Source of the DNA: Eubacteriales bacterium
Lineage (GTDB): Bacteria > Bacillota > Clostridia > Oscillospirales > CAG-272
Assembly: GCA_045594785.1 (NCBI GenBank)
Contig: JAZNZE010000054.1
Coordinates: 52,091-116,090 of the forward strand
Length of the DNA stretch: 64,000 nucleotides
Direction of reading: 5' to 3'
How positions within the stretch are numbered: position 1 is the stretch's first letter; every line of letters begins with the position of its first letter. The position numbers and the translations under genes are program-made. Below the pieces are notes generated by a model that saw nothing but the letters and a program-made list of their open reading frames with translations, was not told the DNA's origin and did no database searches. Below are positions 1 to 64,000 of the stretch, in pieces.

Positions 1-787
1 CCTCAGAGCTGCCCTTCACCAGTGTCGCTCTGAAAAACGGCTGCTCTGAAAAAGACCGGGCGAGAGCCGCTTCCGCTTCTTCGGCAACATAAAACTCTCC
101 GTCCTCTTCAAATATTCTTGCCGTAGGAATTTCTTCTCCATCGTCAAGCTTAGCGCTATAAAAGGCTATAAGCTCACCGTCAGGCTCGTCATCGGGATAA
201 TTAAGCCGCTCTCCCGAAATATAAACCGCCTTGAAGCTTGAATTTCTCTTCCATTCCTCAAGTGAGGATATTATGCAATCTGCAACCTGCTCGGGTGATG
301 CAACGGTGGTGTCAACTATCAAAGTATAATTTGACAAATCCTTTATATCAACGCCGTACTGCGTTTTATATCTCTTTTTCTCGCTTTCTCTTCGCGCCTT
401 AGTATCATTTACGGTTTCTTCAAGAGTAGCAGCGTGCTCCCCTTGCCTGTTTGCGCCCATTATACGAATCGCACTGGTTTCAACGTCTGTAGAAAGATAC
501 ACCTTGAAAGTTCCCTTTGTAAAGTGCCAAGCCATTCTGGAATCTATAACCATGCACTTGTTCTCTTTTCCGAGCTCTACAAGTCCGTTATCTATTTCGT
601 TGTCTATCTCGGGGTGAGTTTCCATATACACATTAAGCTCAACCACGCTCATTCCGTGACGTGCGGCAATCGAGCGAACTATCGCACCGGTGGAATAATA
701 CTCCGCACCGAGCTTCTCTATCAAAATATTCGCTACCGTGCTTTTTCCGCTGCCGAGATCTCCTGCGAGTGAAATTTTATCTGCCAT
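1..787 (-). CDS. P-loop NMP-kinase, cytidylate-kinase-like family protein (3' end runs off the window)
   Basis: Own minus-strand translation from ATG at 787 (GGAGG RBS at 792-796): MADKISLAGDLGSGKSTVANILIEKLGAEYYSTGAIVRSIAARHG... Walker A is GDLGSGKST. The frame stays open to base 1. It is missing from the ORF track because it has no stop in the window. Confidence 0.6.
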   Translation of the reverse strand, partial: MADKISLAGDLGSGKSTVANILIEKLGAEYYSTGAIVRSIAARHGMSVVELNVYMETHPEIDNEIDNGLVELGKENKCMVIDSRMAWHFTKGTFKVYLSTDVETSAIRIMGANRQGEHAATLEETVNDTKARRESEKKRYKTQYGVDIKDLSNYTLIVDTTVASPEQVADCIISSLEEWKRNSSFKAVYISGERLNYPDDEPDGELIAFYSAKLDDGEEIPTARIFEEDGEFYVAEEAEAALARSFSEQPFFRATLVKGSSE

Positions 788-993
788 TTAAGCCTCCGAT
801 TTTCAAATATGTTCCTAAAACAATATTATAAATCAAAAACGGCTGTTTTGTCAATATATTTTAGCGTAATATTTTATTTATATTAAGACAAAAATACGGC
901 TTTCCAAGAAAAGAAATTTATTTTTACCTCGGGTGAATAAAGAGTGCAAAATGCGGAAAAATACAACTGTATTTCAAGGAAAGGAAACCAAAA

Positions 994-1707
994 ATGGAAA
1001 AGAAAATCAAATTCAGCGAAAATCCCAATTTGGCAAAAACCATTTACGGAATTATAATTGCCGTTCTCTGCATTACGGCAATAGTAATCGGTATAATAGC
1101 CGCAAACAACAGAAGTGACGACACGCTTCAAAACGATCCTCCCGCAAGCGACAATCAGCCCCCTGCTGACGAAACGCCCGGCGAAAATCCCCCGTCTGAT
1201 GACAAGCCCTCAGATGAAAAGCCAAACGAAGAGCCCCCCATAAAGAAGCCCGAAAAGAAAAGCTTTCTCGCACCCGTAGCAGGAAGTGTTATTAAAGGAC
1301 ACAGCCTAACAATTCCCGTATTCTCCACAACGCTGGAAGAATGGAGGGTTCACTCGGGAATCGATATAAGCTGCGATGAGGGCGCAGAGGTTTTTGCTGC
1401 GTTTGACGGAACTGTGAGCGAAGTATACACCGATCCCTTACTCGGCTGCACCGTAGTAATAGATCACGGCTCTGACGTAAAGAGCATATACTCTAACCTT
1501 GTAAATGACGATACTCTTGCAGCTGTAGGCACGAAAATCAACGCGGGAGATTCGATAGGTACGGTGGGAGATACATCTCTCTCCGAGCTTGCAGAAGAGC
1601 CGCATCTTCATTTCGAGGTCAGCGTGAACGGTGTAAAGGCAGACCCCCTCGAATATATTTCAGATGAATCCAAGTCCGCCTCACTCAGCATTACTCTCCA
1701 GAAATAA
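994..1707 (+). CDS. M23 family (LytM-like) metallopeptidase with N-terminal TM anchor and Pro/Asp-rich linker
   Basis: Motifs HSGIDISCDEGAEVFAAFDGTV, VIDHGSDVKSIYSNL and EPHLHFEV are typical of peptidase M23. One N-terminal hydrophobic helix. Confidence 0.85.
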   Translation: MEKKIKFSENPNLAKTIYGIIIAVLCITAIVIGIIAANNRSDDTLQNDPPASDNQPPADETPGENPPSDDKPSDEKPNEEPPIKKPEKKSFLAPVAGSVIKGHSLTIPVFSTTLEEWRVHSGIDISCDEGAEVFAAFDGTVSEVYTDPLLGCTVVIDHGSDVKSIYSNLVNDDTLAAVGTKINAGDSIGTVGDTSLSELAEEPHLHFEVSVNGVKADPLEYISDESKSASLSITLQK

Positions 1708-2962
1708 GAAGTCCGGAGCGCTCCGACAGATGCTTTATTCTGTCGGAGTTTTTTATAAGCGCGGAGAGACTTATTAGGGAGAGAAACAAAAGAAGAAAAT
1801 CGGTTACACCGATAAGGTAATCTCCTGTAACGTATGCTCCCAAAAAGACAGAAATAAGAAACAGTGAAACGAAAGCTCTGCCGCTCTTTGCGTTCAGAAG
1901 ATATTCGTAAGCAAAGCTGCCGTAATAATACCAACATATAATCGTAGAGTATGCAAATGCAAAAATGCAGACGAATATAAAATACTCGGAAACTCCTCCA
2001 AGCGTACCTCCGATTCCGGAAAGTATAATGCCTACTCCCGTAAGTCCGCCGAAATCATCAACAGACACCAGGGTTGCAAACGCTGTAAGCATACATAAAA
2101 TTACCGTATCAAAAACGACCTCGAGCATACCCATAACACCAACCGAACCAGGATCTCTTGATTCGTTTTTTGCGTGGGCAATGGAAGATGTTCCTGCTCC
2201 CGCTTCATTAGAAAGTATGCCTCTCAAATACCCTTCCTTTATTTTGTCCGAGACTAAAAATCCAAAGATACCCCCAGCTGCACTTTCCGGCTTAAACGCA
2301 CTTTTAACAACAGATAAAAAAGCATTTGGCAGTCTTTCAACATTGGCTATGATAGTTGTGAAAGCCAAGAAAATGTAAATTACAGTTGTCATAGGTATAA
2401 GAAAAGACGTAATTTTTTCAATTTTCCTTTTCCTGCCTACTATAGCTATAAGCAAAGCGAGAAAAAGAAATACAGAAGTAACGGAAGGCGAAATGCCAAG
2501 CGCAATTTCAGCGCACTGAGCAATACTGGCGCTCTGCAGTGCCGAGCCCATAACAAAAGAAAGCGCCAGCATGAGAGCCGCGTAAAGCATCGACAAAAGA
2601 TGTGAGTGACGCCCGAAGCTTTTTGCAATTACTCCTATCATTCCTTTGCCGTCTCCGAAATCCGAAGAAAGCGAGCTCTCGCAGAATTTTATAGTCATTG
2701 CAAAAAGCGAGGAAAGAAAAAGCCAAAAAACAGCTCCCGCTCCGCCCACCGATATGCCTACGGCAACACCTACTATATTTCCAACGCCGAGAGTCCCCGC
2801 AAGCGCCAGTGCAACGGAAGAAAAAGCATTTTTTCCTTTAAATCCCAAAATGATTTTGCCTGCCGTTTTTTTAGGATGAAAAATAAAGAAAAAGCGAAGT
2901 TTAAACAAAAAGTACAACCCTGACAGGCTCACCGCCAGGGGCATAACGTATAAAATTTTCAT
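1691..2962 (-). CDS. Alanine/glycine:cation symporter (AGCS) family transporter
   Basis: LAGTLGVGNIVGVAVGISVGGAGAVFWLF matches the AGCS signature (GxGNIxGVAxAIxxGGPGAxFWMW). Multi-TM protein with GGAGG RBS. Its 3' end overlaps the convergent M23 gene by 17 bp. Confidence 0.8.
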   Translation of the reverse strand: MKILYVMPLAVSLSGLYFLFKLRFFFIFHPKKTAGKIILGFKGKNAFSSVALALAGTLGVGNIVGVAVGISVGGAGAVFWLFLSSLFAMTIKFCESSLSSDFGDGKGMIGVIAKSFGRHSHLLSMLYAALMLALSFVMGSALQSASIAQCAEIALGISPSVTSVFLFLALLIAIVGRKRKIEKITSFLIPMTTVIYIFLAFTTIIANVERLPNAFLSVVKSAFKPESAAGGIFGFLVSDKIKEGYLRGILSNEAGAGTSSIAHAKNESRDPGSVGVMGMLEVVFDTVILCMLTAFATLVSVDDFGGLTGVGIILSGIGGTLGGVSEYFIFVCIFAFAYSTIICWYYYGSFAYEYLLNAKSGRAFVSLFLISVFLGAYVTGDYLIGVTDFLLLFLSLISLSALIKNSDRIKHLSERSGLLISGE

Positions 2963-3003
2963 AAAAAAAGCCTCCGCACAACATTATGCGAAGACTCTTT
3001 TCT

Positions 3004-3963
3004 TTATTCGGATTTATGAATTATATCAGCCGCTTTCATTACTTTTTTTGTAACTTCGAGATACGGCAAATAATCAATTTTTCCCTCGGTCATTTTTTTG
3101 AATTCAGCTATTTCATATATCATATTATTCTCTGCCGGAGTGTATTCAAGCCTAAGCTTATCCTTTCCGCGAGGCTTTATATAAATTTCTGACGGCTCAC
3201 TTATTTTATCTATGATAAGGGTTGCCTCCTCGCCCTCTATAACGGACGCTGATACGCTATCGGTAATTTTTGAATAAGAGACGGTTACAAGCTTATCACC
3301 GTAACCGAGAGTAGAAACACCCATACCCAGAAAACCATTTTCAAGATAAACCTTTTTTGAGATTATATCTTCTGGCTCGCCAAAAAGCTCTGTGGCAAGC
3401 CAGAGCGGATAAACTCCGATGTCAGACAACGCGCTGTTACCTATTTCGGAATTAAAAGCATTTTCCACTGTACCTGCCTTAAACTTATCGTAACGCGAGG
3501 AATACTGACAAAACTCAAGACTTGCCCTGCGAATTTTGCCAAGCTTTGAAAGTGACGCCTTTATTATTCCGAGTGCCGGGTCAAACGCAGGACGCATTGC
3601 TTCCAGCAGCACAAGTTTTTTATCCATAGATACGTTCACCATTTCTGAAAGCTCAGAAAATGAGAGTGCTATTGATTTTTCACACAGAACGTGCTTTCCT
3701 GCCATCATCGCATTAATAGAATGCTCTTTGTGAAGAAAGGTAGGAGAGGCAACGTATACCGCATCTATATCATTATCATTAAGCGCTTCATTATAGCTTG
3801 TATACACTTTGTTTATTCCGTATTTTTGTGCGAAGGCATTACCCGTGTCAATATTTCGGGAATAAACCGCAAGCACCTCAACGTCATTTAAGGCTCTTAC
3901 CGCAAGACAAAATTTATCGCTTATAAAATTCGTTCCTACTACTAAAAAACCAAGCTTTTTCAT
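3004..3963 (-). CDS. Gfo/Idh/MocA family NAD(P)-dependent oxidoreductase
   Basis: MKKLGFLVVGTNFISDKF Rossmann N-terminus and an EKSIAL-type motif. I trimmed the start from the track's 4026 to ATG 3963, which overlaps the upstream stop by 4 bp. Confidence 0.75.
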   Translation of the reverse strand: MKKLGFLVVGTNFISDKFCLAVRALNDVEVLAVYSRNIDTGNAFAQKYGINKVYTSYNEALNDNDIDAVYVASPTFLHKEHSINAMMAGKHVLCEKSIALSFSELSEMVNVSMDKKLVLLEAMRPAFDPALGIIKASLSKLGKIRRASLEFCQYSSRYDKFKAGTVENAFNSEIGNSALSDIGVYPLWLATELFGEPEDIISKKVYLENGFLGMGVSTLGYGDKLVTVSYSKITDSVSASVIEGEEATLIIDKISEPSEIYIKPRGKDKLRLEYTPAENNMIYEIAEFKKMTEGKIDYLPYLEVTKKVMKAADIIHKSE

Positions 3964-4439
3964 TCCGGCAAAATCATTATAACGGCAAAAATTATTACGG
4001 CTAAAAATACTGCAAAACATACCCAATTAAGTATTTTATCAAAAAGCTTTTCCGTTTTTTTATCCTTTTCGTCAAGTTGCTTATCCTCTTCGGTTTCAAG
4101 AAGCTCCTCAGGGACGTCAAGAAGCTCCCCGTCCCGTTCCTCGTCCATAGAAAAATCGTAGGTGCCGTTTTTTATTTCTTTAGCTCTCTGCCCTGCAGCA
4201 GAGAAAATCTCTTTGACGGTTTCCGTCACTAAGCTATCATCGATATCGCAAACCGAAAGCTTACGTGAAATCTCTGCCATTGCAGATTCAATTTCTTCCG
4301 GCTCCTTTGCTCCGATAACCGTATCTATATCCTCAGCGCACTCGGCACACAGATATCTGGGATTTCCGAATCCACCCATAGTAAGTATAGGTGAGTTTTC
4401 TTCATCTACCTCTTTTTTGCAAATAGAGCAATGTCTCAT
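3960..4439 (-). CDS. Hypothetical zinc-ribbon protein with acidic middle and C-terminal TM anchor
   Basis: CSIC...CAEC pair near the N-terminus and a C-terminal hydrophobic segment WVCFAVFLAVIIFAVIMIL. Translationally coupled on both sides by 4-bp overlaps. Confidence 0.55.
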   Translation of the reverse strand: MRHCSICKKEVDEENSPILTMGGFGNPRYLCAECAEDIDTVIGAKEPEEIESAMAEISRKLSVCDIDDSLVTETVKEIFSAAGQRAKEIKNGTYDFSMDEERDGELLDVPEELLETEEDKQLDEKDKKTEKLFDKILNWVCFAVFLAVIIFAVIMILPE

Positions 4440-4579
4440 TTTCCCTTAAGCGCCTTGCGTACCTCTGCAAGATATTCCTCTCTTAGATTTTTTTGCTCTG
4501 CCTTTTCCTCTTCGGTAAGAGAACGAGCCTTTGAAATGCGAGCAAGCTCGTTTATTCTATCTACCTTTATTTTTTCCAT
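4436..4579 (-). CDS. DUF896 (UPF0291/YnzC-like) small protein
   Basis: MEKIKVDRINELARISKARSLTEEEKAEQKNLREEYLAEVRKALKGK is a typical DUF896 sequence. Start trimmed from 4663 to ATG 4579, just after the sdaA stop at 4581. Confidence 0.7.
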   Translation of the reverse strand: MEKIKVDRINELARISKARSLTEEEKAEQKNLREEYLAEVRKALKGK

Positions 4580-4580
4580 C

Positions 4581-5786
4581 TTAGGTAACCTTTCCGTAAT
4601 GCTTGGCAAGACCTCCGCCTGCAGTTTCACGATAAAGATGTGAGAGGTCCTTGCCGGTTTCATACATAGTTTTTATAACCAAATCGAGAGATATTTTTCT
4701 TGAGCCGGACAAAAAGTTTGCAAGGCTCATAGCGTTTATAGCTCTCATTGCTGCTACCGCGTTTCTCTCGATACAGGGAATTTGCACAAGTCCGCAGATA
4801 GGGTCGCAGGTGAGGCCGAGATGATGCTCAAAAGCAATTTCGGCAGCATACTCTATCTGATCAATTCCCATTTCAAAAAGCTCGCCTAGCGCAGCTGACG
4901 CCATAGAACAGGCAGTTCCTATTTCTGCCTGACAGCCACATTCAGCACCGCTTATCGATGCGTTAGTTTTTGTCAAAGTTCCGATAAGCCCTGCCGTAGC
5001 CAGTGCTCTTATAACGCTTTTATCGTCAAAGCCATGCTTTTCCTGCATATATTTAAGAACCGAGGGTAATACCGCACAAGCACCGCAGGTGGGCGCTGTG
5101 ACTATAGTGCCGTTGTCGGCATTCTCTTCGCTGACTGCGTAAGCATAGGAGCAGACTATCCTGTTCTCCCTTGTGACCGGGCTTTCGTCTATATGACGCT
5201 GATTATAGAGATACTGTGCCTTTCTTTCCACGTTAAGTCCTCCGGGAAGCACGCCTGAGGTGGTAAGACCTCTGTGTATCGCTGCCTTCATATTTTCCCA
5301 TACGTCATAGAGAAATGACTGTATTCCTTCTCCCTCGCGCAAAAAGACGAAATCCGAAAGTCTGATTCCCTCGGCCTTGCACTTCTCTGCTATCTCGGAA
5401 AACGAGCTTTCGGGGTAAATATCCGATACACCAAAATCTTCTCTGCCGAGAATTTTTATATCACCGCCGCCAACAGAAAGAACCCTCATAGAGTTAATGC
5501 GCTCTCCCGATTTTATAGCGAAAATATCCATTGTATTTTCGTGGGGAAGATTTTTTGTCTCGGTATCAAATATTATCTTTACCCTTTTTTCCTGTGCAAC
5601 CGCAGTTATTGCTACGTCAGTACCGTGTCCTCGCCCGGTATCCGCCAGAGAGCCGTACAGAATAGCCTCGTAGCTATCTGCATCACCGTTTTCAGAAACA
5701 AAGACGGACATTGCCTTTGCCGGTCCCATAGTGTGAGAGCTGGACGGTCCCTTTCCGATTTTGTATATATCCTTTATTGATTTCAT
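4581..5786 (-). CDS. sdaA: L-serine ammonia-lyase (iron-sulfur dependent L-serine dehydratase), single-chain form
   Basis: N-terminus MKSIKDIYKIGKGPSSSHTMGP, plus the CGACA and ECGCQAEIG cysteine motifs typical of SdaA. ATG at 5786; the track start at 5795 is a GTG. Confidence 0.85.
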   Translation of the reverse strand: MKSIKDIYKIGKGPSSSHTMGPAKAMSVFVSENGDADSYEAILYGSLADTGRGHGTDVAITAVAQEKRVKIIFDTETKNLPHENTMDIFAIKSGERINSMRVLSVGGGDIKILGREDFGVSDIYPESSFSEIAEKCKAEGIRLSDFVFLREGEGIQSFLYDVWENMKAAIHRGLTTSGVLPGGLNVERKAQYLYNQRHIDESPVTRENRIVCSYAYAVSEENADNGTIVTAPTCGACAVLPSVLKYMQEKHGFDDKSVIRALATAGLIGTLTKTNASISGAECGCQAEIGTACSMASAALGELFEMGIDQIEYAAEIAFEHHLGLTCDPICGLVQIPCIERNAVAAMRAINAMSLANFLSGSRKISLDLVIKTMYETGKDLSHLYRETAGGGLAKHYGKVT

Positions 5787-5955
5787 AAGTAGCACGCCTG
5801 CCTTAATTTTAAATTATCACAGTTGTATTTTACCACATAGCGAGGATTTTGTCAACAGACCGGCTCTTTTCTGTTCCGTTATGGTTGTTTTATTATATTT
5901 TTCGCCATTTTTCGAAGAAATCTTCAGAGCACTTACTCTTCTTTTTCTGTAAGTA

Positions 5956-5984
5956 TTGACTTTTTTTGGCGGGTGTAGTATAAT
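5956..5984 (+). promoter_or_regulatory. Sigma-A-type promoter upstream of trkA
   Basis: TTGACT (5956-5961), 17-bp spacer, TATAAT (5979-5984), about 38 bp upstream of the trkA ATG. Confidence 0.55.
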
Positions 5985-6022
5985 AATACCCAATTAAAAT
6001 ATCTTTTAAAAAGGAGTATATT

Positions 6023-7378
6023 ATGAATATAATTATCGTTGGTTGCAGCCGTGTCGGTGAAACTCTTGCCGCAGAGCTTGTCAACGAAGATAACAATATT
6101 ACTATGATAGACCTCTCCAGCGAAAAGATAAAGGATATCACCTCTCGCTACGATGTTATGGGCATTGTCGGAAACGGTGCTACTCATAAAACACAAGAGG
6201 AAGCCGGTATAAACGAAGCCGACCTCCTTATAGCCGTTACAGATTCGGACGAGCTAAATCTTCTCTGCTGTATGATTGCGAAAAAAACCGGCAGCTGCCG
6301 TGTTATAGCCAGGGTAATCAGCCCCGAATACAACACAGAGGCATCTTACCTGAAAAATGAATTAGGGCTTGAAATGATAATCAACCCTGAGTTTGAATCA
6401 GCAAAAGAAATAGCAAGAATACTAAGATTTCCTTCAGCTATGAAAATTGAGACCTTCTCGGGAGGAAAGGTTGAGCTTCTCACCTTTAAGCTTCCCGAAA
6501 ACAGCCCGATGGTTGGAATGTGGCTGAAGGACGTTATAATAAGGCTTAAGGTTAACGTCTTGATATGTACGGTAGAAAGAGACGGAGAAGCGCATATTCC
6601 CAACGGTAATTTCGTTTTCAGAGGCAAGGACGTAATTTCCATAGTTGCATCACACAGAGACGCATACGATTTTTTTGAAAAAATAGATTATAATCTTCAT
6701 TCGGTCAAAAGTGCTATTATTGCCGGCGGAGGAGATATAACGCATTATCTTTGCTCTATGCTCAACCGCACTATTGACCTTAAGGTTATAGAAAAGGATT
6801 TCGAAATCTGCGAGGAGCTTGCAAAAGAATTCAAAAACGTTACCGTCATTTGCGGTGATGAAAAAGACCACGAGCTTCTCATTGAAGAAGGAATTTCTTC
6901 CTGCGATGCTTTCGTTTCTGCAAGCAAAAGAGATGAGGAAAACATTCTGCTTTCTCTGTTTGCAAAAAATTCGGGAAACGGTAAAATAGTTACAAAGATT
7001 AACAGAACCGATTATGACGATATTATAAAGCATCTCGACCTCGACAGCTCGATTTATCCCAAGGGAATCACATCCGATATGATTCTCAGGTACGTAAGAG
7101 CTACAAAGAATGCTTTTGGAAGCAACGTAGAAACTATGTATAACGTAATAAAAGGTAAGGTTGAGGCTTCGGAATTCAAGGTTACTGCAGGCTCACCAAT
7201 ATGCTCTGCTCCTCTTATGCAGCTTCATTTTAAAAAGGACGTGCTTGTCGGAGCAATACTTCGTAAAGGCGAGCTTATTATCCCCAGAGGAAGTGACGTT
7301 ATTCTTCCGAACGATTCTGTAATAATAGTATCAAAAATTCTCGGACTGAGAGACATATCCGATATTCTGGCGGATTAA
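6023..7378 (+). CDS. trkA: Trk potassium uptake system, NAD-binding peripheral subunit TrkA (two tandem RCK units)
   Basis: MNIIIVGCSRVGETLA and a second AIIAGGGDITHYL Rossmann motif. 451 aa, immediately followed by trkH. Confidence 0.9.
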   Translation: MNIIIVGCSRVGETLAAELVNEDNNITMIDLSSEKIKDITSRYDVMGIVGNGATHKTQEEAGINEADLLIAVTDSDELNLLCCMIAKKTGSCRVIARVISPEYNTEASYLKNELGLEMIINPEFESAKEIARILRFPSAMKIETFSGGKVELLTFKLPENSPMVGMWLKDVIIRLKVNVLICTVERDGEAHIPNGNFVFRGKDVISIVASHRDAYDFFEKIDYNLHSVKSAIIAGGGDITHYLCSMLNRTIDLKVIEKDFEICEELAKEFKNVTVICGDEKDHELLIEEGISSCDAFVSASKRDEENILLSLFAKNSGNGKIVTKINRTDYDDIIKHLDLDSSIYPKGITSDMILRYVRATKNAFGSNVETMYNVIKGKVEASEFKVTAGSPICSAPLMQLHFKKDVLVGAILRKGELIIPRGSDVILPNDSVIIVSKILGLRDISDILAD

Positions 7379-7389
7379 GAGGATTTATT

Positions 7390-8829
7390 ATGAATTACAG
7401 AATGATAAAATATACTCTCGGGTGGCTTTTGCTTTTTGAGACGGGATTTTTTCTTATACCGTTACTGACCGCCCTTATTTACAGAGAAAACGCAGTATTC
7501 TCTATTCTGATTTCAATGGCTATAACGGCACTTGCGGCAGGCGTTTGTCTTCTCGGGAAGCCGAGCAACAGAAAGCTATACGCCAGAGACGGCTTCGTCA
7601 TAGTTGCGCTCAGCTGGATTTTTCTTAGTATTTTCGGTGCTTTGCCCTTCGTTATATCCGGCTCTATACCAAATTATATAGACGCGCTTTTTGAAACGGT
7701 TTCCGGATTCACTACCACGGGCGCATCAATTCTTGCCGAGGTTGAAGGTCTTCCAAAATCAATTCTTATGTGGAGAAGCTTCACTCACTGGGTTGGCGGT
7801 ATGGGAGTTCTCGTTTTCATTATGGCGTTCATTCCCCTAAGCGGAGGAAGAAATCTTCATATTATGAAGGCGGAGAGCCCCGGTCCTGAGGTTTCAAAGC
7901 TAGTACCGAAAATGAAAACTACGGCTTTGATACTTTACGTAATCTATTTCGTTCTCACCTTAGCACAGTTTATAATACTGCTTTTTGGAAAAATGAGCGT
8001 TTTCGATGCGCTGAATACCGCTTTTGCAACCGCCGGAACCGGAGGCTTTGGATTTAAAAACGACAGCTTTGCCTCCCATTCCCCCTTTATACAAGTAGTT
8101 GTCACGGTATTTATGCTGATTTTTTCCCTTAATTTCAGCTCTTATTATCTTCTTTTCAAAGGAAAGGTTAAGGACGCTTTTAATCTGGAACTTAGAGTCT
8201 TTTGCTACATCGTGCTGGCTTCAATTGCCATAATCTCGGTAAACCTTATCCTTTCGGACACCATAACCGACATCGGTGATTCTATTCGCCATTCGGCTTT
8301 TTCCGTTGCATCTATTATCTCGACAACCGGATTTACTACCGTTAACTTCGACCTCTGGCCTACGCTTTCAAAGGTCGTGCTGGTTCTTATAATGTTTATC
8401 GGTGCTTGCGCCGGAAGCACCGGCGGCGGAATTAAGGTTTCAAGAATCGTTATTCTTATCAAGGGTGTTATCAGAGAATTCAGATATGCGCTCAATCCAA
8501 GACAGGTAAAAAAGATAAGCATTGACTCAAAGCCGATTGAAGATGAGGTCGTAAGAAGCGTCAATTCTTATATAGTATGCTATATAGTAGTTTTTGTCGT
8601 TTCGGTTTTTGCTATATCGTTTGAAGGGCACGACCTTGTAACAACATTCACCTCGGTTGCGGCAACTATAAACAATATCGGTCCGGGTCTTGGAAAGGTA
8701 GGTCCTGCAGGCAATTTTGCTTTCTTCTCTGTTCCATCCAAGCTTATCCTTATTTTTGATATGCTTGCAGGAAGACTTGAGCTTTTGCCAATGCTGCTTC
8801 TCTTCCACCCCACAACCTGGAAAAAGTAA
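7390..8829 (+). CDS. trkH: Trk/Ktr potassium transporter membrane subunit TrkH
   Basis: Polytopic protein with repeated selectivity-filter-like motifs SGFTTTGAS, ATAGTGGFG, STTGFTT and GSTGGGIK. Confidence 0.9.
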   Translation: MNYRMIKYTLGWLLLFETGFFLIPLLTALIYRENAVFSILISMAITALAAGVCLLGKPSNRKLYARDGFVIVALSWIFLSIFGALPFVISGSIPNYIDALFETVSGFTTTGASILAEVEGLPKSILMWRSFTHWVGGMGVLVFIMAFIPLSGGRNLHIMKAESPGPEVSKLVPKMKTTALILYVIYFVLTLAQFIILLFGKMSVFDALNTAFATAGTGGFGFKNDSFASHSPFIQVVVTVFMLIFSLNFSSYYLLFKGKVKDAFNLELRVFCYIVLASIAIISVNLILSDTITDIGDSIRHSAFSVASIISTTGFTTVNFDLWPTLSKVVLVLIMFIGACAGSTGGGIKVSRIVILIKGVIREFRYALNPRQVKKISIDSKPIEDEVVRSVNSYIVCYIVVFVVSVFAISFEGHDLVTTFTSVAATINNIGPGLGKVGPAGNFAFFSVPSKLILIFDMLAGRLELLPMLLLFHPTTWKK

Positions 8830-8845
8830 TCTTTTGTTTACAAAA

Positions 8846-8881
8846 ACAAGCTTTCAGAATCCTTGAGTTCTGAAAGCTTGT
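8846..8881. terminator. Bidirectional rho-independent terminator between trkH and the TetR gene
   Basis: Perfect 14-bp stem ACAAGCTTTCAGAA / TTCTGAAAGCTTGT, flanked by A-run and T-run. Confidence 0.8.
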
Positions 8882-8883
8882 TT

Positions 8884-9423
8884 TCATTTAAATTCTTCTT
8901 TTAGTTTTTTTCTGGTATGGTCGAGTATTTTTTCAGCGTTTTCGTCATTGAGCATAGACACAGCACCGTATATAAGAGCGAGTATCGTAAAGCACTTAAG
9001 TTCAGCTTCGCTTTCGTCAAGACCTACGGTTTTACAATATTCCAAAACCACCGTTTCAATGCTTTCGTCTATAGTTTTACCGGAGGCGCGAGTATGCGCA
9101 AGGGCAAGCGGAAAATTTCTGTTAGCTATTCTGAACCGAATATTTGCAATACATATTTCCTGTGCAAGTGCTGCGGGATCGCCCGAAAAAATCGCATAAA
9201 TTTCCTTTGAGAGCAAATCCCACTTTGAGCCTACGTACGAAATTATTTCATTTACGTATTCTTCCTTACTTTTAAAATGCCTGTAAGGAGCAGCACAAGA
9301 AACCTGAGCGCCTATTGCCGCACGTCTTAATGAAAAATCAGCTATTCCGTGCTCTTCGAGCTCGGCGATTCCGGATAGTATAAGCCTATGGCGAACGTTT
9401 TCCTCTACAAATCTATCTTCCAT
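8884..9423 (-). CDS. TetR/AcrR family transcriptional regulator
   Basis: N-terminal HTH region RHRLILSGIAELEEHGIADFSLRRAAIGAQVSCAAPYRHFKSKEE. ATG at 9423 preceded by GAGGTG; the track start at 9429 is a GTG. Confidence 0.85.
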   Translation of the reverse strand: MEDRFVEENVRHRLILSGIAELEEHGIADFSLRRAAIGAQVSCAAPYRHFKSKEEYVNEIISYVGSKWDLLSKEIYAIFSGDPAALAQEICIANIRFRIANRNFPLALAHTRASGKTIDESIETVVLEYCKTVGLDESEAELKCFTILALIYGAVSMLNDENAEKILDHTRKKLKEEFK

Positions 9424-9435
9424 ATCCACCTCAAA

Positions 9436-9450
9436 GTTAATAGTGTTAAC
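9436..9450. promoter_or_regulatory. Operator-like site O1 (GTTAATAGTGTTAAC), just downstream of the tetR -10
   Basis: It is the reverse complement of the 9554-9568 site with one mismatch, and is built from two GTTAAC-type half sites. Confidence 0.55.
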
Positions 9451-9479
9451 ATTCTATCATATAAAATTTATTTTTTCAA
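9451..9479 (-). promoter_or_regulatory. Putative promoter of the TetR gene
   Basis: On the minus strand: TTGAAA (9474-9479), 17-bp spacer, TAGAAT (9451-9456). Confidence 0.5.
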
Positions 9480-9508
9480 GTGTTTTTTCTATTTTTTTAT
9501 CAAAAGTA

Positions 9509-9536
9509 TTGACTTTTTTCCTCATTTGTTTATAAT
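9509..9536 (+). promoter_or_regulatory. Sigma-A-type promoter of the aromatic amino-acid operon
   Basis: TTGACT (9509-9514), 16-bp spacer, TATAAT (9531-9536). Confidence 0.65.
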
Positions 9537-9553
9537 AATAGTATATCGCTTTT

Positions 9554-9568
9554 GTTAACACTGTTAAC
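9554..9568. promoter_or_regulatory. Operator-like site O2 (GTTAACACTGTTAAC), between the pheA -10 and RBS
   Basis: Two GTTAAC hexamers separated by ACT. It matches the reverse complement of O1 at 14 of 15 positions. Confidence 0.55.
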
Positions 9569-9594
9569 TTGACAAAATAAAGGGAGATTTTGCT

Positions 9595-10680
9595 ATGGAA
9601 GCTTTAAAAAGCGCAAGAGAAAAAATCAATATAATCGACAGAGAAATGGCAAAGCTATTCGAGGAAAGAATGGAATGCTCGGAAAAAATTGCACAGTACA
9701 AGAAGGAAAGAGGTCTTGCTATATACGATAAGGCAAGAGAGGATGACGTCATCAGACGCAATTCGGAATATATTGCCGACCCCACCATAAGAGAATACTA
9801 CGTCAATTTCTTAAAAAACAATATGTCGGTTTCCAGAGATTTTCAGTCCAGGGTTATGGAAGGCGCTAAGGTTGCATTTAGCGGAATCGAAGGCGCTTTC
9901 GCGCACATTGCCGCAAGCAAGGCATTCCCCTCCTCAAAAAAGATTGGCTATCCCGATTTCATATCTGCTTACAGAGCTGTTGAAAACGGAGAATGTGACG
10001 TTGCCGTACTTCCTATCGAAAACAGCTATAACGGTGAGGTTGGACAGGTTGCCGACCTTATGTTTTCCGGAACGCTTTACGTAAACGCTGTTGTAGAGCT
10101 TGCCGTATCTCACGACCTTCTCGGAGTTCCTGACGCAAATATCGAAGACGTCAAAGAAGTAATAAGTCACGTGCAAGCGCTGGGACAATGCGCTGATTAC
10201 ATAAGAGAGCACGGCTTTGCTTCTCACGAATACGTAAACACGGCTCTTGCCGCTAAATACGTGGCAGAAAAGGGAGACAAAACCCTCGCCGCAATAGCAA
10301 GCAGGGAGGCCGCCGAACTATTCGGACTTAAGGTTCTGGCAACAGACATTCACGCGAGCAAAACAAATACCACCAGATTTGCAATATTTTCAAGAGCCGA
10401 GCACAGACACCGCTCAAGCGAAATGGGAGTTCACACCATTATGCTCTTCACGGTACGTAACGAAGCCGGCGCTTTGGCTAAGGCTATAGATATTATAGGT
10501 AAGCACGGATTCAATATGAGAACGCTGCGTTCAAGACCTATGAAGGAGCTGCTCTGGCAATATTACTTCTACGTAGAGGCTGAAGGAAACATTCACACCT
10601 ACGAAGGAGCTACTATGATGGCTGAGCTCGACAAATACTGTGACAGATTAAAATCTGTGGGCACTTATATAAAGGAATAA
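9595..10680 (+). CDS. pheA: Bifunctional chorismate mutase / prephenate dehydratase (P-protein) with C-terminal ACT domain
   Basis: N-terminal chorismate mutase helix (IDREMAKLFEERMECSEKIAQYKKERGL). The prephenate dehydratase core has TRF (TNTTRFAIF) and ESRP-like (LRSRP) motifs. Confidence 0.9.
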   Translation: MEALKSAREKINIIDREMAKLFEERMECSEKIAQYKKERGLAIYDKAREDDVIRRNSEYIADPTIREYYVNFLKNNMSVSRDFQSRVMEGAKVAFSGIEGAFAHIAASKAFPSSKKIGYPDFISAYRAVENGECDVAVLPIENSYNGEVGQVADLMFSGTLYVNAVVELAVSHDLLGVPDANIEDVKEVISHVQALGQCADYIREHGFASHEYVNTALAAKYVAEKGDKTLAAIASREAAELFGLKVLATDIHASKTNTTRFAIFSRAEHRHRSSEMGVHTIMLFTVRNEAGALAKAIDIIGKHGFNMRTLRSRPMKELLWQYYFYVEAEGNIHTYEGATMMAELDKYCDRLKSVGTYIKE

Positions 10681-10683
10681 ATT

Positions 10684-11700
10684 ATGACTTCACTTCATTT
10701 AAACCTCGGAAATCGAGGATATGATATAACCATTGGACAAGGACTTCTGTCTTCGGCAGATAAATATTTTAAGCTGTCGAGAAAGGTTTTTATCCTGACT
10801 GACGCGGGTGTTCCGCGTGAGTACGCAAGGAAAATTGCAGAAGCTTCAAAGGAGCCGCTGATTTATACTGTCGCTGAGGGTGAATCTTCAAAGAGCCTTT
10901 CAACGCTCGAAAAGCTTCTCACAGCTATGATGGATTTTAAAATGACCAGGGGCGATGCTCTTGTTGCCGTAGGCGGTGGAGTTGTTGGAGACCTTGGCGG
11001 ATTTGCTGCTTCGGTGTATATGAGAGGCATTGATTTTTACAACGCTCCAACTACTCTGCTTTCTCAGGTGGATTCCTCTATAGGAGGAAAAACCGCAGTA
11101 AATCTGGGAAGCACAAAGAATATAGTAGGTGCGTTTTATCAGCCCAAGGCGGTACTTGTTGATACCGATACGCTAAAGACGCTTTCCGAGCGTCATAAAA
11201 GCGCAGGACTTGCCGAAGCGGTAAAAATGTCGCTCACCTCAGATGCACAGCTTTTTGAAATATTTGAAAAAGAAAACGTTTGCGAAAATAATATAGAAAA
11301 AATTATTACAAGAGCTTTGATGATAAAAAAAGCCGTTGTCGAAGAGGACGAAAAAGAATCAGGTCTAAGAAAAATACTTAATTTTGGACATACCTTCGGA
11401 CACGGCATTGAAGCCGAAAGCGGTCTTGGCGGGCTTTATCACGGTGAGTGCGTTGCTCTCGGAATGCTTCCCGTATGCTCAGCCGAAGTGAAAAAAAGAC
11501 TTGTTTCCGTGCTTAAAAGGCTAAATCTTCCAACAGAATATAGCGGAAACGTTGATGTCGCTCTGGAATACACCTACCACGACAAAAAAGCAACTTCTGA
11601 CGGCGTAGACGTTGTTTTGGTAGAAACGCCCGGAAGCTTCAGCATACAGAAAATGACCTTTTCAGACTTTTCGGCTCTGGTAAAGAAAAGCTTTAAGTGA
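10684..11700 (+). CDS. aroB: 3-dehydroquinate synthase
   Basis: Motifs VAVGGGVVGDLGGFAAS, DSSIGGKTAVN and NFGHTFGHGIE. Confidence 0.9.
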   Translation: MTSLHLNLGNRGYDITIGQGLLSSADKYFKLSRKVFILTDAGVPREYARKIAEASKEPLIYTVAEGESSKSLSTLEKLLTAMMDFKMTRGDALVAVGGGVVGDLGGFAASVYMRGIDFYNAPTTLLSQVDSSIGGKTAVNLGSTKNIVGAFYQPKAVLVDTDTLKTLSERHKSAGLAEAVKMSLTSDAQLFEIFEKENVCENNIEKIITRALMIKKAVVEEDEKESGLRKILNFGHTFGHGIEAESGLGGLYHGECVALGMLPVCSAEVKKRLVSVLKRLNLPTEYSGNVDVALEYTYHDKKATSDGVDVVLVETPGSFSIQKMTFSDFSALVKKSFK

Positions 11701-11709
11701 GGTAAAAAA

Positions 11710-12795
11710 ATGAAAAACACCTTTGGTAACAGTCTTACCGTAACAATTTTCGGTGAAAGCCACGGTGAAGAAATAGGTGCTGTCATTGACGGAATAGCAC
11801 CCGGAATAAAGGTTGATACAGACTATATAGAAAAAAGCCTTGCGCTTCGCCGTCCGCACGGAAGAATTTCTACCGCAAGACAGGAAAAGGATAATTTCAG
11901 AATAGTAAGCGGTGTTTTTGAGGGACACACTACCGGAACACCGATAACCATACTGATTCCTAACGAAAATACAAAAAGCAAAGACTACAAGGCTATAGCA
12001 AATATTCCGCGCCCAAGCCATGCCGATTACGCAGCAGAAGAAAAATATCACGGCTTTCAGGATTACAGGGGCGGCGGTCATTTTTCAGGCAGAATCACCG
12101 CAGCACTGGTTGCGGCAGGCTCAATTGTAAACTTTGCTTTGCAAAACAAAGGAATTTACATAGGAACTCATATTTCAACTCTTCACGGAGTGAAAGATAA
12201 AAGGATAGATTCACTTGATGAGGTAAAGCTTCTTTCCGACAAAATATTCCCTGCTCTTTCAGATGAGGCAGAAGAAAAAATGCAAAAGGAAATTCTTACC
12301 GCTGCTGAAATGGGTGACAGCGTGGGGGGCGTCCTTGAAAGTGCGGTTTACGGAATTCCGAGCGGTGTCGGCGAGCCGTTTTTTGACAGTATAGAGAGCG
12401 TTCTTTCTCATATACTGTTCTCCATTCCGGCAATCAAGGGAGTTGAATTCGGAGAAGGATTCGGATTTGCAGAGCTTTACGGCAGCGAAGCAAACGACCC
12501 CTTTATTATTGAAAACGGAAAGATAACAACGAAAACTAACAAATCGGGAGGTATCAACGGCGGCATAACAAACGGAATGCCGATAACCTTCAGATGCGCG
12601 GTTAAGCCCACCCCCTCAATTTACAAGGAACAGGACAGCGTAAGTCTTTCTGAAATGAAAGAAACCAAGCTGAAAATAGAGGGAAGACACGACCCTGCTA
12701 TTATTCACAGGGTAAGAGCCGTAGTAGATGCTGCTGCGGCAATCGCAATAGCCGATATGCTTACCGTGAGATTCGGTACAGACTATCTTAAGTAA
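11710..12795 (+). CDS. aroC: Chorismate synthase
   Basis: FGESHGEEIGAVIDG, RPSHADY, GGGHFSGR and GRHDP motifs. Confidence 0.92.
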   Translation: MKNTFGNSLTVTIFGESHGEEIGAVIDGIAPGIKVDTDYIEKSLALRRPHGRISTARQEKDNFRIVSGVFEGHTTGTPITILIPNENTKSKDYKAIANIPRPSHADYAAEEKYHGFQDYRGGGHFSGRITAALVAAGSIVNFALQNKGIYIGTHISTLHGVKDKRIDSLDEVKLLSDKIFPALSDEAEEKMQKEILTAAEMGDSVGGVLESAVYGIPSGVGEPFFDSIESVLSHILFSIPAIKGVEFGEGFGFAELYGSEANDPFIIENGKITTKTNKSGGINGGITNGMPITFRCAVKPTPSIYKEQDSVSLSEMKETKLKIEGRHDPAIIHRVRAVVDAAAAIAIADMLTVRFGTDYLK

Positions 12796-12810
12796 TTTAA
12801 GGAAAATATC

Positions 12811-14055
12811 ATGAATTTCAAATACGGTTGTATAGGAGAGAAGCTGAAGCACAGCTTTTCGAAAGAAATACACAATTCTCTTGCTGATTACGATTACGCT
12901 ATCATAGAGATTGCGCGCGAGGAGCTCGAAAAATTTGCTACGGAGAAAAAATTCAACGCAGTTAACGTTACTATTCCTTACAAGGAAATGATAATTCCCT
13001 ATCTCTATGAAATTGACAGCCGCGCAAAAGAAATCGGCGCGGTAAACACAGTTGTCAACAGAGGTGGTAAGCTCTACGGGTATAATACCGACTTTTACGG
13101 AATGAGTGAGCTTATAAAAAGAATAGGTATAGACCTAAGAGACAAAAAGGTCGCCATTCTCGGAACGGGCGGAACTTCAAAAACCTCTCTTGCGGTAGCA
13201 AAATCAATGGGTGCAAGAGAAATAATCAGAGTTTCCAGAACTGCCAGAGAGAATTCCGTTACTTACGAGGAGCTTTACGAAAATCACACGGATACGGACG
13301 TAATAATAAACACCACTCCCTCAGGAATGTATCCTAATATTTTCGACATACCCGTAGACTTATCACTTTTCCCTAGCCTATCCGGCGTTGCTGATGCCGT
13401 TTATAATCCTCTGAGAACGCCGCTTATTCTCGCGGCAAAAAAAAGAGGCATTGCCGCGGAGGGCGGTCTCTATATGCTTGTTGCTCAGGCTGTGAGAGCA
13501 TCGGAGATATTTATTGACAAAAAATACAATACGGAAGAAACGGATAAAGTCTTTAAAAAGATTTACTCAGAAAAGGAAAATATTGTTCTTACAGGTATGC
13601 CTGCAAGCGGAAAAAGCACGGTTGGAAGACTCATTGCCGATGCTATGGGAAGAGAGTTTATTGATACGGACGATATAATTTGCGAGGACGAAGGAAAAAG
13701 CATTCCCGACATTTTCCGCGAGAATGGAGAAAAGTATTTCAGAGATGCCGAAACGCGAGCTGTTAAAAGAGTCGCTTCTCTTTGCGGTAAGGTTATAGCA
13801 ACCGGCGGCGGTGTAATTCTCAGAGAAGAAAACGTTGACGCTCTCAGAGAAAACGGAAAGCTATACTTTATCGACAGACCTCTTGCAGATATTATTCCAA
13901 CGAGCGACAGACCGCTTGCCAGCGACAGAGAAGCTATAGAAAAACGGTATAACGAGCGTTATGCTATTTATAACAGCACCGCAGACGTAAAAATCAACGT
14001 GAACTCTGATGCAGAAGGTGTCAAAGTAAGGATTATGGAGGACTTTCTTAAATGA
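12811..14055 (+). CDS. Fused shikimate dehydrogenase (N-terminal) / shikimate kinase (C-terminal)
   Basis: AroE part: NVTIPYK, GAVNTV, YGYNTD, GTGGTSK. AroK part from about aa 255: LTGMPASGKSTVGRLIA...DTD...FR..E...ATGGG. Confidence 0.88.
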   Translation: MNFKYGCIGEKLKHSFSKEIHNSLADYDYAIIEIAREELEKFATEKKFNAVNVTIPYKEMIIPYLYEIDSRAKEIGAVNTVVNRGGKLYGYNTDFYGMSELIKRIGIDLRDKKVAILGTGGTSKTSLAVAKSMGAREIIRVSRTARENSVTYEELYENHTDTDVIINTTPSGMYPNIFDIPVDLSLFPSLSGVADAVYNPLRTPLILAAKKRGIAAEGGLYMLVAQAVRASEIFIDKKYNTEETDKVFKKIYSEKENIVLTGMPASGKSTVGRLIADAMGREFIDTDDIICEDEGKSIPDIFRENGEKYFRDAETRAVKRVASLCGKVIATGGGVILREENVDALRENGKLYFIDRPLADIIPTSDRPLASDREAIEKRYNERYAIYNSTADVKINVNSDAEGVKVRIMEDFLK

Positions 14056-14507
14056 AGCTTTATATAATAAACGGACCTAATCTCAATATGCTCGGTATTC
14101 GCGAGCCGGACAAATATGGAAATGAAAGCTACGATGCTCTCGTGGACACTGTAAAATCTCACTGTACGTCTCTTGGAATCGAGCCAATATTCTATCAATC
14201 AAATCACGAGGGTGACCTGGTCGATAAAATTCAGGAAGCGTATTTTGAAAAGGCAGACGGAATAGTAATAAATCCGGGTGCGTATACGCACACGAGCATT
14301 GCTCTTCTTGATGCGGTTAAGGCAACTATGCTTCCCTGCGTTGAGGTTCATATTTCTAAGGTTGAAGAACGCGAAGACTTCAGGCAGATAAGCTTTATTC
14401 GCCTTGCGGCAGAAAAAACCATAACAGGACACGGACTAAAAGGATATACCGAAGCCTGCGATTTTCTTTTTGATAAGCTAAGCGGTGGCAAAAAGGAGAC
14501 TACTTAA
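14052..14507 (+). CDS. aroQ: Type II 3-dehydroquinate dehydratase
   Basis: INGPNLNMLGIREPDKYG, QSNHEGDL, INPGAYTHTSIAL and VEVHISK motifs. 4-bp overlap with the upstream gene. Confidence 0.92.
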   Translation: MKLYIINGPNLNMLGIREPDKYGNESYDALVDTVKSHCTSLGIEPIFYQSNHEGDLVDKIQEAYFEKADGIVINPGAYTHTSIALLDAVKATMLPCVEVHISKVEEREDFRQISFIRLAAEKTITGHGLKGYTEACDFLFDKLSGGKKETT

Positions 14508-15715
14508 TGAAAATTGAAATAAAAAAAGGCGTGGCAAAAGGAACGCTTACCGCTCCTCCGTCAAAGAGTATGGCACACAGACTTCTTATTGCCGCAGCAA
14601 TGGCTGAGGGTGAAAGTATAGTTCGTTCGGTTTCGTCCTGTGAGGACGTAATGGCAACTCTTGATTGTCTCAGAGCTCTCGGGGTCGACTGCAAGGAGGT
14701 TAGCGGAGACGTAATCGTAAACGGTAAGCACCCCTCGAAAATGATTCCCCGCGCACCGTTATGCGCAAGAGAAAGCGGCAGCACGCTCAGATTTATGATT
14801 CCCATCGCTCTTTCGACAAATAAATCTACAATTTTTTACGGCTCTGCAGGCCTTATGCAGCGTCCTATGACTGTTTATGAAGACCTTGCAAAAGAAAAGG
14901 GACTTACTTACCTTAATGACGGGAATTCCATAATAGTAAAGGGCAAGCTTCCCGGCGGAGATTATACCCTGCCGGGCAACGTAAGCAGCCAGTTTATCAG
15001 CGGCTTGCTTTTTGCTCTTCCTTCAGCAGACGTGGATAGCTATATAAAAATACTTCCTCCCATAGAAAGCCGCTCGTATATCGGGCTTACAATAAACGCT
15101 CTGGAGAGCTTTGGAATCAAAGTTAAGTGGGTTGACGATAACACCATTTTTATTCCGGCAAATCAAAAATACACGCCCTGCGACTTAACTGTAGAGGGTG
15201 ACTACTCCGGTGCGGCATTTCCCGATGCTTTAAATCTTTTTTCGGGTGACGTAAAGCTGCTCGGACTTAACGAAAATTCCCTTCAGGGCGACAGCGTTTA
15301 CAGAAAGTACTACGATATGCTTACGCGCGGAGTTCCTACGATACATATAGGGGATTGCCCCGACCTTGGCCCTATTATGTTTGCAATTGCTGCCGCGAAG
15401 AACGGCGGAATATTTACAGGAACGAAAAGACTTAAGATAAAGGAGAGTGACAGAGCCGAGGCTATGGCAGAGGAGTTAAAAAAATTCGGAACTGCTGTTT
15501 CGGTATATGAGGATACCGTAGTTATATATCCTAAGGAATTCCACAAGCCCACAGAATGTCTTTCCGGTCACAACGACCACAGAATAGTTATGTCACTTTC
15601 CGTTTTGCTGACATTGACCGGAGGGGAAATTGACGGAGCTGAAGCAGTAACTAAGAGCTATCCCGCATTTTTTGAGGACCTTATAAGTCTTGGAATAGAG
15701 GCAAAAGAAGTATGA
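14507..15715 (+). CDS. aroA: 3-phosphoshikimate 1-carboxyvinyltransferase (EPSP synthase)
   Basis: PPSKSMAHRLLI, ESGSTLRF, SSQFISGLL, KESDR and DHRIVMS motifs. 1-bp overlap with aroQ. Confidence 0.9.
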   Translation: MKIEIKKGVAKGTLTAPPSKSMAHRLLIAAAMAEGESIVRSVSSCEDVMATLDCLRALGVDCKEVSGDVIVNGKHPSKMIPRAPLCARESGSTLRFMIPIALSTNKSTIFYGSAGLMQRPMTVYEDLAKEKGLTYLNDGNSIIVKGKLPGGDYTLPGNVSSQFISGLLFALPSADVDSYIKILPPIESRSYIGLTINALESFGIKVKWVDDNTIFIPANQKYTPCDLTVEGDYSGAAFPDALNLFSGDVKLLGLNENSLQGDSVYRKYYDMLTRGVPTIHIGDCPDLGPIMFAIAAAKNGGIFTGTKRLKIKESDRAEAMAEELKKFGTAVSVYEDTVVIYPKEFHKPTECLSGHNDHRIVMSLSVLLTLTGGEIDGAEAVTKSYPAFFEDLISLGIEAKEV

Positions 15716-16575
15716 AATTTACAAAAGACACAAATATACTCATAATCGGACTTGGAGTTATAGGCGGAAGCTACGCAAAAGCATTAACCGATTTAGGATA
15801 TAAAGTATCGTGCATTACAAAAAACGAAGAAGACATACGCTATGCACTCAAAAAAAATATGATTCACTACGGAACTACAGCACTTGACGAGAAGCTTATA
15901 GCAGAATCTCCACTTATCGTTTTTGCACTTTATCCCACGGTTTTTATAGAATGGATAGAAAAAAACCAAGCGCTTTTTTCTCCCGGAACACTTATTACTG
16001 ACGTTACGGGTGTTAAGGGCTCTGTTGTAAAAAAGGTACAAGGTCTTTTAAGAAGCGACGTGGAATTTATTGCCGCTCACCCTATGGCAGGACGAGAGCG
16101 AAGCGGCGTTGAATTCAGTGACCCGGATGTATTTAAGGGAGCTAATTATATTGTAACTCCAACAGATAAAAACACTCCGGAAGCAATAGAAATATGTAAG
16201 GCTCTCGGTTCTGAGTTGGGATTTTCGCGGATTTCAGAGCTGAGCGTTGAAAAGCATGACGAAATGATTGCATTTCTGTCTCAGCTCACACACTGCATTG
16301 CAGTTTCACTTATGAACTGCAATGAAACGCCTGAGCTTGAAAAATACACGGGCGACTCGTTCAGAGACCTCACCAGAATAGCGAAAATAAACGATAAAAT
16401 GTGGAGCGAGCTTTTCCTAATGAATAAAAATGCTTTGCTCACCGAAATGGATTCTTTCATAAGTGAATTTACCGAATTCAGAAACCTTATAGAAAGTGAT
16501 GACACAGAAAAACTAAGAAAAAAAATGAGAGCTTCGACAGCAAGGAGAGCCTTGTTTGACAAGCCGAAGGCATAA
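15712..16575 (+). CDS. tyrA: Prephenate dehydrogenase
   Basis: ILIIGLGVIGGSYAKAL Rossmann motif and AAHPMAGRERSG catalytic motif. 4-bp overlap with aroA. Confidence 0.88.
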   Translation: MKFTKDTNILIIGLGVIGGSYAKALTDLGYKVSCITKNEEDIRYALKKNMIHYGTTALDEKLIAESPLIVFALYPTVFIEWIEKNQALFSPGTLITDVTGVKGSVVKKVQGLLRSDVEFIAAHPMAGRERSGVEFSDPDVFKGANYIVTPTDKNTPEAIEICKALGSELGFSRISELSVEKHDEMIAFLSQLTHCIAVSLMNCNETPELEKYTGDSFRDLTRIAKINDKMWSELFLMNKNALLTEMDSFISEFTEFRNLIESDDTEKLRKKMRASTARRALFDKPKA

Positions 16576-16590
16576 GAGAGGTAAAAAATC

Positions 16591-17622
16591 ATGAATATGG
16601 AATTTTTCCGCAAGCTTCCAATCCCAAAGGATATAAAGGAGCAATTTCCTATCACCAAGGAGGTTGCGCTTGCAAAAGAAAAGGTTGTAAATGAAATGAA
16701 TGATATTTTTTCGGGAAAATCCGATAAATTCATTCTTGTTATCGGTCCTTGCTCTGCTGATAGTGAGGACCCCGTTCTCGACTACATCTATCGTCTTAGA
16801 GGTGTTCAGGAAAAGGTCAAGGACAAGATTCTTATAGTGCCGAGAATATATACAAACAAGCCAAGAACTACGGGTGACGGCTACAAGGGAATGCTTCACC
16901 AGCCTAACCCCAACGAAGCTCCAGACCTGCTTAAAGGTATAATATCTATAAGAAAGCTGCATATGAGAGCCGTTTCGGAAACCGGTTTTGCCTGCGCTGA
17001 CGAAATGCTTTATCCGGAAAACCACAGATATCTTTCGGATATTATCGCATACGTTGCGGTTGGTGCTCGCTCGGTAGAAAACCAGCAGCACAGACTCACA
17101 GCCTCGGGTCTTGACGTTCCGGTAGGAATGAAAAACCCAACCTCCGGAGATATTGCGGTTATGATGAATTCTATAACCGCAGCGCAGCACTCTCACGTTT
17201 TCTGCTACAGAGGCTGGGAGGTAAAGAGCTCAGGAAATCCTTACGCCCACGCAATTCTTCGCGGATACGTTGACAAGCAAGGAAAATCCCACCCCAACTA
17301 TCATTATGAGGACCTCACAAATCTTTTCGAGGTATACTCCCAGTCGGGACTTAAAAATCCTGCAGCAATCATAGATACAAATCACTCAAACTCCGGAAAG
17401 AAATACCTTGAGCAGATACGAATCGCTAAGGAGATTCTTCACAGTATGAGATACGATTCAAACGTTAAAAGCCTCATAAAAGGGCTTATGATAGAAAGCT
17501 ACATTGAAGATGGAGCTCAAAAAATAACAGATTGTGAAGTATATGGAAAATCCATCACAGACCCTTGTCTTGGTTGGGAAAAGACCGAGCGTCTTATTTA
17601 TGACATAGCTGATGGGCTATAA
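16591..17622 (+). CDS. 3-deoxy-7-phosphoheptulonate (DAHP) synthase, class I (AroG/F/H-like)
   Basis: VIGPCSADSEDPVLDY, PRIYTNKPRTTGDGYKGMLHQP, VAVGARSVENQQHR and IDTNHSNS motifs. Confidence 0.85.
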   Translation: MNMEFFRKLPIPKDIKEQFPITKEVALAKEKVVNEMNDIFSGKSDKFILVIGPCSADSEDPVLDYIYRLRGVQEKVKDKILIVPRIYTNKPRTTGDGYKGMLHQPNPNEAPDLLKGIISIRKLHMRAVSETGFACADEMLYPENHRYLSDIIAYVAVGARSVENQQHRLTASGLDVPVGMKNPTSGDIAVMMNSITAAQHSHVFCYRGWEVKSSGNPYAHAILRGYVDKQGKSHPNYHYEDLTNLFEVYSQSGLKNPAAIIDTNHSNSGKKYLEQIRIAKEILHSMRYDSNVKSLIKGLMIESYIEDGAQKITDCEVYGKSITDPCLGWEKTERLIYDIADGL

Positions 17623-17640
17623 TAAAGCATATCTTAGAAT

Positions 17641-17680
17641 AAAAAACACCGATGCGGACTTTTTTGCATCGGTGTTTTTT
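17641..17680. terminator. Bidirectional rho-independent terminator ending the aromatic operon and the convergent deacetylase gene
   Basis: AAAAAACACCGATGC-loop-GCATCGGTGTTTTTT; 10-bp stem with A and T runs on both sides. Confidence 0.85.
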
Positions 17681-17681
17681 A

Positions 17682-18599
17682 TCATATGAGATTTTCTGAT
17701 TTCGGTTTCAGAACGTATTTTTTATCATTAATAGAAATATAAAGTTCTTTATCCGAATGATTGTATATTTTTCCCTCGGTTATTTCAAGCGAATTCATTG
17801 CTTCATCGTATTCAAAAATATCACCTACACTAGCATACCAGAAATCGTTTGGTCTATTGCCGTATTTTGCGGCAAAATCGCGAAGCTCATTCCATTTGCC
17901 ATTACGCTCAAAATCAACCGAATGAAGTCCAAAGCAAAAATATTTGAGCTCACCGTCATTTTCAAGAGCATCGAACTCAATAATTTTAGTTTCTATATTG
18001 GTACTATCTGCATTGACGCCCCAGTCCATTTTATCCTTAGGGATAGAAAAGCCTTCTTCGCTGTAAGCTTTTCTTATAGAAGCATAGCCTGCGTTTTTAA
18101 GAGCCTCGAATAGCTCTTCGTTTTTCTGCCTGCCATAAGGCCAAACAAAGCCTCTTACAGAGCCCTTGCCGAAAATATCTTCAATATCGCGTCTTCCCTC
18201 CTCAGCAAGCTTCAAATACGCATCTGCCGTTGCAACAGTTGCCCAGTAGCTTCTGTGGTAGATAAGATATACGCCTTCCCTCTCACTCCTATAAACCAGA
18301 CTTGTGTTGGCAGTTTCTTTATCAAAGGGCTCGTCTGCAAACAGATACTGCCTATCGGGATTAAAGGCGAATGGGTGACGATTGCAGTGATTAGAAATCT
18401 CAAAGCCACGGTAAAACTCGCGGTATTCCCCGTCACTTATGGCTCTGGCTCCTCTTCCAAAAAACAGATTGAATGTTCCCGTAATACCCACCGGACGAAC
18501 TATATCTATGAATATTTTATCGTAGACCAAGCTTCCGTCATCGATAGAAAAGGTTATCGCCTTAGGCGTAAACCCCGGAAAATACTTATTAAATTTCAC
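17682..18599 (-). CDS. Polysaccharide deacetylase (NodB-homology / CE4-like) family protein
   Basis: ITFSIDDGS and ISNHCNRHP resemble the NodB motifs TFDDG and HxxxH. The family assignment is tentative. Confidence 0.5.
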   Translation of the reverse strand: MKFNKYFPGFTPKAITFSIDDGSLVYDKIFIDIVRPVGITGTFNLFFGRGARAISDGEYREFYRGFEISNHCNRHPFAFNPDRQYLFADEPFDKETANTSLVYRSEREGVYLIYHRSYWATVATADAYLKLAEEGRRDIEDIFGKGSVRGFVWPYGRQKNEELFEALKNAGYASIRKAYSEEGFSIPKDKMDWGVNADSTNIETKIIEFDALENDGELKYFCFGLHSVDFERNGKWNELRDFAAKYGNRPNDFWYASVGDIFEYDEAMNSLEITEGKIYNHSDKELYISINDKKYVLKPKSENLI

Positions 18600-18602
18600 T
18601 TT

Positions 18603-19457
18603 TTACCCCTTACCGTTATAATATACCACCTGCCCGGGCTCAACCGAATGCGTGAGCCATACGTTACCGCCTATCACGGCACCGTCACCTATCCTGGTAT
18701 TGCCTCCGAGAATCGTAGCGTTTGCGTAAATAACGCAATTATTTCCTATATCGGGATGACGCTTTATTCCCTTTATGGGATTGCCGTCCGCATCAAGCTC
18801 AAAGCTCTTTGCTCCGAGGGTTACTCCCTGGTATATTTTAACGTTGTTTCCTATGGTAGTGGTTTCGCCTATTACTATACCCGTTCCGTGATCTATAAAG
18901 AAATATTCGCCAACCGTTGCGCCTGCGTGTATATCTATTCCCGTTTTTTCATGTGCAAACTCGGTCATAACTCTCGATATGCACGGAACGCCGAGAAGAT
19001 AAAATTCGTGTGCAATTCTATATATAGATATTGCGTAAAAGCCGGGATAGGAAAGTATAATTTCCTCGGGGCTTCTTGCTGCGGGGTCTCCTTCGTATAT
19101 CGCTTGGACGTCCTTGATTAAAGAATCCTTTATATCCGGAATTTTTTCAAGTATCGAATACGTGATGGTCTCGGTATCTACCACTTCGCCTTCGCTGCAA
19201 AAGGCGTATGCCGCACTTATCTGCCGCTTAATACCTATAAATACGGTGTTAAGAATTTCCGCCCTGCTTTTTCCCTCGTTAGACGCTCTTCTGAAATAAT
19301 CGGGAAACATAAGCTCCTGAATATCTTTAATTATATTGATGATTTCTTTTCTTGACGGTACAAGGAGTGCTCTGTTATGAAAATAATTATATCTTTCCTC
19401 AACCTTGCCGTCTATAGTTTTAAGTAAAGCTTCAAGCCGTTGTTCGTGTGTCTGCAT
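18603..19457 (-). CDS. cysE: Serine O-acetyltransferase (long form with N-terminal helical domain)
   Basis: AIYEGDPAA, GIDIHAGATVGEYFFIDHGTGIVIGETT and hexapeptide repeats through to the C-terminus. Confidence 0.85.
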   Translation of the reverse strand: MQTHEQRLEALLKTIDGKVEERYNYFHNRALLVPSRKEIINIIKDIQELMFPDYFRRASNEGKSRAEILNTVFIGIKRQISAAYAFCSEGEVVDTETITYSILEKIPDIKDSLIKDVQAIYEGDPAARSPEEIILSYPGFYAISIYRIAHEFYLLGVPCISRVMTEFAHEKTGIDIHAGATVGEYFFIDHGTGIVIGETTTIGNNVKIYQGVTLGAKSFELDADGNPIKGIKRHPDIGNNCVIYANATILGGNTRIGDGAVIGGNVWLTHSVEPGQVVYYNGKG

Positions 19458-19475
19458 ACTGTTCTCTCTTTATTT

Positions 19476-19510
19476 AAAAAGGAACTGCCGAAAAGCAGCA
19501 GTTCCCTTTT
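19476..19510 (-). terminator. Rho-independent terminator after the 779-aa secreted protein gene
   Basis: GGAACTGC ... GCAGTTCC stem, followed on the minus strand by a T-run (AAAAA on plus). Confidence 0.7.
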
Positions 19511-19517
19511 GTATTTA

Positions 19518-21857
19518 TCAATCAATGAAATTTTTTATAATATCAGCCGCCTTGTAAACACCTGCGTCAGATGCTGCCGCACCTGCAATATCAGCTGCAT
19601 TCTCGATTGCCGAGTTATGAGTTGAATTCATAGCCGCTACAGTATTTACATAGTCGCTCTTGAAGGAATTGAATTTTTCAAGAGCATCAGCCACACCTTC
19701 AAGAGTTGCCTCTGCGGTGCTTGCTGCAACCTCTGCCCTTGCAAGAAGCTCACGGCGAGCCGCAAACGAGGTCTCAACCTGAATTTCAACCACAAGCAAC
19801 TTAAGCAAATCGCTGCTTGAAATGACGGTTTCGATTTTGGTCATCTCTTCCGAAAGAATTATATTAGCTTCCTTTACACCTTCAATACCGATTACGTCAC
19901 CCTTTTCTTTAAGCTGAAGTGCCGTTTCGATAGCCTTCTGCTTTGCTTCAAAGCCCTCTGCTACAAGAATAGCATTTACCGCAGCTTTATAAGCTGTGGA
20001 AGCCTTTTCCGATTCTTCAACTGCGTCTTTAAGACTTTCATAAACCTCAAGAGCTTCGGTGACTCCCTTGTATTTATCACGGACGGAATAGATTATTGCA
20101 TCCGCCTCATTAAGCTGCTCTACTATTGCAGTATAATAAGTAGCAATCTGAGCCTTCTTAATGATATCAAGGAATTTCTCGCAAATCTCTATCTGAGAAA
20201 GGATGCTCTCGCGGTTTTCCGTATATACAGAGAAAAGAGCTGAGAGTTCTGAATGTGTTGTTTCATCGAGGTTTTCGTCAATGTCGCCGCCATTGTAAAC
20301 AGCATCAGCAAGCAAGTAACCTTCTGCGAGCTGTGCAAAAGCTTCTTCGTATTTCTGCTCGTGAGGAGCGTAGGGCTCACCGGTCTCTTCATTTATGCTA
20401 TTCATTAACTCAAGTGCCGTCTTCATCATAGTAGCTCCTTGAATAAATGAATTTGCTGCGTCATTCAGCTTCGTGTACTTCGCATCAAATTCTTCAAAAA
20501 GAAGAACTGCGTCCGTCATAGTAAAGTTTTCAATTTCCTCAATTGGCTCAGCGTACGTAGCATCGCGAAGAGCATAGGAAGTTACATTTTCGTAAAACGC
20601 CTTAAGATATCCGTCATAATCAACGCTTGCTGCGTTGTAAGTCTTCATTGCCTTAACAAAGGCAACCGAATCCTCGGCAACCTTAACGCAATTAGAAGCC
20701 TCCTCCATAAAAGCTTTTCTTGCCGCTATTACCGCATCAACCAAGGCAGCGTCATCAACAAATCCGGGAGCTCCTGCAAGCTCTTCGTCTGCAGGGAGTT
20801 TCTCACCGTAGTCTTCGCTTTCGTCTATGAAGCTCAATCTGTCGTAATATCCGGAATTTACGTCTATGGAATTTGCGCGTCTAACGAATTCCTCTGCATA
20901 AGCAAGATTTATATACTCAGGAATGTTTTCGATTATTTCATCTACAATCTCTTTATTCTGTGTGGAATCTGCCGGCTTGAATTCATAGGTATTGATAAGC
21001 TTATCAAAAACCTCGGCAATTTTGATTTTTACGTCAGACGTAGTTTCATCTGCAAGATAAAGTGCTTCAAGATCAACGATTGTCTGAGCGGTAATGTCGT
21101 TCTTATTTGAAGGATTGCGCTCAAACGTTCCCTCGTAAACCTCTACGTTATCAAGATAAAGGAAAATCGTGTCGCTTCTCTTGGTCGTTGACTTAAGCTC
21201 GAAATCTACAAGCTGCTGTGCTCCGCCAAGTGAAAAATTATCCGTCTGCGCCCAGGTTTCTTTTCCGTCAGCGGAAATCTTGAAGAAATAGTTGTTCTCA
21301 GCCGTGTCAAAGAATACAACGACATTATACCAAACGTCAGGCTGGGGGACAATACCTTCAAAATTCTGAATCAAGAAATACTCTGCCGCCTCATCCCAGT
21401 GGGAGTACTGGAACACACCATCTCTTGTATTGAGAGTAAACATTGAAGTATAGGTAAGGTTCTCTTCGCCTTTAGCATCAATCATTTTCAGATTAAGCTT
21501 ATATTCACCTACCATAGAAGCATCGTAGCATATATCGAATGATACGACAAGCTTATCGGTTTCCGGTTTATCGAAATACTTGTTACCCTTACCGGTGACC
21601 TTAAATACCTTATTCGTATCATCAAAAGGATCGGTTATAACTTCGTCTCCCGAACCTGAATAATGAGCAGTATCAAAGGTTCCTTCCTCATAATTCTCTG
21701 CCAGATAGTCCTTGAAAGCGTAATACTCGATTATGTCATCGATATCACCTATTCCCTCTGCATTAAACGGCCCTTCGGCGGATACCGAAAGAAGCATACA
21801 GGAAACAAGCAAAGCCGCAAGCAGCAGTATCGCAAGGATCCTTTTGGTAATTTTCAT
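19518..21857 (-). CDS. Secreted hypothetical protein: signal peptide, beta-sandwich (LamG-like?) N-domain, long helical Ala/Glu-rich C-region
   Basis: MKITKRILAILLLAALLVSCMLLSVSAEG signal peptide and no C-terminal anchor. No catalytic motif recognised. Confidence 0.6.
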   Translation of the reverse strand: MKITKRILAILLLAALLVSCMLLSVSAEGPFNAEGIGDIDDIIEYYAFKDYLAENYEEGTFDTAHYSGSGDEVITDPFDDTNKVFKVTGKGNKYFDKPETDKLVVSFDICYDASMVGEYKLNLKMIDAKGEENLTYTSMFTLNTRDGVFQYSHWDEAAEYFLIQNFEGIVPQPDVWYNVVVFFDTAENNYFFKISADGKETWAQTDNFSLGGAQQLVDFELKSTTKRSDTIFLYLDNVEVYEGTFERNPSNKNDITAQTIVDLEALYLADETTSDVKIKIAEVFDKLINTYEFKPADSTQNKEIVDEIIENIPEYINLAYAEEFVRRANSIDVNSGYYDRLSFIDESEDYGEKLPADEELAGAPGFVDDAALVDAVIAARKAFMEEASNCVKVAEDSVAFVKAMKTYNAASVDYDGYLKAFYENVTSYALRDATYAEPIEEIENFTMTDAVLLFEEFDAKYTKLNDAANSFIQGATMMKTALELMNSINEETGEPYAPHEQKYEEAFAQLAEGYLLADAVYNGGDIDENLDETTHSELSALFSVYTENRESILSQIEICEKFLDIIKKAQIATYYTAIVEQLNEADAIIYSVRDKYKGVTEALEVYESLKDAVEESEKASTAYKAAVNAILVAEGFEAKQKAIETALQLKEKGDVIGIEGVKEANIILSEEMTKIETVISSSDLLKLLVVEIQVETSFAARRELLARAEVAASTAEATLEGVADALEKFNSFKSDYVNTVAAMNSTHNSAIENAADIAGAAASDAGVYKAADIIKNFID

Positions 21858-22016
21858 AGATTTCTCCTAACTGTCGCAAAAGCAACAAATATTTTTAGTT
21901 ATAATAATTATAACATTATTCTACTAAAAAATCAACTCGTCAATATGTCAAATTTTGTTTTGCTTTTTTGGTCTATTTGTACAAGATTTTTTTGGCAAAA
22001 AAAAGCGTCTTGATTA

Positions 22017-22045
22017 TTGATTTTTTTATTCGTGTATGGTATAAT
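22017..22045 (+). promoter_or_regulatory. Extended -10 sigma-A promoter upstream of the helicase gene
   Basis: TTGATT (22017-22022), 17-bp spacer containing TG at 22037-22038, TATAAT (22040-22045). Confidence 0.6.
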
Positions 22046-22127
22046 TTAATATGAGGTATTATTTTATATATTTTGCAAACTTTTATTTGCTTTACTTATA
22101 CAACGAAGATAGGAAAGGATTTCTGTG

Positions 22128-25100
22128 ATGGGAAAGAGCATATACACATACTACAAAGAACGCCTTATAGAAATAGGCGGAAGCAGTAAATGCCTTTATC
22201 TGAAAAACATAGTCAGGCGCAGTGCCTATGATATAGGAAAAATATTTGAGGGACGAGACGGAAAAATTGCAGAGCTTATCGCATTTTTGTGGTCGGACCA
22301 TAAATACCCGCTATCGCTTATAAACTCCAGAGAAAAAAGGGATTTGGCAGCTAACCTTGACATAGAAACAAAGATAGACAAGCGCCGCGTCTTTCTCGGT
22401 GAAGAGGCTTCGGCAACCGAGATAGAAAAGGCTCATCAGAAAAACGAACGCGTTCGCCGCGAAGAAGCAAACAAGGCAATCGAGGCCGAGCTTTCCAAAA
22501 TCAAGGATTTAAAGCGCGAGGTTGAAGAAATAGAAAAGGAAACGGGAAGATACGAGCTTTTTCTCGGTTATCCCTTCGTTTTCGGCACTATAGGTCAGGG
22601 CTCTCACAAAACGGTTATCAAAGCTCCTCTCCTTCTCTTCCCCGTCAAAATCGAAATTCCGGACGAAAACACCGCTGAGATACGCTTCAACGAAACCGAA
22701 AAGATACGAATAAATCCTGCGCTTATATTTGCATACGCTCAGGCAAAGAGAATATCGGTTGACCAGCTCGAGCTTGAATTTGACGACTTGTACGATTTTC
22801 CCGATATAGAGTCGATTTTGCGCTATCTCAAAAATGCTCACATCGACATAGAGTTTTCACGCACAAAGAACATCTTTTGCTATTCAAAATTTAAAGAGCC
22901 GGAAGATAAGAGCGACCTTTCCGTAAGATACGGCGCAGTTCTTGCAAGATTTGCACTTTCCAATTCTATTTATAATGACTACACTCAGCTTGAAAGAAGA
23001 AAGCTCACCAACGATGCGATAAACGAGCTTTTGCATACAGGCAAGCGCACAAAGAAAAAATCAAAGAGCAGGTCTGACAAAAATGCAAACGGCAACTACG
23101 CTGTAAAAATGCTGGACTATGCTCAGCAAAGAGTTGTGGATAAGGTTGACGAAAACGGAAATATGGTTATATACGGTCCTCCCGGCACGGGTAAATCGCA
23201 AACCATAGTTAACATAATAACCGATGCCATAGCCAAGGATAAAAGAGTTCTTGTTGTTTCCCAGAAAAAAGCCGCTCTTGACGTAGTATACAACCGTCTC
23301 GGAAATCTTAACGAGAAGTGTATGTATATCAACGATGAGAGCAAGGAGAAGCGCGCCTTTTACTCAAAATGCTTCGAAGCGCATCAGCGCGAATTTACCG
23401 CTTCCGGTGTTGATATCCGCGCTCTCAATAACGAATACGAACAGCTTTCATCGAAGATAGCTAAAGAAAGAGAAACGCTCGATTCTATTTACGACACCTT
23501 GAACCGAAAGCGCCCCTTCGGTCTTTCCCTTTCGGAGATGTACAGCTCGTCCACAACGATAGCAAAAAACACTACCGAATACCAGATTTACACAAAGCTC
23601 ATCGCAAACGAGGATATTATGAAGCTCGGCTACAGAGAGCTTTCGGACGCTCTTTTTGCTATAAAAGGACAGGAGCTTGAACGGCTTTATTACGATTTTG
23701 TGGAAGCAAAGGAAAAGAACCCGCTTATAGACCTTATGCAAGCTGATATCGACATCAGAACGCTAAGCGAGGTTAAGGGCTCTCTTCTCAATCTTCAAAA
23801 ATCAAGAAAAGGCTTTTTCAACACCTTCAAATATCCGTATTACCGCCAGGTGCTTGCTCATTACAAGGAAATAACAAGTCCTGAGGCGTTCGATTCTATC
23901 GTCAATCTCGAATGTAAGCTTAAGTATCCAAAAACTCTTTTTAAAGGCAAGCTTCGCCGTGAGATGAAGGACAAATTTCTTGAAACTCTCGAAGCGGTTG
24001 ACAAATTTGCTTCGGAATACAGTTTCCTTCTCAGAGTTCTGACGGAAGACGGATACATTTCGGTTATCGATAACCTTCTCCGCGGAAACCATGCATACAT
24101 AAGACTGGTTTACGAAGCTCTTGACGGCTACATAGCTATGAGAGACGTAACCAATCTTCTCGAAAGTCTTGATGCAAGCAAGATACTCATACTGAATTTT
24201 GCTTATACCTCAAGCAAAAATTACGCAAACTACTCGGAAATACTGGAAAAGCTGCTTGAAATACGCATATATCACGAGCTTATCGGTTACGAGGAAATGT
24301 GCAAAGACGAGCTTTCAAAGCTCGTTGACTATCAGAGCATACGTTCCAAAATCGCCCGTTACAAAGAGGCTCAGCTGGAGGTATCGGCTAAGATAACGGC
24401 TTACAACTCGACAAAGGACTACGTTTCTCTTTACAACGAAGGAAAGGACAACAAGGACTATCTGTACCAGATTTCCAAAAAGCAGAAATACTGGCCTATT
24501 AGAAAGACGGTTGAATTTTACGGTGAATATATACTCAGCCTCTTCCCTTGCTGGCTCCTCTCGCCCGAAAACGTTTCTTCAATTCTTCCTCTTACGAAGA
24601 ATCTTTTTGACGTAGTTATTTTTGACGAGGCTTCTCAGGTATTTATAGAAAGCACGATTCCAACAATTTACCGCGGTAAAAATATAGTCGTTGCCGGAGA
24701 CGCAAAGCAGCTTCGTCCTTCCACTACGTTTATGAAAAGATACCTTGGCGGTGACGTTGAATCTATGGAGGATATTTCCGTTCAGGCAGCGCTTGAGGTT
24801 GACAGCCTTCTGGACCTTGCCGTAGCAAGATACGAAAGCGCAAATCTTACCTACCATTACAGAAGCCACAGCAGCGAGCTTATAGATTTTTCTAACAGCG
24901 CGTTCTATTCTTCATCGCTTCAAATATCCCCTAACGTCTCTAAAAACAAGCTTTCCCGCCCAATTGAGCGTTATATGGTAAACGGAAAGTGGACTGACAG
25001 AAAGAACGTTGCCGAAGCAAAGAAGATTGTCGAGCTGCTCGCTGAAATCTTTACAACCCGAAAGCATAACGAAAGTATTGGTATTATCACCTTCAATACA

Positions 25101-25907
25101 GAGCAGCAGAGCTGTATTGCCGACCTTATTGATAAGGAAATGTCGAAAAATCCGGAGTTTCGCACTGCTATGATAAACGAAAGACATAGAGTCGAAAACG
25201 GAGAAGACACAAGTATTTTTATCAAGAATCTTGAAAACGTTCAAGGTGACGAAAGAGACATTATAATATTCTCAATCGGATATGCAAACAACGAGCAAGG
25301 CAAGCTTTATACAAATTTCGGCTCTCTCTCCGCAGAGGGCGGCGAAAACCGCCTTAACGTTGCTATAACGAGAGCAAAATCCAGAATTATCGTAGTAACC
25401 AGCATTGAGCCTGAGGCGCTTAAGGTTGAAGGAGCAAAGAATCTCGGTCCTAAGCTTCTGAAAAAATATCTTATGTACGTGAGAGCCGTCTCCGCCTCTC
25501 TTGATTCTGACGTTAATACCATTCTCTCCGAGCTTGACCCTCAGGAAAACTCGGCTCCGGAGCAGATAACAAAGCTTGCTCCCATAGACGAGAGAATCAA
25601 GGAACGCCTTGTAAAGCTCGGCTATACCGTGGATTCAGACCTCGGAAACAAAAACAACCGCATTTCACTCGCCATTTACGATGAAAAGCTCGACAAATAC
25701 CTTCTCGGCATAGTGCTCGACAAGGACGCTTACGATTCTTCCGACACAACTATGGAAAGAGACGTATATAAGCCTATGTTCCTTGAATCGAAGGGCTGGA
25801 CACTTCTCAGAGTATGGTCGCGCGACTGGTGGCTCTATCCGCAAAGAGTAATACGAATGATAACCGATGCGGCTGAGGCTAACCGTCAGAAATTGTCTAA
25901 TTCTTAA
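22128..25907 (+). CDS. SF1 (Upf1/DNA2-like) helicase with DUF4011-like N-region and C-terminal REase-like (DUF559/MTES_1575-type) domain
   Basis: Helicase motifs read directly: GPPGTGKSQT, VIFDEASQ, AGDAKQLRPS, YHYRSHSSELIDFSN, NVQGDERDIIIFS, RLNVAITRAK. The C-terminus is LGYTVDSDLG...GWTLLRVWSRDWW. 1259 aa from ATG 22128; GTG 22125 is also possible. Confidence 0.85.
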   Translation: MGKSIYTYYKERLIEIGGSSKCLYLKNIVRRSAYDIGKIFEGRDGKIAELIAFLWSDHKYPLSLINSREKRDLAANLDIETKIDKRRVFLGEEASATEIEKAHQKNERVRREEANKAIEAELSKIKDLKREVEEIEKETGRYELFLGYPFVFGTIGQGSHKTVIKAPLLLFPVKIEIPDENTAEIRFNETEKIRINPALIFAYAQAKRISVDQLELEFDDLYDFPDIESILRYLKNAHIDIEFSRTKNIFCYSKFKEPEDKSDLSVRYGAVLARFALSNSIYNDYTQLERRKLTNDAINELLHTGKRTKKKSKSRSDKNANGNYAVKMLDYAQQRVVDKVDENGNMVIYGPPGTGKSQTIVNIITDAIAKDKRVLVVSQKKAALDVVYNRLGNLNEKCMYINDESKEKRAFYSKCFEAHQREFTASGVDIRALNNEYEQLSSKIAKERETLDSIYDTLNRKRPFGLSLSEMYSSSTTIAKNTTEYQIYTKLIANEDIMKLGYRELSDALFAIKGQELERLYYDFVEAKEKNPLIDLMQADIDIRTLSEVKGSLLNLQKSRKGFFNTFKYPYYRQVLAHYKEITSPEAFDSIVNLECKLKYPKTLFKGKLRREMKDKFLETLEAVDKFASEYSFLLRVLTEDGYISVIDNLLRGNHAYIRLVYEALDGYIAMRDVTNLLESLDASKILILNFAYTSSKNYANYSEILEKLLEIRIYHELIGYEEMCKDELSKLVDYQSIRSKIARYKEAQLEVSAKITAYNSTKDYVSLYNEGKDNKDYLYQISKKQKYWPIRKTVEFYGEYILSLFPCWLLSPENVSSILPLTKNLFDVVIFDEASQVFIESTIPTIYRGKNIVVAGDAKQLRPSTTFMKRYLGGDVESMEDISVQAALEVDSLLDLAVARYESANLTYHYRSHSSELIDFSNSAFYSSSLQISPNVSKNKLSRPIERYMVNGKWTDRKNVAEAKKIVELLAEIFTTRKHNESIGIITFNTEQQSCIADLIDKEMSKNPEFRTAMINERHRVENGEDTSIFIKNLENVQGDERDIIIFSIGYANNEQGKLYTNFGSLSAEGGENRLNVAITRAKSRIIVVTSIEPEALKVEGAKNLGPKLLKKYLMYVRAVSASLDSDVNTILSELDPQENSAPEQITKLAPIDERIKERLVKLGYTVDSDLGNKNNRISLAIYDEKLDKYLLGIVLDKDAYDSSDTTMERDVYKPMFLESKGWTLLRVWSRDWWLYPQRVIRMITDAAEANRQKLSNS

Positions 25908-25934
25908 TTTTCACAGTTACACCGGAGGAAAAAC

Positions 25935-27668
25935 GTGAAACGAATGTTAGTTTATCTGAGGGAATACGTTAAAGAGTCTGTTCTCGGACCGCTTTTTAAG
26001 CTTTTCGAAGCAACTCTTGAGCTCATCGTTCCCCTGATTATAGCTTCTATTATCGACAACGGAATTAACGCTGATACACCCGATTCGGCTTACGTTGTGA
26101 AAATGAGCTTGCTGCTCCTTCTTCTCGGAGCAGTAGGCCTTGCCTTTTCGGTTACGGCGCAGTATTTTGCCGCAAAGGCATCTGTCGGCTACGTTACGAA
26201 GCTCAGGTTTGCGCTTTTCTCTCACATACAAACTCTCTCGTATTCAGAGCTTGACCGTCTCGGAACCAGCACTATGATAACCAGAATGACCTCTGATACG
26301 AATCAAATTCAGACAGGACTTAATCTCGGATTGCGTCTTCTTCTGCGTTCTCCGTTCGTGGTGTTCGGTGCTATGATAATGGCATTCACCATTGACACAA
26401 AATCAGCGCTTACCTTCGTTGCCGCAATTGCGCTTTTATCAATTGTGGTATTTGGAATTATGCTCATTTCAATTCCGCTTTACAAAAAGGTACAGGCACG
26501 GCTTGACGGAGTGCTCGGAAAAACCAGAGAAAACCTTTCCGGAGCTCGAGTTATCCGAGCTTTCTGCAAGGAAGATGACGAAACGCAAGAGTTCAAAAAC
26601 AAGAACGCGGAGCTCACTTCGGTGCAGAAATACGTTGGCAAAATCTCTTCCCTTATGAATCCTCTCACCTACGTCATTATTAACCTGGCTGTTTTATGGC
26701 TCATTCACACGGGTGCGCTTCAGGTAAAGGCAGGAAATCTTACGCAGGGCGAGGTAGTTGCTCTTTACAACTATATGTCGCAGATACTCGTAGAGCTTAT
26801 AAAGCTCGCAAACCTGATTATAACGATTACAAAAGCCGTTGCTTCGGGTGCGAGAATCAATTCGGTTTTCGATATTCAGTCTTCTATAAAAGCAGGCAAT
26901 CTTACAGAGGGTACGGACGGTCTATTTGCCGTTGAGTTTTCAGACGTTTCGCTTAAGTACGGCAATTCCGCAGAAAATTCTCTTTCGGAAATATCCTTCA
27001 AGGTCAAACACGGAGATACCGTAGGAATTATCGGTGGAACAGGCTCAGGAAAAACCTCGCTCATAAATCTGATACCCCGCTTTTATGACCCAACCAGCGG
27101 AACGGTGCTGATTGACGGTCAGGACGCCAAGCTTTATAAGGAAGAGGCTCTGCGTAAAACGATTGCCGTAGTTCCTCAGAAGGCAGTACTCTTCAAAGGA
27201 AGCATCAGAGACAATATGAAGCTTGGAAACGAAAATGCAACGGATGAAGAAATAATTGAAGCCTTAAAAACAGCTCAGGCGGAATCCGTAGTCGTTGACA
27301 AGGGCGGCCTTGATGCTGTTATCGAACAAGGCGGAAAAAATCTTTCGGGCGGTCAGAGACAGCGTCTTACCATTGCGAGAGCGCTCGTCAACAAGCCGAA
27401 GGTGCTTATTCTTGACGACTCAGCATCAGCACTCGATTACGCTACCGATGCAAAGCTTCGCGCCGCTATCAGAAATATGAGTGGAAATACTACCGTTTTC
27501 ATAGTTTCTCAGCGAGCTTCTTCTATAATGCACGCAGATAAAATAATCGTTCTTGATGACGGCGAGGCGGTCGGACTTGGCACGCACAGCGAGCTGCTTT
27601 CTTCCTGCTCCGTCTACAGAGAGATATACGCTTCTCAGTTTTCTGACGAGGAGGTGGCGGCAATATGA
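25935..27668 (+). CDS. ABC exporter half-transporter (TMD-NBD), degenerate-site partner
   Basis: Six-TM N-half. Walker A GGTGSGKTS and signature LSGGQRQR. Walker B LILDDSASALD has Asp in place of the catalytic Glu. GTG start 6 nt after GGAGG. Confidence 0.88.
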   Translation: MKRMLVYLREYVKESVLGPLFKLFEATLELIVPLIIASIIDNGINADTPDSAYVVKMSLLLLLLGAVGLAFSVTAQYFAAKASVGYVTKLRFALFSHIQTLSYSELDRLGTSTMITRMTSDTNQIQTGLNLGLRLLLRSPFVVFGAMIMAFTIDTKSALTFVAAIALLSIVVFGIMLISIPLYKKVQARLDGVLGKTRENLSGARVIRAFCKEDDETQEFKNKNAELTSVQKYVGKISSLMNPLTYVIINLAVLWLIHTGALQVKAGNLTQGEVVALYNYMSQILVELIKLANLIITITKAVASGARINSVFDIQSSIKAGNLTEGTDGLFAVEFSDVSLKYGNSAENSLSEISFKVKHGDTVGIIGGTGSGKTSLINLIPRFYDPTSGTVLIDGQDAKLYKEEALRKTIAVVPQKAVLFKGSIRDNMKLGNENATDEEIIEALKTAQAESVVVDKGGLDAVIEQGGKNLSGGQRQRLTIARALVNKPKVLILDDSASALDYATDAKLRAAIRNMSGNTTVFIVSQRASSIMHADKIIVLDDGEAVGLGTHSELLSSCSVYREIYASQFSDEEVAAI

Positions 27669-29428
27669 AAAACGCAAACAAAAAAACCTCCACACTCGCC
27701 AAAGTACTTAAATACATCGGCAGGTACAAGCTTCTTTTGCCTGTAACGCTGCTTTTTGCTACGCTTACGGTGGCGCTGACGTTATACATTCCTATTCTTA
27801 TAGGAGATGCGATTGACCTTATTATAGGAAAAGACAACGTTGACGTTGAAGGAATTGTAAAAATTCTCGGCATAGCCGCAATTCTTATAGCTGTAACAGC
27901 GCTTTCTCAATGGATAATGAGCGCAATTAACAACCGTATAACCTATCACGTTGCGGCAGACGTAAGACGTGATGCATTTGAAAAAATCGAAAAGCTCCCG
28001 CTTTCAACTCTTGATACAAAATCGCACGGAGATATTCTCAGCAGAACGGTTAACGACACAGAGCAATTTGCCGAGGGACTTTTGCTTGGCTTTACTCAGC
28101 TCTTTACCGGTATTCTGACCATCGCGGGAACGCTTGGTCTGCTTATCTGGCTCAGATGGCAAATCGCACTTGTCGTTTTTCTTCTCACACCGCTCTCCCT
28201 CTTCATAGCCAGGTTTATTGCCAAAAAAACCTATAATCTCTTCAAGGAGCAATCCTCTGCAAAGGGAGCGCAGACGGCTCTTATTGACGAAATGATAAGC
28301 AATCAAAAGCTCGTTAAGGCATTTGCCTACGAGGACGATGCTATTCAGAGATTTGACGAAGTGAACAAGCGCCTGGAGCGCGCATCTCTCAGAGCAATCT
28401 TCTTCTCCTCTATTACCAATCCCGCAACCAGATTTATAAACGCTACGGTTTATGCTGTTGTGGCACTTGTAGGTGCGCTTACCGTCATATCGACTATGGA
28501 CGATGCAGTTCCCTTCACTGTCGGTATGCTTTCCTGTATGCTCTCTTATGCAAATCAGTATACAAAGCCGTTTAACGAAATTTCCGGAGTGGTTACAGAA
28601 TTTCAAAACGCGCTCGCCTGCGCAGGCAGAGTTTTTGAGCTTATTGAGGAAAAGGAAGAAATTCCCGATTCTGAAAATGCCATAGAGCTCACCGATTGCA
28701 AAGGAAACGTTGATATAAAAGACGTTGATTTTTCTTACGTTCCGGAAAAACCGCTTATTCAAGGTCTTAACCTTTCTGTAAAAGCAGGACAGCGTATCGC
28801 AATAGTGGGTCCCACAGGTTGCGGAAAAACCACGCTTATTAATCTGCTTATGCGCTTCTATGACGTTTGTGATGGTGAAATATCCGTTGATTCAAACGGG
28901 ATAACAGAGCTCTCACGAAAAAGTCTGCGAAAGAACTACGGAATGGTTCTTCAGGATACTTGGCTTAAAGCGGGAACGGTTAAGGAAAATATAATTATGG
29001 GAAAGCCCGATGCTACCGATGAAGAAATCATTGCAGCAGCAAAGGCTTCACACGCACACAGCTTTATAAAGCGACTCCCAAACGGATATGACACCTTTAT
29101 AGGCGAAGACGGCGGCACGCTCTCTCAGGGACAAAAACAGCTTCTTTCCATAACGAGAGTAATGCTTACGCTTCCGCCAATGCTGATTCTTGACGAGGCT
29201 ACCTCTTCAATTGACACAAGAACAGAGCTTAAAATACAAGAGGCTTTTCTCAAAATGATGCAAGGCAGAACAAGCTTTATCGTAGCGCACAGGCTTTCTA
29301 CAGTAAAGGAAGCGGATATCATTCTCGTTATGCGTGACGGAAACATCGTTGAACAGGGCTCGCACAAGGAGCTTATACAAAAGGGCGGATTTTATTTCGA
29401 GCTTTATAACAGCCAATTTGCACATTGA
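27665..29428 (+). CDS. ABC exporter half-transporter (TMD-NBD), consensus-site partner
   Basis: Walker A GPTGCGKTT and Walker B LILDEATSSID (catalytic Glu present). The signature is degenerate (LSQGQKQL). 4-bp overlap with the upstream half-transporter. Confidence 0.88.
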   Translation: MKNANKKTSTLAKVLKYIGRYKLLLPVTLLFATLTVALTLYIPILIGDAIDLIIGKDNVDVEGIVKILGIAAILIAVTALSQWIMSAINNRITYHVAADVRRDAFEKIEKLPLSTLDTKSHGDILSRTVNDTEQFAEGLLLGFTQLFTGILTIAGTLGLLIWLRWQIALVVFLLTPLSLFIARFIAKKTYNLFKEQSSAKGAQTALIDEMISNQKLVKAFAYEDDAIQRFDEVNKRLERASLRAIFFSSITNPATRFINATVYAVVALVGALTVISTMDDAVPFTVGMLSCMLSYANQYTKPFNEISGVVTEFQNALACAGRVFELIEEKEEIPDSENAIELTDCKGNVDIKDVDFSYVPEKPLIQGLNLSVKAGQRIAIVGPTGCGKTTLINLLMRFYDVCDGEISVDSNGITELSRKSLRKNYGMVLQDTWLKAGTVKENIIMGKPDATDEEIIAAAKASHAHSFIKRLPNGYDTFIGEDGGTLSQGQKQLLSITRVMLTLPPMLILDEATSSIDTRTELKIQEAFLKMMQGRTSFIVAHRLSTVKEADIILVMRDGNIVEQGSHKELIQKGGFYFELYNSQFAH

Positions 29429-29446
29429 TTTAATTTTTGTCAGGCG

Positions 29447-30445
29447 GTGATTTTGTTGGCAAATATCAAAGAATACAGAAACATATACAAATACGTTCTC
29501 GATTCTCTCGATAAAGGCAAGCTCTCAAGAAGAGAATTGATTTTTTCGGTTATTGACGCTTTTAATCTTACCGATTACGAGCGTCTTGACGACAGTATGA
29601 ACGGAAGGCTAAACGTTTTGCGCAGCCGTATCGGACTTGTTATAAGCGATATGGAAGCTAAAAATATAATAGAAAAAGAGCCTTCCGGCTTCTACTTCAG
29701 GGCAGAAGAAAAAGAAATTGCAATAAGAATAGAAGAATGCGAAAGAGAAATTCTGGATATTCTTAAAGCAGAGCCAAGGACAAAATATCAGATAAAGGAT
29801 TCTCTTATAACCTTTTTCGGCACTGACACCACCGCGTCCGTAAGAGATGACAATAAGCTTTTTACTTATATGGGACAGATTCTGAAAAGGCTTGTCGGAG
29901 AAGGTATACTTGATTTTGACGGCTCGGTTTATTCTCTTGCCCCTGAGAAAAGCGCATATATAAAGGACAGGCGAGAGGTCTTACGATTAAAAGCAACCTT
30001 TCTCTCAAAGCTTCACTCAAGAGGCGGTGAGTTCTTTGAGCACTATTTTATGAATCTTATAGCTAAATATCTTGCTCTAAAGGGAAAGCAGGTTATTGAG
30101 AGCCACGTTACAGGAGGCTCCGATGACGGCGGAATTGACGGCATCGTCCGTACGATTGATTCTCTCGGTTTTAGAGAATTGATCATGGTTCAGACTAAAA
30201 ACAGAATCGACATTTCAACCGAAACCGATATAAGAGGCTTCTACGGCGCGGTTTGCGCGAAGCAAGGAAGCAGAGGAATTTTTGCAACGTCCTCGGATTT
30301 TCACCCGATGGCAACAAAATTTCTTGACTCAATCGACAACTGCGTAGGCATCAACGGAGATAAGATATTCGCAATGGCATCAGAAACCGGGTACGGTATA
30401 AAAAGTGACGGCACAAAGCTTCTCATAGATAACGAAATAATTTGA
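29447..30445 (+). CDS. Mrr-like restriction endonuclease domain protein with N-terminal winged-helix-like region
   Basis: The C-terminal part FFEHYFMNLIAKYL...VTGGSDDGGIDGIV...IMVQTKN...GIFATSSDF fits the Mrr_cat PD-(D/E)xK pattern. The GTG/TTG start is uncertain. Confidence 0.75.
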   Translation: MILLANIKEYRNIYKYVLDSLDKGKLSRRELIFSVIDAFNLTDYERLDDSMNGRLNVLRSRIGLVISDMEAKNIIEKEPSGFYFRAEEKEIAIRIEECEREILDILKAEPRTKYQIKDSLITFFGTDTTASVRDDNKLFTYMGQILKRLVGEGILDFDGSVYSLAPEKSAYIKDRREVLRLKATFLSKLHSRGGEFFEHYFMNLIAKYLALKGKQVIESHVTGGSDDGGIDGIVRTIDSLGFRELIMVQTKNRIDISTETDIRGFYGAVCAKQGSRGIFATSSDFHPMATKFLDSIDNCVGINGDKIFAMASETGYGIKSDGTKLLIDNEII

Positions 30446-30458
30446 ACGGGAGAACATT

Positions 30459-30956
30459 ATGACAGCAGAACAGGCTAAACAAATTATAACAGAAACAGTT
30501 CTGGAGCAGGCAGAGATTTGCAAAGCGAAAGGACTTATTGCCGCAGGAAAATCTTATTACAGCGACAAGACTCTGAGAGAATGCACGGAGTTTAACGAGG
30601 ATATAATTCTTGTTTTCGGTGCTATCAAACTTGGAACTTCCGATATGGACGAGGAGGACTACTGCACGTACGGTCTCTGCTGCGAAACCAAGGTTGGCAA
30701 GGTTGACGATGCTGAGCTTGAAAAGGAAATAACAGATTTCAAAAATGACGTGGCGAAAATTCTGGAAGAAATTTCCGATGCCCCCTCCCCCGCCGACAAG
30801 ATACGTGAAATCAATCTGCGCCAGGAGGAAGAATCGCAGAAGGCCATGCAGGAATTTAATCTTGAAATGAAAAAAATGAAGCTTAAGCTCTACGGAGGAC
30901 TTGGAATATTTGCCGTCATTGCCGCCGCGCTTATTATAGTAGGGTTTATACTCTGA
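30459..30956 (+). CDS. Hypothetical tail-anchored protein (acidic, C-terminal TM)
   Basis: GGGAG RBS and C-terminal segment LYGGLGIFAVIAAALIIVGFIL. No recognisable domain. Confidence 0.55.
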   Translation: MTAEQAKQIITETVLEQAEICKAKGLIAAGKSYYSDKTLRECTEFNEDIILVFGAIKLGTSDMDEEDYCTYGLCCETKVGKVDDAELEKEITDFKNDVAKILEEISDAPSPADKIREINLRQEEESQKAMQEFNLEMKKMKLKLYGGLGIFAVIAAALIIVGFIL

Positions 30957-30957
30957 T

Positions 30958-31161
30958 ATGGATTTTTCAAAATACGGCCCGAAAAGGCAGGCAAGCTGCG
31001 ACACCTGCGAGTTTTATCAGTATGACGAATACACCGATTCATATACCTGCACTATGAATCTTGACGAGGACGAAATGGTAAGCTTTCTTTCTCACTCAAC
31101 AAACAGCTGCCATTATTACCGCTTTTACGATGAATATAAAAGCGTGCATAGACAAATTTAA
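30958..31161 (+). CDS. Small Cys-rich protein (CxxC ... C ... CH, zinc-ribbon-like), 67 aa
   Basis: SCDTCEFYQYDEYTDSYTCTMNLDEDE...NSCHYYRFYDEYK. Its ATG lies 1 nt after the upstream stop. It resembles small conserved clostridial proteins I recall, but I cannot name the family with certainty. Confidence 0.5.
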   Translation: MDFSKYGPKRQASCDTCEFYQYDEYTDSYTCTMNLDEDEMVSFLSHSTNSCHYYRFYDEYKSVHRQI

Positions 31162-31270
31162 ACAACTCAGAGCGGGCTTAGCTTTTATAGCTGGCTCGCC
31201 TTCTTTTTTTGCATTTTACATAGATTTTTTGATTGTTTTTAAGTATTTCGCACAAAAATTTTTATTTTTA

Positions 31271-31320
31271 GCAAACGAGAAAACAAGAGAAAATGAGAGA
31301 AAACGAGAGAAAACGAGAGA
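31271..31320. repeat. Five tandem 10-bp units (GxAAACxAGA) giving phased A-tracts upstream of the rplM promoter
   Basis: gcaaacgaga aaacaagaga aaatgagaga aaacgagaga aaacgagaga, ending 46 bp upstream of the -35. Confidence 0.8.
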
Positions 31321-31366
31321 TTTGATTTTCTAAATCATTTTTTCGAAATTTTTTTGTTAAAAAGTG

Positions 31367-31395
31367 TTGACAAGAAGTCTTTTATATGCTATAAT
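31367..31395 (+). promoter_or_regulatory. Consensus sigma-A promoter of rplM-rpsI
   Basis: TTGACA (31367-31372), 17-bp spacer, TATAAT (31390-31395). Confidence 0.8.
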
Positions 31396-31451
31396 CTAAA
31401 GGCTTGAAAAAAGATGCGTTTTTACGCTAAATCAATTTGGAGGAAATCAAA

Positions 31452-31877
31452 ATGTCCACTTTTATGGCAAACAAGGAAACCATCGAGCGCAGATGGTTCG
31501 TTATTGATGCCGCTGGTCAGCCTCTTGGCAGAACCGCTGTTAAGGCTGCTACCATTCTTCGCGGCAAGCATCGCCCTGAGTTTACCCCCCATGCTGACTG
31601 CGGTGAGTTCGTTATCATCGTAAACGCAAGCAAGGCTATTCTCACCGGCAAGAAGCTTGAACAGAAATTTTACCGTCATCACTCCGGCTACATCGGCGGT
31701 CTCAAGGAAGTAAGCTACAAGAAGCTTATGGCTGAGCGTCCCGAAATGGCTATGGAGCTTGCAGTTAAGGGTATGCTTCCCCACAACTCTCTCGGTGACA
31801 AGGCTTTCACTCGTCTTCACGTTTATGCAGGCGAAAATCACGAGCAGGCTGCTCAGAAGCCTATCGTACTTGACTAA
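31452..31877 (+). CDS. rplM: 50S ribosomal protein uL13
   Basis: [40 protein letters not shown]... GGAGG lies 8 nt upstream of ATG 31452; the track's TTG start at 31437 overlaps that RBS. Confidence 0.95.
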
Positions 31878-31894
31878 TAGGGAGGAAATGTAGA

Positions 31895-32296
31895 ATGTAT
31901 ACCAGTGCTAAACCTTATTTCTACGGAACAGGTAGAAGAAAGAAGTCCGTTGCAAGAGTTCGCCTTTACCCCGGTACCGGCGTTATCACCATCAACGGCA
32001 GAGATATTGACGATTACTTTGGTCTTGCGACCCTCAAGCTCATCGTTAACCAGCCCTTCGGTGTTACCGAAACCGTTGGTAAGTTTGACATCGTTGCAAA
32101 CGTTAACGGCGGCGGTTTCTCCGGTCAGGCAGGCGCTATCCGCCACGGTGTAGCTCGTGCTCTCCTTACTGCTGACGAAAACTATAAGCCCCTTCTTAAG
32201 AAGGCAGGTCTTCTTACTCGTGACCCTCGTATGAAGGAAAGAAAGAAGTACGGACTCAAGGCTGCTCGTCGTGCACCTCAGTTCTCGAAGAGATAA
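31895..32296 (+). CDS. rpsI: 30S ribosomal protein uS9
   Basis: [15 protein letters not shown]...[19 protein letters not shown]...[16 protein letters not shown]. Confidence 0.95.
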
Positions 32297-32310
32297 TTTT
32301 CTCAAATACA

Positions 32311-32346
32311 AAGTCCCGAAAGCACTGGGTTTTCGGGACTTTTCTT
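32311..32346 (+). terminator. Rho-independent terminator of rplM-rpsI
   Basis: AAGTCCCGAAA-loop-TTTCGGGACTT followed by TTCTT. Confidence 0.8.
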
Positions 32347-32351
32347 ATGCC

Positions 32352-32373
32352 GTTTGCCGCAAATTTGCCGCAA
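32352..32373 (+). repeat. 22-bp direct repeat, left copy (GTTTGCCGCAAATTTGCCGCAA)
   Basis: 19 of 22 positions identical to 33606-33627. Together they bracket exactly the XRE + lipoprotein + hypothetical gene block. Confidence 0.7.
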
Positions 32374-32381
32374 GCGGCGTT

Positions 32382-32615
32382 TTATTCATCAAACAAAAGG
32401 AATTTATATGCCGGCGTATTCAACACTTTTGCAATTTCAAACAGGGTATCAAGAGATATTGCCTTGTTAATATTGGGCGCTTCAACGTGACCGATAAAAG
32501 CAGGGGTGCGGTTTATCTTTTCTGCCAGCTGCTCCTGTGTTAATCCACGCAATTTACGATAATATGCAATCTTTAAACCGAGCTGCATATACTCGGATTC
32601 ATACTGTAAATTCAT
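32382..32615 (-). CDS. XRE-family helix-turn-helix transcriptional regulator (77 aa)
   Basis: LGLKIAYYRKLRGLTQEQLAEKINRTPAFIGHVE is a classic Cro/C1-type HTH. GAGGTGGAG RBS. Confidence 0.85.
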   Translation of the reverse strand: MNLQYESEYMQLGLKIAYYRKLRGLTQEQLAEKINRTPAFIGHVEAPNINKAISLDTLFEIAKVLNTPAYKFLLFDE

Positions 32616-32658
32616 AGCTCCACCTCACTAATAATATTTTACCAAATTTTAAAAACTA

Positions 32659-32687
32659 TTGACAGGAGCTAAAAAATATGATATACT
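32659..32687 (+). promoter_or_regulatory. Promoter of the 32761 lipoprotein gene, divergent from the XRE gene
   Basis: TTGACA (32659-32664), 17-bp spacer, TATACT (32682-32687). An imperfect palindrome ATGAAACA-T-TGCTTGAT lies at 32699-32715. Confidence 0.6.
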
Positions 32688-32760
32688 ATCTAACAGATAT
32701 GAAACATTGCTTGATAGTTAAGTTTGAGCATTTGCTTCATCAGGAGGGTTAGTTCCAAAA

Positions 32761-33147
32761 ATGAATAACAAATTTAAATTGTTAATATCGTTTCTTTTAT
32801 GCACATTGACATCAATGTTCTTGTTTTCTTGTAATCGTCCAATCGAACGCTCCGAATATTCAAATCGCGAATTGATTTACGAAGAAACGCAATCGGTGAT
32901 AATGGACAATCTATTATCTCCTACGTCTGCTGTATTTCCAGACTTTGAAAGTTCGTTTGTAAGCGATAACGAGGAAGAAATCGTTTATGAGGAAATAACA
33001 TATCACACATACACGGTTACAGCATATGTGGACAGCCACAATGCTTTCGGCACAATGGTAAGACAGAAATATCAAGTAATAATAGGCATTCCTGTTAATG
33101 CGGAAAATTCAGGTTCGATATATTACGAAATAATATACTTAGAGTAA
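32761..33147 (+). CDS. Hypothetical lipoprotein (128 aa)
   Basis: The signal/lipobox-like N-terminus LLISFLLCTLTSMFLFSCNRP has a Cys after LFS. Confidence 0.55.
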   Translation: MNNKFKLLISFLLCTLTSMFLFSCNRPIERSEYSNRELIYEETQSVIMDNLLSPTSAVFPDFESSFVSDNEEEIVYEEITYHTYTVTAYVDSHNAFGTMVRQKYQVIIGIPVNAENSGSIYYEIIYLE

Positions 33148-33217
33148 CTTTTTAAAAAAATTTAGAAATCAAATTAATTTATACCAGTAAAAAATAAAAA
33201 TATAATAGAGGTGTAAA

Positions 33218-33601
33218 ATGGGACTTTTTAGTAAACTTGGCGATGCAGCGGTTGAAGGTGTAACAAAAGCAGAAACTATTAGAATATCGTACGATGCACT
33301 TTCCAAAATAGTAATTGATGCCTTTGTTACCGGAGCTGATGATGCTTATTTGGCGAAAGTGTTAAAAACCGCAAAAGGTGGATTTGCAATCCCCAAAGAG
33401 ATGAAATCTCAAAATGAAAGATATGATTTTCACGTCGGTGCAAGACCCAATGGATGTGTATGGTTAAGTAGCAAACCAGTATGGGTATTAGACCACGAAA
33501 CCAATAAATTTTATCAGCTTGACAAGGACTTGAAATGGAAAAAATTCTACAAAGCAATACAATCCGCAATTCAATTGGAAAAAATCAACAGGAACAGATA
33601 A
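33218..33601 (+). CDS. Hypothetical protein (127 aa)
   Basis: GAGGTG RBS 5 nt upstream of the ATG. No recognisable domain. Confidence 0.5.
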   Translation: MGLFSKLGDAAVEGVTKAETIRISYDALSKIVIDAFVTGADDAYLAKVLKTAKGGFAIPKEMKSQNERYDFHVGARPNGCVWLSSKPVWVLDHETNKFYQLDKDLKWKKFYKAIQSAIQLEKINRNR

Positions 33602-33605
33602 TTTG

Positions 33606-33627
33606 TTTTGCCGTAAATCTGCCGCAA
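33606..33627 (+). repeat. 22-bp direct repeat, right copy (TTTTGCCGTAAATCTGCCGCAA)
   Basis: See 32352-32373. Confidence 0.7.
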
Positions 33628-33753
33628 TATAATTTCGGACAAAAAAAGAAAACACAGACATTACAGACGGTTTTGAATGTAAAATCTGCGTTTTTAACGC
33701 GATTTATGATGTTTTCGGCAATTTTGGCATAATCCTATTGGTAGACTTCAAAG

Positions 33754-33769
33754 CTCGAAGAGATAATTT
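33754..33769 (+). other. Orphan copy of the last 16 nt of the rpsI region (CTCGAAGAGATAATTT)
   Basis: Identical to 32284-32299, which covers the SKR codons, the stop and three following nt of rpsI. Confidence 0.7.
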
Positions 33770-33786
33770 CGATTTTATCGAAATCC

Positions 33787-33820
33787 AAAAAGCACTTTGC
33801 TTCGGCAACGTGCTTTTTTT
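33787..33820. terminator. Bidirectional hairpin between the two orphan rpsI 3'-end fragments
   Basis: AAAA-AGCAC-T-TTGC-TTCG-GCAA-C-GTGCT-TTTTTT. Confidence 0.6.
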
Positions 33821-33842
33821 ATCTCTTGCTGAACTGAGGTGC
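33819..33842 (-). pseudogene. Inverted orphan fragment encoding the uS9 C-terminus APQFSKR-stop
   Basis: The minus strand reads GCACCTCAGTTCAGCAAGAGATAA, against rpsI GCACCTCAGTTCTCGAAGAGATAA. They differ only at the Ser codon (AGC vs TCG), which is synonymous. Confidence 0.6.
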
Positions 33843-33844
33843 AA

Positions 33845-34018
33845 ATGAAGCACACCTGCGGTATATGAAAAACGAAGCCGCAACTGCGTTGCTATGAAGC
33901 GTGCCTGTGGCACACGGAGAAGTTAGCGTGCGCTTCGCTTCACAGGAGTCGCAAGACTTCTGCTTCATAAAAAAGCCGTGAGGCTTATGCTTCATATTCG
34001 CGTCAACGAATGCTTCAT
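33845..34018. repeat. Cluster of the 8-mer ATGAAGCA / TGCTTCAT in inverted arrangement
   Basis: ATGAAGCA at 33845-33852 and ATGAAGCG at 33894-33901. TGCTTCAT at 33961-33968, 33988-33995 and 34011-34018. A further TGCTTCAT lies at 32733-32740. Confidence 0.7.
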
Positions 34019-34215
34019 TACTCTTCCCTGCCATTTCCGAGCACCTCGGTCATTGCAATACCGAAATCACCTCTAATCTTGCGTTCACATCTTCAAAGAA
34101 TACAAACCAAAAATGGCGGTTCAACTATATATTGAACCGTCCTATTTACTTTTTGATATTTTTATGGTACAATCTAACTAATCGATAAGATTGAATTTGA
34201 CAAAGGAGCGATTGT

Positions 34216-34734
34216 ATGAAAAAATTGATAGCAGTAGCTTTATTATTGGTTTTTGTGCTATCTATACTAGGGTGCAATACACAAGAACCTAACGAGAGCA
34301 CTGGTGCTATTGTCGAAGATTTTTCTTTTGCTCTTACTTGGGGTGTTTACGGCATCAGTTCATATGACAGCCAAACCGGTAGGTTGGTAAAAACCACCGA
34401 TGCGATTAATCCGGAAGATTACGTTACCTATTACCAACTTACAAGCAAAGACAAAGAGAATATATACAATTTGCTTATGGCTTTGGACGTGAACTCTTAC
34501 CCTGACGTATATGACCCTCAAAACGGACTATCCGAACCTAGCGCGACACTGATTTTAACAGTACGTATGAATGGTGAAACAAAAACGATTAAGGCTGAAG
34601 ATATTTCACTTTTCTTCGTTTCAAAGAACGAAAAGGGACAGTTATTTCTTGACACTTGCGACTCTATAAGTAATATACTTAAGGCAACAAAAGAATGGAA
34701 GGCCTTGCCCGATTATGAAAACTTCTATGAGTAA
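34216..34734 (+). CDS. Hypothetical lipoprotein (172 aa)
   Basis: MKKLIAVALLLVFVLSILGCNTQ is a lipobox (LGC). AAGGAG RBS. Confidence 0.65.
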   Translation: MKKLIAVALLLVFVLSILGCNTQEPNESTGAIVEDFSFALTWGVYGISSYDSQTGRLVKTTDAINPEDYVTYYQLTSKDKENIYNLLMALDVNSYPDVYDPQNGLSEPSATLILTVRMNGETKTIKAEDISLFFVSKNEKGQLFLDTCDSISNILKATKEWKALPDYENFYE

Positions 34735-34784
34735 TCTCATCGACAAACCCGAATTTATTTAACTGACAAGATAGGAACATACTA

Positions 34785-35189
34785 ATGATTACACTACTCA
34801 TTCAGATGCTGCTTTGGATATGGTTTTTAGGCTGCACTACGACATATCGTATTGGCAAGTTTCTTCTGGTAGAGGGAATGGGTATCAAAAGCGCAGAGTT
34901 CATCGTACTTTGCTTATACAGCATCAGTCTTGCTTCTTACCATTTCTTTCAGCCGGTCGGGAAATGGATTCTCTTCGCTATATTGACACTTTGGTTCATT
35001 GTGCAGTTTTTCTGCCACTGGTACTATACTATCTTCGGCGCAAGCGAAAAAAAGATAAAAGGATATAATGAATGCTTCAGAGATTCGATTCGCATTTTCC
35101 CGATGAGTGAGACACGATTGATTCCGGATTTCTATCACGTTATTCTCCATATTCTAATTGTAACAAATATTGTCTTTTGTCTCTTGTAA
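34785..35189 (+). CDS. Hypothetical integral membrane protein (134 aa)
   Basis: Four hydrophobic segments and no recognisable domain. Confidence 0.45.
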   Translation: MITLLIQMLLWIWFLGCTTTYRIGKFLLVEGMGIKSAEFIVLCLYSISLASYHFFQPVGKWILFAILTLWFIVQFFCHWYYTIFGASEKKIKGYNECFRDSIRIFPMSETRLIPDFYHVILHILIVTNIVFCLL

Positions 35190-35280
35190 AGACCGATTTC
35201 AATTTGTCGAACAGAACAGCGTTTATATTCGAAAGAATTATAACGACTACCGGATTAACAATAATTTACAGGTGCAGTTT

Positions 35281-35724
35281 ATGAAAATTCTTGAGGTCAG
35301 AGAAAACAAAAAACAATATCTGGATTTACTCCTTTTGGCTGACGAGCAGGAGAATATGATTGACCGCTATCTTGACAGGGGCAAGATGTACGTGCTTTGC
35401 GATGGCGGTGTGAAGTGCGAATGTGTTGTGACAGATGAAGGAAACGGTATACTTGAAATTAAAAACATTGCAACAGTTCCCGAGTTTCAGGGAAAAGGTT
35501 ATGCAAAAGCATTAATTAATTTTCTTATCAAAGAATATCGGGGACAATATTCGGTTTTGCAGGTAGGAACAGGCGACAGCCCTTTAACTATACCGTTTTA
35601 TGAAAAATGCGGATTTATTCGCTCTCATATCCTGCCGAATTTTTTCACCGAAAACTACGAGCACCCGATATATGAGGGCGGTGTGCAGCTTGTGGATATG
35701 ATATATTTACAAAAACTTTTATAA
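35281..35724 (+). CDS. GNAT family N-acetyltransferase
   Basis: IATVPEFQGKGYAKALINFLI is the acetyl-CoA binding motif (Q/RxxGxG/A). Start trimmed to ATG 35281, with AGGTG upstream. Confidence 0.8.
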   Translation: MKILEVRENKKQYLDLLLLADEQENMIDRYLDRGKMYVLCDGGVKCECVVTDEGNGILEIKNIATVPEFQGKGYAKALINFLIKEYRGQYSVLQVGTGDSPLTIPFYEKCGFIRSHILPNFFTENYEHPIYEGGVQLVDMIYLQKLL

Positions 35725-35791
35725 AACAAATTTCATTTTTGGAATAGCTTAAATGCCATATTTTATCCTGCATAAAAGCGGAGGTGATAAT

Positions 35792-36130
35792 TTGCAATTT
35801 TATTTTATACCTATATTAGTGATGTTTATCCTGATATTTATAGTATTGCGAAAAAACAAACTCGTTATTTTAAAGAACCTTATAAAAAGAAGACAAACGG
35901 AGGACAAAACGCAAATGATTGAGCTTGCAAAAAGATTTATCGATAAGGAATGCCTTGTCTATTCTTTCGATGGACACCAGTTTGAAGGCATTATTAAGGA
36001 GGTCAGCGAAGGTGCTCTTCTTATAGAAAGAAACAGCTCCATGGAAGCAATAAATCTCGATTTCGTTACCAGAATCAGAGAATATCCCAGAAATAAAAAA
36101 GGAAAGAAAAAATCATTAGTTCTTGACTAA
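35792..36130 (+). CDS. Hypothetical small protein with N-terminal TM helix
   Basis: A TTG at 35792 lies 5 nt after GGAGGTG (35780-35786). The track's ATG at 35753 has no RBS. Start choice is uncertain. Confidence 0.45.
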   Translation: MQFYFIPILVMFILIFIVLRKNKLVILKNLIKRRQTEDKTQMIELAKRFIDKECLVYSFDGHQFEGIIKEVSEGALLIERNSSMEAINLDFVTRIREYPRNKKGKKKSLVLD

Positions 36131-36185
36131 AAGCTGCAAATTCTCTCAAAATGACTATTTATATTTACAAAACCAGAACAAATTG

Positions 36186-36210
36186 AACCAAAATCGAATT
36201 TTTTGGTTTT
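36186..36210 (+). terminator. Possible rho-independent terminator
   Basis: AACCAAAA-loop-TTTTGGTT followed by TT. The T-tail is weak. Confidence 0.4.
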
Positions 36211-36291
36211 AAAATTGCTATTTATGATACAACAAGAATTATATATAAAATCACTGCTTAATGTTTCCTTTTTATTTTTTACGTGTATACA

Positions 36292-36320
36292 TTGACAAAT
36301 ATAAGCCAAAGTGTTAAAAT
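36292..36320 (+). promoter_or_regulatory. Extended -10 promoter of the AEC transporter gene
   Basis: TTGACA (36292-36297), 17-bp spacer ending in TGT, TAAAAT (36315-36320). Confidence 0.6.
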
Positions 36321-36358
36321 AGTCATTGCTTATTAAATCCTTTCATTTGGAGAAGAAT

Positions 36359-37351
36359 ATGATAGATACCTTTTTAGCTACTTTAAATCCAATGCTTACT
36401 CTTTTTATATGCATTGCGGTTGGATTTATAGTCAGAAAAGCAAACCTTCTGCCCGAGGATTCGGGTACGGTTATGGCTAAGCTTGAAAACTGGGTTTTCT
36501 GCCCTGCTCTCAGTTTTGCTACTATGGCAAGAAATTGCACTGTTGATTCACTTGGAACTCACGCGACAAACATAGTCCTTTCAGCCTGCGGAGTTGCTAT
36601 TGCTATAGCTATAGCGATTCCTCTTGCCTGTGTTTTCGTTAAGAAAAAATGCCCGGAGCGTGGCGTTTATATGTATGCTCTCGCTTTTGCTAACAGCGGA
36701 TACATAGGAGACCCGGTAGTTCTTGCTCTTTTCGGTGATATCGGTCTTTTCTATTACAAGCTTTTCTGCCTTCCCGTAACCATTATGATATACACCTGGG
36801 GTATAAGCGTTATGCTTCCTTCATCGAAAAAAAGCAAAATAGCCTCTTTGAAGAAGATACTCAATCCCCCTACGATTGCAATGCTTTTGGGTATAGCTGT
36901 TGGTCTTTCGGGACTTGGCGCTCATATTCCGACACCGTTAAACAGCGCTCTTGATTCTCTAAAGGCTTGTATGGGCCCGGTTGCGATGCTGCTTGCGGGA
37001 TTTACTATTGCAAGCTACAGCTTTGTCGGTATGCTTAAAAAGAAAAAGGTTTATATTGCGACATTCCTTCGCCTTTTCATTCTTCCTTCTATAATTATAG
37101 GCTGTCTTTTTGGAATAAAGGAGCTTGGAAACCTTATATTTGATATGAATATTGGTAACAACGTGCTCTTCCTTTGCTTCTTTGCTACGGCAGCACCTCT
37201 CGGTCTGAACACGGTTGTGTTCCCGAAGGCTTACGGAGGAGATCCCGAAACCGGCGCAAGTATGGCTATGATTTCACACACGCTATGTGTTCTCTCAATT
37301 CCGCTGATGTACGCGCTTATGATAGCTATTTTCGGTCAGCCTACATTTTAA
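36359..37351 (+). CDS. AEC (auxin efflux carrier) family permease
   Basis: About 10 TM segments with the two-lobe architecture typical of AEC/malate-permease-like proteins. ATG 36359 follows GGAGAAG. Confidence 0.7.
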   Translation: MIDTFLATLNPMLTLFICIAVGFIVRKANLLPEDSGTVMAKLENWVFCPALSFATMARNCTVDSLGTHATNIVLSACGVAIAIAIAIPLACVFVKKKCPERGVYMYALAFANSGYIGDPVVLALFGDIGLFYYKLFCLPVTIMIYTWGISVMLPSSKKSKIASLKKILNPPTIAMLLGIAVGLSGLGAHIPTPLNSALDSLKACMGPVAMLLAGFTIASYSFVGMLKKKKVYIATFLRLFILPSIIIGCLFGIKELGNLIFDMNIGNNVLFLCFFATAAPLGLNTVVFPKAYGGDPETGASMAMISHTLCVLSIPLMYALMIAIFGQPTF

Positions 37352-37370
37352 CGATAAAAAATCACTTATG

Positions 37371-37407
37371 GCACAAAAGCTCATAAGTGATTTTTTGTTT
37401 ATTTACT
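37371..37407. terminator. Bidirectional terminator between the AEC gene and metA
   Basis: ATCACTTATG-loop-CATAAGTGAT flanked by A and T runs. It overlaps the last codons of metA. Confidence 0.7.
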
Positions 37408-38325
37408 TTTAGAAACAGACGTTATATCATACGGTGTCGTCTGATATACGAAATAGTTAAGCCAATTTGAAAAAAGAAGATTGGCATGAGCGCGCCAGCT
37501 TACGATGGGCGCTTTTTTTGGGTTATCTCCGGGGAAATAATTCTTGGGAATACTTATAGGCTTGCCCTGGGTAAGATCACGCAGGTATTCGCCTTTAAGT
37601 GTTTCGGCATCATACTCGCTGTGTCCTGTGATAAAAATATTTCTTCCCTTTTTATTCATTACGGCATAAACTCCGGCTTCTTCTGAGGTCGAGAGAATTT
37701 TCAGCTCCGGCACTGCCTCTATATCCTCAGCCTTCACGGTGGTATGCCTTGAGTGCGGAATCATAAAACTATCGTCAAATCCGCGGAAAAGTATAGAACG
37801 TTTATAATCTACTTTGTGCGGAAATACACCAAAAAGCTTTTCGGAAAGGGGATACTTCTTTATTCCGTAGTGATAATAAAGTCCTGCCTGAGCCCCCCAG
37901 CATATATGAAGGGTGCTATGAACGTGAGTTTTTGACCACTCCATTATTTCGGTAAGCTCTTCCCAATATTCTACCTCTTCAAATTCCATATGCTCAACAG
38001 GCGCACCTGTAATAATAAATCCGTCATAAAAGTTTTCCCTGACCTCGTCAAAGGTTTTATAAAAGGCGAGCAGATGCTCCTCTGCAACGTTCTTGGATTT
38101 ATGGCTTTTTGTATGAATCAATTCAAGCTCTACCTGAAGCGGTGTGTTTCCGAGAAGTCTCGAAAACTGTGTTTCTGTTTCGATTTTTTTCGGCATAAGA
38201 TTCAGAAGCAGAATTTTAAGAGGACGTATATCCTGCGTTATAGCTCTGGTTTCGGTCATAACGAAGATGTTCTCATCTGTCAAAACCTTTACCGCCGGCA
38301 AATCATTTGGTATCTTAATAGGCAT
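37399..38325 (-). CDS. metA: Homoserine O-acyltransferase MetA (acetyl or succinyl)
   Basis: [23 protein letters not shown]...[10 protein letters not shown]...[15 protein letters not shown] is characteristic of MetA. Confidence 0.9.
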
Positions 38326-38342
38326 TTTATTATATTCCTACC

Positions 38343-39626
38343 TTAAATTTTTGAAAGAGCCTGCTCTATATCGGCAATTAGGTCCTCGTAGCTTTCAAGT
38401 CCGCAGGAAAGTCGAACAAGATCGGAAGGAACGCCTGCCGCAGTAAGCTCTTCCTCGTTCATCTGTCTATGGGTGGTGCTTGCCGGATGCAGACAGCAGG
38501 AGCGAGCGTCCGCAACGTGAGTTTCTATAGCGCAAATTCTAAGTGCGCTCATAAACTTCTCAGCAGCCTCTCTGCCGCCCTTTATTCCAAAGCTTACAAC
38601 ACCGCAGGTGCCGTTCGGCATATATTTTTTCGCAAGGTCGTAGTACTTATTTGATTTAAGACCGGGATAGTTTACCCAGGAGATATTTTCGTTTGCCTCG
38701 AGAAACTCGGCAACCTTCTGCGCATTAAGACAGTGACGCTCCATGCGAACGTGAAGGCTTTCAAGTCCGAGATTCAAAAGATATGCGCTTTGAGGAGACT
38801 GAGTGCTTCCAAAATCACGCATAAGCTGAGCTGTTGCCTTATAGATAAATGCGCCCTCTTTACCAAATCTCTCAGCATAGGTTACTCCGTGATAACTGTC
38901 GTCCGGGGTACAGAGACCCGGGAATTTCTCCTTATGAGCCATCCAGTCAAAGTTGCCCGAATCAACTATGCAGCCGCCTACTGCGCTGCCGTGACCGTCC
39001 ATATATTTGGTGGTCGAATGAGTTACTATATCAGCACCGTGCTCGAAGGGACGGCAATTTACAGGAGTTGCAAAGGTATTATCTATGATAAGCGGAACAC
39101 CGTTTGCATGCGCTGCCTTAGCAAATTTCTCTATATCAAGAACTGTGAGCGCAGGGTTTGCAAGGGTTTCGCCAAAAACAGCCTTCGTATTGGGTTTGAA
39201 TTCCTTGCACAGATCCTCATAGCTTATATCAGGATCAACAAAGGTGAACTCTATGCCCATCTTCTTCATAGTTACGGCAAAAAGATTATAAGTTCCACCA
39301 TAGATGCTTGCAGAGGAAATTACGTGATCGCCTACGTTTGCGATGTTGAAAACCGAGAAAAAGGAAGCTGCCTGTCCGGAGGAAAGAAGCATAGCAGCCG
39401 TTCCACCCTCAAGCTCGCATATCTTTGCAGCTACGGTATCACAGGTGGGGTTTTGAAGACGTGAGTAAAAATATCCTGATGCTTCAAGGTCAAAAAGCTT
39501 ACCCATATCCTCGCCGGTTGCATACTTAAACGTGGTGCTCTGTATAATCGGAATCTGACGGGGCTCACCGTTTCCGGGAGTATATCCGCCCTGTACGCAT
39601 TTGGTTTCAATTCTGTAGTTTTTCAT
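38343..39626 (-). CDS. metY: O-acetylhomoserine sulfhydrylase (PLP-dependent, Cys/Met metabolism family)
   Basis: ETKCVQGGY, and HSTTKYMDGHG containing the PLP lysine. Start taken at ATG 39626 (MKNYRIE); 39638 is also possible. Confidence 0.88.
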   Translation of the reverse strand: MKNYRIETKCVQGGYTPGNGEPRQIPIIQSTTFKYATGEDMGKLFDLEASGYFYSRLQNPTCDTVAAKICELEGGTAAMLLSSGQAASFFSVFNIANVGDHVISSASIYGGTYNLFAVTMKKMGIEFTFVDPDISYEDLCKEFKPNTKAVFGETLANPALTVLDIEKFAKAAHANGVPLIIDNTFATPVNCRPFEHGADIVTHSTTKYMDGHGSAVGGCIVDSGNFDWMAHKEKFPGLCTPDDSYHGVTYAERFGKEGAFIYKATAQLMRDFGSTQSPQSAYLLNLGLESLHVRMERHCLNAQKVAEFLEANENISWVNYPGLKSNKYYDLAKKYMPNGTCGVVSFGIKGGREAAEKFMSALRICAIETHVADARSCCLHPASTTHRQMNEEELTAAGVPSDLVRLSCGLESYEDLIADIEQALSKI

Positions 39627-39661
39627 TTTATTTTCCATTCTTATTATATAAGTTTTATTTG

Positions 39662-39690
39662 ATAATATCACAAATAAGTTTTACTGTCAA
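39662..39690 (-). promoter_or_regulatory. Sigma-A promoter of metY-metA
   Basis: Minus strand: TTGACA (39685-39690), 17-bp spacer, TATTAT (39662-39667). This leaves only about a 30-nt leader. Confidence 0.6.
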
Positions 39691-39695
39691 CAGTA

Positions 39696-40274
39696 TTATA
39701 CAGTTTCTTTCATTTTAAGTCGGATAACCGTTTTTTCTTCCTGAATTTCGCTTTTCAAAGATACGTATTCATATTCTCCGCTAAATTTTTCGGCTTTAAA
39801 GACGGTATCAATATCGCTTTCGTCTACTCCGAAATACTTAAGCAGGGATTTGAGCGTTTTCTTACCTCCGATTGCTTTTCCTCTAAAGAGATAAATATCA
39901 ACGGGCACGTAATTCTCGTCATCCTTTATCCAGCTAAGCTCCGGCGGCTTGCCGTCATTTCCAAAAAGCTCAACTCTTATCCTTCTTTTTCCGTACGAGG
40001 TGAGTATAAGCTCTTTCCCTTCGTTAATTTCAGCATGGTCTCGGGAGGAATACAACCCGTGATACCTGATTTCCTCAAACGAGATACTGATTGCTCTGAA
40101 AAAGTAAACGAAAATAAAAAGCATTGACAAACCAAGAAAAATCAAAAGAGGATAAAGCTTTGTAAGCTCATCTGAATACTGATTATAATGTAGTGTAATT
40201 GCAAATAGTATAATAATCGGTATTTCGGTTAAATATACCCTTATTCTTGTACAAAACAAATATTTTTTTCTCAT
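39696..40274 (-). CDS. Hypothetical membrane protein (two N-terminal TM helices plus a soluble C-domain)
   Basis: Hydrophobic segments IPIIILFAITL and LYPLLIFLGLSMLFIFVYFF. No recognisable domain. Confidence 0.5.
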   Translation of the reverse strand: MRKKYLFCTRIRVYLTEIPIIILFAITLHYNQYSDELTKLYPLLIFLGLSMLFIFVYFFRAISISFEEIRYHGLYSSRDHAEINEGKELILTSYGKRRIRVELFGNDGKPPELSWIKDDENYVPVDIYLFRGKAIGGKKTLKSLLKYFGVDESDIDTVFKAEKFSGEYEYVSLKSEIQEEKTVIRLKMKETV

Positions 40275-40304
40275 TTTTCGTCCTATAAATACACTTTTTA
40301 GGAA

Positions 40305-40334
40305 AGCGCCTGCAAATTTTCATTTACAGGCGCT
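40305..40334 (-). terminator. Hairpin downstream of the giant gene (possible terminator)
   Basis: AGCGCCTG-14 nt-CAGGCGCT. The T-tail on the minus strand is weak. Confidence 0.45.
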
Positions 40335-40372
40335 CCCCACTTTAATTTGCGTTTTGTGTCTGTTAAGACCGA

Positions 40373-43300
40373 TTAATCGATGTATATTTCCGCAAGTCCG
40401 CCTGCAAGTCCTATCATCTTGATTGCGGTAATTGAGAATTTATCTGCCACTATCGTAAGACGCTTATTCATTACGCCGCGAGCAAGAATCTTTACTCTCT
40501 CTGCTTTGGCGTTTATGAGCTTCTTTTCTTTTAAGTCTTTTATGGTTACGGTATCACCGTCTGCAAAATTTTCGCAGATGGTATCAAGATTAACCTCATA
40601 TAGCTTCTTAGACAGCGGTTTCTGTTCAGGAAGATGCTTTACTTTTTCAACAAATTTTTCTGCCTCTTCGTCTGCAACTATAGTATTTGCGGTTTCAGGG
40701 TCGGCAAAAATCACTTCTTCAACGGGAGCTTCTTCCTCGGCGGGAATTTCTTCCTCAGCGGGAGCTTCTTCCTCGGCTGGAGCTTCTTCCTCTGCGGGAG
40801 TTTCTTCCTCGGCTGGAGCTTCTTCCTCTGCGGGAGATTCTTCCTCGGTGGGAACTTCTTCCTCTGCGGGAGATTCTTCCTCGGTGGGAACTTCTTCCTC
40901 TGCTGGAGCTTCTTCCTCGATGGGAGTTTCTTCCTCTGCTGGAGCTTCTTCCTCGGCGGGAATTTCTTCCTCAGCGGGAGCTTCTTCCTCAGCGGGAGTT
41001 TCTTCCTCGGCTGGAGATTCTTCCTCGGCGGGAGATTCTTCCTCGGCGGGAGATTCTTCCTCAACGGGAATTTCTTCCTCAGCTGGAGCTTCTTCCTCGG
41101 CGGGAGCTTCTTCCTCTGCGGGAGATTCTTCCTCTGCGGGAGATTCTTCCTCAGCTGGAGCTTCTTCCTCGGCTGGAGCTTCTTCCTCAGCGGGAGATTC
41201 TTCTACATTATCAACTCTCTCGATTACTGTATTTTCATCGATAACCACACCTTCCGGAAGAATAAGCTTAACAAGGTCGCGCTCGTAAAGAGCATCGTTA
41301 GATTCATAGGGCATATGATAATCTACGCTCGGAATCTCGCCTTGAAGAATTCCGTTATTTTTCATAACTTCATCGATAAGCTCTATTGCATATTTAAGTG
41401 CTCTGTCACTCTTGACCTTAAGCATCATAGGAACTTTATCAAGCTTGGGTTTATCAGAAACATCAACAAAATGATACTTGCTTGCGCTATAATCTGCCGG
41501 ATTAAGAGCGAGATAAACGAGAAGTGCACTACCCTTTACGTTAAGCTTCACACATTGAGTTCTACCTAGATTGAAGGACTCAAAATTCCAGCTCGACCTA
41601 GCTTTAACGCCTTTGTAAGAGAGAATATGATTTTTTATTGCAGTATAGTAATCCTGTATAGAATCATCCGACTGAATAAGTCTTGACATGTAAGAGGTTC
41701 TGTAGCGAACAGGAACAAGCGTTCCGTTAATCAAACGTTGCTCCGACATATCTTCACCGTCTAAAAAAGCTATAGGTGTTTCTTCGACAGGTGCAGGCTC
41801 TTCGGTTGCTTTAGGCTCTTCAGTTACTTCAGGTTCTTCAGCTACTTCGGGCTCTTCAACTACTTCAGGCTCTTCAACTACTTCAGGCTCTTCAGTTACT
41901 TCGGGTTCTTCAGCTACTTCAGGCTCTTCGGCTACTTCGGGCTCTTCAGCTACTTCGGGCTCTTCAGCTACTTCAGGCTCTTCAGCTACTTCAAGCTCTT
42001 CAGCTACTTCAGGCTCTTCAGCTACTTCAGGCTCTTCAACCACTTCAGGCTCTTCAGCTACTTCGGGTTCTTCAACTACTTCGGGTTCTTCAGCTACTTC
42101 AGGCTCTTCAGTTACTTCGGGCTCTTCAGTTACTTCGGGCTCTTCAGTTACTTCGGGCTCTTCGATTGCTTTAGGTTCTTCAGCAATAACCGTTTCGGTT
42201 ATTCTTACGTTTCCTTTAGCAACGTGAAGAACTATGCGCATAGGCGCGAGTGTGATAGCCGGCTTTGGCTCAGCAGCGGCAGGAGCTTCAACTGCTTCTG
42301 CTTCTTCTGCTGTTTCTACCTCTGCAGACTCTTCTTCAGCATCGAAAGGCTCATCAGGTACAAGCTCCTCGTGTGTAGGCTCAAAGGTCTCATAAGAAGC
42401 CACTTGTGCTTCTGCCTCCGGCTCAAAAGCAGGTATCTGCTCTGCTTCTTCTTCCGAATCAGATTCGGAAGAAGGAGTTGATATTGCAATCATATTAATC
42501 GCAGGCTTCGCCTTTGCTGCTGCTCTTTCAGGAGTAGGAGTAACGTTTTTAACAACAACTCTGGGAGTTGCAAATACTCTGGGATCTTCTTGCGCGATTT
42601 TTTCCTTTTCAGGCTCAGCGGGAACGACAACCTCTACAGCTTTAGGTGCATCTTCTGCAGGCGCTGCTTCACCTACTTGAGGCTGAACTACAGGCTCAGC
42701 TTCTGTAGAAACAGGAACATAAGCTGCGGCAAACAAGGAATTTGCCGAGTTATTAAGTGCAGAAACGGGAGCTTCAAAACCGGAAACGTCCTCATACGTC
42801 TCAGGCTCAGGCTCTTTTTCGGTTTTCGAAACCGGCACAACCGCTGCAACTACGGAAGGTTTCCAATACGACTGAGGCTGAGGAGCGGGTTCTGCTTCAT
42901 CAGCGGCAGGTGACTTAACAGCGGAAGGCTCGTTTGGTGTGAACAGTGCATTCGCTGAGTTATTAAGCTCAGAAACGGGAGATTCAAAATCAGGAACATC
43001 TTCATACGTATCAATCTCGGGTTTCTTTTTGCTTTTTGAAATGGGAACGACCGCGGCTGCAACTACGGGTGCTGCCGAAGGCTTCCAATAAGCGCGAGAC
43101 TGCGGAGCAGCTTCTGCTTCGTCAGGAAGACGCGATTTAACGCCGGAAGGCTCGTTTTGTGCGAACAATGCATTTGTAGAATTATTAAGACTATTAAGCG
43201 GATCCTCGAAGAGCGATGACTCTGACAAGCCTTCCGGTTCTTCTACGCGCTCTGATGCATTTACAGGAATCATTGCGGCAGCAAACATCGCTTTTTCAGG

Positions 43301-46300
43301 AGCTCTTCTTGAAACCGGCTCTTCAATATACGGTTCATCGTTTATCAACTGAGGATCCTCAGGCTGATAGCTCTGAGCGGGCATCCAACGGGATTCGTGC
43401 TGCTCCGGTCTGTTAGCAAGCTTCGATTTCGGAGCGGCTGCATTTGCCGCAAACATAGCATTTGTTGAATCGTTAAGACCAAACGTGGGGTCTTCAAATT
43501 CATTAGCCGGATCATCAAAGGAATATGTTTTCGGCATATACTTGGACTGCGCTGTTGATGCCGCTTCATACTCGTCTGCACGCTTAGATTTTTTCACAGG
43601 AATGACAGCTGCTGCAACGAAAGGCGCTGCGGCACGTCTCGAAGAAGTTTCTTGATTTTCGGGCATATATCTCTGCCTCGAATCTCTTGTGTTCGTTTCA
43701 AGAGGCGCAACATTTGAGGTAAACAGTGAATCCGTGGTATTGCGAAGCTGGGAAATAGGCTCGTCAAATCCCTCGTTTTCCGATGAAGGCGCGTGCCTAT
43801 GCTCCGGTGTCCATATAGAATTTTTTCTTTCCGACAGGTTTGCACGTCTGCCGTTTCTAGCAGAAACAGCAGCTACAGCAGTATCATCATCGTCAAAAGA
43901 ACGGCGGCTGGATACGCTTTCATACTCCTGATAGTCTTCATAATCACTATATTCTTTTGCTTGGTTTGCTACCGGCATTTGACGCTCTTGCGCGTCAAAT
44001 GCCGTTTCTTTCCCCGAGCGCTTTGATCTCCCGGAATGCTGACCATCGTCATTATCGTAATACGAATCGTCAGAATCCTTCTTGCCCTTTGCATTTCTTC
44101 TTATCTTCATCTTTCTGGAGAATATAAATACAATAAATAGGAAGAGAAGAACGAGAATAACTATAAGAGCTATTGTGAGCCAGGGTGTTTTTTTCTTATC
44201 ATCCGTAGGATTCTGCGGAGGAATAATCTCCGGGGGAGCATCGGTTATATCAACAACTGCATATACGGAGAAATGAGTGGTATGGAACACAAGATAATCA
44301 CCATCGCGAGAAACAAGCTCGTTATCGATAGGCTCTATCGTTCCGTCATCCTTAATGTGTATAACACCAAGGGTCTTTCCCTCTCCTCTGAACTGCTCAG
44401 GTATAAGAATTCTAACAATGAAATTATCACTTACAGAAGCCTGCGCACCGTCTTTAACGAAATGAATATCGTAAGCAACTACAAGCGCAACGTTCTTACC
44501 CTCGCCAAAGATACCCGTCAAATCAAGCTCCTGATAGCTTTCGGTTTTTCCTACAACGTTGACGCTGTATTCTTCGCTGATGCCGTTTTCTGCTTCAATC
44601 TTGATTATACCGTCTTCGCCGAAGGTAAATTCATTCTTGATAGAAGGCTCAAGAGGACGATCAGGTTCGGTGATATCACCGAAGCCGGGATCAGAGGGAT
44701 ACTGAGGATCATCGGGGTTGTCGGGAATATCCGGTGTGTCGGGACCGCCGGGAGTATCGGGATAATCAAAGTACGGGTCGTCTTCGGTGAGAATTATAAG
44801 ATGAGCTTCCATTGTTTGTATGGGCTGATAATTTATTTCATCACCGTGGAAAATAGCTCTTACCGTATGTACGGTTTTCGCGTCTTTATTACCCGTCTGA
44901 CCGTTACCTACATACTCTACGCTGACACCCTCGGGCAGATTTCCGCTAATGGTAATGCTGTGCGGTCTTCCGTTCCACTTTACTATCTTGTTTTCAAAGC
45001 TTATACCGCTCATATCGTAGACAGCTTTTTCGATAATCCACTCACAGCTATGTGCTGAAAGCTCATAGTCAAGATATGCGGAGGAGTTTCTTGGCAAAAG
45101 CTCTACGTTAACTACGTACGTTCCTGCATCGGTAGCGGAAAGATCTCCGGAATATCTAACCTCAAACAATTCAAGAAGCTCTGCATCAAGATGAGTGAGG
45201 TCAAGCGTGGGATAAACGGTTTTCGCAGTTCCGTCATATACGTAGGGCGCAACAGTCAACCAGTTAAGCGTTCCGATTTCGATATAAGAGCTTACTATAC
45301 GCCAAATGCAAGAATACTCTATCGTACCGTCTTCTCTTATCGAATCGCTTCCGACAAAGAAGTAGTTTTCGGAATCCTTAAGCTCAATTACAGCGGTAGC
45401 GTTATAGATGTTTACTTCACTCGCAACGTTATCCATATAGGTAACGTTTACAAGAGCGGGGTCAAAGCCCTCAATCAGTACGCTATACTCGCTTCCGTTG
45501 TTATAGATAAACGGACGGGTGTAATTCCATTTTACGTCAGATACGTCAACAGAAGCCTTGGTTATAGTCCAAGAAACCTTTCCGTTAATCGTATTAAAGC
45601 TGTGGTTTGGTTCCGACTCCTTAAGGAAAAGTCTGTAGCTTATATAGTAGGTTCCTGCATTGGTAGCCGAAAGAACACTTTCTTCCTCAATTATTTCGTA
45701 ATCAAGGAGGTTTTCGTAATTTGCAGGAAGCTTAAACGTAACCGTTTTTTCGGTACCGTCATATACAAAGGTGGACGGTGTTACAATAGGTGTAACCGTA
45801 GTGTCTGCGTCAAGAGGCTTTTTGTTAATCGTCCATGAAAATTCAAGGTCAACCGTAGTCTTACCTGCCTCGAATGAATAGTTGGAATTCTCAATCTTAA
45901 GGCTTACGTATACCTTGTATTCTCCCGCATTGGTTGCGGAGAACTCAGAACCTTCCATTACTCTGTTGATGGAAACTATGCCTTTGCTCTCGTACTCAAG
46001 CAAAGCAGAAGAGAACAGAAGCTCTACTCCCTGAGAATTGCCGTTATAGGTAAATTCGTCAGCATTTAAGCTTACGTTAATCTCGATAACCTTCGAATCA
46101 ATGAAATATTCAAACTCGGAGGTGAAATTACCGGAGATTATATAGTTTAAGGTCTCTCCCTCGGTAACCGAAACTTTAACCTTATATTGACCGACATTTA
46201 CAGGAGTATCTATGGACTCCCAGGCTTCAGTGTCAGAATTGTAAACGAAATACTCGTATACGATAAAGCCCTCTCCGTCAGCAGGAACACCTTCAAGAGT

Positions 46301-49300
46301 TATCTTGTGTCCGTTCTCATCATAGGGAATATGATATTCGTTATTAGCATCGGTTTCGGGCCATTTTGCGCTACCAAGATCTATAACCTTCTGAGTTATC
46401 TTCCAAGGCTGAGGCGCAGGGAGCTTTATTGCATTGTCTTCAGTCTTGAAATCATAGTTAGCCGCAACGGCGGAATAGCTTTCATGCTCGGTATCAAGCA
46501 CTACGTTTGCTATGAACTCACCGGAATTAACCGACTTTTCTCCGGTATATTTAATCAGCGGAAGAATATCTCCGGGAAGACCTACTATGGCAAGTCTCTT
46601 TTCGGTTGCATCGTAAGTAAATTCAAATGAGTTCACGGGATTAAGAACTTCAGCTCCGCCCTGCTCTACCCTAACGATATATGCCTGCCAGGTATACTGA
46701 GAAAGATCTATTGACTGCTTCTTGATTTCCCAGTTGAACGTTACTTCTTCCGAGCCTATCCACTCATAGTTCTGAGCATACGCTGCATCAACAAATACAA
46801 CCTTAGCCTTGGCAGTATACGTGCCTACGTTAGTCTTGCTGATGTCGCCGCCTATGGTAGAAATCGCAAAAATCTGAGCAACCGCGTCATTATTGATAAA
46901 CGCACTTACAGTGTGAGGTGAATTGAACTTATAGTAATCCCCGCTTGCGCTCTGGTGGTTAAAGGATACTATTTCATTGCCGTACTGCTTCTTGGCAATG
47001 CTCCACTCATAAGCAATCGTGATTATATCGCCTACTGCAAAATAGGAAGCGGTGCTTACAGGACCGTCATATACGTAGTTAGGGTCTATAATTCTGAAAT
47101 CTACGTAAGCGGTGTAGGTTCCGGCATCGGTAGCGGTAAGATCGCCGTACGGCTGACCAACTAATTCAAGAATTCCCTCATATGCGCTGAGTATGGAATC
47201 TATATCGAAGGATACTCCTATGTTAGAATCTCCATACGTAAAGCCGCTGCCGCTCCATCCTGCCTGAAGCGAGGAGTGAGTTACGGTCTTGGGAGAAATG
47301 CTTACAGTAACGTTATTGCTATTTTTAACAACGTCCTGTCCTGCTACGTTTACGGTTATAACGCACATATAGGTTCCGGAATCGGAAACCTCGGTTATGC
47401 TAAGGGTATTGGTGGTTTCACCAACCATAAGCGTGCCGTTCTTATACCACTGATATTTTGTATCGGGTGTGTTGGCGCCGTAGATAGATGCAACAAGAAC
47501 AAGAGGATTTCCGTCATAGGTCTTGCTATAGGAGGCTTCACCTGTAGTCTGGTCTGTAACAGATACGTACGCATCTCCGATTTCTGCAAATATCGGATAA
47601 AGCACAAGCTCTATTTCACCGCTTGCGAAATCAAGCGCAGGCATCTTTTCGTGATGAGTGCCTATTGCATCCTTCCAGCCAACGACAGGATTGTTTTCAT
47701 AGTTGGTTATAGGAGCAAAGAAATCAATATCAGCTCCTACGGGAAGGAATCCGGAAAGCAAGGTTTCTCCGTTAACAACGTAATCTATCTTGCCTACGTT
47801 TTCAACCTGAACGTTAACAGTCAAGTCAACGTCAAGAGTTAGATTATAGAAGAATGACTGGAGAAGAAGAACGGTTTTTTCGGCTTTTTCCGCATCCTTC
47901 TTTGCTATAGCGTCATAAAGGAGCTTATCGAGCTCAAGAAGCTGAATTTCACTAAATTCAAATACAGCTCCGTAGTCGCTCTGGCCCTTATATATGCCCA
48001 GTATACCGTCCTTAAGGTCTTCACCGAAGCCGGCATCTTCACAGTAATCATAAACGGTGTTAAACAGCTTTATGAGCTTGAAGTAGTACTCCCGGTACTC
48101 GTCAATCTTTTCCTTTATTTTTTCGGTTGAAAGTCCTTCAAGTCTTTCAAAACGGCTTACAAGCTGAGCGTTGATTATTCCGTCAAGGTCTGCGGCAGAA
48201 TCGATTCTGTCAATAACACTCTTGATATCCTCGATAGTAAAATCGTTGATAAAGGCGTGCATACCGTCAGGAGTTTCAATAACCTTTTCGAATATCGACT
48301 TCTTAACAGAGTCAGGAACCTTTTCGGAATCGCAAATCTTCAAAAGGAAATCTGCAAACTTAGCGGGAAGCTTAACGTTTATATTCGAAATCATTCCTGT
48401 AACTGCGTTATACTCAATGCTGAGATACTCGCTGATAACGTCAAAGAGCTTATTTACCTTTTCGTGACCTTCACCGAGCTTTACGGTAACGGTAAATACG
48501 GTATCCATTGCACTGCCGGGAGTATTGTCACCGAAGACGGTTTCAATTCCCATCTTATATTTGAGCTGCATTTCAGCCTCAGTCATAGTAGCAAGCTCTT
48601 CAATGGTAGGGAGATTATTTATTATGTCAAGGAGCTTTTGGAAATCAAATCCTACACCGTTGCTGCCGCTGAGCAAAATTGACTCTTCGTCTTCAAGCAC
48701 AGTATCTTCGTCAATATCTATGCGTATATCGGTAATAAGCTCAAGGATAGCCTTTGCTCTTTCGGCAGTATCGTCTATCTCGTCAAGCTCGTTAAGCGTT
48801 TCTGTATATTTTTCGCCAACGATGTGAGCGATATTTGCCATTTTAGCTTCGATTTCGTTGTAGGTGATTTCAAATCCGAGATACTCTACGAGAAGCTCGT
48901 CAAACGTGCCCTCGCTGAGCTTGCTGTCAACTATAGCTACAAGCTCCGACACAAGATGGTTAATGTCGTCATTGGTGAAATCAGTAATAGCCTCGGCTAT
49001 CATATCGTTAATATCGTCATCGGTAAGAGATGCGTACATCTCTTCAACGAGCTCTGCGCGATCCTCTGCAGGAAGAGCTGCGATAGCTTCAGCGGCTGCG
49101 GTTTCAACGTCTATGCCGTCAATGATAGTCTGAAGAGCGTCCGAACCAACGGATTTTATAACCTCGTCATAATTGATTCCCGAAAGTATGGTATCAAGCT
49201 TCGCATCGTCAAGTCTATCAAACACGGTATCAATTACATTTTCTACGTCCATTGAATCAAACGCAGTCTGATAATCCGCTGCGGTAAGGTTGGTTTCCAC

Positions 49301-50779
49301 ATAGGATTTGATATCGTCATCGTTGATGTAATCAAAATATTCCGAAGGCTCAATGTTGCCGTCATCGTATATTTGGGCAGCATCATTATAACTGATGCCT
49401 CTGTCATCGACTATGTAAGCTATAACCTCTTCCCTAACCTTAGACTCGATAAGGTCAAAGAAAGCAGGCTGTGTTGCTATCTCACCGCGCTTGTAAGCTT
49501 CGTAATCAGCAAACTTATCTTCCACAAAATCGGAAACAAACGCATCGATCTCGGTCTGTATCATTCCGTTAAGGTCGTTTGCAGGAACGGTTGTTCCGCT
49601 TTCTTTAGCAGCAATATAATCGTCTACGCAGTCTTTTACATAATCCTCCGCAAACTGATCTATATAGGGCTTAAAGAGCGCGTCCGCACTTCCGGGCAAG
49701 GGAGTAACGCCATTAATCTTATTAGAAACGTAAGCGTCTATACGCGCCTCGATATAATCGTTAACGTAATCCTCAATAATTCCGTTAACAAAAGAGGTCG
49801 TATCAACGGAAGTACCGTTAAGCTTTGCCTCAATGTATGCTTCAATAGCAGCATCTGCCTCGTCAGCTATATATTTATCAATGTAGTCGGAAAGGTATTC
49901 ATAAAGCCCGTCTTCAGCGTGAGTGCCGGGAGCTGCAAGATTATCAAGGTAGTTATCAACCGTTTCCTTAACAAGCGAATGCATATAATCTTCGATTTTA
50001 TCAGTAAGGTCGGTTCTTCCCTTTTCGTTCTTTACGTAAGCTATGTAATCACGCACAGCCGACTCGATATAGCCGTCAATCGTGGTATGAAGCAAAGTGT
50101 TAAGCACGTTTTCAACGTAGCTGTCTATGCCTTCAGCCGAAGGAAGAGACTCGCGGATTTCAGGCTTAAGGAGGATAGCTGCTCTTACAAGAGAGCAAAC
50201 GAAATCTGCAAAATCCTCAACTGTCGCGGTTCCTGTAGCGGAATCGAGAGCATCCTTTATGAACTCCATTTTACGATCATCGGAAACCGAACCGTCACCG
50301 TTCGAATCGCCAACGCTTGCGTAGTGCTTATCAAGGTAAGAGCCGAGAGCCTTTTCCCAAACGTTATCGGCATTCAGTCCCTCCTCAATAATATCCATTC
50401 CGCCAAAATCCGCAAGAACGTCATCAAGAGCAACCTCCTTGATAGCCTCTCCGAGTACAGAGAGAATTTCAAGCAGCTGTGCTCTGTTCGTTCCAAGAAT
50501 AGCGGACTTATCGGGTGTGAGAACTACGGTTATCTCATTCGTATCCGTATCGTAAAATACGTCACACCAGCCCGTATCAAGCGAGCCGCTCTGACCTCCG
50601 TTTGTTCCGTTAGCGCCGCCTAGCGTACCGCTTTCCAATGCACTCTCGCCTGAACCTATCGAGCCGGGAACAGCCGAGTTATTCTCTGCCGAAGCAGCGC
50701 CTATCGTAACCGCGCTGACGCCAAAGAGCATTGTCAAAACAAGAAGCAATGTAATGATTTTTCTTATCGTTTTGCTCAT
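40373..50779 (-). CDS. Giant (3468 aa) bitopic surface protein: signal peptide, acidic helical region, Ig-like and MBG-like beta repeats, one TM helix, long repetitive acidic cytoplasmic tail ending in a uL15-like domain
   Basis: Start trimmed to ATG 50779 (MSKTIRKIITLLLVLTMLFGVSAVTIGAASA). Repeated FxY(D/N)G and SATNAGTY motifs. TM helix WLTIALIVILVLLFLFIVFIF at 44120-44182, followed by SRKMKIRRNAKGKK. Uninterrupted 10.4-kb frame. Confidence 0.85.
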   Translation of the reverse strand: MSKTIRKIITLLLVLTMLFGVSAVTIGAASAENNSAVPGSIGSGESALESGTLGGANGTNGGQSGSLDTGWCDVFYDTDTNEITVVLTPDKSAILGTNRAQLLEILSVLGEAIKEVALDDVLADFGGMDIIEEGLNADNVWEKALGSYLDKHYASVGDSNGDGSVSDDRKMEFIKDALDSATGTATVEDFADFVCSLVRAAILLKPEIRESLPSAEGIDSYVENVLNTLLHTTIDGYIESAVRDYIAYVKNEKGRTDLTDKIEDYMHSLVKETVDNYLDNLAAPGTHAEDGLYEYLSDYIDKYIADEADAAIEAYIEAKLNGTSVDTTSFVNGIIEDYVNDYIEARIDAYVSNKINGVTPLPGSADALFKPYIDQFAEDYVKDCVDDYIAAKESGTTVPANDLNGMIQTEIDAFVSDFVEDKFADYEAYKRGEIATQPAFFDLIESKVREEVIAYIVDDRGISYNDAAQIYDDGNIEPSEYFDYINDDDIKSYVETNLTAADYQTAFDSMDVENVIDTVFDRLDDAKLDTILSGINYDEVIKSVGSDALQTIIDGIDVETAAAEAIAALPAEDRAELVEEMYASLTDDDINDMIAEAITDFTNDDINHLVSELVAIVDSKLSEGTFDELLVEYLGFEITYNEIEAKMANIAHIVGEKYTETLNELDEIDDTAERAKAILELITDIRIDIDEDTVLEDEESILLSGSNGVGFDFQKLLDIINNLPTIEELATMTEAEMQLKYKMGIETVFGDNTPGSAMDTVFTVTVKLGEGHEKVNKLFDVISEYLSIEYNAVTGMISNINVKLPAKFADFLLKICDSEKVPDSVKKSIFEKVIETPDGMHAFINDFTIEDIKSVIDRIDSAADLDGIINAQLVSRFERLEGLSTEKIKEKIDEYREYYFKLIKLFNTVYDYCEDAGFGEDLKDGILGIYKGQSDYGAVFEFSEIQLLELDKLLYDAIAKKDAEKAEKTVLLLQSFFYNLTLDVDLTVNVQVENVGKIDYVVNGETLLSGFLPVGADIDFFAPITNYENNPVVGWKDAIGTHHEKMPALDFASGEIELVLYPIFAEIGDAYVSVTDQTTGEASYSKTYDGNPLVLVASIYGANTPDTKYQWYKNGTLMVGETTNTLSITEVSDSGTYMCVITVNVAGQDVVKNSNNVTVSISPKTVTHSSLQAGWSGSGFTYGDSNIGVSFDIDSILSAYEGILELVGQPYGDLTATDAGTYTAYVDFRIIDPNYVYDGPVSTASYFAVGDIITIAYEWSIAKKQYGNEIVSFNHQSASGDYYKFNSPHTVSAFINNDAVAQIFAISTIGGDISKTNVGTYTAKAKVVFVDAAYAQNYEWIGSEEVTFNWEIKKQSIDLSQYTWQAYIVRVEQGGAEVLNPVNSFEFTYDATEKRLAIVGLPGDILPLIKYTGEKSVNSGEFIANVVLDTEHESYSAVAANYDFKTEDNAIKLPAPQPWKITQKVIDLGSAKWPETDANNEYHIPYDENGHKITLEGVPADGEGFIVYEYFVYNSDTEAWESIDTPVNVGQYKVKVSVTEGETLNYIISGNFTSEFEYFIDSKVIEINVSLNADEFTYNGNSQGVELLFSSALLEYESKGIVSINRVMEGSEFSATNAGEYKVYVSLKIENSNYSFEAGKTTVDLEFSWTINKKPLDADTTVTPIVTPSTFVYDGTEKTVTFKLPANYENLLDYEIIEEESVLSATNAGTYYISYRLFLKESEPNHSFNTINGKVSWTITKASVDVSDVKWNYTRPFIYNNGSEYSVLIEGFDPALVNVTYMDNVASEVNIYNATAVIELKDSENYFFVGSDSIREDGTIEYSCIWRIVSSYIEIGTLNWLTVAPYVYDGTAKTVYPTLDLTHLDAELLELFEVRYSGDLSATDAGTYVVNVELLPRNSSAYLDYELSAHSCEWIIEKAVYDMSGISFENKIVKWNGRPHSITISGNLPEGVSVEYVGNGQTGNKDAKTVHTVRAIFHGDEINYQPIQTMEAHLIILTEDDPYFDYPDTPGGPDTPDIPDNPDDPQYPSDPGFGDITEPDRPLEPSIKNEFTFGEDGIIKIEAENGISEEYSVNVVGKTESYQELDLTGIFGEGKNVALVVAYDIHFVKDGAQASVSDNFIVRILIPEQFRGEGKTLGVIHIKDDGTIEPIDNELVSRDGDYLVFHTTHFSVYAVVDITDAPPEIIPPQNPTDDKKKTPWLTIALIVILVLLFLFIVFIFSRKMKIRRNAKGKKDSDDSYYDNDDGQHSGRSKRSGKETAFDAQERQMPVANQAKEYSDYEDYQEYESVSSRRSFDDDDTAVAAVSARNGRRANLSERKNSIWTPEHRHAPSSENEGFDEPISQLRNTTDSLFTSNVAPLETNTRDSRQRYMPENQETSSRRAAAPFVAAAVIPVKKSKRADEYEAASTAQSKYMPKTYSFDDPANEFEDPTFGLNDSTNAMFAANAAAPKSKLANRPEQHESRWMPAQSYQPEDPQLINDEPYIEEPVSRRAPEKAMFAAAMIPVNASERVEEPEGLSESSLFEDPLNSLNNSTNALFAQNEPSGVKSRLPDEAEAAPQSRAYWKPSAAPVVAAAVVPISKSKKKPEIDTYEDVPDFESPVSELNNSANALFTPNEPSAVKSPAADEAEPAPQPQSYWKPSVVAAVVPVSKTEKEPEPETYEDVSGFEAPVSALNNSANSLFAAAYVPVSTEAEPVVQPQVGEAAPAEDAPKAVEVVVPAEPEKEKIAQEDPRVFATPRVVVKNVTPTPERAAAKAKPAINMIAISTPSSESDSEEEAEQIPAFEPEAEAQVASYETFEPTHEELVPDEPFDAEEESAEVETAEEAEAVEAPAAAEPKPAITLAPMRIVLHVAKGNVRITETVIAEEPKAIEEPEVTEEPEVTEEPEVTEEPEVAEEPEVVEEPEVAEEPEVVEEPEVAEEPEVAEELEVAEEPEVAEEPEVAEEPEVAEEPEVAEEPEVTEEPEVVEEPEVVEEPEVAEEPEVTEEPKATEEPAPVEETPIAFLDGEDMSEQRLINGTLVPVRYRTSYMSRLIQSDDSIQDYYTAIKNHILSYKGVKARSSWNFESFNLGRTQCVKLNVKGSALLVYLALNPADYSASKYHFVDVSDKPKLDKVPMMLKVKSDRALKYAIELIDEVMKNNGILQGEIPSVDYHMPYESNDALYERDLVKLILPEGVVIDENTVIERVDNVEESPAEEEAPAEEEAPAEEESPAEEESPAEEEAPAEEEAPAEEEIPVEEESPAEEESPAEEESPAEEETPAEEEAPAEEEIPAEEEAPAEEETPIEEEAPAEEEVPTEEESPAEEEVPTEEESPAEEEAPAEEETPAEEEAPAEEEAPAEEEIPAEEEAPVEEVIFADPETANTIVADEEAEKFVEKVKHLPEQKPLSKKLYEVNLDTICENFADGDTVTIKDLKEKKLINAKAERVKILARGVMNKRLTIVADKFSITAIKMIGLAGGLAEIYID
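40715..41203 (-). repeat. About 27 in-frame tandem copies of an 18-bp unit encoding x-P-A-E-E-E
   Basis: The plus strand reads GCGGGAGCTTCTTCCTCG-type units. The protein reads SPAEEEAPAEEEAPAEEE... with variation mainly at unit position 1 (A/S/T/I/V). Confidence 0.9.
41793..42185 (-). repeat. About 21 in-frame tandem copies of an 18-bp unit encoding E-E-P-E-V-(A/T/V)
   Basis: The plus strand reads CTTCAGCTACTTCAGGCT-type units. The protein reads EEPEVTEEPEVTEEPEVAEEPEVV... Confidence 0.9.
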
Positions 50780-50831
50780 TCTAATAATCCAACCTTTCGA
50801 ATAAGTAAATATATTATTAATATTTAGATAA

Positions 50832-50860
50832 ATTATATCACTCGCGCGAAAAAATGTCAA
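50832..50860 (-). promoter_or_regulatory. Consensus sigma-A promoter of the giant gene
   Basis: Minus strand: TTGACA (50855-50860), 17-bp spacer, TATAAT (50832-50837). Confidence 0.7.
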
Positions 50861-50872
50861 TAGAAAAAAAAT

Positions 50873-50930
50873 AAAACGAGCCAAAAGCTTGTAATAACGT
50901 TAAATATTACAAAAATCAGCTCGTTTTTTT
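50873..50930 (-). terminator. Long compound hairpin terminator after the 1117-aa gene
   Basis: Outer stem AAAACGAGC/GCTCGTTTT and inner stem TTGTAATA/TATTACAA, with T-runs on both strands. Confidence 0.7.
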
Positions 50931-51017
50931 GTGTATTGTGCCAAGCATTTTTCCGCTATTAAGCGTTTAGTCGGCACCCGTGTTAAATTTCAAAACTCAA
51001 GCTATGGCATTAAAATC

Positions 51018-54000
51018 CTATCTTCGAGCACTTCTGATGGCTTTTATGAGGATTATAATACCAAGAGGAAGCATAACCGCGCAAAGATAAAAGGCTGCCA
51101 GCACAAGCAACGCTCCGGTATCAACCAGAGACTGCGTCATATTAACCGAATACGGCGGAATTATTTCGATTCCGAAAAGCGTTAACCCCGGGAATATTTC
51201 AACTCCCTTAGGCTCTTCGGTTTTCTGATGCTCATTTGCCAGATAAAGAGCCTCATATACCGCATCTCCGCTGACGGTAACGATATCAGGCGACCAAAAT
51301 CCTTGTGTGTAGTAATACTTTTCGTCTGCCGCCTTTGGCGGAACAGGCGGAGCGGTTACGGTCTCACCGTATGGCAAAATTATGGTGTAAATAATCTTCC
51401 CTTCGGCAATGAAAGTAATCTTATGGGTAACTACGTGATAATCCACACCGACAAAAACAGGGCCGGAATTAATATAAAAGCCTCCGTTTGTGATTTGAAT
51501 TTTATTTCCTTCAGCGTCAAGATAGTAAATCATATCTATGACTGCACCCTTGGGAACCTTAGAAAGAGTGACATTAACGAATTCACCTTTTTTAGCAACC
51601 GAAGGCACCTGCACCTCAACCTCTCCGGTAGGTAAAAGGTTAACAGAATATTCAACTACGGCATAGTAGGTTTTGCCCGGAGCAAGCAAAGCACTGAGGG
51701 TATTATACTGATAGCTCGATTTTACGGCTACCCTTTCGCCATTCTCGAGGTAATAAAGCAAAACCTCTTCACCGCTACCGTAGTCAAGCGTCTTATTTAC
51801 GCTTATCCTAAGTCCGCTAAGCGCTTGATTATCGTCAGGAGAAACTTCTATTCCATTACTGTTAAAGAGGTTTACCGAGATTCCGTGCCCGGAGCCGCTT
51901 TGCATGAGAGTAGTTGATACAGAAACGCTTACGGCATCTGCCGAAGCCATTTTAGCTATTGTGTCGGGAAAAAGAGTAAGAGTAAAGCTTCTGAATTTTA
52001 CTGTAACCGAATCGGTGGAAGAGAGTCGCTTCATAATCTTACCCAAATTAATTTTTCCGTCCTTCGAAGAATGATCGACTATAAAGCCATCTTCGTTTCG
52101 CGACACAGATACCGTGCTGCCATCCTCAAAGGTACATATAGGCACTCCCTTAAATTTCGCAACGTAGGTGGCATCGCTGACGACCTCGGTTATTTCCCTA
52201 TCCCAACCGATAAATACGTATTCGTAAATTTCAATATCCGGCTTTTGCGGATTGCTCGGCGGTACAGGCATCTGACCGTACTCTACCTCAGTTACCGTGA
52301 GAGAGCCCTCAATATTCCAGGTAACCGCGTAGGATTTTATGTGTTTATCAAAAAATGGGTACAACTCAAGCGAGCTCTCTATCGAGGTGACGTCACAAAC
52401 CCTTCCCTCTGAATCCATCCAGCCCGCAAACGTATACGTAGCCTCCTGAGTCTCTTTCTTAGTAGGAATGGGGCCCGAATAATCCGCGTAGGTTCCCTTA
52501 TCAACCAAGACAACGTCACGGCAGGCTTCTCCGTTTTCATCGGTATAATTAAACTTCACCTCGAAAAATTCAACGTTTCCAAGCTGCTTTAAAACCTCTA
52601 TCTCGATTTTAAGCATTACGTCACCGTCAAAATTATCGCGAGGCGTCAAAGACTCTTCCTCCGCCAAAGCGCGAACCGCATCGGGAGCTTCATAAGGCAG
52701 AGGCTCGGGACCCGGGGCTGCTACAGCTTCCGGGGGGTTACCGGGATTTGCTACGGGTACGGGAGGATTGCCCGGATCGGCTACAGTCTCCGGTTTTGTG
52801 GGCTTAGCAACGAAATCCGGACGTGTCGGCTCAGTCAGCTCAGTTTCGGGTAATATAGGTTCTTTGGCAAAAGGAGGATATCCCGTTGTAAGAGGAATTG
52901 CGTTCTCCGTGTCCGGCATATAAGGAAGGTTATCAAGGAGCTTGATGGGAGTTTTTCCCGTCAAAGAATTTACAACGTAGCTTTCGTTATATACCGCTGT
53001 TTTATCGTAATTATAAACTGCACCGTCATTCAACGCATTCACGAGATAATAAAGCTGAGCAAGAAGAATTTCGTATTTTTCCTGTATTCCCTTTTCGTTA
53101 AGAATCAATCTTACCTTGGAATTGGAATACATTTTATCGAGCGAGATAAAAAGATTAGTGAAATTAAATCTGAATCCCTCGTAATTCAAAACATAATATG
53201 CATACTTCTCCGCTTCGCCCTCAATTGCAAAGTATTCTTTACAAATTTTCCTAAGATTCTCGGTTGAAATACCTGCAAGGTCTACTATCTGTCCTTCAAC
53301 TCCTACCGTTTGATTGGCAATTGCATCCTTATTTTCTATTACCTGCGTAACGGTAGTACCTATGATTACAGCACTATATACCGAGCGTTGCAGGTCGGTG
53401 GATTTTACCTTAATTCCGTCAATTATGGCAAGCTGCTCTCTTACGATAACAATATTTTTTGCATAGGTCTGATACATTTCAAGCAGCTCATCGTAATTGT
53501 CCTTCGTTTCGATATATTCACGATAAGCAGCATACTGCTCATTATAAAGCTTTAGGTCATCTTCGTATTTCAGATAATCGTCCATTTTGGCTTCGTAGTC
53601 TTCAAGCGCCTGACGGTAATCGTTATACTCCTTAAGATTCCTTTCATAAGCCGCTTTTTCGGTTCTGTAGGTGTCGTATAAAAGACGTGCAGCCTCATAT
53701 TCCGCAACGGCTTCAAGATACTCAGCGTAGCGCTGAGTATTTCTTTCATAATCTGCACGAGCTTTTTCGTATTCTGCAGCCTTTGACTGAAGAAGCGCCT
53801 TCCAAGTTTTAGAGTCGTTATACGCTTTGTTGATAAGCAGGTTCGCATCGCGCTCGTCTATCTCAATTTCGGTCTCGTACAAAACCCTTGCTTTTTCGCC
53901 TTCAACGTAATAAGATGCCGGAAAATCGGCAACGTATTCATTTTCCGAAGCTTTATTAAAGAACACCGTCTTATCACCTACCGTAACCACTGACGGCAAA

Positions 54001-54371
54001 AAAAGAACCTCAGCACCGTTCTTTGCGGTATACGAATATTTTTTGGCTTTTACACTAAAATTACCGCTCACCTCATCTCTGCCTATCGCAACAACACCGG
54101 TAGGAATATGCGAGACGTAGTTAATCTCATATTCACCGTAAAGCTCAAGGTAGGCAGCTTCGGCTTCAACAAGCTCCTCGTCACCGATAAGCTTTGAGAC
54201 TATATCGGCTGCAGTTAACGTAGTTATATCCGCAGCGCCGGGCTTAGAGTAGTCGTTTTTCAAGCCTCCACCATTACCCGCCGCAAAAGCAGAGGTGGCA
54301 AAAAGAGCTCCTAATATTACAAAAAGCAAAATCGCGGTTGTCAATTTCGCATAAATTTTACGTTTTTCCAT
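51018..54371 (-). CDS. Large (1117 aa) tail-anchored surface protein: signal peptide, Tyr-periodic coiled-coil, Pro-rich linker, Listeria-Bacteroides-type (YxFxGW) repeats, C-terminal TM
   Basis: Start at ATG 54371 with AAAGAGG RBS. Signal peptide LLFVILGALFATSAFA. Repeats ATYTFAGWMD and YEYVFIGWD. C-terminal ALLVLAAFYLCAVMLPLGIIILIKAIRSARR. Confidence 0.8.
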   Translation of the reverse strand: MEKRKIYAKLTTAILLFVILGALFATSAFAAGNGGGLKNDYSKPGAADITTLTAADIVSKLIGDEELVEAEAAYLELYGEYEINYVSHIPTGVVAIGRDEVSGNFSVKAKKYSYTAKNGAEVLFLPSVVTVGDKTVFFNKASENEYVADFPASYYVEGEKARVLYETEIEIDERDANLLINKAYNDSKTWKALLQSKAAEYEKARADYERNTQRYAEYLEAVAEYEAARLLYDTYRTEKAAYERNLKEYNDYRQALEDYEAKMDDYLKYEDDLKLYNEQYAAYREYIETKDNYDELLEMYQTYAKNIVIVREQLAIIDGIKVKSTDLQRSVYSAVIIGTTVTQVIENKDAIANQTVGVEGQIVDLAGISTENLRKICKEYFAIEGEAEKYAYYVLNYEGFRFNFTNLFISLDKMYSNSKVRLILNEKGIQEKYEILLAQLYYLVNALNDGAVYNYDKTAVYNESYVVNSLTGKTPIKLLDNLPYMPDTENAIPLTTGYPPFAKEPILPETELTEPTRPDFVAKPTKPETVADPGNPPVPVANPGNPPEAVAAPGPEPLPYEAPDAVRALAEEESLTPRDNFDGDVMLKIEIEVLKQLGNVEFFEVKFNYTDENGEACRDVVLVDKGTYADYSGPIPTKKETQEATYTFAGWMDSEGRVCDVTSIESSLELYPFFDKHIKSYAVTWNIEGSLTVTEVEYGQMPVPPSNPQKPDIEIYEYVFIGWDREITEVVSDATYVAKFKGVPICTFEDGSTVSVSRNEDGFIVDHSSKDGKINLGKIMKRLSSTDSVTVKFRSFTLTLFPDTIAKMASADAVSVSVSTTLMQSGSGHGISVNLFNSNGIEVSPDDNQALSGLRISVNKTLDYGSGEEVLLYYLENGERVAVKSSYQYNTLSALLAPGKTYYAVVEYSVNLLPTGEVEVQVPSVAKKGEFVNVTLSKVPKGAVIDMIYYLDAEGNKIQITNGGFYINSGPVFVGVDYHVVTHKITFIAEGKIIYTIILPYGETVTAPPVPPKAADEKYYYTQGFWSPDIVTVSGDAVYEALYLANEHQKTEEPKGVEIFPGLTLFGIEIIPPYSVNMTQSLVDTGALLVLAAFYLCAVMLPLGIIILIKAIRSARR

Positions 54372-54623
54372 ATAAACCTCTTTCATTTATATACATCAGT
54401 ATAACATCAGAGAAAGAAAAAATCAAGTACCGTCACTCATAATTTACATATTACCCACGATTCCGATAAGTTTAAAATCAGCCAAGATTAATTTGTTCTA
54501 TGAAAGCCAATACGGCTTACGATTGTTCAAAAATTATGAGAAAAAATTAACGATAGTGCAAATACTTTTTCAAGGATTGAGATTAAAATATACGTAACTA
54601 CTCAAACTCAAAGGAGAAAAACT

Positions 54624-55529
54624 ATGCTTATTGACATTCATACTCATGCATACCGCGTCAAGTGCCCTTTCGGAGCTAACTTCTGCACGCTTGACGAAAT
54701 TCTCAAGGAACAGGACAGGCTCGGAATAGATATGAGCTGTATTCTGCCCGTAGTAAGCCCCGAAATTTACATTCCTCAAAACACTGAAGATATTATAGAT
54801 ATGGCAAGAGCTTATCCAGACAGAATTATTCCCTTTTGTAACGTTGACCCGCGTTCTCTTACAAACTCTCCCTTTGCAAAGCTCGAGGACGTTTTGGAAT
54901 TCTACAAAGAAAAGGGCTGCAAGGCTGTCGGTGAGGTTATGCCTAATATGAGAATGGACGACCCTAAGGTACAAAACCTTTTCAGAGCCTGTGAAAAGGT
55001 TGGATTTTCGGTCACCCCTGACGGCTCTGATATGCTCGATGGGGATTTTGGTCTTTACGATGAGCCCGGACTTCCTCAGCTTGAGCTTTCGCTGAGAAGA
55101 TTTCCAAATCTTATAATATTCGGTCACGGTCCTATATTCTGGGGCGAGATAGCAAAGCTCGATACTCCCGGTGAAAAGGGATATCCCTTCAGATTTCTCG
55201 GTGACGGTCAGGTTGACGGTGTTCCTAACCGCAAGCATCCTATAAAGGAAGAGGGCGTTGTTGCAAAGCTTCTCAGAAGATATCCTAACCTTCACTGTGA
55301 CCTTTCTGACGGAACTGCATATTTTGCTCTCACAAGAGACGAGGACTATATTGCAGAGTTTATCAAGGAATTTGACGACAGAATGTACTTCGGTACCGAC
55401 CAATGCTACTACGGTCAGCCTATTCCTCTTATCAATAAGCTCAAGGAGTGGAAGGATAGGGGTGTGATTTCCGCATCCTCCTACAACAAGATAACTCACG
55501 AGAATGCAATGCGTCTTCTTAAAATTTGA
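54624..55529 (+). CDS. Amidohydrolase-family (TIM-barrel metal-dependent hydrolase) protein
   Basis: MLIDIHTHAY (HxH metal motif) and GEVMPN. AAGGAG RBS. Confidence 0.7.
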   Translation: MLIDIHTHAYRVKCPFGANFCTLDEILKEQDRLGIDMSCILPVVSPEIYIPQNTEDIIDMARAYPDRIIPFCNVDPRSLTNSPFAKLEDVLEFYKEKGCKAVGEVMPNMRMDDPKVQNLFRACEKVGFSVTPDGSDMLDGDFGLYDEPGLPQLELSLRRFPNLIIFGHGPIFWGEIAKLDTPGEKGYPFRFLGDGQVDGVPNRKHPIKEEGVVAKLLRRYPNLHCDLSDGTAYFALTRDEDYIAEFIKEFDDRMYFGTDQCYYGQPIPLINKLKEWKDRGVISASSYNKITHENAMRLLKI

Positions 55530-55635
55530 TTTTTAAGCAGAATTTTAATCAAAAAAATGCTTATTGTTCTTGATTTTTCCATATTTATGGTGTATAATTA
55601 TATGGAATAATTGAAAACTGAAAGGTATTGTATTA

Positions 55636-55998
55636 ATGGAAAGTTACGGATTTTTAATCATAATAGGTGTTTTCGTAATAATGATGATTTTTATGTCTCG
55701 CGGTCAGAGAAAGCGTGACAAAGCAGATCAGGAAATGCGCGATTCACTTCAGGTAGGCGATGAAGTAACCACTATCGGCGGAATTATCGGTAAGGTTATT
55801 TCTATAAAGGCAGAAACTTTCGTTCTTGAAACCACCAAGGACAAGACGAAGATCCGTTTCCTCAAGGGCGCTATCAGAAGCGTTGACGTGAAGGCTGCGG
55901 ATATTGCGGCAGCCGTTCTCGAAACAAACACCGAGAAGCCCGCAGATGCTGAAGCTCCCGAAGCAGAGAGCGCTGAAAAGGAAAACAACAAGCAGTAA
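55636..55998 (+). CDS. yajC: Preprotein translocase subunit YajC
   Basis: A single TM helix, then QRKRDKADQEMRDSLQVGDEVTTIGGIIGKVISI, which is typical of YajC. Confidence 0.88.
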   Translation: MESYGFLIIIGVFVIMMIFMSRGQRKRDKADQEMRDSLQVGDEVTTIGGIIGKVISIKAETFVLETTKDKTKIRFLKGAIRSVDVKAADIAAAVLETNTEKPADAEAPEAESAEKENNKQ

Positions 55999-56015
55999 AG
56001 TAATAAAAATAAAAG

Positions 56016-56056
56016 CCTCCGAATAGGTTTAAATAAACTTATTCGGAGGTTATTTT
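56016..56056 (+). terminator. Rho-independent terminator after yajC
   Basis: CCTCCGAATA-loop-TATTCGGAGG followed by TTATTTTT. The 3' arm doubles as the RBS of the next gene. Confidence 0.7.
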
Positions 56057-56057
56057 T

Positions 56058-56462
56058 ATGAAACGCAACGGTCTGAGAAGAACAAAAACTAACCGAAGCA
56101 CTTTGATTTTCGGCATAATCCTTACCGCAGCCAGCTTTTTTATTCTGACTTTTCTTGCTTCGCTTCTTTTGTCTATGATAAAAAATCCGCTGGGAGCATC
56201 CGGCATCGCTTCGTTCGCAGTTTTACTTATTACAGGAATTCTTTCGGGCTTTTTTACAGCAAAATACAAAGGAGAGCACGGAATTTTACCGTCCGGGGCG
56301 TGCGCTTTGATTTTCGCATTTATACTTTTTTGCACAGGTTTAATTTCTTCGGGCGGAAAAATTGCATCGATAACTATCATTAACCTTATTTCTTACGTTG
56401 CCGTAGCTTTTTTGTTTGCCGCTTTAGCTAAAAAAAGGAAAAGACACGGACGCGTAAGATAA
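56058..56462 (+). CDS. Hypothetical integral membrane protein (134 aa, 4 TM)
   Basis: Hydrophobic profile and a basic C-terminus KKRKRHGRVR. Confidence 0.5.
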   Translation: MKRNGLRRTKTNRSTLIFGIILTAASFFILTFLASLLLSMIKNPLGASGIASFAVLLITGILSGFFTAKYKGEHGILPSGACALIFAFILFCTGLISSGGKIASITIINLISYVAVAFLFAALAKKRKRHGRVR

Positions 56463-57305
56463 TCAGTTTACTCTGCTCTCTATTTTGCTTATATAGTATC
56501 CGAGAGCTGATTCGAAGTTAACACCGTAGAAACGATGGGTTGGATCAGCCTCGGTTTTTTTCATACATTCAAGAGTAAAATCTACTGCGATACTGAGCGA
56601 ATCCTCAATAGAAATCCCCCTCATTATTGCACCCAAGGCTGCAGATGCATAAATATCACCCGTTCCGTGATATGCTACGGGCAGCTTTTCGTTTGCGTAG
56701 TAGAAATATTTATCGGTCACGCTGTCGTAATAGTATACCCCTATCTTATCCTTTTCAAAGCTTATACCCGTAAGAGCTGCCTTCGGTGCTCCAAGAGACG
56801 TAAGCTTTTTAAGAAGTGTGCGAATATATTCCTCGTCATACTCGGGATTATACGGAAGGTCAAGCATAAACGATGCTTCCGTAAGGTTTGGAAGCACAAG
56901 GTCTGCTTTGCCGCAAAGCTTTGCCATTCTTGCCGCAAACTCGGGGGTGAATCCGGAATAAAGCTTTCCGTTATCCGCCATTACAGGATCTATGAGAACG
57001 AAGGTATCCTTCTTCTTGAAGCTATCAATAAAATCCTCGACAAGCTCCAGCTGTAAAAACGAGCCAAGATAACCGGTATAAATAGCGTCAAAATCAATAT
57101 TAAGCTCAGCAAAGGTGTCTTTTATAGGGGTAATTTCATCGGTCAAATCTTTAAAAGTAAACTTGGGAAACGCGGTGTGCGTGGACAAAACCGCTGTAGG
57201 TAAGACGCCCGCCTCAACTCCTGCCGCACTGATTATTGGCAGAGCCACGGTAAGCGAACATTTTCCAACGCAGGAAATATCCTGCACAGTCATAATTCTT
57301 TTCAT
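56463..57305 (-). CDS. Pyridoxamine/pyridoxal kinase (PdxK/PdxY family)
   Basis: IMTVQDISCVGKCSLTVALPIISAAGVEAGVLPTAVLSTHT and the ribokinase-fold motif HGTGDIYASA. Confidence 0.82.
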   Translation of the reverse strand: MKRIMTVQDISCVGKCSLTVALPIISAAGVEAGVLPTAVLSTHTAFPKFTFKDLTDEITPIKDTFAELNIDFDAIYTGYLGSFLQLELVEDFIDSFKKKDTFVLIDPVMADNGKLYSGFTPEFAARMAKLCGKADLVLPNLTEASFMLDLPYNPEYDEEYIRTLLKKLTSLGAPKAALTGISFEKDKIGVYYYDSVTDKYFYYANEKLPVAYHGTGDIYASAALGAIMRGISIEDSLSIAVDFTLECMKKTEADPTHRFYGVNFESALGYYISKIESRVN

Positions 57306-57344
57306 TGTTTATGTATCCTTTCTTTTTGTATGTCAATTAATTTT

Positions 57345-58565
57345 CTAGTTCTCCGTTATATCTGCTCCGATAGAACGAAGCTTATTTACAATATCGGAAT
57401 ATCCTCTTTTTATTATTTCAGCAGAATCTATAACACTCTCGCCGTTTGCTGTAAGGGCGCACATAAGAAGCGCTGCGCCTCCGCGAAGATCGGGTGCTGT
57501 AGCCGATGCGGAATGAAGGGTTGAAGGTCGTATAACTGCACCTGAATCACAAATTTCATACACTATACCGAACTTCTCCAGCTCGGCAAGGTAGCCAAAC
57601 CTGCCCTTCCAAACCTTTTCGGTTATTCTTCCGCCAAAGAAACGAGCCAAAAGCGGAGCCATCTGAGGTTGGAGATCGGTTGGAAAGCCCGGATAAGGCT
57701 CGGTAACTATATTTACAAAGTCTGCAATTTCCCCATATGGATGCACGCAACTGCCGCAAAAGCGAAATGAAGCTCCTGCAGACCTGAGCGTATCAAAAAA
57801 CGAAAAAAGATGCTGCGGTACTATGCCGCTGACCTTTATATCCGAGGAAGTAAGCAAAGCGATTGCAGTGTAGGTTCCCGCTTCTATCATATCCGGAATA
57901 ACCGTTGCCTCTGCTCCGTGAAGCTCAGAACCTAAAATCTCCAGCCTGTCATCAAAAACCTTTATATCTGCACCTGCAGAACGCAAAAAATCAATAAGCG
58001 AAACAACGTGAGGCTCTTTTGCATAGCCGAAAATTCTGCTTTTTCCTTCCGCACAGCAGGTCAAAAGAAGAGCGTTTACCGTTGCACCCACAGATATCTT
58101 ATCAAAGACAACGTCTGCTCCTTTCAGCTTTGCCGAAACGAAGGTATCTATCTTTCTCTCTGCACCGAGCAACGTCATAGCGTTTATATGCATATCTATT
58201 GGTCGGCTGTCAAAATTACAGCCGCCGAACGACTGAAGATGGCAGATTCCGAACCTTGCAAGATTTGCGCCCAGCAGATATGACGATGCCCTGATTTTTG
58301 ATACCGAAAAATCATTCGGACGAGCATAAGAAAGACAGTTTGTATCTATTATCAAATCTCCGTTACATCTTTTCACGTTCGCTCCCAGTGACGAGATAAG
58401 CTCTATAGCGACCTCAACATCGCTAATTCTCGGAACGTTATGAAGAACGGATACCCCGTGTGTTATTAAAGTAGCAAAAATTAATGGCAGGGCGGCATTT
58501 TTTGAGCCGGAAACCTCTATAGTTCCCGAAAGCGCCCTATTGCCGTTTATTATGAATTTACCCAT
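57345..58565 (-). CDS. murA: UDP-N-acetylglucosamine 1-carboxyvinyltransferase
   Basis: MGKFIINGNRALSGTIEVSGSKNAALPL and GGCNFDSRPIDMH (catalytic Cys loop). ATG 58565 follows GGAGAG. Confidence 0.92.
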   Translation of the reverse strand: MGKFIINGNRALSGTIEVSGSKNAALPLIFATLITHGVSVLHNVPRISDVEVAIELISSLGANVKRCNGDLIIDTNCLSYARPNDFSVSKIRASSYLLGANLARFGICHLQSFGGCNFDSRPIDMHINAMTLLGAERKIDTFVSAKLKGADVVFDKISVGATVNALLLTCCAEGKSRIFGYAKEPHVVSLIDFLRSAGADIKVFDDRLEILGSELHGAEATVIPDMIEAGTYTAIALLTSSDIKVSGIVPQHLFSFFDTLRSAGASFRFCGSCVHPYGEIADFVNIVTEPYPGFPTDLQPQMAPLLARFFGGRITEKVWKGRFGYLAELEKFGIVYEICDSGAVIRPSTLHSASATAPDLRGGAALLMCALTANGESVIDSAEIIKRGYSDIVNKLRSIGADITEN

Positions 58566-58619
58566 ATATCTCTCCAAAAATTATGCTCGATACATAATAT
58601 TCCGGAAAGATAGCAATGG

Positions 58620-59576
58620 TTACCGGGAAAGAATATAGCAGGTCAGAATATCTGCCGTTGAAGAATACGAAAGAGCGCCTCTTTTATCGTAGATTTTCTG
58701 AACCGCTCCGTTTAGTTTGAGAAGAGGCTCATACAAAATACAGTTTCTATATTTTTCAGCGTATTCTCTGTGAGAAATCAAGTCAGCCTTGGCAGAATCA
58801 ACAATATCCGGAAGCTGCTCGTAAAGCGAAGAATTCTTTCTCTTAAGCGAGCCTGCAATAGATTCATACGCATAGAGATCTGCCGAATATCTGTAATAAG
58901 AATTTTCCGAGAGTGAAAGCTCCTTGTAGGCAAAAAGATTTGCCTCGTCCTCTCTCATAACAGATTTAAAATGAGCATATTCATGCGCCGCACTAAAAAC
59001 ACAAATATAAGCAGGCGCTTCCGTGTTTATCACGCATTCGGCTGTCGGAAAATAGTAAAGTCCGTATATTCCGAGCGCAGTATAAAGCTTTGGGAAAAGC
59101 GAACGCTTAGCACCGAAAGGCTGCTCGGTATACTCAAAATCCGGCTCTGAGGATAGTGAATTTACTCTATTTATCAAGAGCTCCGCCGCAGAATACAGCT
59201 CTTGTTCCGAGCATTCTCTGACGGAAATTTCATCCAAATGCCTGCGCGATGGGACAAGTATATTCAAAAGATATGAAAGCAAAACGAAAAGGGTTAGCAG
59301 CAAGAGAGCTTTCCTGTTAAATAAACGCGACAATGGCTTGAAGAGAAACACAAAAGCAAGCGGCAAAAACAGAATAAATATTTCGAAAATTGAATAAGGC
59401 ACCAGGTGTGTAATCTCTGCCATTGATGCTCTTATTGGCTGTGATAGCCTGCCGTCAACAACATCCGCAGGAAGCAACAACGCAAGCAAAAAGCAAAGAG
59501 CGAGAATCAAAAAAGCTTGCATACTTTTTCTCATTATAAAACTATACCTTTCGCAACATAGCTTTATTTTGAGCAT
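58620..59576 (-). CDS. DUF3810-like membrane-associated putative zinc metalloprotease
   Basis: AAHEYAHFKSVMREDEANLFAY (HExxH plus EDEAN), as in DUF3810 proteins. The start is uncertain (59576 or 59534). Confidence 0.65.
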   Translation of the reverse strand: MLKIKLCCERYSFIMRKSMQAFLILALCFLLALLLPADVVDGRLSQPIRASMAEITHLVPYSIFEIFILFLPLAFVFLFKPLSRLFNRKALLLLTLFVLLSYLLNILVPSRRHLDEISVRECSEQELYSAAELLINRVNSLSSEPDFEYTEQPFGAKRSLFPKLYTALGIYGLYYFPTAECVINTEAPAYICVFSAAHEYAHFKSVMREDEANLFAYKELSLSENSYYRYSADLYAYESIAGSLKRKNSSLYEQLPDIVDSAKADLISHREYAEKYRNCILYEPLLKLNGAVQKIYDKRGALSYSSTADILTCYILSR

Positions 59577-59592
59577 TTTAGTAAATATTTAT

Positions 59593-61191
59593 TTACATAT
59601 TGAGCTTTTTATATCTTTTTGAAGCCGGGTAAACAAGCAGGACCGTTTCTAAAGAAATTGCAATCACGGGAAAACCGAGAAGAAGAACCAAGCCAAGTGC
59701 AGAGCTTATTATTGAAAGAATGAAGACTCCTACAATAAGAGCCATAGAGATAAGCATTGAGGAAAGCATCGATATAAGGGTCGCGAGAGATTGCTTTACT
59801 GCCTGGGCTTCGTTATCATAATCAAATTTTGGAAAAGCTACGTTTATCAGTATTCCAAAAAGAGAGAACATGGCATTTGCAAGCTGCGTGGCAATAATGT
59901 AAAGCACCCAGTATAGAGGTGATGGTGATACCGCAACCAGCATAAGAAGTGTGGAAATCAAAATCACAGGCGCTGAAATAACAAACTGCATAAGAGCCTT
60001 TGATATGAGCAAGGTTTTAGGCTCTATCGGCATAGTTTTAAGTATCCATAGCTCTTTTCCTTCAACAGAAAGCGAACATGCGGATATAATTGTTGTTGAC
60101 GCTGTAAGAACGATAAACGCAACAGCAATATTTGCAAGAGCTGTATCCGAAAGTGAAAGCTCTGCTCCGAGAAGCTCAAATATTTCACTTTTTACAAGCG
60201 CAAGAACTGCGATAATAAGCCCCATCAATAAGCCCAGCGCACCGTTCATAATGTATATAGGCGATGAAAAGAAATGACGGATATCTTTTTTAGTAAGTGC
60301 AATAACCGCGCTTGTACGCCTGAGCTTCTTCTCTTTATAAACCGCCTTTTTAGCTCCGGTTCTTTCGGTTACGATTCTTATATACGCCATAGATATCAGA
60401 TAATACGCAATAAGAGCGGAAACGACCGATACCGCAGCTACGCTTATAATTGACCAGGGTTTAAGAAGAGCTGCATTTCCTAAGAAAAGCAAGAACTTAT
60501 GATTTTCAGCCAACTCTTCACTCATTCCCAAAAGGTTTTCAATCAGAGCCTCAATATTATCTCCCACAACCTCAATCATTAAAAAATAGCCAAAAACAAA
60601 AGCAAACGTGATAATTACGGTTATAAGATTTTTGAATTTGAGCTTCCTTGATATTTCGGCTACGAGATAGCCTACAAAAGAAGCAAGAGCCGTGGCAAAA
60701 AGAGGTAAAAGCAGAAATATAAGCACTCCGCCTATAATACCGAGCGCGTCCTTTGCAAAAATTCCGTAAAACACTATAGCCGGAAGCATTATTACCGCGT
60801 TTATGATATAGTTATATATCAGAACTATAAACACTCTTGCTGCCACTATATCACGCGGCTTAATCGGCATTGAAAGCAAAAGGTCGTTATCCTTGCACTC
60901 AAAGAGCTCTGTTTTCGTTTCAAATATACCCAGTACAAATATTAGTGTAAGCGATAGCCCCATAAAAACGAGATAGTAGAGCCACGAAGCGCTCGGAAGA
61001 AGCACGGAAGCCATAAGATAGGAAACGCTTACTGAAAGAAAAAGAAATACAGCCGCAACGAAGAGATAAAGAAGTCCAAAAAGAACAAGCTTTAGCGGAG
61101 TTGGCTTTTTTATATCCTTTCCGCGCCCTGCCCTTCCGACTGCCGAGCCGAATACTGCGTGCAGTCTGTTTTTTATAAGAACGCCTATCAT
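59593..61191 (-). CDS. Putative ABC-2-type exporter permease (about 12 TM)
   Basis: Polytopic 532-aa protein with a 4-bp overlap with the upstream ABC ATPase gene. Confidence 0.65.
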   Translation of the reverse strand: MIGVLIKNRLHAVFGSAVGRAGRGKDIKKPTPLKLVLFGLLYLFVAAVFLFLSVSVSYLMASVLLPSASWLYYLVFMGLSLTLIFVLGIFETKTELFECKDNDLLLSMPIKPRDIVAARVFIVLIYNYIINAVIMLPAIVFYGIFAKDALGIIGGVLIFLLLPLFATALASFVGYLVAEISRKLKFKNLITVIITFAFVFGYFLMIEVVGDNIEALIENLLGMSEELAENHKFLLFLGNAALLKPWSIISVAAVSVVSALIAYYLISMAYIRIVTERTGAKKAVYKEKKLRRTSAVIALTKKDIRHFFSSPIYIMNGALGLLMGLIIAVLALVKSEIFELLGAELSLSDTALANIAVAFIVLTASTTIISACSLSVEGKELWILKTMPIEPKTLLISKALMQFVISAPVILISTLLMLVAVSPSPLYWVLYIIATQLANAMFSLFGILINVAFPKFDYDNEAQAVKQSLATLISMLSSMLISMALIVGVFILSIISSALGLVLLLGFPVIAISLETVLLVYPASKRYKKLNM

Positions 61192-61895
61192 TCTCCGTCC
61201 TCCAAATCAAGAAAGACCTCTTCAAGCGACTCGTCTCCCGTTATATCGTCAATGTTTCCAACGGTTACAAGCTTGCCGGATTTTATTATCGCAACTCTGT
61301 CACAGAGCTTTTCTGCTACGTCAAGAACGTGGGTGGAGAAAAATATTGAGCCTCCCTTATCACAATGCTCGCGCATCATTTCTTTGAGAGTAAACGATGC
61401 CTTAGGGTCAAGACCCACGAACGGCTCGTCCATCATTATGAATTTTGGGGAATGAATCCATGCAGATATTATTGCGAGCTTCTGCTTCATTCCGTGAGAA
61501 TAGCTGCCTATCGGAGACGCAAGACTGTCTGTAAGTCCAAGCCTGTCGGAATACTCCTTTATAAGAGCATTTCTCTCATCGCCTATCTCATAAACGTCCG
61601 AAATAAAATTCAGATATTTGATGCCGGTAAGATAATTATAAAGCTCGGGATTATCCGGAATGTAGGCGCATATTTTTTTGCATTCGATAGGATTTTCTTT
61701 TATTGAAATACCGTTGATATAAATGCTTCCCTCTTCAAAATCAAGAAGTCCTATAGCCGCCTTCAGCGTGGTTGTCTTGCCGGCTCCGTTATGACCGATG
61801 AAGCCACAGATTTCACCGCTTTTTATTTCAAGAGAAAGATTGTCTACCGCAACCTTATCACCGTATTTTTTTGTAAAATTCAAAATTTTAAGCAT
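61188..61895 (-). CDS. ABC transporter ATP-binding protein
   Basis: Walker A GHNGAGKTT, signature YSHGMKQK and Walker B FIMMDEPFVGLD. Confidence 0.9.
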   Translation of the reverse strand: MLKILNFTKKYGDKVAVDNLSLEIKSGEICGFIGHNGAGKTTTLKAAIGLLDFEEGSIYINGISIKENPIECKKICAYIPDNPELYNYLTGIKYLNFISDVYEIGDERNALIKEYSDRLGLTDSLASPIGSYSHGMKQKLAIISAWIHSPKFIMMDEPFVGLDPKASFTLKEMMREHCDKGGSIFFSTHVLDVAEKLCDRVAIIKSGKLVTVGNIDDITGDESLEEVFLDLEDGE

Positions 61896-61910
61896 ATAAC
61901 CTCCAAAAAA

Positions 61911-63158
61911 CTATCTCCTTTTAAGAAATCTCGTCCATACCGCTAAAAAGGCTATGCAAAGCAAGATTGCTGCCGCCATTATAAATATCCACACCTTTAT
62001 AGTGAAAAACCAGCCGCAACTATCGGCTATTGCCGTGAAAAGCATATTTGCAACTACTATTCCGAGTGCAGCGCCACCGTTAACAAATGCGGCAACGGTA
62101 GCTCCCATATTCCACCTGCTGAATCTGCCCGCTATGTAAGATGAAGTAAACATACTCGCGGTACTTAAGAAAAACACCATAACTGCAAGAAATATAACTA
62201 TCCATACGTAGCTTATTTCTCCAACAAAAAGAAGCAAGCAAACAAAAGGAAACGAAAGAATAAAGAAAAGAAAAACCGCAAGAGCCTCATTCGTTATAAA
62301 TCTCGGATAAATAACGCTTCCGAAAAGGCTTCCGAAGATGCCTGCGACTATAACGGTAATACTCAGAATCGTAGAAAGCTCCGGTGAAAGTGATTCATAA
62401 GATTCGTTTATAATTGACGGTGTAAGAACTCTAAGTCCCAAATCAAAGGCAGAACGTAATATCGCTATAACAAAAAGCAGAAGAATTCCATACGAGAAAA
62501 GCAGCTTTTTAAAGCTTGGCACATCACTTGAACGCTCCGCAACCGCAGCTTCGCTATCAACAGCTTCCGCTTCCGAAAGCGAAGGGGTAATAAACGCCAC
62601 GCAGAGCTCCCACAGAATAGCAAAGGCAAAAAGACCTATTGCCGAAATCAAGAAGTTAAGCTGCCAACGCGTACTCACCACTGCTGCGATAACAAAGCTG
62701 GCTATTCCGCCTATAGAGCCGCAGATGTTTATGAGAAAAAGAGCCTTACCTCTCATAGAGGCACAGATAACCGTTGACGCAAGCTTGAAGACCGAGGGCC
62801 ATACGGCGCATTGCAAAATTGCATTAAGTACCCAAGAAAAAAGCATCACCGGATAGCTCTGATTAAAATATATTATCAAATTTGACACGCCCGCACCTAA
62901 GAGGCCGATGGTTATCAGCTTATCCGGACGCCACCTGTCAATCAAAGGACCGGACATCATCTGCAGAATTGCATAAACTACGTAAAATAACGCACTTATC
63001 GTTCCGGTTTCAAATTTTGTCAGAAGTCCCTCCTCTACTATAAACACCATAGACGAGGAAAAACAGTTTTTAGTCAGCGATATGAAAGAGAATGACGAAA
63101 TCAGTCCGATAAGAAGCAGCACACACGCACTCTTGCTGTTAAGAGCCTTATTTTTCAT
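61911..63158 (-). CDS. MFS transporter (paralog 1)
   Basis: 12-TM profile. About 45 percent identical by eye to the upstream paralog over the C-terminal half. Confidence 0.8.
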   Translation of the reverse strand: MKNKALNSKSACVLLLIGLISSFSFISLTKNCFSSSMVFIVEEGLLTKFETGTISALFYVVYAILQMMSGPLIDRWRPDKLITIGLLGAGVSNLIIYFNQSYPVMLFSWVLNAILQCAVWPSVFKLASTVICASMRGKALFLINICGSIGGIASFVIAAVVSTRWQLNFLISAIGLFAFAILWELCVAFITPSLSEAEAVDSEAAVAERSSDVPSFKKLLFSYGILLLFVIAILRSAFDLGLRVLTPSIINESYESLSPELSTILSITVIVAGIFGSLFGSVIYPRFITNEALAVFLFFILSFPFVCLLLFVGEISYVWIVIFLAVMVFFLSTASMFTSSYIAGRFSRWNMGATVAAFVNGGAALGIVVANMLFTAIADSCGWFFTIKVWIFIMAAAILLCIAFLAVWTRFLKRR

Positions 63159-64000
63159 TATTTATTCCTGCCGGCTTTTAAAAATTTTGTCCACAGAGGA
63201 AGATAACAAAGGACTAAAAGCATAGCTACAGACATCATTACAACCCATACAATTACCGTTCCCTGCCAACCGACTGTGTCTGCAAGTCCCGGAAAAAGAG
63301 TATTGGCAAGAACTATGCCAAGAGATGCACTCGCATTTAGGATTCCGGCAATAGTTGCTCCTTTTCCGTATTTGTTGAATCTGGCTGCAATATATGACGT
63401 GGTAAAAAGCGTACAGGAATTCATAAACATTACGATAATAGAGAGAACGGCTACCATCACGCGATAGTCTATTTTTCCGATAAAAAGGGTGAGAAAGGTA
63501 AAAGGAAGTGAAAGTCCAAAGAATACAACCAAAGCAACAGCCTCATTTTTAATGAACCTCGGATATACGAAATGGGCAATAAATATTCCAAGCACTCCCG
63601 CAACAAGAACAGCTATATTCATAACCGTTGCCAAAACAGGCGTGACCGCATCATAGGATTCATTTATCATGGTGGGCGTCATTCCCTTGATGCCCCAATC
63701 AAACATAGCTCTTAGAAAAACAAGGAAAAATACGATAAACAGTCCGCTTGTAAAAAAGAGTTTTACAAAGCTCTCGGGCGTTTTATGCTTCAACAGCTCT
63801 TCCACCTTTACCTCCGATGCCGACTGAACATCGGTTTCGGTTATCAAAGGCTTTACAGACCTGAACGTAAGCTCCCAAACCAGCGCAAAGGCTACAAGTC
63901 CGACAGCGGAAATTATGAAATTGAGCTGCCATTTTGAACTAACGATAGCAGCAACTATATAACTTGAAACAACTCCTGCAGGGCTTGCAAGCGTGGCTAT
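63158..64000 (-). CDS. MFS transporter (paralog 2), 5' end outside the window
   Basis: The frame stays open from 63847 to 64000 (own translation IATLASPAGVVSSYIVAAIVSSKWQLNFIISAVGLVAFALVWELTFRSVKPLITETD). The track's TTG start at 63847 is therefore internal. Its stop overlaps the next ATG as TAATG. Confidence 0.8.
   Translation of the reverse strand: MATLASPAGVVSSYIVAAIVSSKWQLNFIISAVGLVAFALVWELTFRSVKPLITETDVQSASEVKVEELLKHKTPESFVKLFFTSGLFIVFFLVFLRAMFDWGIKGMTPTMINESYDAVTPVLATVMNIAVLVAGVLGIFIAHFVYPRFIKNEAVALVVFFGLSLPFTFLTLFIGKIDYRVMVAVLSIIVMFMNSCTLFTTSYIAARFNKYGKGATIAGILNASASLGIVLANTLFPGLADTVGWQGTVIVWVVMMSVAMLLVLCYLPLWTKFLKAGRNK

Follow-up and report, generated by a model that had tools for sequence, protein, structure and literature searches.

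How a giant surface protein of an uncultured gut Clostridia member (Eubacteriales) comes to end in what looks like half of a ribosomal protein, and what such an end might do, are the questions raised by this locus. The initial annotation of the 64,000-nucleotide stretch analyzed here (the window) had recognized, at the extreme C-terminus of a 3468-aa membrane protein, a domain resembling the C-terminal half of bacterial uL15, which it placed in the cytoplasm and considered distinct from the rplO product of the cell.

The gene and its product

The ORF runs unbroken across 10.4 kb of the minus strand. From the first possible start it covers 40373..50884, with the stop codon at 40373-40375, but translation likely begins at the ATG at 50779 (MSKTIRK...), which gives the 3468 aa reported originally; the C-terminal sequence quoted at that time is found exactly in the translation. 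The features, in window coordinates, are the following:

50832..50860 (-): putative sigma-70-like promoter, TTGACA-17 nt-TATAAT, read from the sequence as a consensus match only
50798-50793 (-): Shine-Dalgarno sequence GAAAGG, upstream of the ATG at 50779
40373..50779 (-): giant membrane-protein gene, stop codon included; 3468 aa, type I membrane protein (ORF list and translation)
50687..50779 (-): Sec-type signal peptide, residues 1-31, with ASA/E cleavage motif (hydropathy and sequence)
44186..50686 (-): extracellular part, residues 32-2198, with Ig-like repeats (Pfam Ig_2/Ig_3, sub-threshold)
44114..44185 (-): single TM helix, residues 2199-2222, then SRKMKIRRNAKGKK (Kyte-Doolittle scan and sequence)
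42164..44113 (-): acidic disordered cytoplasmic linker, residues ~2223-2872 (charge and motif positions)
41794..42163 (-): 18-nt tandem repeat, 20.6 copies, encoding EEPEV(A/T) acidic linker repeats (TRF and translation)
41246..41716 (-): "mid" domain, ~157 aa, basic alpha/beta (homologue-built HMM, E=3e-86)
40723..41203 (-): 18-nt tandem repeat, 26.7 copies, encoding EE(A/S)PAE acidic linker repeats (TRF and translation)
40382..40708 (-): complete "tail" domain, ~109 aa, an acidic helical lead-in plus the uL15-like globular domain (family HMM E=1e-47, alignment, AF2)
40394..40597 (-): core uL15 homology (PF00828), residues 3395-3462 (Pfam, TIGR01071, phmmer, fold)

The Ig_2/Ig_3 matches of the ectodomain fall just under their gathering cut-offs (26.6 vs 27 bits and 25.9 vs 30). 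In the linker (net charge -49 over residues 2223-2860), an LN(N/D)S(A/T)NA(L/M)F-type motif recurs about four times beside degenerate versions, and the lead-in of the tail is a conserved acidic helix of pattern (..AD..v.DEEA..). The product resembles sortase-anchored LPXTG proteins in its signal peptide, in a long Ig-like ectodomain rich in repeats, and in a C-terminal hydrophobic segment with basic residues behind it. However, where LPXTG proteins end in a charged tail of 5-10 aa, this one has a 1246-aa cytoplasmic tail with folded domains. A regex scan found no LPXTG near the TM helix (only LPGSA at residue 361), and sortase anchoring was rejected for lack of this motif.

The gene is flanked by genes for a 192-aa membrane protein, a Cys/Met-metabolism PLP enzyme, a homoserine O-succinyltransferase (HTS family), and a 1122-aa surface protein. 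Elsewhere in the window, 10-18 kb off, are an Mrr gene and a DUF4011/AAA_11/AAA_12/MTES_1575 helicase-nuclease gene.

A uL15-like domain at the end of a membrane protein

The proposed relationship of the tail to the C-terminal half of uL15 held up, well past what chance would give, by profile, pairwise, and structural comparison. Pfam PF00828 (Ribosomal_L27A) matched it with E=5.4e-13 (49.6 bits, gathering cut-off 21.5), and TIGR01071 (rplO_bact) aligned along model positions 68-141 of 144 (E=1.9e-12). Against the PDB, phmmer retrieved uL15 of Enterococcus faecalis (E=1.8e-8) and residues 70-145 of Bacillus subtilis uL15 (3j3v_L, E=3.4e-8), and in the latter alignment we recovered the shared columns listed in the initial annotation (VNLD, FA.G..VT, VKIL, K.LT, KFS, and AGG.AE). 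Identity to Firmicutes uL15 was 35-44% across the whole globular domain. A profile built from the tail family matched 31 distinct PDB sequences, every one of them (31/31) ribosomal uL15 and always in its C-terminal globular domain, that is, ~70-145 in bacterial chains of ~145 aa and the equivalent positions in the longer plastid chains; profile positions 1-45 had no counterpart in any uL15 among these matches. In an AF2 model (pLDDT 82) of the module from a homologue (53-59% identical), the tail superposed on solved uL15 structures with an rmsd of 1.1-1.7 Å over 71-75 residues. The homology of the final ~75 residues to the C-terminal globular part of bacterial uL15 is genuine.

The globular domain of uL15 (RplO; TIGR01071, PF00828, SCOP L15p/L18e fold) is what the two have in common, with the same VNLD, G..V, VKIL, K.LT, FS..A, and AGG motifs. 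Beyond it they differ. The N-terminal half of uL15 (TIGR01071 positions 1-67), a basic, Gly-rich extension, is absent from the tail family and an acidic helix stands in its place; moreover, uL15 is a stand-alone protein of ~145 aa encoded in the spc operon, whereas the tail is the last domain of membrane proteins encoded outside it. The tail is a duplicated copy of the Firmicutes-type uL15 C-terminal domain, minus the basic N-terminal extension and plus an acidic helical lead-in.

Public databases (PGAP and JGI) automatically name such proteins "uL15 family ribosomal protein," and the PF00828 match does pass its gathering threshold, so we considered whether the product might be a plain ribosomal protein, or else an assembly or frameshift fusion of rplO to a surface-protein gene. 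Both versions are refuted. On TIGR01071, the last 120 aa score 47.2 bits and the whole protein 40.5, below the equivalog cut-off of 77.95, and the score is earned on positions 68-141 only; no spc operon context (rpmD-rplO-secY) surrounds the gene. With the N-terminal half missing, the score under the cut-off, and a non-ribosomal neighborhood, the tail is not rplO, as had been claimed at the outset, and the database label is misleading. As for an artifact, the ORF is continuous over its 10.4 kb, and an assembly chimera is rejected because the same architecture recurs in >100 independent representative proteins, in addition to 80 MAG loci. A tblastn search of the window with a true uL15 (P0014) recovered the tail only, and a genuine rplO within it was discarded as a candidate. 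All 31 solved structures matched by the profile are ribosomal, and the proteins with this tail appear to form the first family outside the ribosomal proteins to use the L15p/L18e fold.

A module shared by membrane proteins of gut Clostridia

A profile of mid and tail together matched 6367 representatives when the limit was set at E<=1e-3; at E<=1e-30 there were 1696 representative clusters, of which a minority lack the uL15-like end. Among the top 150 representatives, the tail was present in 112, in every case at the extreme C-terminus and preceded by one to four mid copies, and nearly all of these (110/112) had a TM helix upstream. The conserved order is TM helix, acidic disordered linker, 1-4 mid copies, and the uL15-like domain last. 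Lengths vary between 400 and 6300 aa, the tail making up the last 75-110 aa, and the N-terminal part ranges from nothing (P0131, 393 aa, and about 30 others without an ectodomain) to ectodomains of >5500 aa. All named members come from gut Clostridia MAGs, and a genome scan with the family alignment located the architecture in the 80 MAG loci mentioned above. Residues invariant in the tails and specific to the family include DTIC, LARG.M.K, and KMI.LAGG. Compared with its L001 orthologue, the window protein was 24-29% identical in the ectodomain, 59-62% in mid, and 56% in the tail.

These data describe a two-domain cytoplasmic module conserved across >1000 distinct membrane proteins, of which the 3468-aa surface protein is one carrier among many. 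Rather than a solitary add-on of one giant protein, the tail is the terminal piece of a module of one to four mid domains plus the uL15-like domain, and with little or no ectodomain on many carriers, the presence of a giant surface part is incidental. The idea that the arrangement had not been described stands insofar as our literature search found no paper on a uL15-like domain or module on membrane proteins; however, the arrangement is already abundant, uncharacterized, in public databases. Its abundance in gut Clostridia makes it a clear example of a ribosomal-protein domain taken into a new role in the cell. A phage origin was also considered and rejected: viral contigs scanned with the tail and mid alignments contained no relatives, and PHROGs gave no meaningful match.

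The cytoplasmic placement of the tail, proposed from the residues that directly follow the helix at 2199-2222, was upheld across the family. By hydropathy, the window protein has only two hydrophobic segments, the signal peptide and the TM helix, and no further helix that would flip the topology appeared at a KD threshold of 1.6. In 110 representatives, the 15-aa flanks of the last TM helix had a mean K+R content of 0.55 on the N-terminal side versus 4.09 on the module side, the latter being the richer in 106. N-terminally anchored, signal peptide-plus-TM, and three-helix variants all share this orientation; an apparent "two-TM" subfamily really has three hydrophobic helices, with the basic residues again on the module side. 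This positive-inside distribution supports a predicted location of both mid and tail in the cytoplasm.

The mid domain is an undescribed family, common to membrane proteins and soluble nuclease-like proteins. Searches of Pfam, NCBIfam, and PDB sequences assigned it to no family. Its AF2 model (pLDDT 88) gave Foldseek matches in the PDB that were all weak (2fki, E=0.017, TMt 0.53; also 2oc6, 9t2w, 3h9x, and 1kaf), and in BFVD to D9ZNF6 (E=4e-5) and a DUF5655 protein (E=4e-4). Its nearest folds, at a weak TM of ~0.45-0.55, are YjbR, YdhG (DUF1801), the C-terminal DNA-binding domain of T4 MotA, and DUF5655. DUF5655 is, like mid, fused to nuclease-type domains, but mid is larger than these double-wing domains (~157 aa), has a C-terminal extension, and has no detectable sequence-profile relationship to them; 20 members tested against the YjbR, YdhG, and DUF5655 Pfam families gave no match even at E<=10. 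The C-terminal part only (positions ~195-330) of the PADLOC model PDC-S18 matched the window mid (E=1.4e-7) and P0061 (E=1.3e-14). In soluble proteins of the same Clostridia, two to seven mid copies are fused to a DUF2357 nuclease-associated N-terminal domain. As in the membrane family, the copies are in tandem with acidic linkers between them; in contrast, these proteins lack both the TM helix and the uL15-like end, and their genes share a conserved operon with genes for an S26-peptidase-like protein and a GGDEF/EAL protein. The minimal TM-mid-tail genes had no conserved neighborhood in the contexts inspected, being monocistronic between unrelated genes.

What the module may bind

The reading we favor, with a probability of roughly 40%, is that of a membrane-tethered module binding nucleic acid or a ribonucleoprotein (RNP), based on sequence features and predicted folds. 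In such a scheme, basic mid and tail domains would be suspended at the inner membrane face by flexible polyanionic linkers and bind a cytoplasmic polyanion, either nucleic acid or RNP. The uL15-derived head would bind through a surface of RNA type and the mid domains through a double-wing-like surface for nucleic acid, and the whole would link membrane and surface proteins to the nucleoid or to the translation machinery, or set their position relative to either. As the ectodomain varies freely, this function would be generic and independent of the giant surface part. Several observations suggest such a ligand: both domains are basic (median pI 9.25 for tail and 9.35 for mid) within strongly acidic linkers (net charge about -200), the tail family keeps the lysines of two uL15 motifs, VKIL and KKLT, without exception, and mid is fused to DUF2357 nuclease-associated domains, has its nearest folds in YjbR, YdhG, the MotA DNA-binding domain, and DUF5655, and matches the defense-candidate model PDC-S18. 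Other features argue against it. The window's own domains are only mildly basic (pI 8.8 for mid and 8.05 for tail), the fold matches of mid are weak (PDB E>=0.017, TM ~0.5), the part of uL15 that makes deep rRNA contacts is replaced by a conserved acidic helix, which could mask the basic surface, and the neighbors of the minimal genes point to no ligand or pathway.

The same loss of the RNA-binding extension would fit a fold exapted without any nucleic-acid ligand, an explanation that we regard as less probable. Here, the domains would serve in protein-protein contacts or as bulky "stoppers" that anchor, oligomerize, or localize single-pass membrane proteins that are not sortase-anchored. The absence of LPXTG agrees with it, as do the flexible inter-domain arrangement (pTM 0.45) and the place of the module behind one TM helix in giant, adhesin-like proteins that have to withstand pulling. 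However, the many members lacking an ectodomain, P0131 included, have nothing to anchor, both domains are strongly conserved and basic, and anchoring makes no sense for mid in soluble nuclease-like proteins.

A narrower possibility, which we consider unlikely, is ribosome docking. The uL15-like head would bind 50S subunits, uL15-less pre-50S particles, or free 23S rRNA, and tether them to the membrane for storage, hibernation, or localized translation. The degree of identity to Firmicutes uL15, the preserved signature motifs, and the tethered cytoplasmic position speak for it. To our knowledge, YqjD, ElaB, and YgaM are the only described bacterial class tethering large ribosomal subunits to the membrane, and for that reason would be the functional analogue if docking were right. 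These membrane-anchored 50S-binding hibernation proteins of Proteobacteria offer a precedent (bioRxiv 10.1101/2024.08.16.608256) and likewise hold a cytoplasmic domain at the inner face via a single TM helix. Nevertheless, they are of ~100 aa, without an ectodomain, C-tail anchored (in the present family the TM helix precedes the module), and of unrelated fold (DUF883, no PF00828); the whole window protein gave no DUF883-type Pfam match. Also against docking, the uL15 site of the mature 50S is already filled, no ribosome or translation genes occurred in the neighborhoods inspected, and mid, the companion domain, suggests partners of DNA type. In the ribosome, the N-terminal extension of uL15 supplies much of its rRNA contact, and an acidic helix in its place argues against canonical incorporation. 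That the head still recognizes the uL15 site on 23S rRNA, or else a uL15-less assembly intermediate, is an unlikely reading.

Least probable of the ligand-binding alternatives, and in our view quite improbable, is a defense module that, as a nucleic-acid binder or uL15 decoy anchored in the membrane, would sense or intercept phage nucleic acid, or an effector directed at ribosomes, on the inner face. The PDC-S18 match, the DUF2357 fusions, and the Mrr and helicase-nuclease genes of the window could be cited in its favor. However, PDC-S18 is itself a candidate and is matched only over its C-terminal ~130 positions, the genes did not lie within defense islands in the few contexts inspected, the DUF2357-mid operons contain the S26-peptidase-like and GGDEF/EAL genes rather than defense genes, and the viral contigs lack relatives.

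The new cytoplasmic module and the mid family offer an entry point to the coupling of cell envelope and cytoplasm in uncultured Oscillospiraceae/Ruminococcus-like bacteria. If the ligand of the module were ribosomes or rRNA, it would represent a new mechanism of membrane-ribosome tethering. If the head still read the uL15 site or a uL15-less assembly intermediate, large-subunit particles or rRNA would be tethered to the inner face in a lineage-specific manner via hundreds of membrane proteins, giant adhesins included, a form of ribosome-membrane coupling unrelated to SRP/Sec or YqjD.

There is also a practical consequence. PF00828 is in use as a single-copy marker (PMC10102025). The tails pass its gathering threshold, and in public gene predictions they are often split off as "ribosomal protein L15/L18E" fragments of 75-330 aa. 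They can therefore be miscounted as extra L15 genes when genome number, completeness, or contamination is estimated, and they could find their way into L15 alignments as contaminants.

The giant gene and its uL15-like end

The giant membrane protein is encoded by a single ORF, in which the ATG at 50779 (MSKTIRK...), preceded by GAAAGG and a predicted promoter (perfect TTGACA-17-TATAAT), is a plausible start and reproduces the 3,468 aa of the initial annotation.

50884 to 40373, minus strand: single ORF encoding the giant protein
42730-43470, minus strand: short-motif repeats (residues 2438-2683), cytoplasmic disordered region

The C-terminal sequence quoted in that annotation was found verbatim in the translation, and its similarity to the ribosomal protein uL15 (RplO) is well beyond chance. 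The proposed match to PF00828 was significant over residues 3395-3462 (49.6 bits against a cut-off of 21.5; E=5.4e-13). In a phmmer search of all PDB chains uL15 proteins were the only matches, and residues 70-145 of Bacillus subtilis uL15 (E=3.4e-8) aligned with the same identical columns that the initial annotation had listed. With a ten-sequence tail profile the best match rose to E=2e-13, and all solved structures matched were ribosomal, being uL15 aligned every time at its C-terminal globular domain. For P0021, a homologous module modelled with AlphaFold2 (AF2) at pLDDT 82, superposition on solved uL15 gave an rmsd of 1.1-1.7 Å over 71-75 residues, so that the suggested structural likeness is supported by a predicted fold of a homologue. 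Throughout the tail family, VKIL and KKLT keep their lysines without exception.

As had been supposed, the domain is not rplO. It shares with uL15 the PF00828 globular domain, but its score against the rplO equivalog TIGR01071 (47 bits) is below the cut-off of 78; it aligns over model positions 68-141 of 144, and what it lacks is the N-terminal half of uL15, which is basic and rich in glycine. No spc operon context was found among the giant-gene neighbors, nor a canonical rplO in the 64-kb window. A conserved acidic helix (..AD..v.DEEA..I.) precedes the uL15 homology and, judging from the AF2 model, would be part of the folded domain. The tail is a PF00828 superfamily member failing most of the tested defining features of uL15, and the reading as a genuine ribosomal protein or as an artefact is refuted, with a probability close to nil.

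Topology and composition of the cytoplasmic tail

Just two segments stood out by hydropathy, a signal peptide at residues 1-31 (ASA|E) and a TM helix at 2199-2222; the helix is directly followed by SRKMKIRRNAKGKK, and the window protein has no LPXTG motif. When the 15 residues on each side of the TM helix nearest the module were compared in 110 proteins, K+R averaged 0.55 on the N-terminal side versus 4.09 on the module side, which was the richer one in 106. In members with an N-terminal anchor the N-terminus is uncharged and RK-rich stretches come after the helix, leaving the module on the positive side; members with signal peptide and TM helix show the same pattern, and in a subfamily with three hydrophobic helices the module is again on the positive side. 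The cytoplasmic location first proposed is therefore upheld by the charge bias and by all three variants, and no extra TM helices, named beforehand as contrary evidence, were found.

The 1,246-aa tail (net charge, about -200) consists of an acidic disordered stretch, 20 EEPEV(A/T) repeats, a globular "mid" domain of ~157 aa, 26 EE(A/S)PAE repeats, and the uL15-like "tail" domain of ~109 aa. Its short-motif region holds about four copies, plus degenerate ones, of (L)N(N/D)S(A/T)NA(L/M)F within repeats of ~75-90 aa; this could be a linear binding motif and is not found in the short tail of the orthologue in scaffold L001.

An abundant, misnamed family

Word-indexed searches first returned only "proteins" of 75-330 aa, some named ribosomal protein L15/L18E. 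These are gene fragments, as seen in L001.

L001, 10001-10480: called gene
L001, 4238-10480: open stretch

The called product has 159 aa, yet the frame is open over 2,080 codons and, with the upstream ORF, gives an orthologous giant protein, in which a signal peptide and an Ig-like ectodomain are followed by a TM helix, two or more mid domains (there is an N gap in the scaffold there), and the uL15-like end. For P0001-P0047, public gene callers give just the last 75-330 aa of giant genes, often under that name; acidic repeats of low complexity, gaps of N, and the ends of contigs are the probable reasons. The family is already plentiful in databases, where the name assigned automatically is misleading. 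The PF00828 threshold serves single-copy-marker counting (PMC10102025); the tails pass it and can thus be miscounted as L15, and fragment calls can inflate the copy count of this marker.

An exhaustive search of 1.84 billion representatives with a mid+tail profile gave 6,367 matches at E<=1e-3 (4,060 at E<=1e-10 and 1,696 at E<=1e-30), the best 150 of which were dissected with separate mid and tail HMMs. The tail was present in 112, in every case at the extreme C-terminus behind one to four mid copies, and 110 of these had a TM helix upstream, so that the module does recur on other membrane proteins, as the initial annotation had proposed to check; the remaining two look like truncated or miscalled genes. 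The part ahead of the TM helix can be missing altogether (P0131, 393 aa); elsewhere it is a short stub, a domain resembling S26 signal peptidase, or an ectodomain of up to >5,500 aa. All named relatives and 80/80 genome loci belong to ruminant- and human-gut MAGs, classified as Clostridia, Eubacteriales, Oscillospiraceae, or "uncultured Ruminococcus", and there were no relatives in the viral contigs searched.

Identity between the window protein and the L001 orthologue was 24-29% in the ectodomain, 59-62% in the mid domains, and 56% in the tail, which marks the strongly conserved cytoplasmic module as the working part of the protein and the giant surface portion as the variable one. Minimal members are monocistronic with unrelated neighbors in the contexts inspected, so gene context adds no further clue. 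Our literature search found no paper describing a uL15-like membrane-protein module, which as a system resembles nothing described, and we rate it as a case in which a ribosomal-protein domain was exapted to form part of a new and conserved module of membrane proteins.

Mid domain, possible function, and gene neighborhood

The mid domain had no sequence relative in Pfam, NCBIfam, or PDB. Its AF2 model (pLDDT 88, pTM 0.80) has weak but coherent predicted structural neighbors: Escherichia coli YjbR (E=0.017, TM 0.53), YdhG/DUF1801 proteins, PSPTO_3016, and the T4 MotA DNA-binding domain in PDB; BFVD adds an unnamed viral protein at E=4e-5 and, at E=4e-4, a DUF5655 protein. It also occurs in a sibling family with N-terminal DUF2357, a nuclease-associated domain, followed by two to seven mid copies, without TM helix or tail.

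L087, 7001-10459: soluble DUF2357-(mid)n protein, ~1,150 aa
L088, 7001-10480: soluble DUF2357-(mid)n protein, ~1,150 aa

Their N-terminal domain carries an invariant TYENKF, by its sequence perhaps an ExK nuclease motif. The genes belong to a conserved operon that also includes an S26-peptidase-like gene and a GGDEF/EAL gene, in the order unknown ~250-aa gene, unknown ~520-aa gene, DUF2357-mid, ~190-aa gene, GGDEF/EAL; the ~190-aa gene has a faint Peptidase_S26 match in L087 only, its L088 counterpart having no Pfam match. P0135 and P0122, with an N-terminal TM helix, an extracellular signal-peptidase-I-like domain, two mids, and a uL15-like end, form a second link of S26-type peptidases to the mid domain, the S26-like domain being called by eye from an SDSMEP motif (Pfam gave no S26 match on P0135). 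The mid domain matches the C-terminal third of the phage-defence-candidate models PDC-S18 of PADLOC; this partial match and the nuclease fusions are the sole support for a defence-related sensor, which we consider very improbable.

Both domains are basic (median pI across the family, 9.35 for mid and 9.25 for tail). Our preferred reading, to which we give a probability of about 0.4, is that the membrane-tethered module binds some polyanion of the cytoplasm (nucleic acid or ribonucleoprotein); in it, the uL15-derived head would offer an RNA-type surface, the mid domains a double-wing-like surface, and the long acidic linkers flexible, possibly auto-inhibitory, spacers. An exapted protein-binding or anchoring "stopper" seems less likely, since some members lack any ectodomain and mid domains are also found in soluble proteins. 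The specific 50S or pre-50S docking put forward in the initial annotation seems quite unlikely, given that the mature 50S already carries uL15 and that the N-terminal extension with which uL15 penetrates rRNA is lost here. For membrane docking, YqjD/ElaB/YgaM would be the sole described analogue (bioRxiv 10.1101/2024.08.16.608256).

The giant gene is surrounded by genes for a small membrane protein, a Cys/Met-metabolism PLP enzyme, a homoserine O-succinyltransferase (HTS family), and another surface protein. Other features of the region are as follows.

50862-50924, minus strand: long hairpin (ACGAGC...GCTCGT, inner TTGTAATA/TATTACAA stem, then T-run)
51018-54386, minus strand: 1,122-aa protein, directly upstream of the giant gene
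39696-40274, minus strand: 192-aa protein, immediately downstream
22125-25907, plus strand: DUF4011/AAA_11/AAA_12/MTES_1575 helicase-nuclease, 1,260 aa
29447-30445, plus strand: Mrr-type restriction endonuclease

The hairpin, between the 1,122-aa gene and the giant-gene promoter, looks like an intrinsic terminator, and the giant gene is thus apparently transcribed on its own. The 1,122-aa protein (N-terminal signal/anchor, long coiled-coil region, extracellular repeats, C-terminal TM helix) had no match in a Pfam search; a 1,087-aa gene occupies the same place in L001, so the two surface-protein genes may be a conserved pair. The 192-aa protein, which matched no family and has two hydrophobic helices predicted in its N-terminal part, lacks a conserved counterpart at the corresponding place in L001. 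The helicase-nuclease and the Mrr-type endonuclease flank two ABC-exporter genes; the group, at a distance of 10-18 kb from the giant gene, resembles a small cluster of the defence type.
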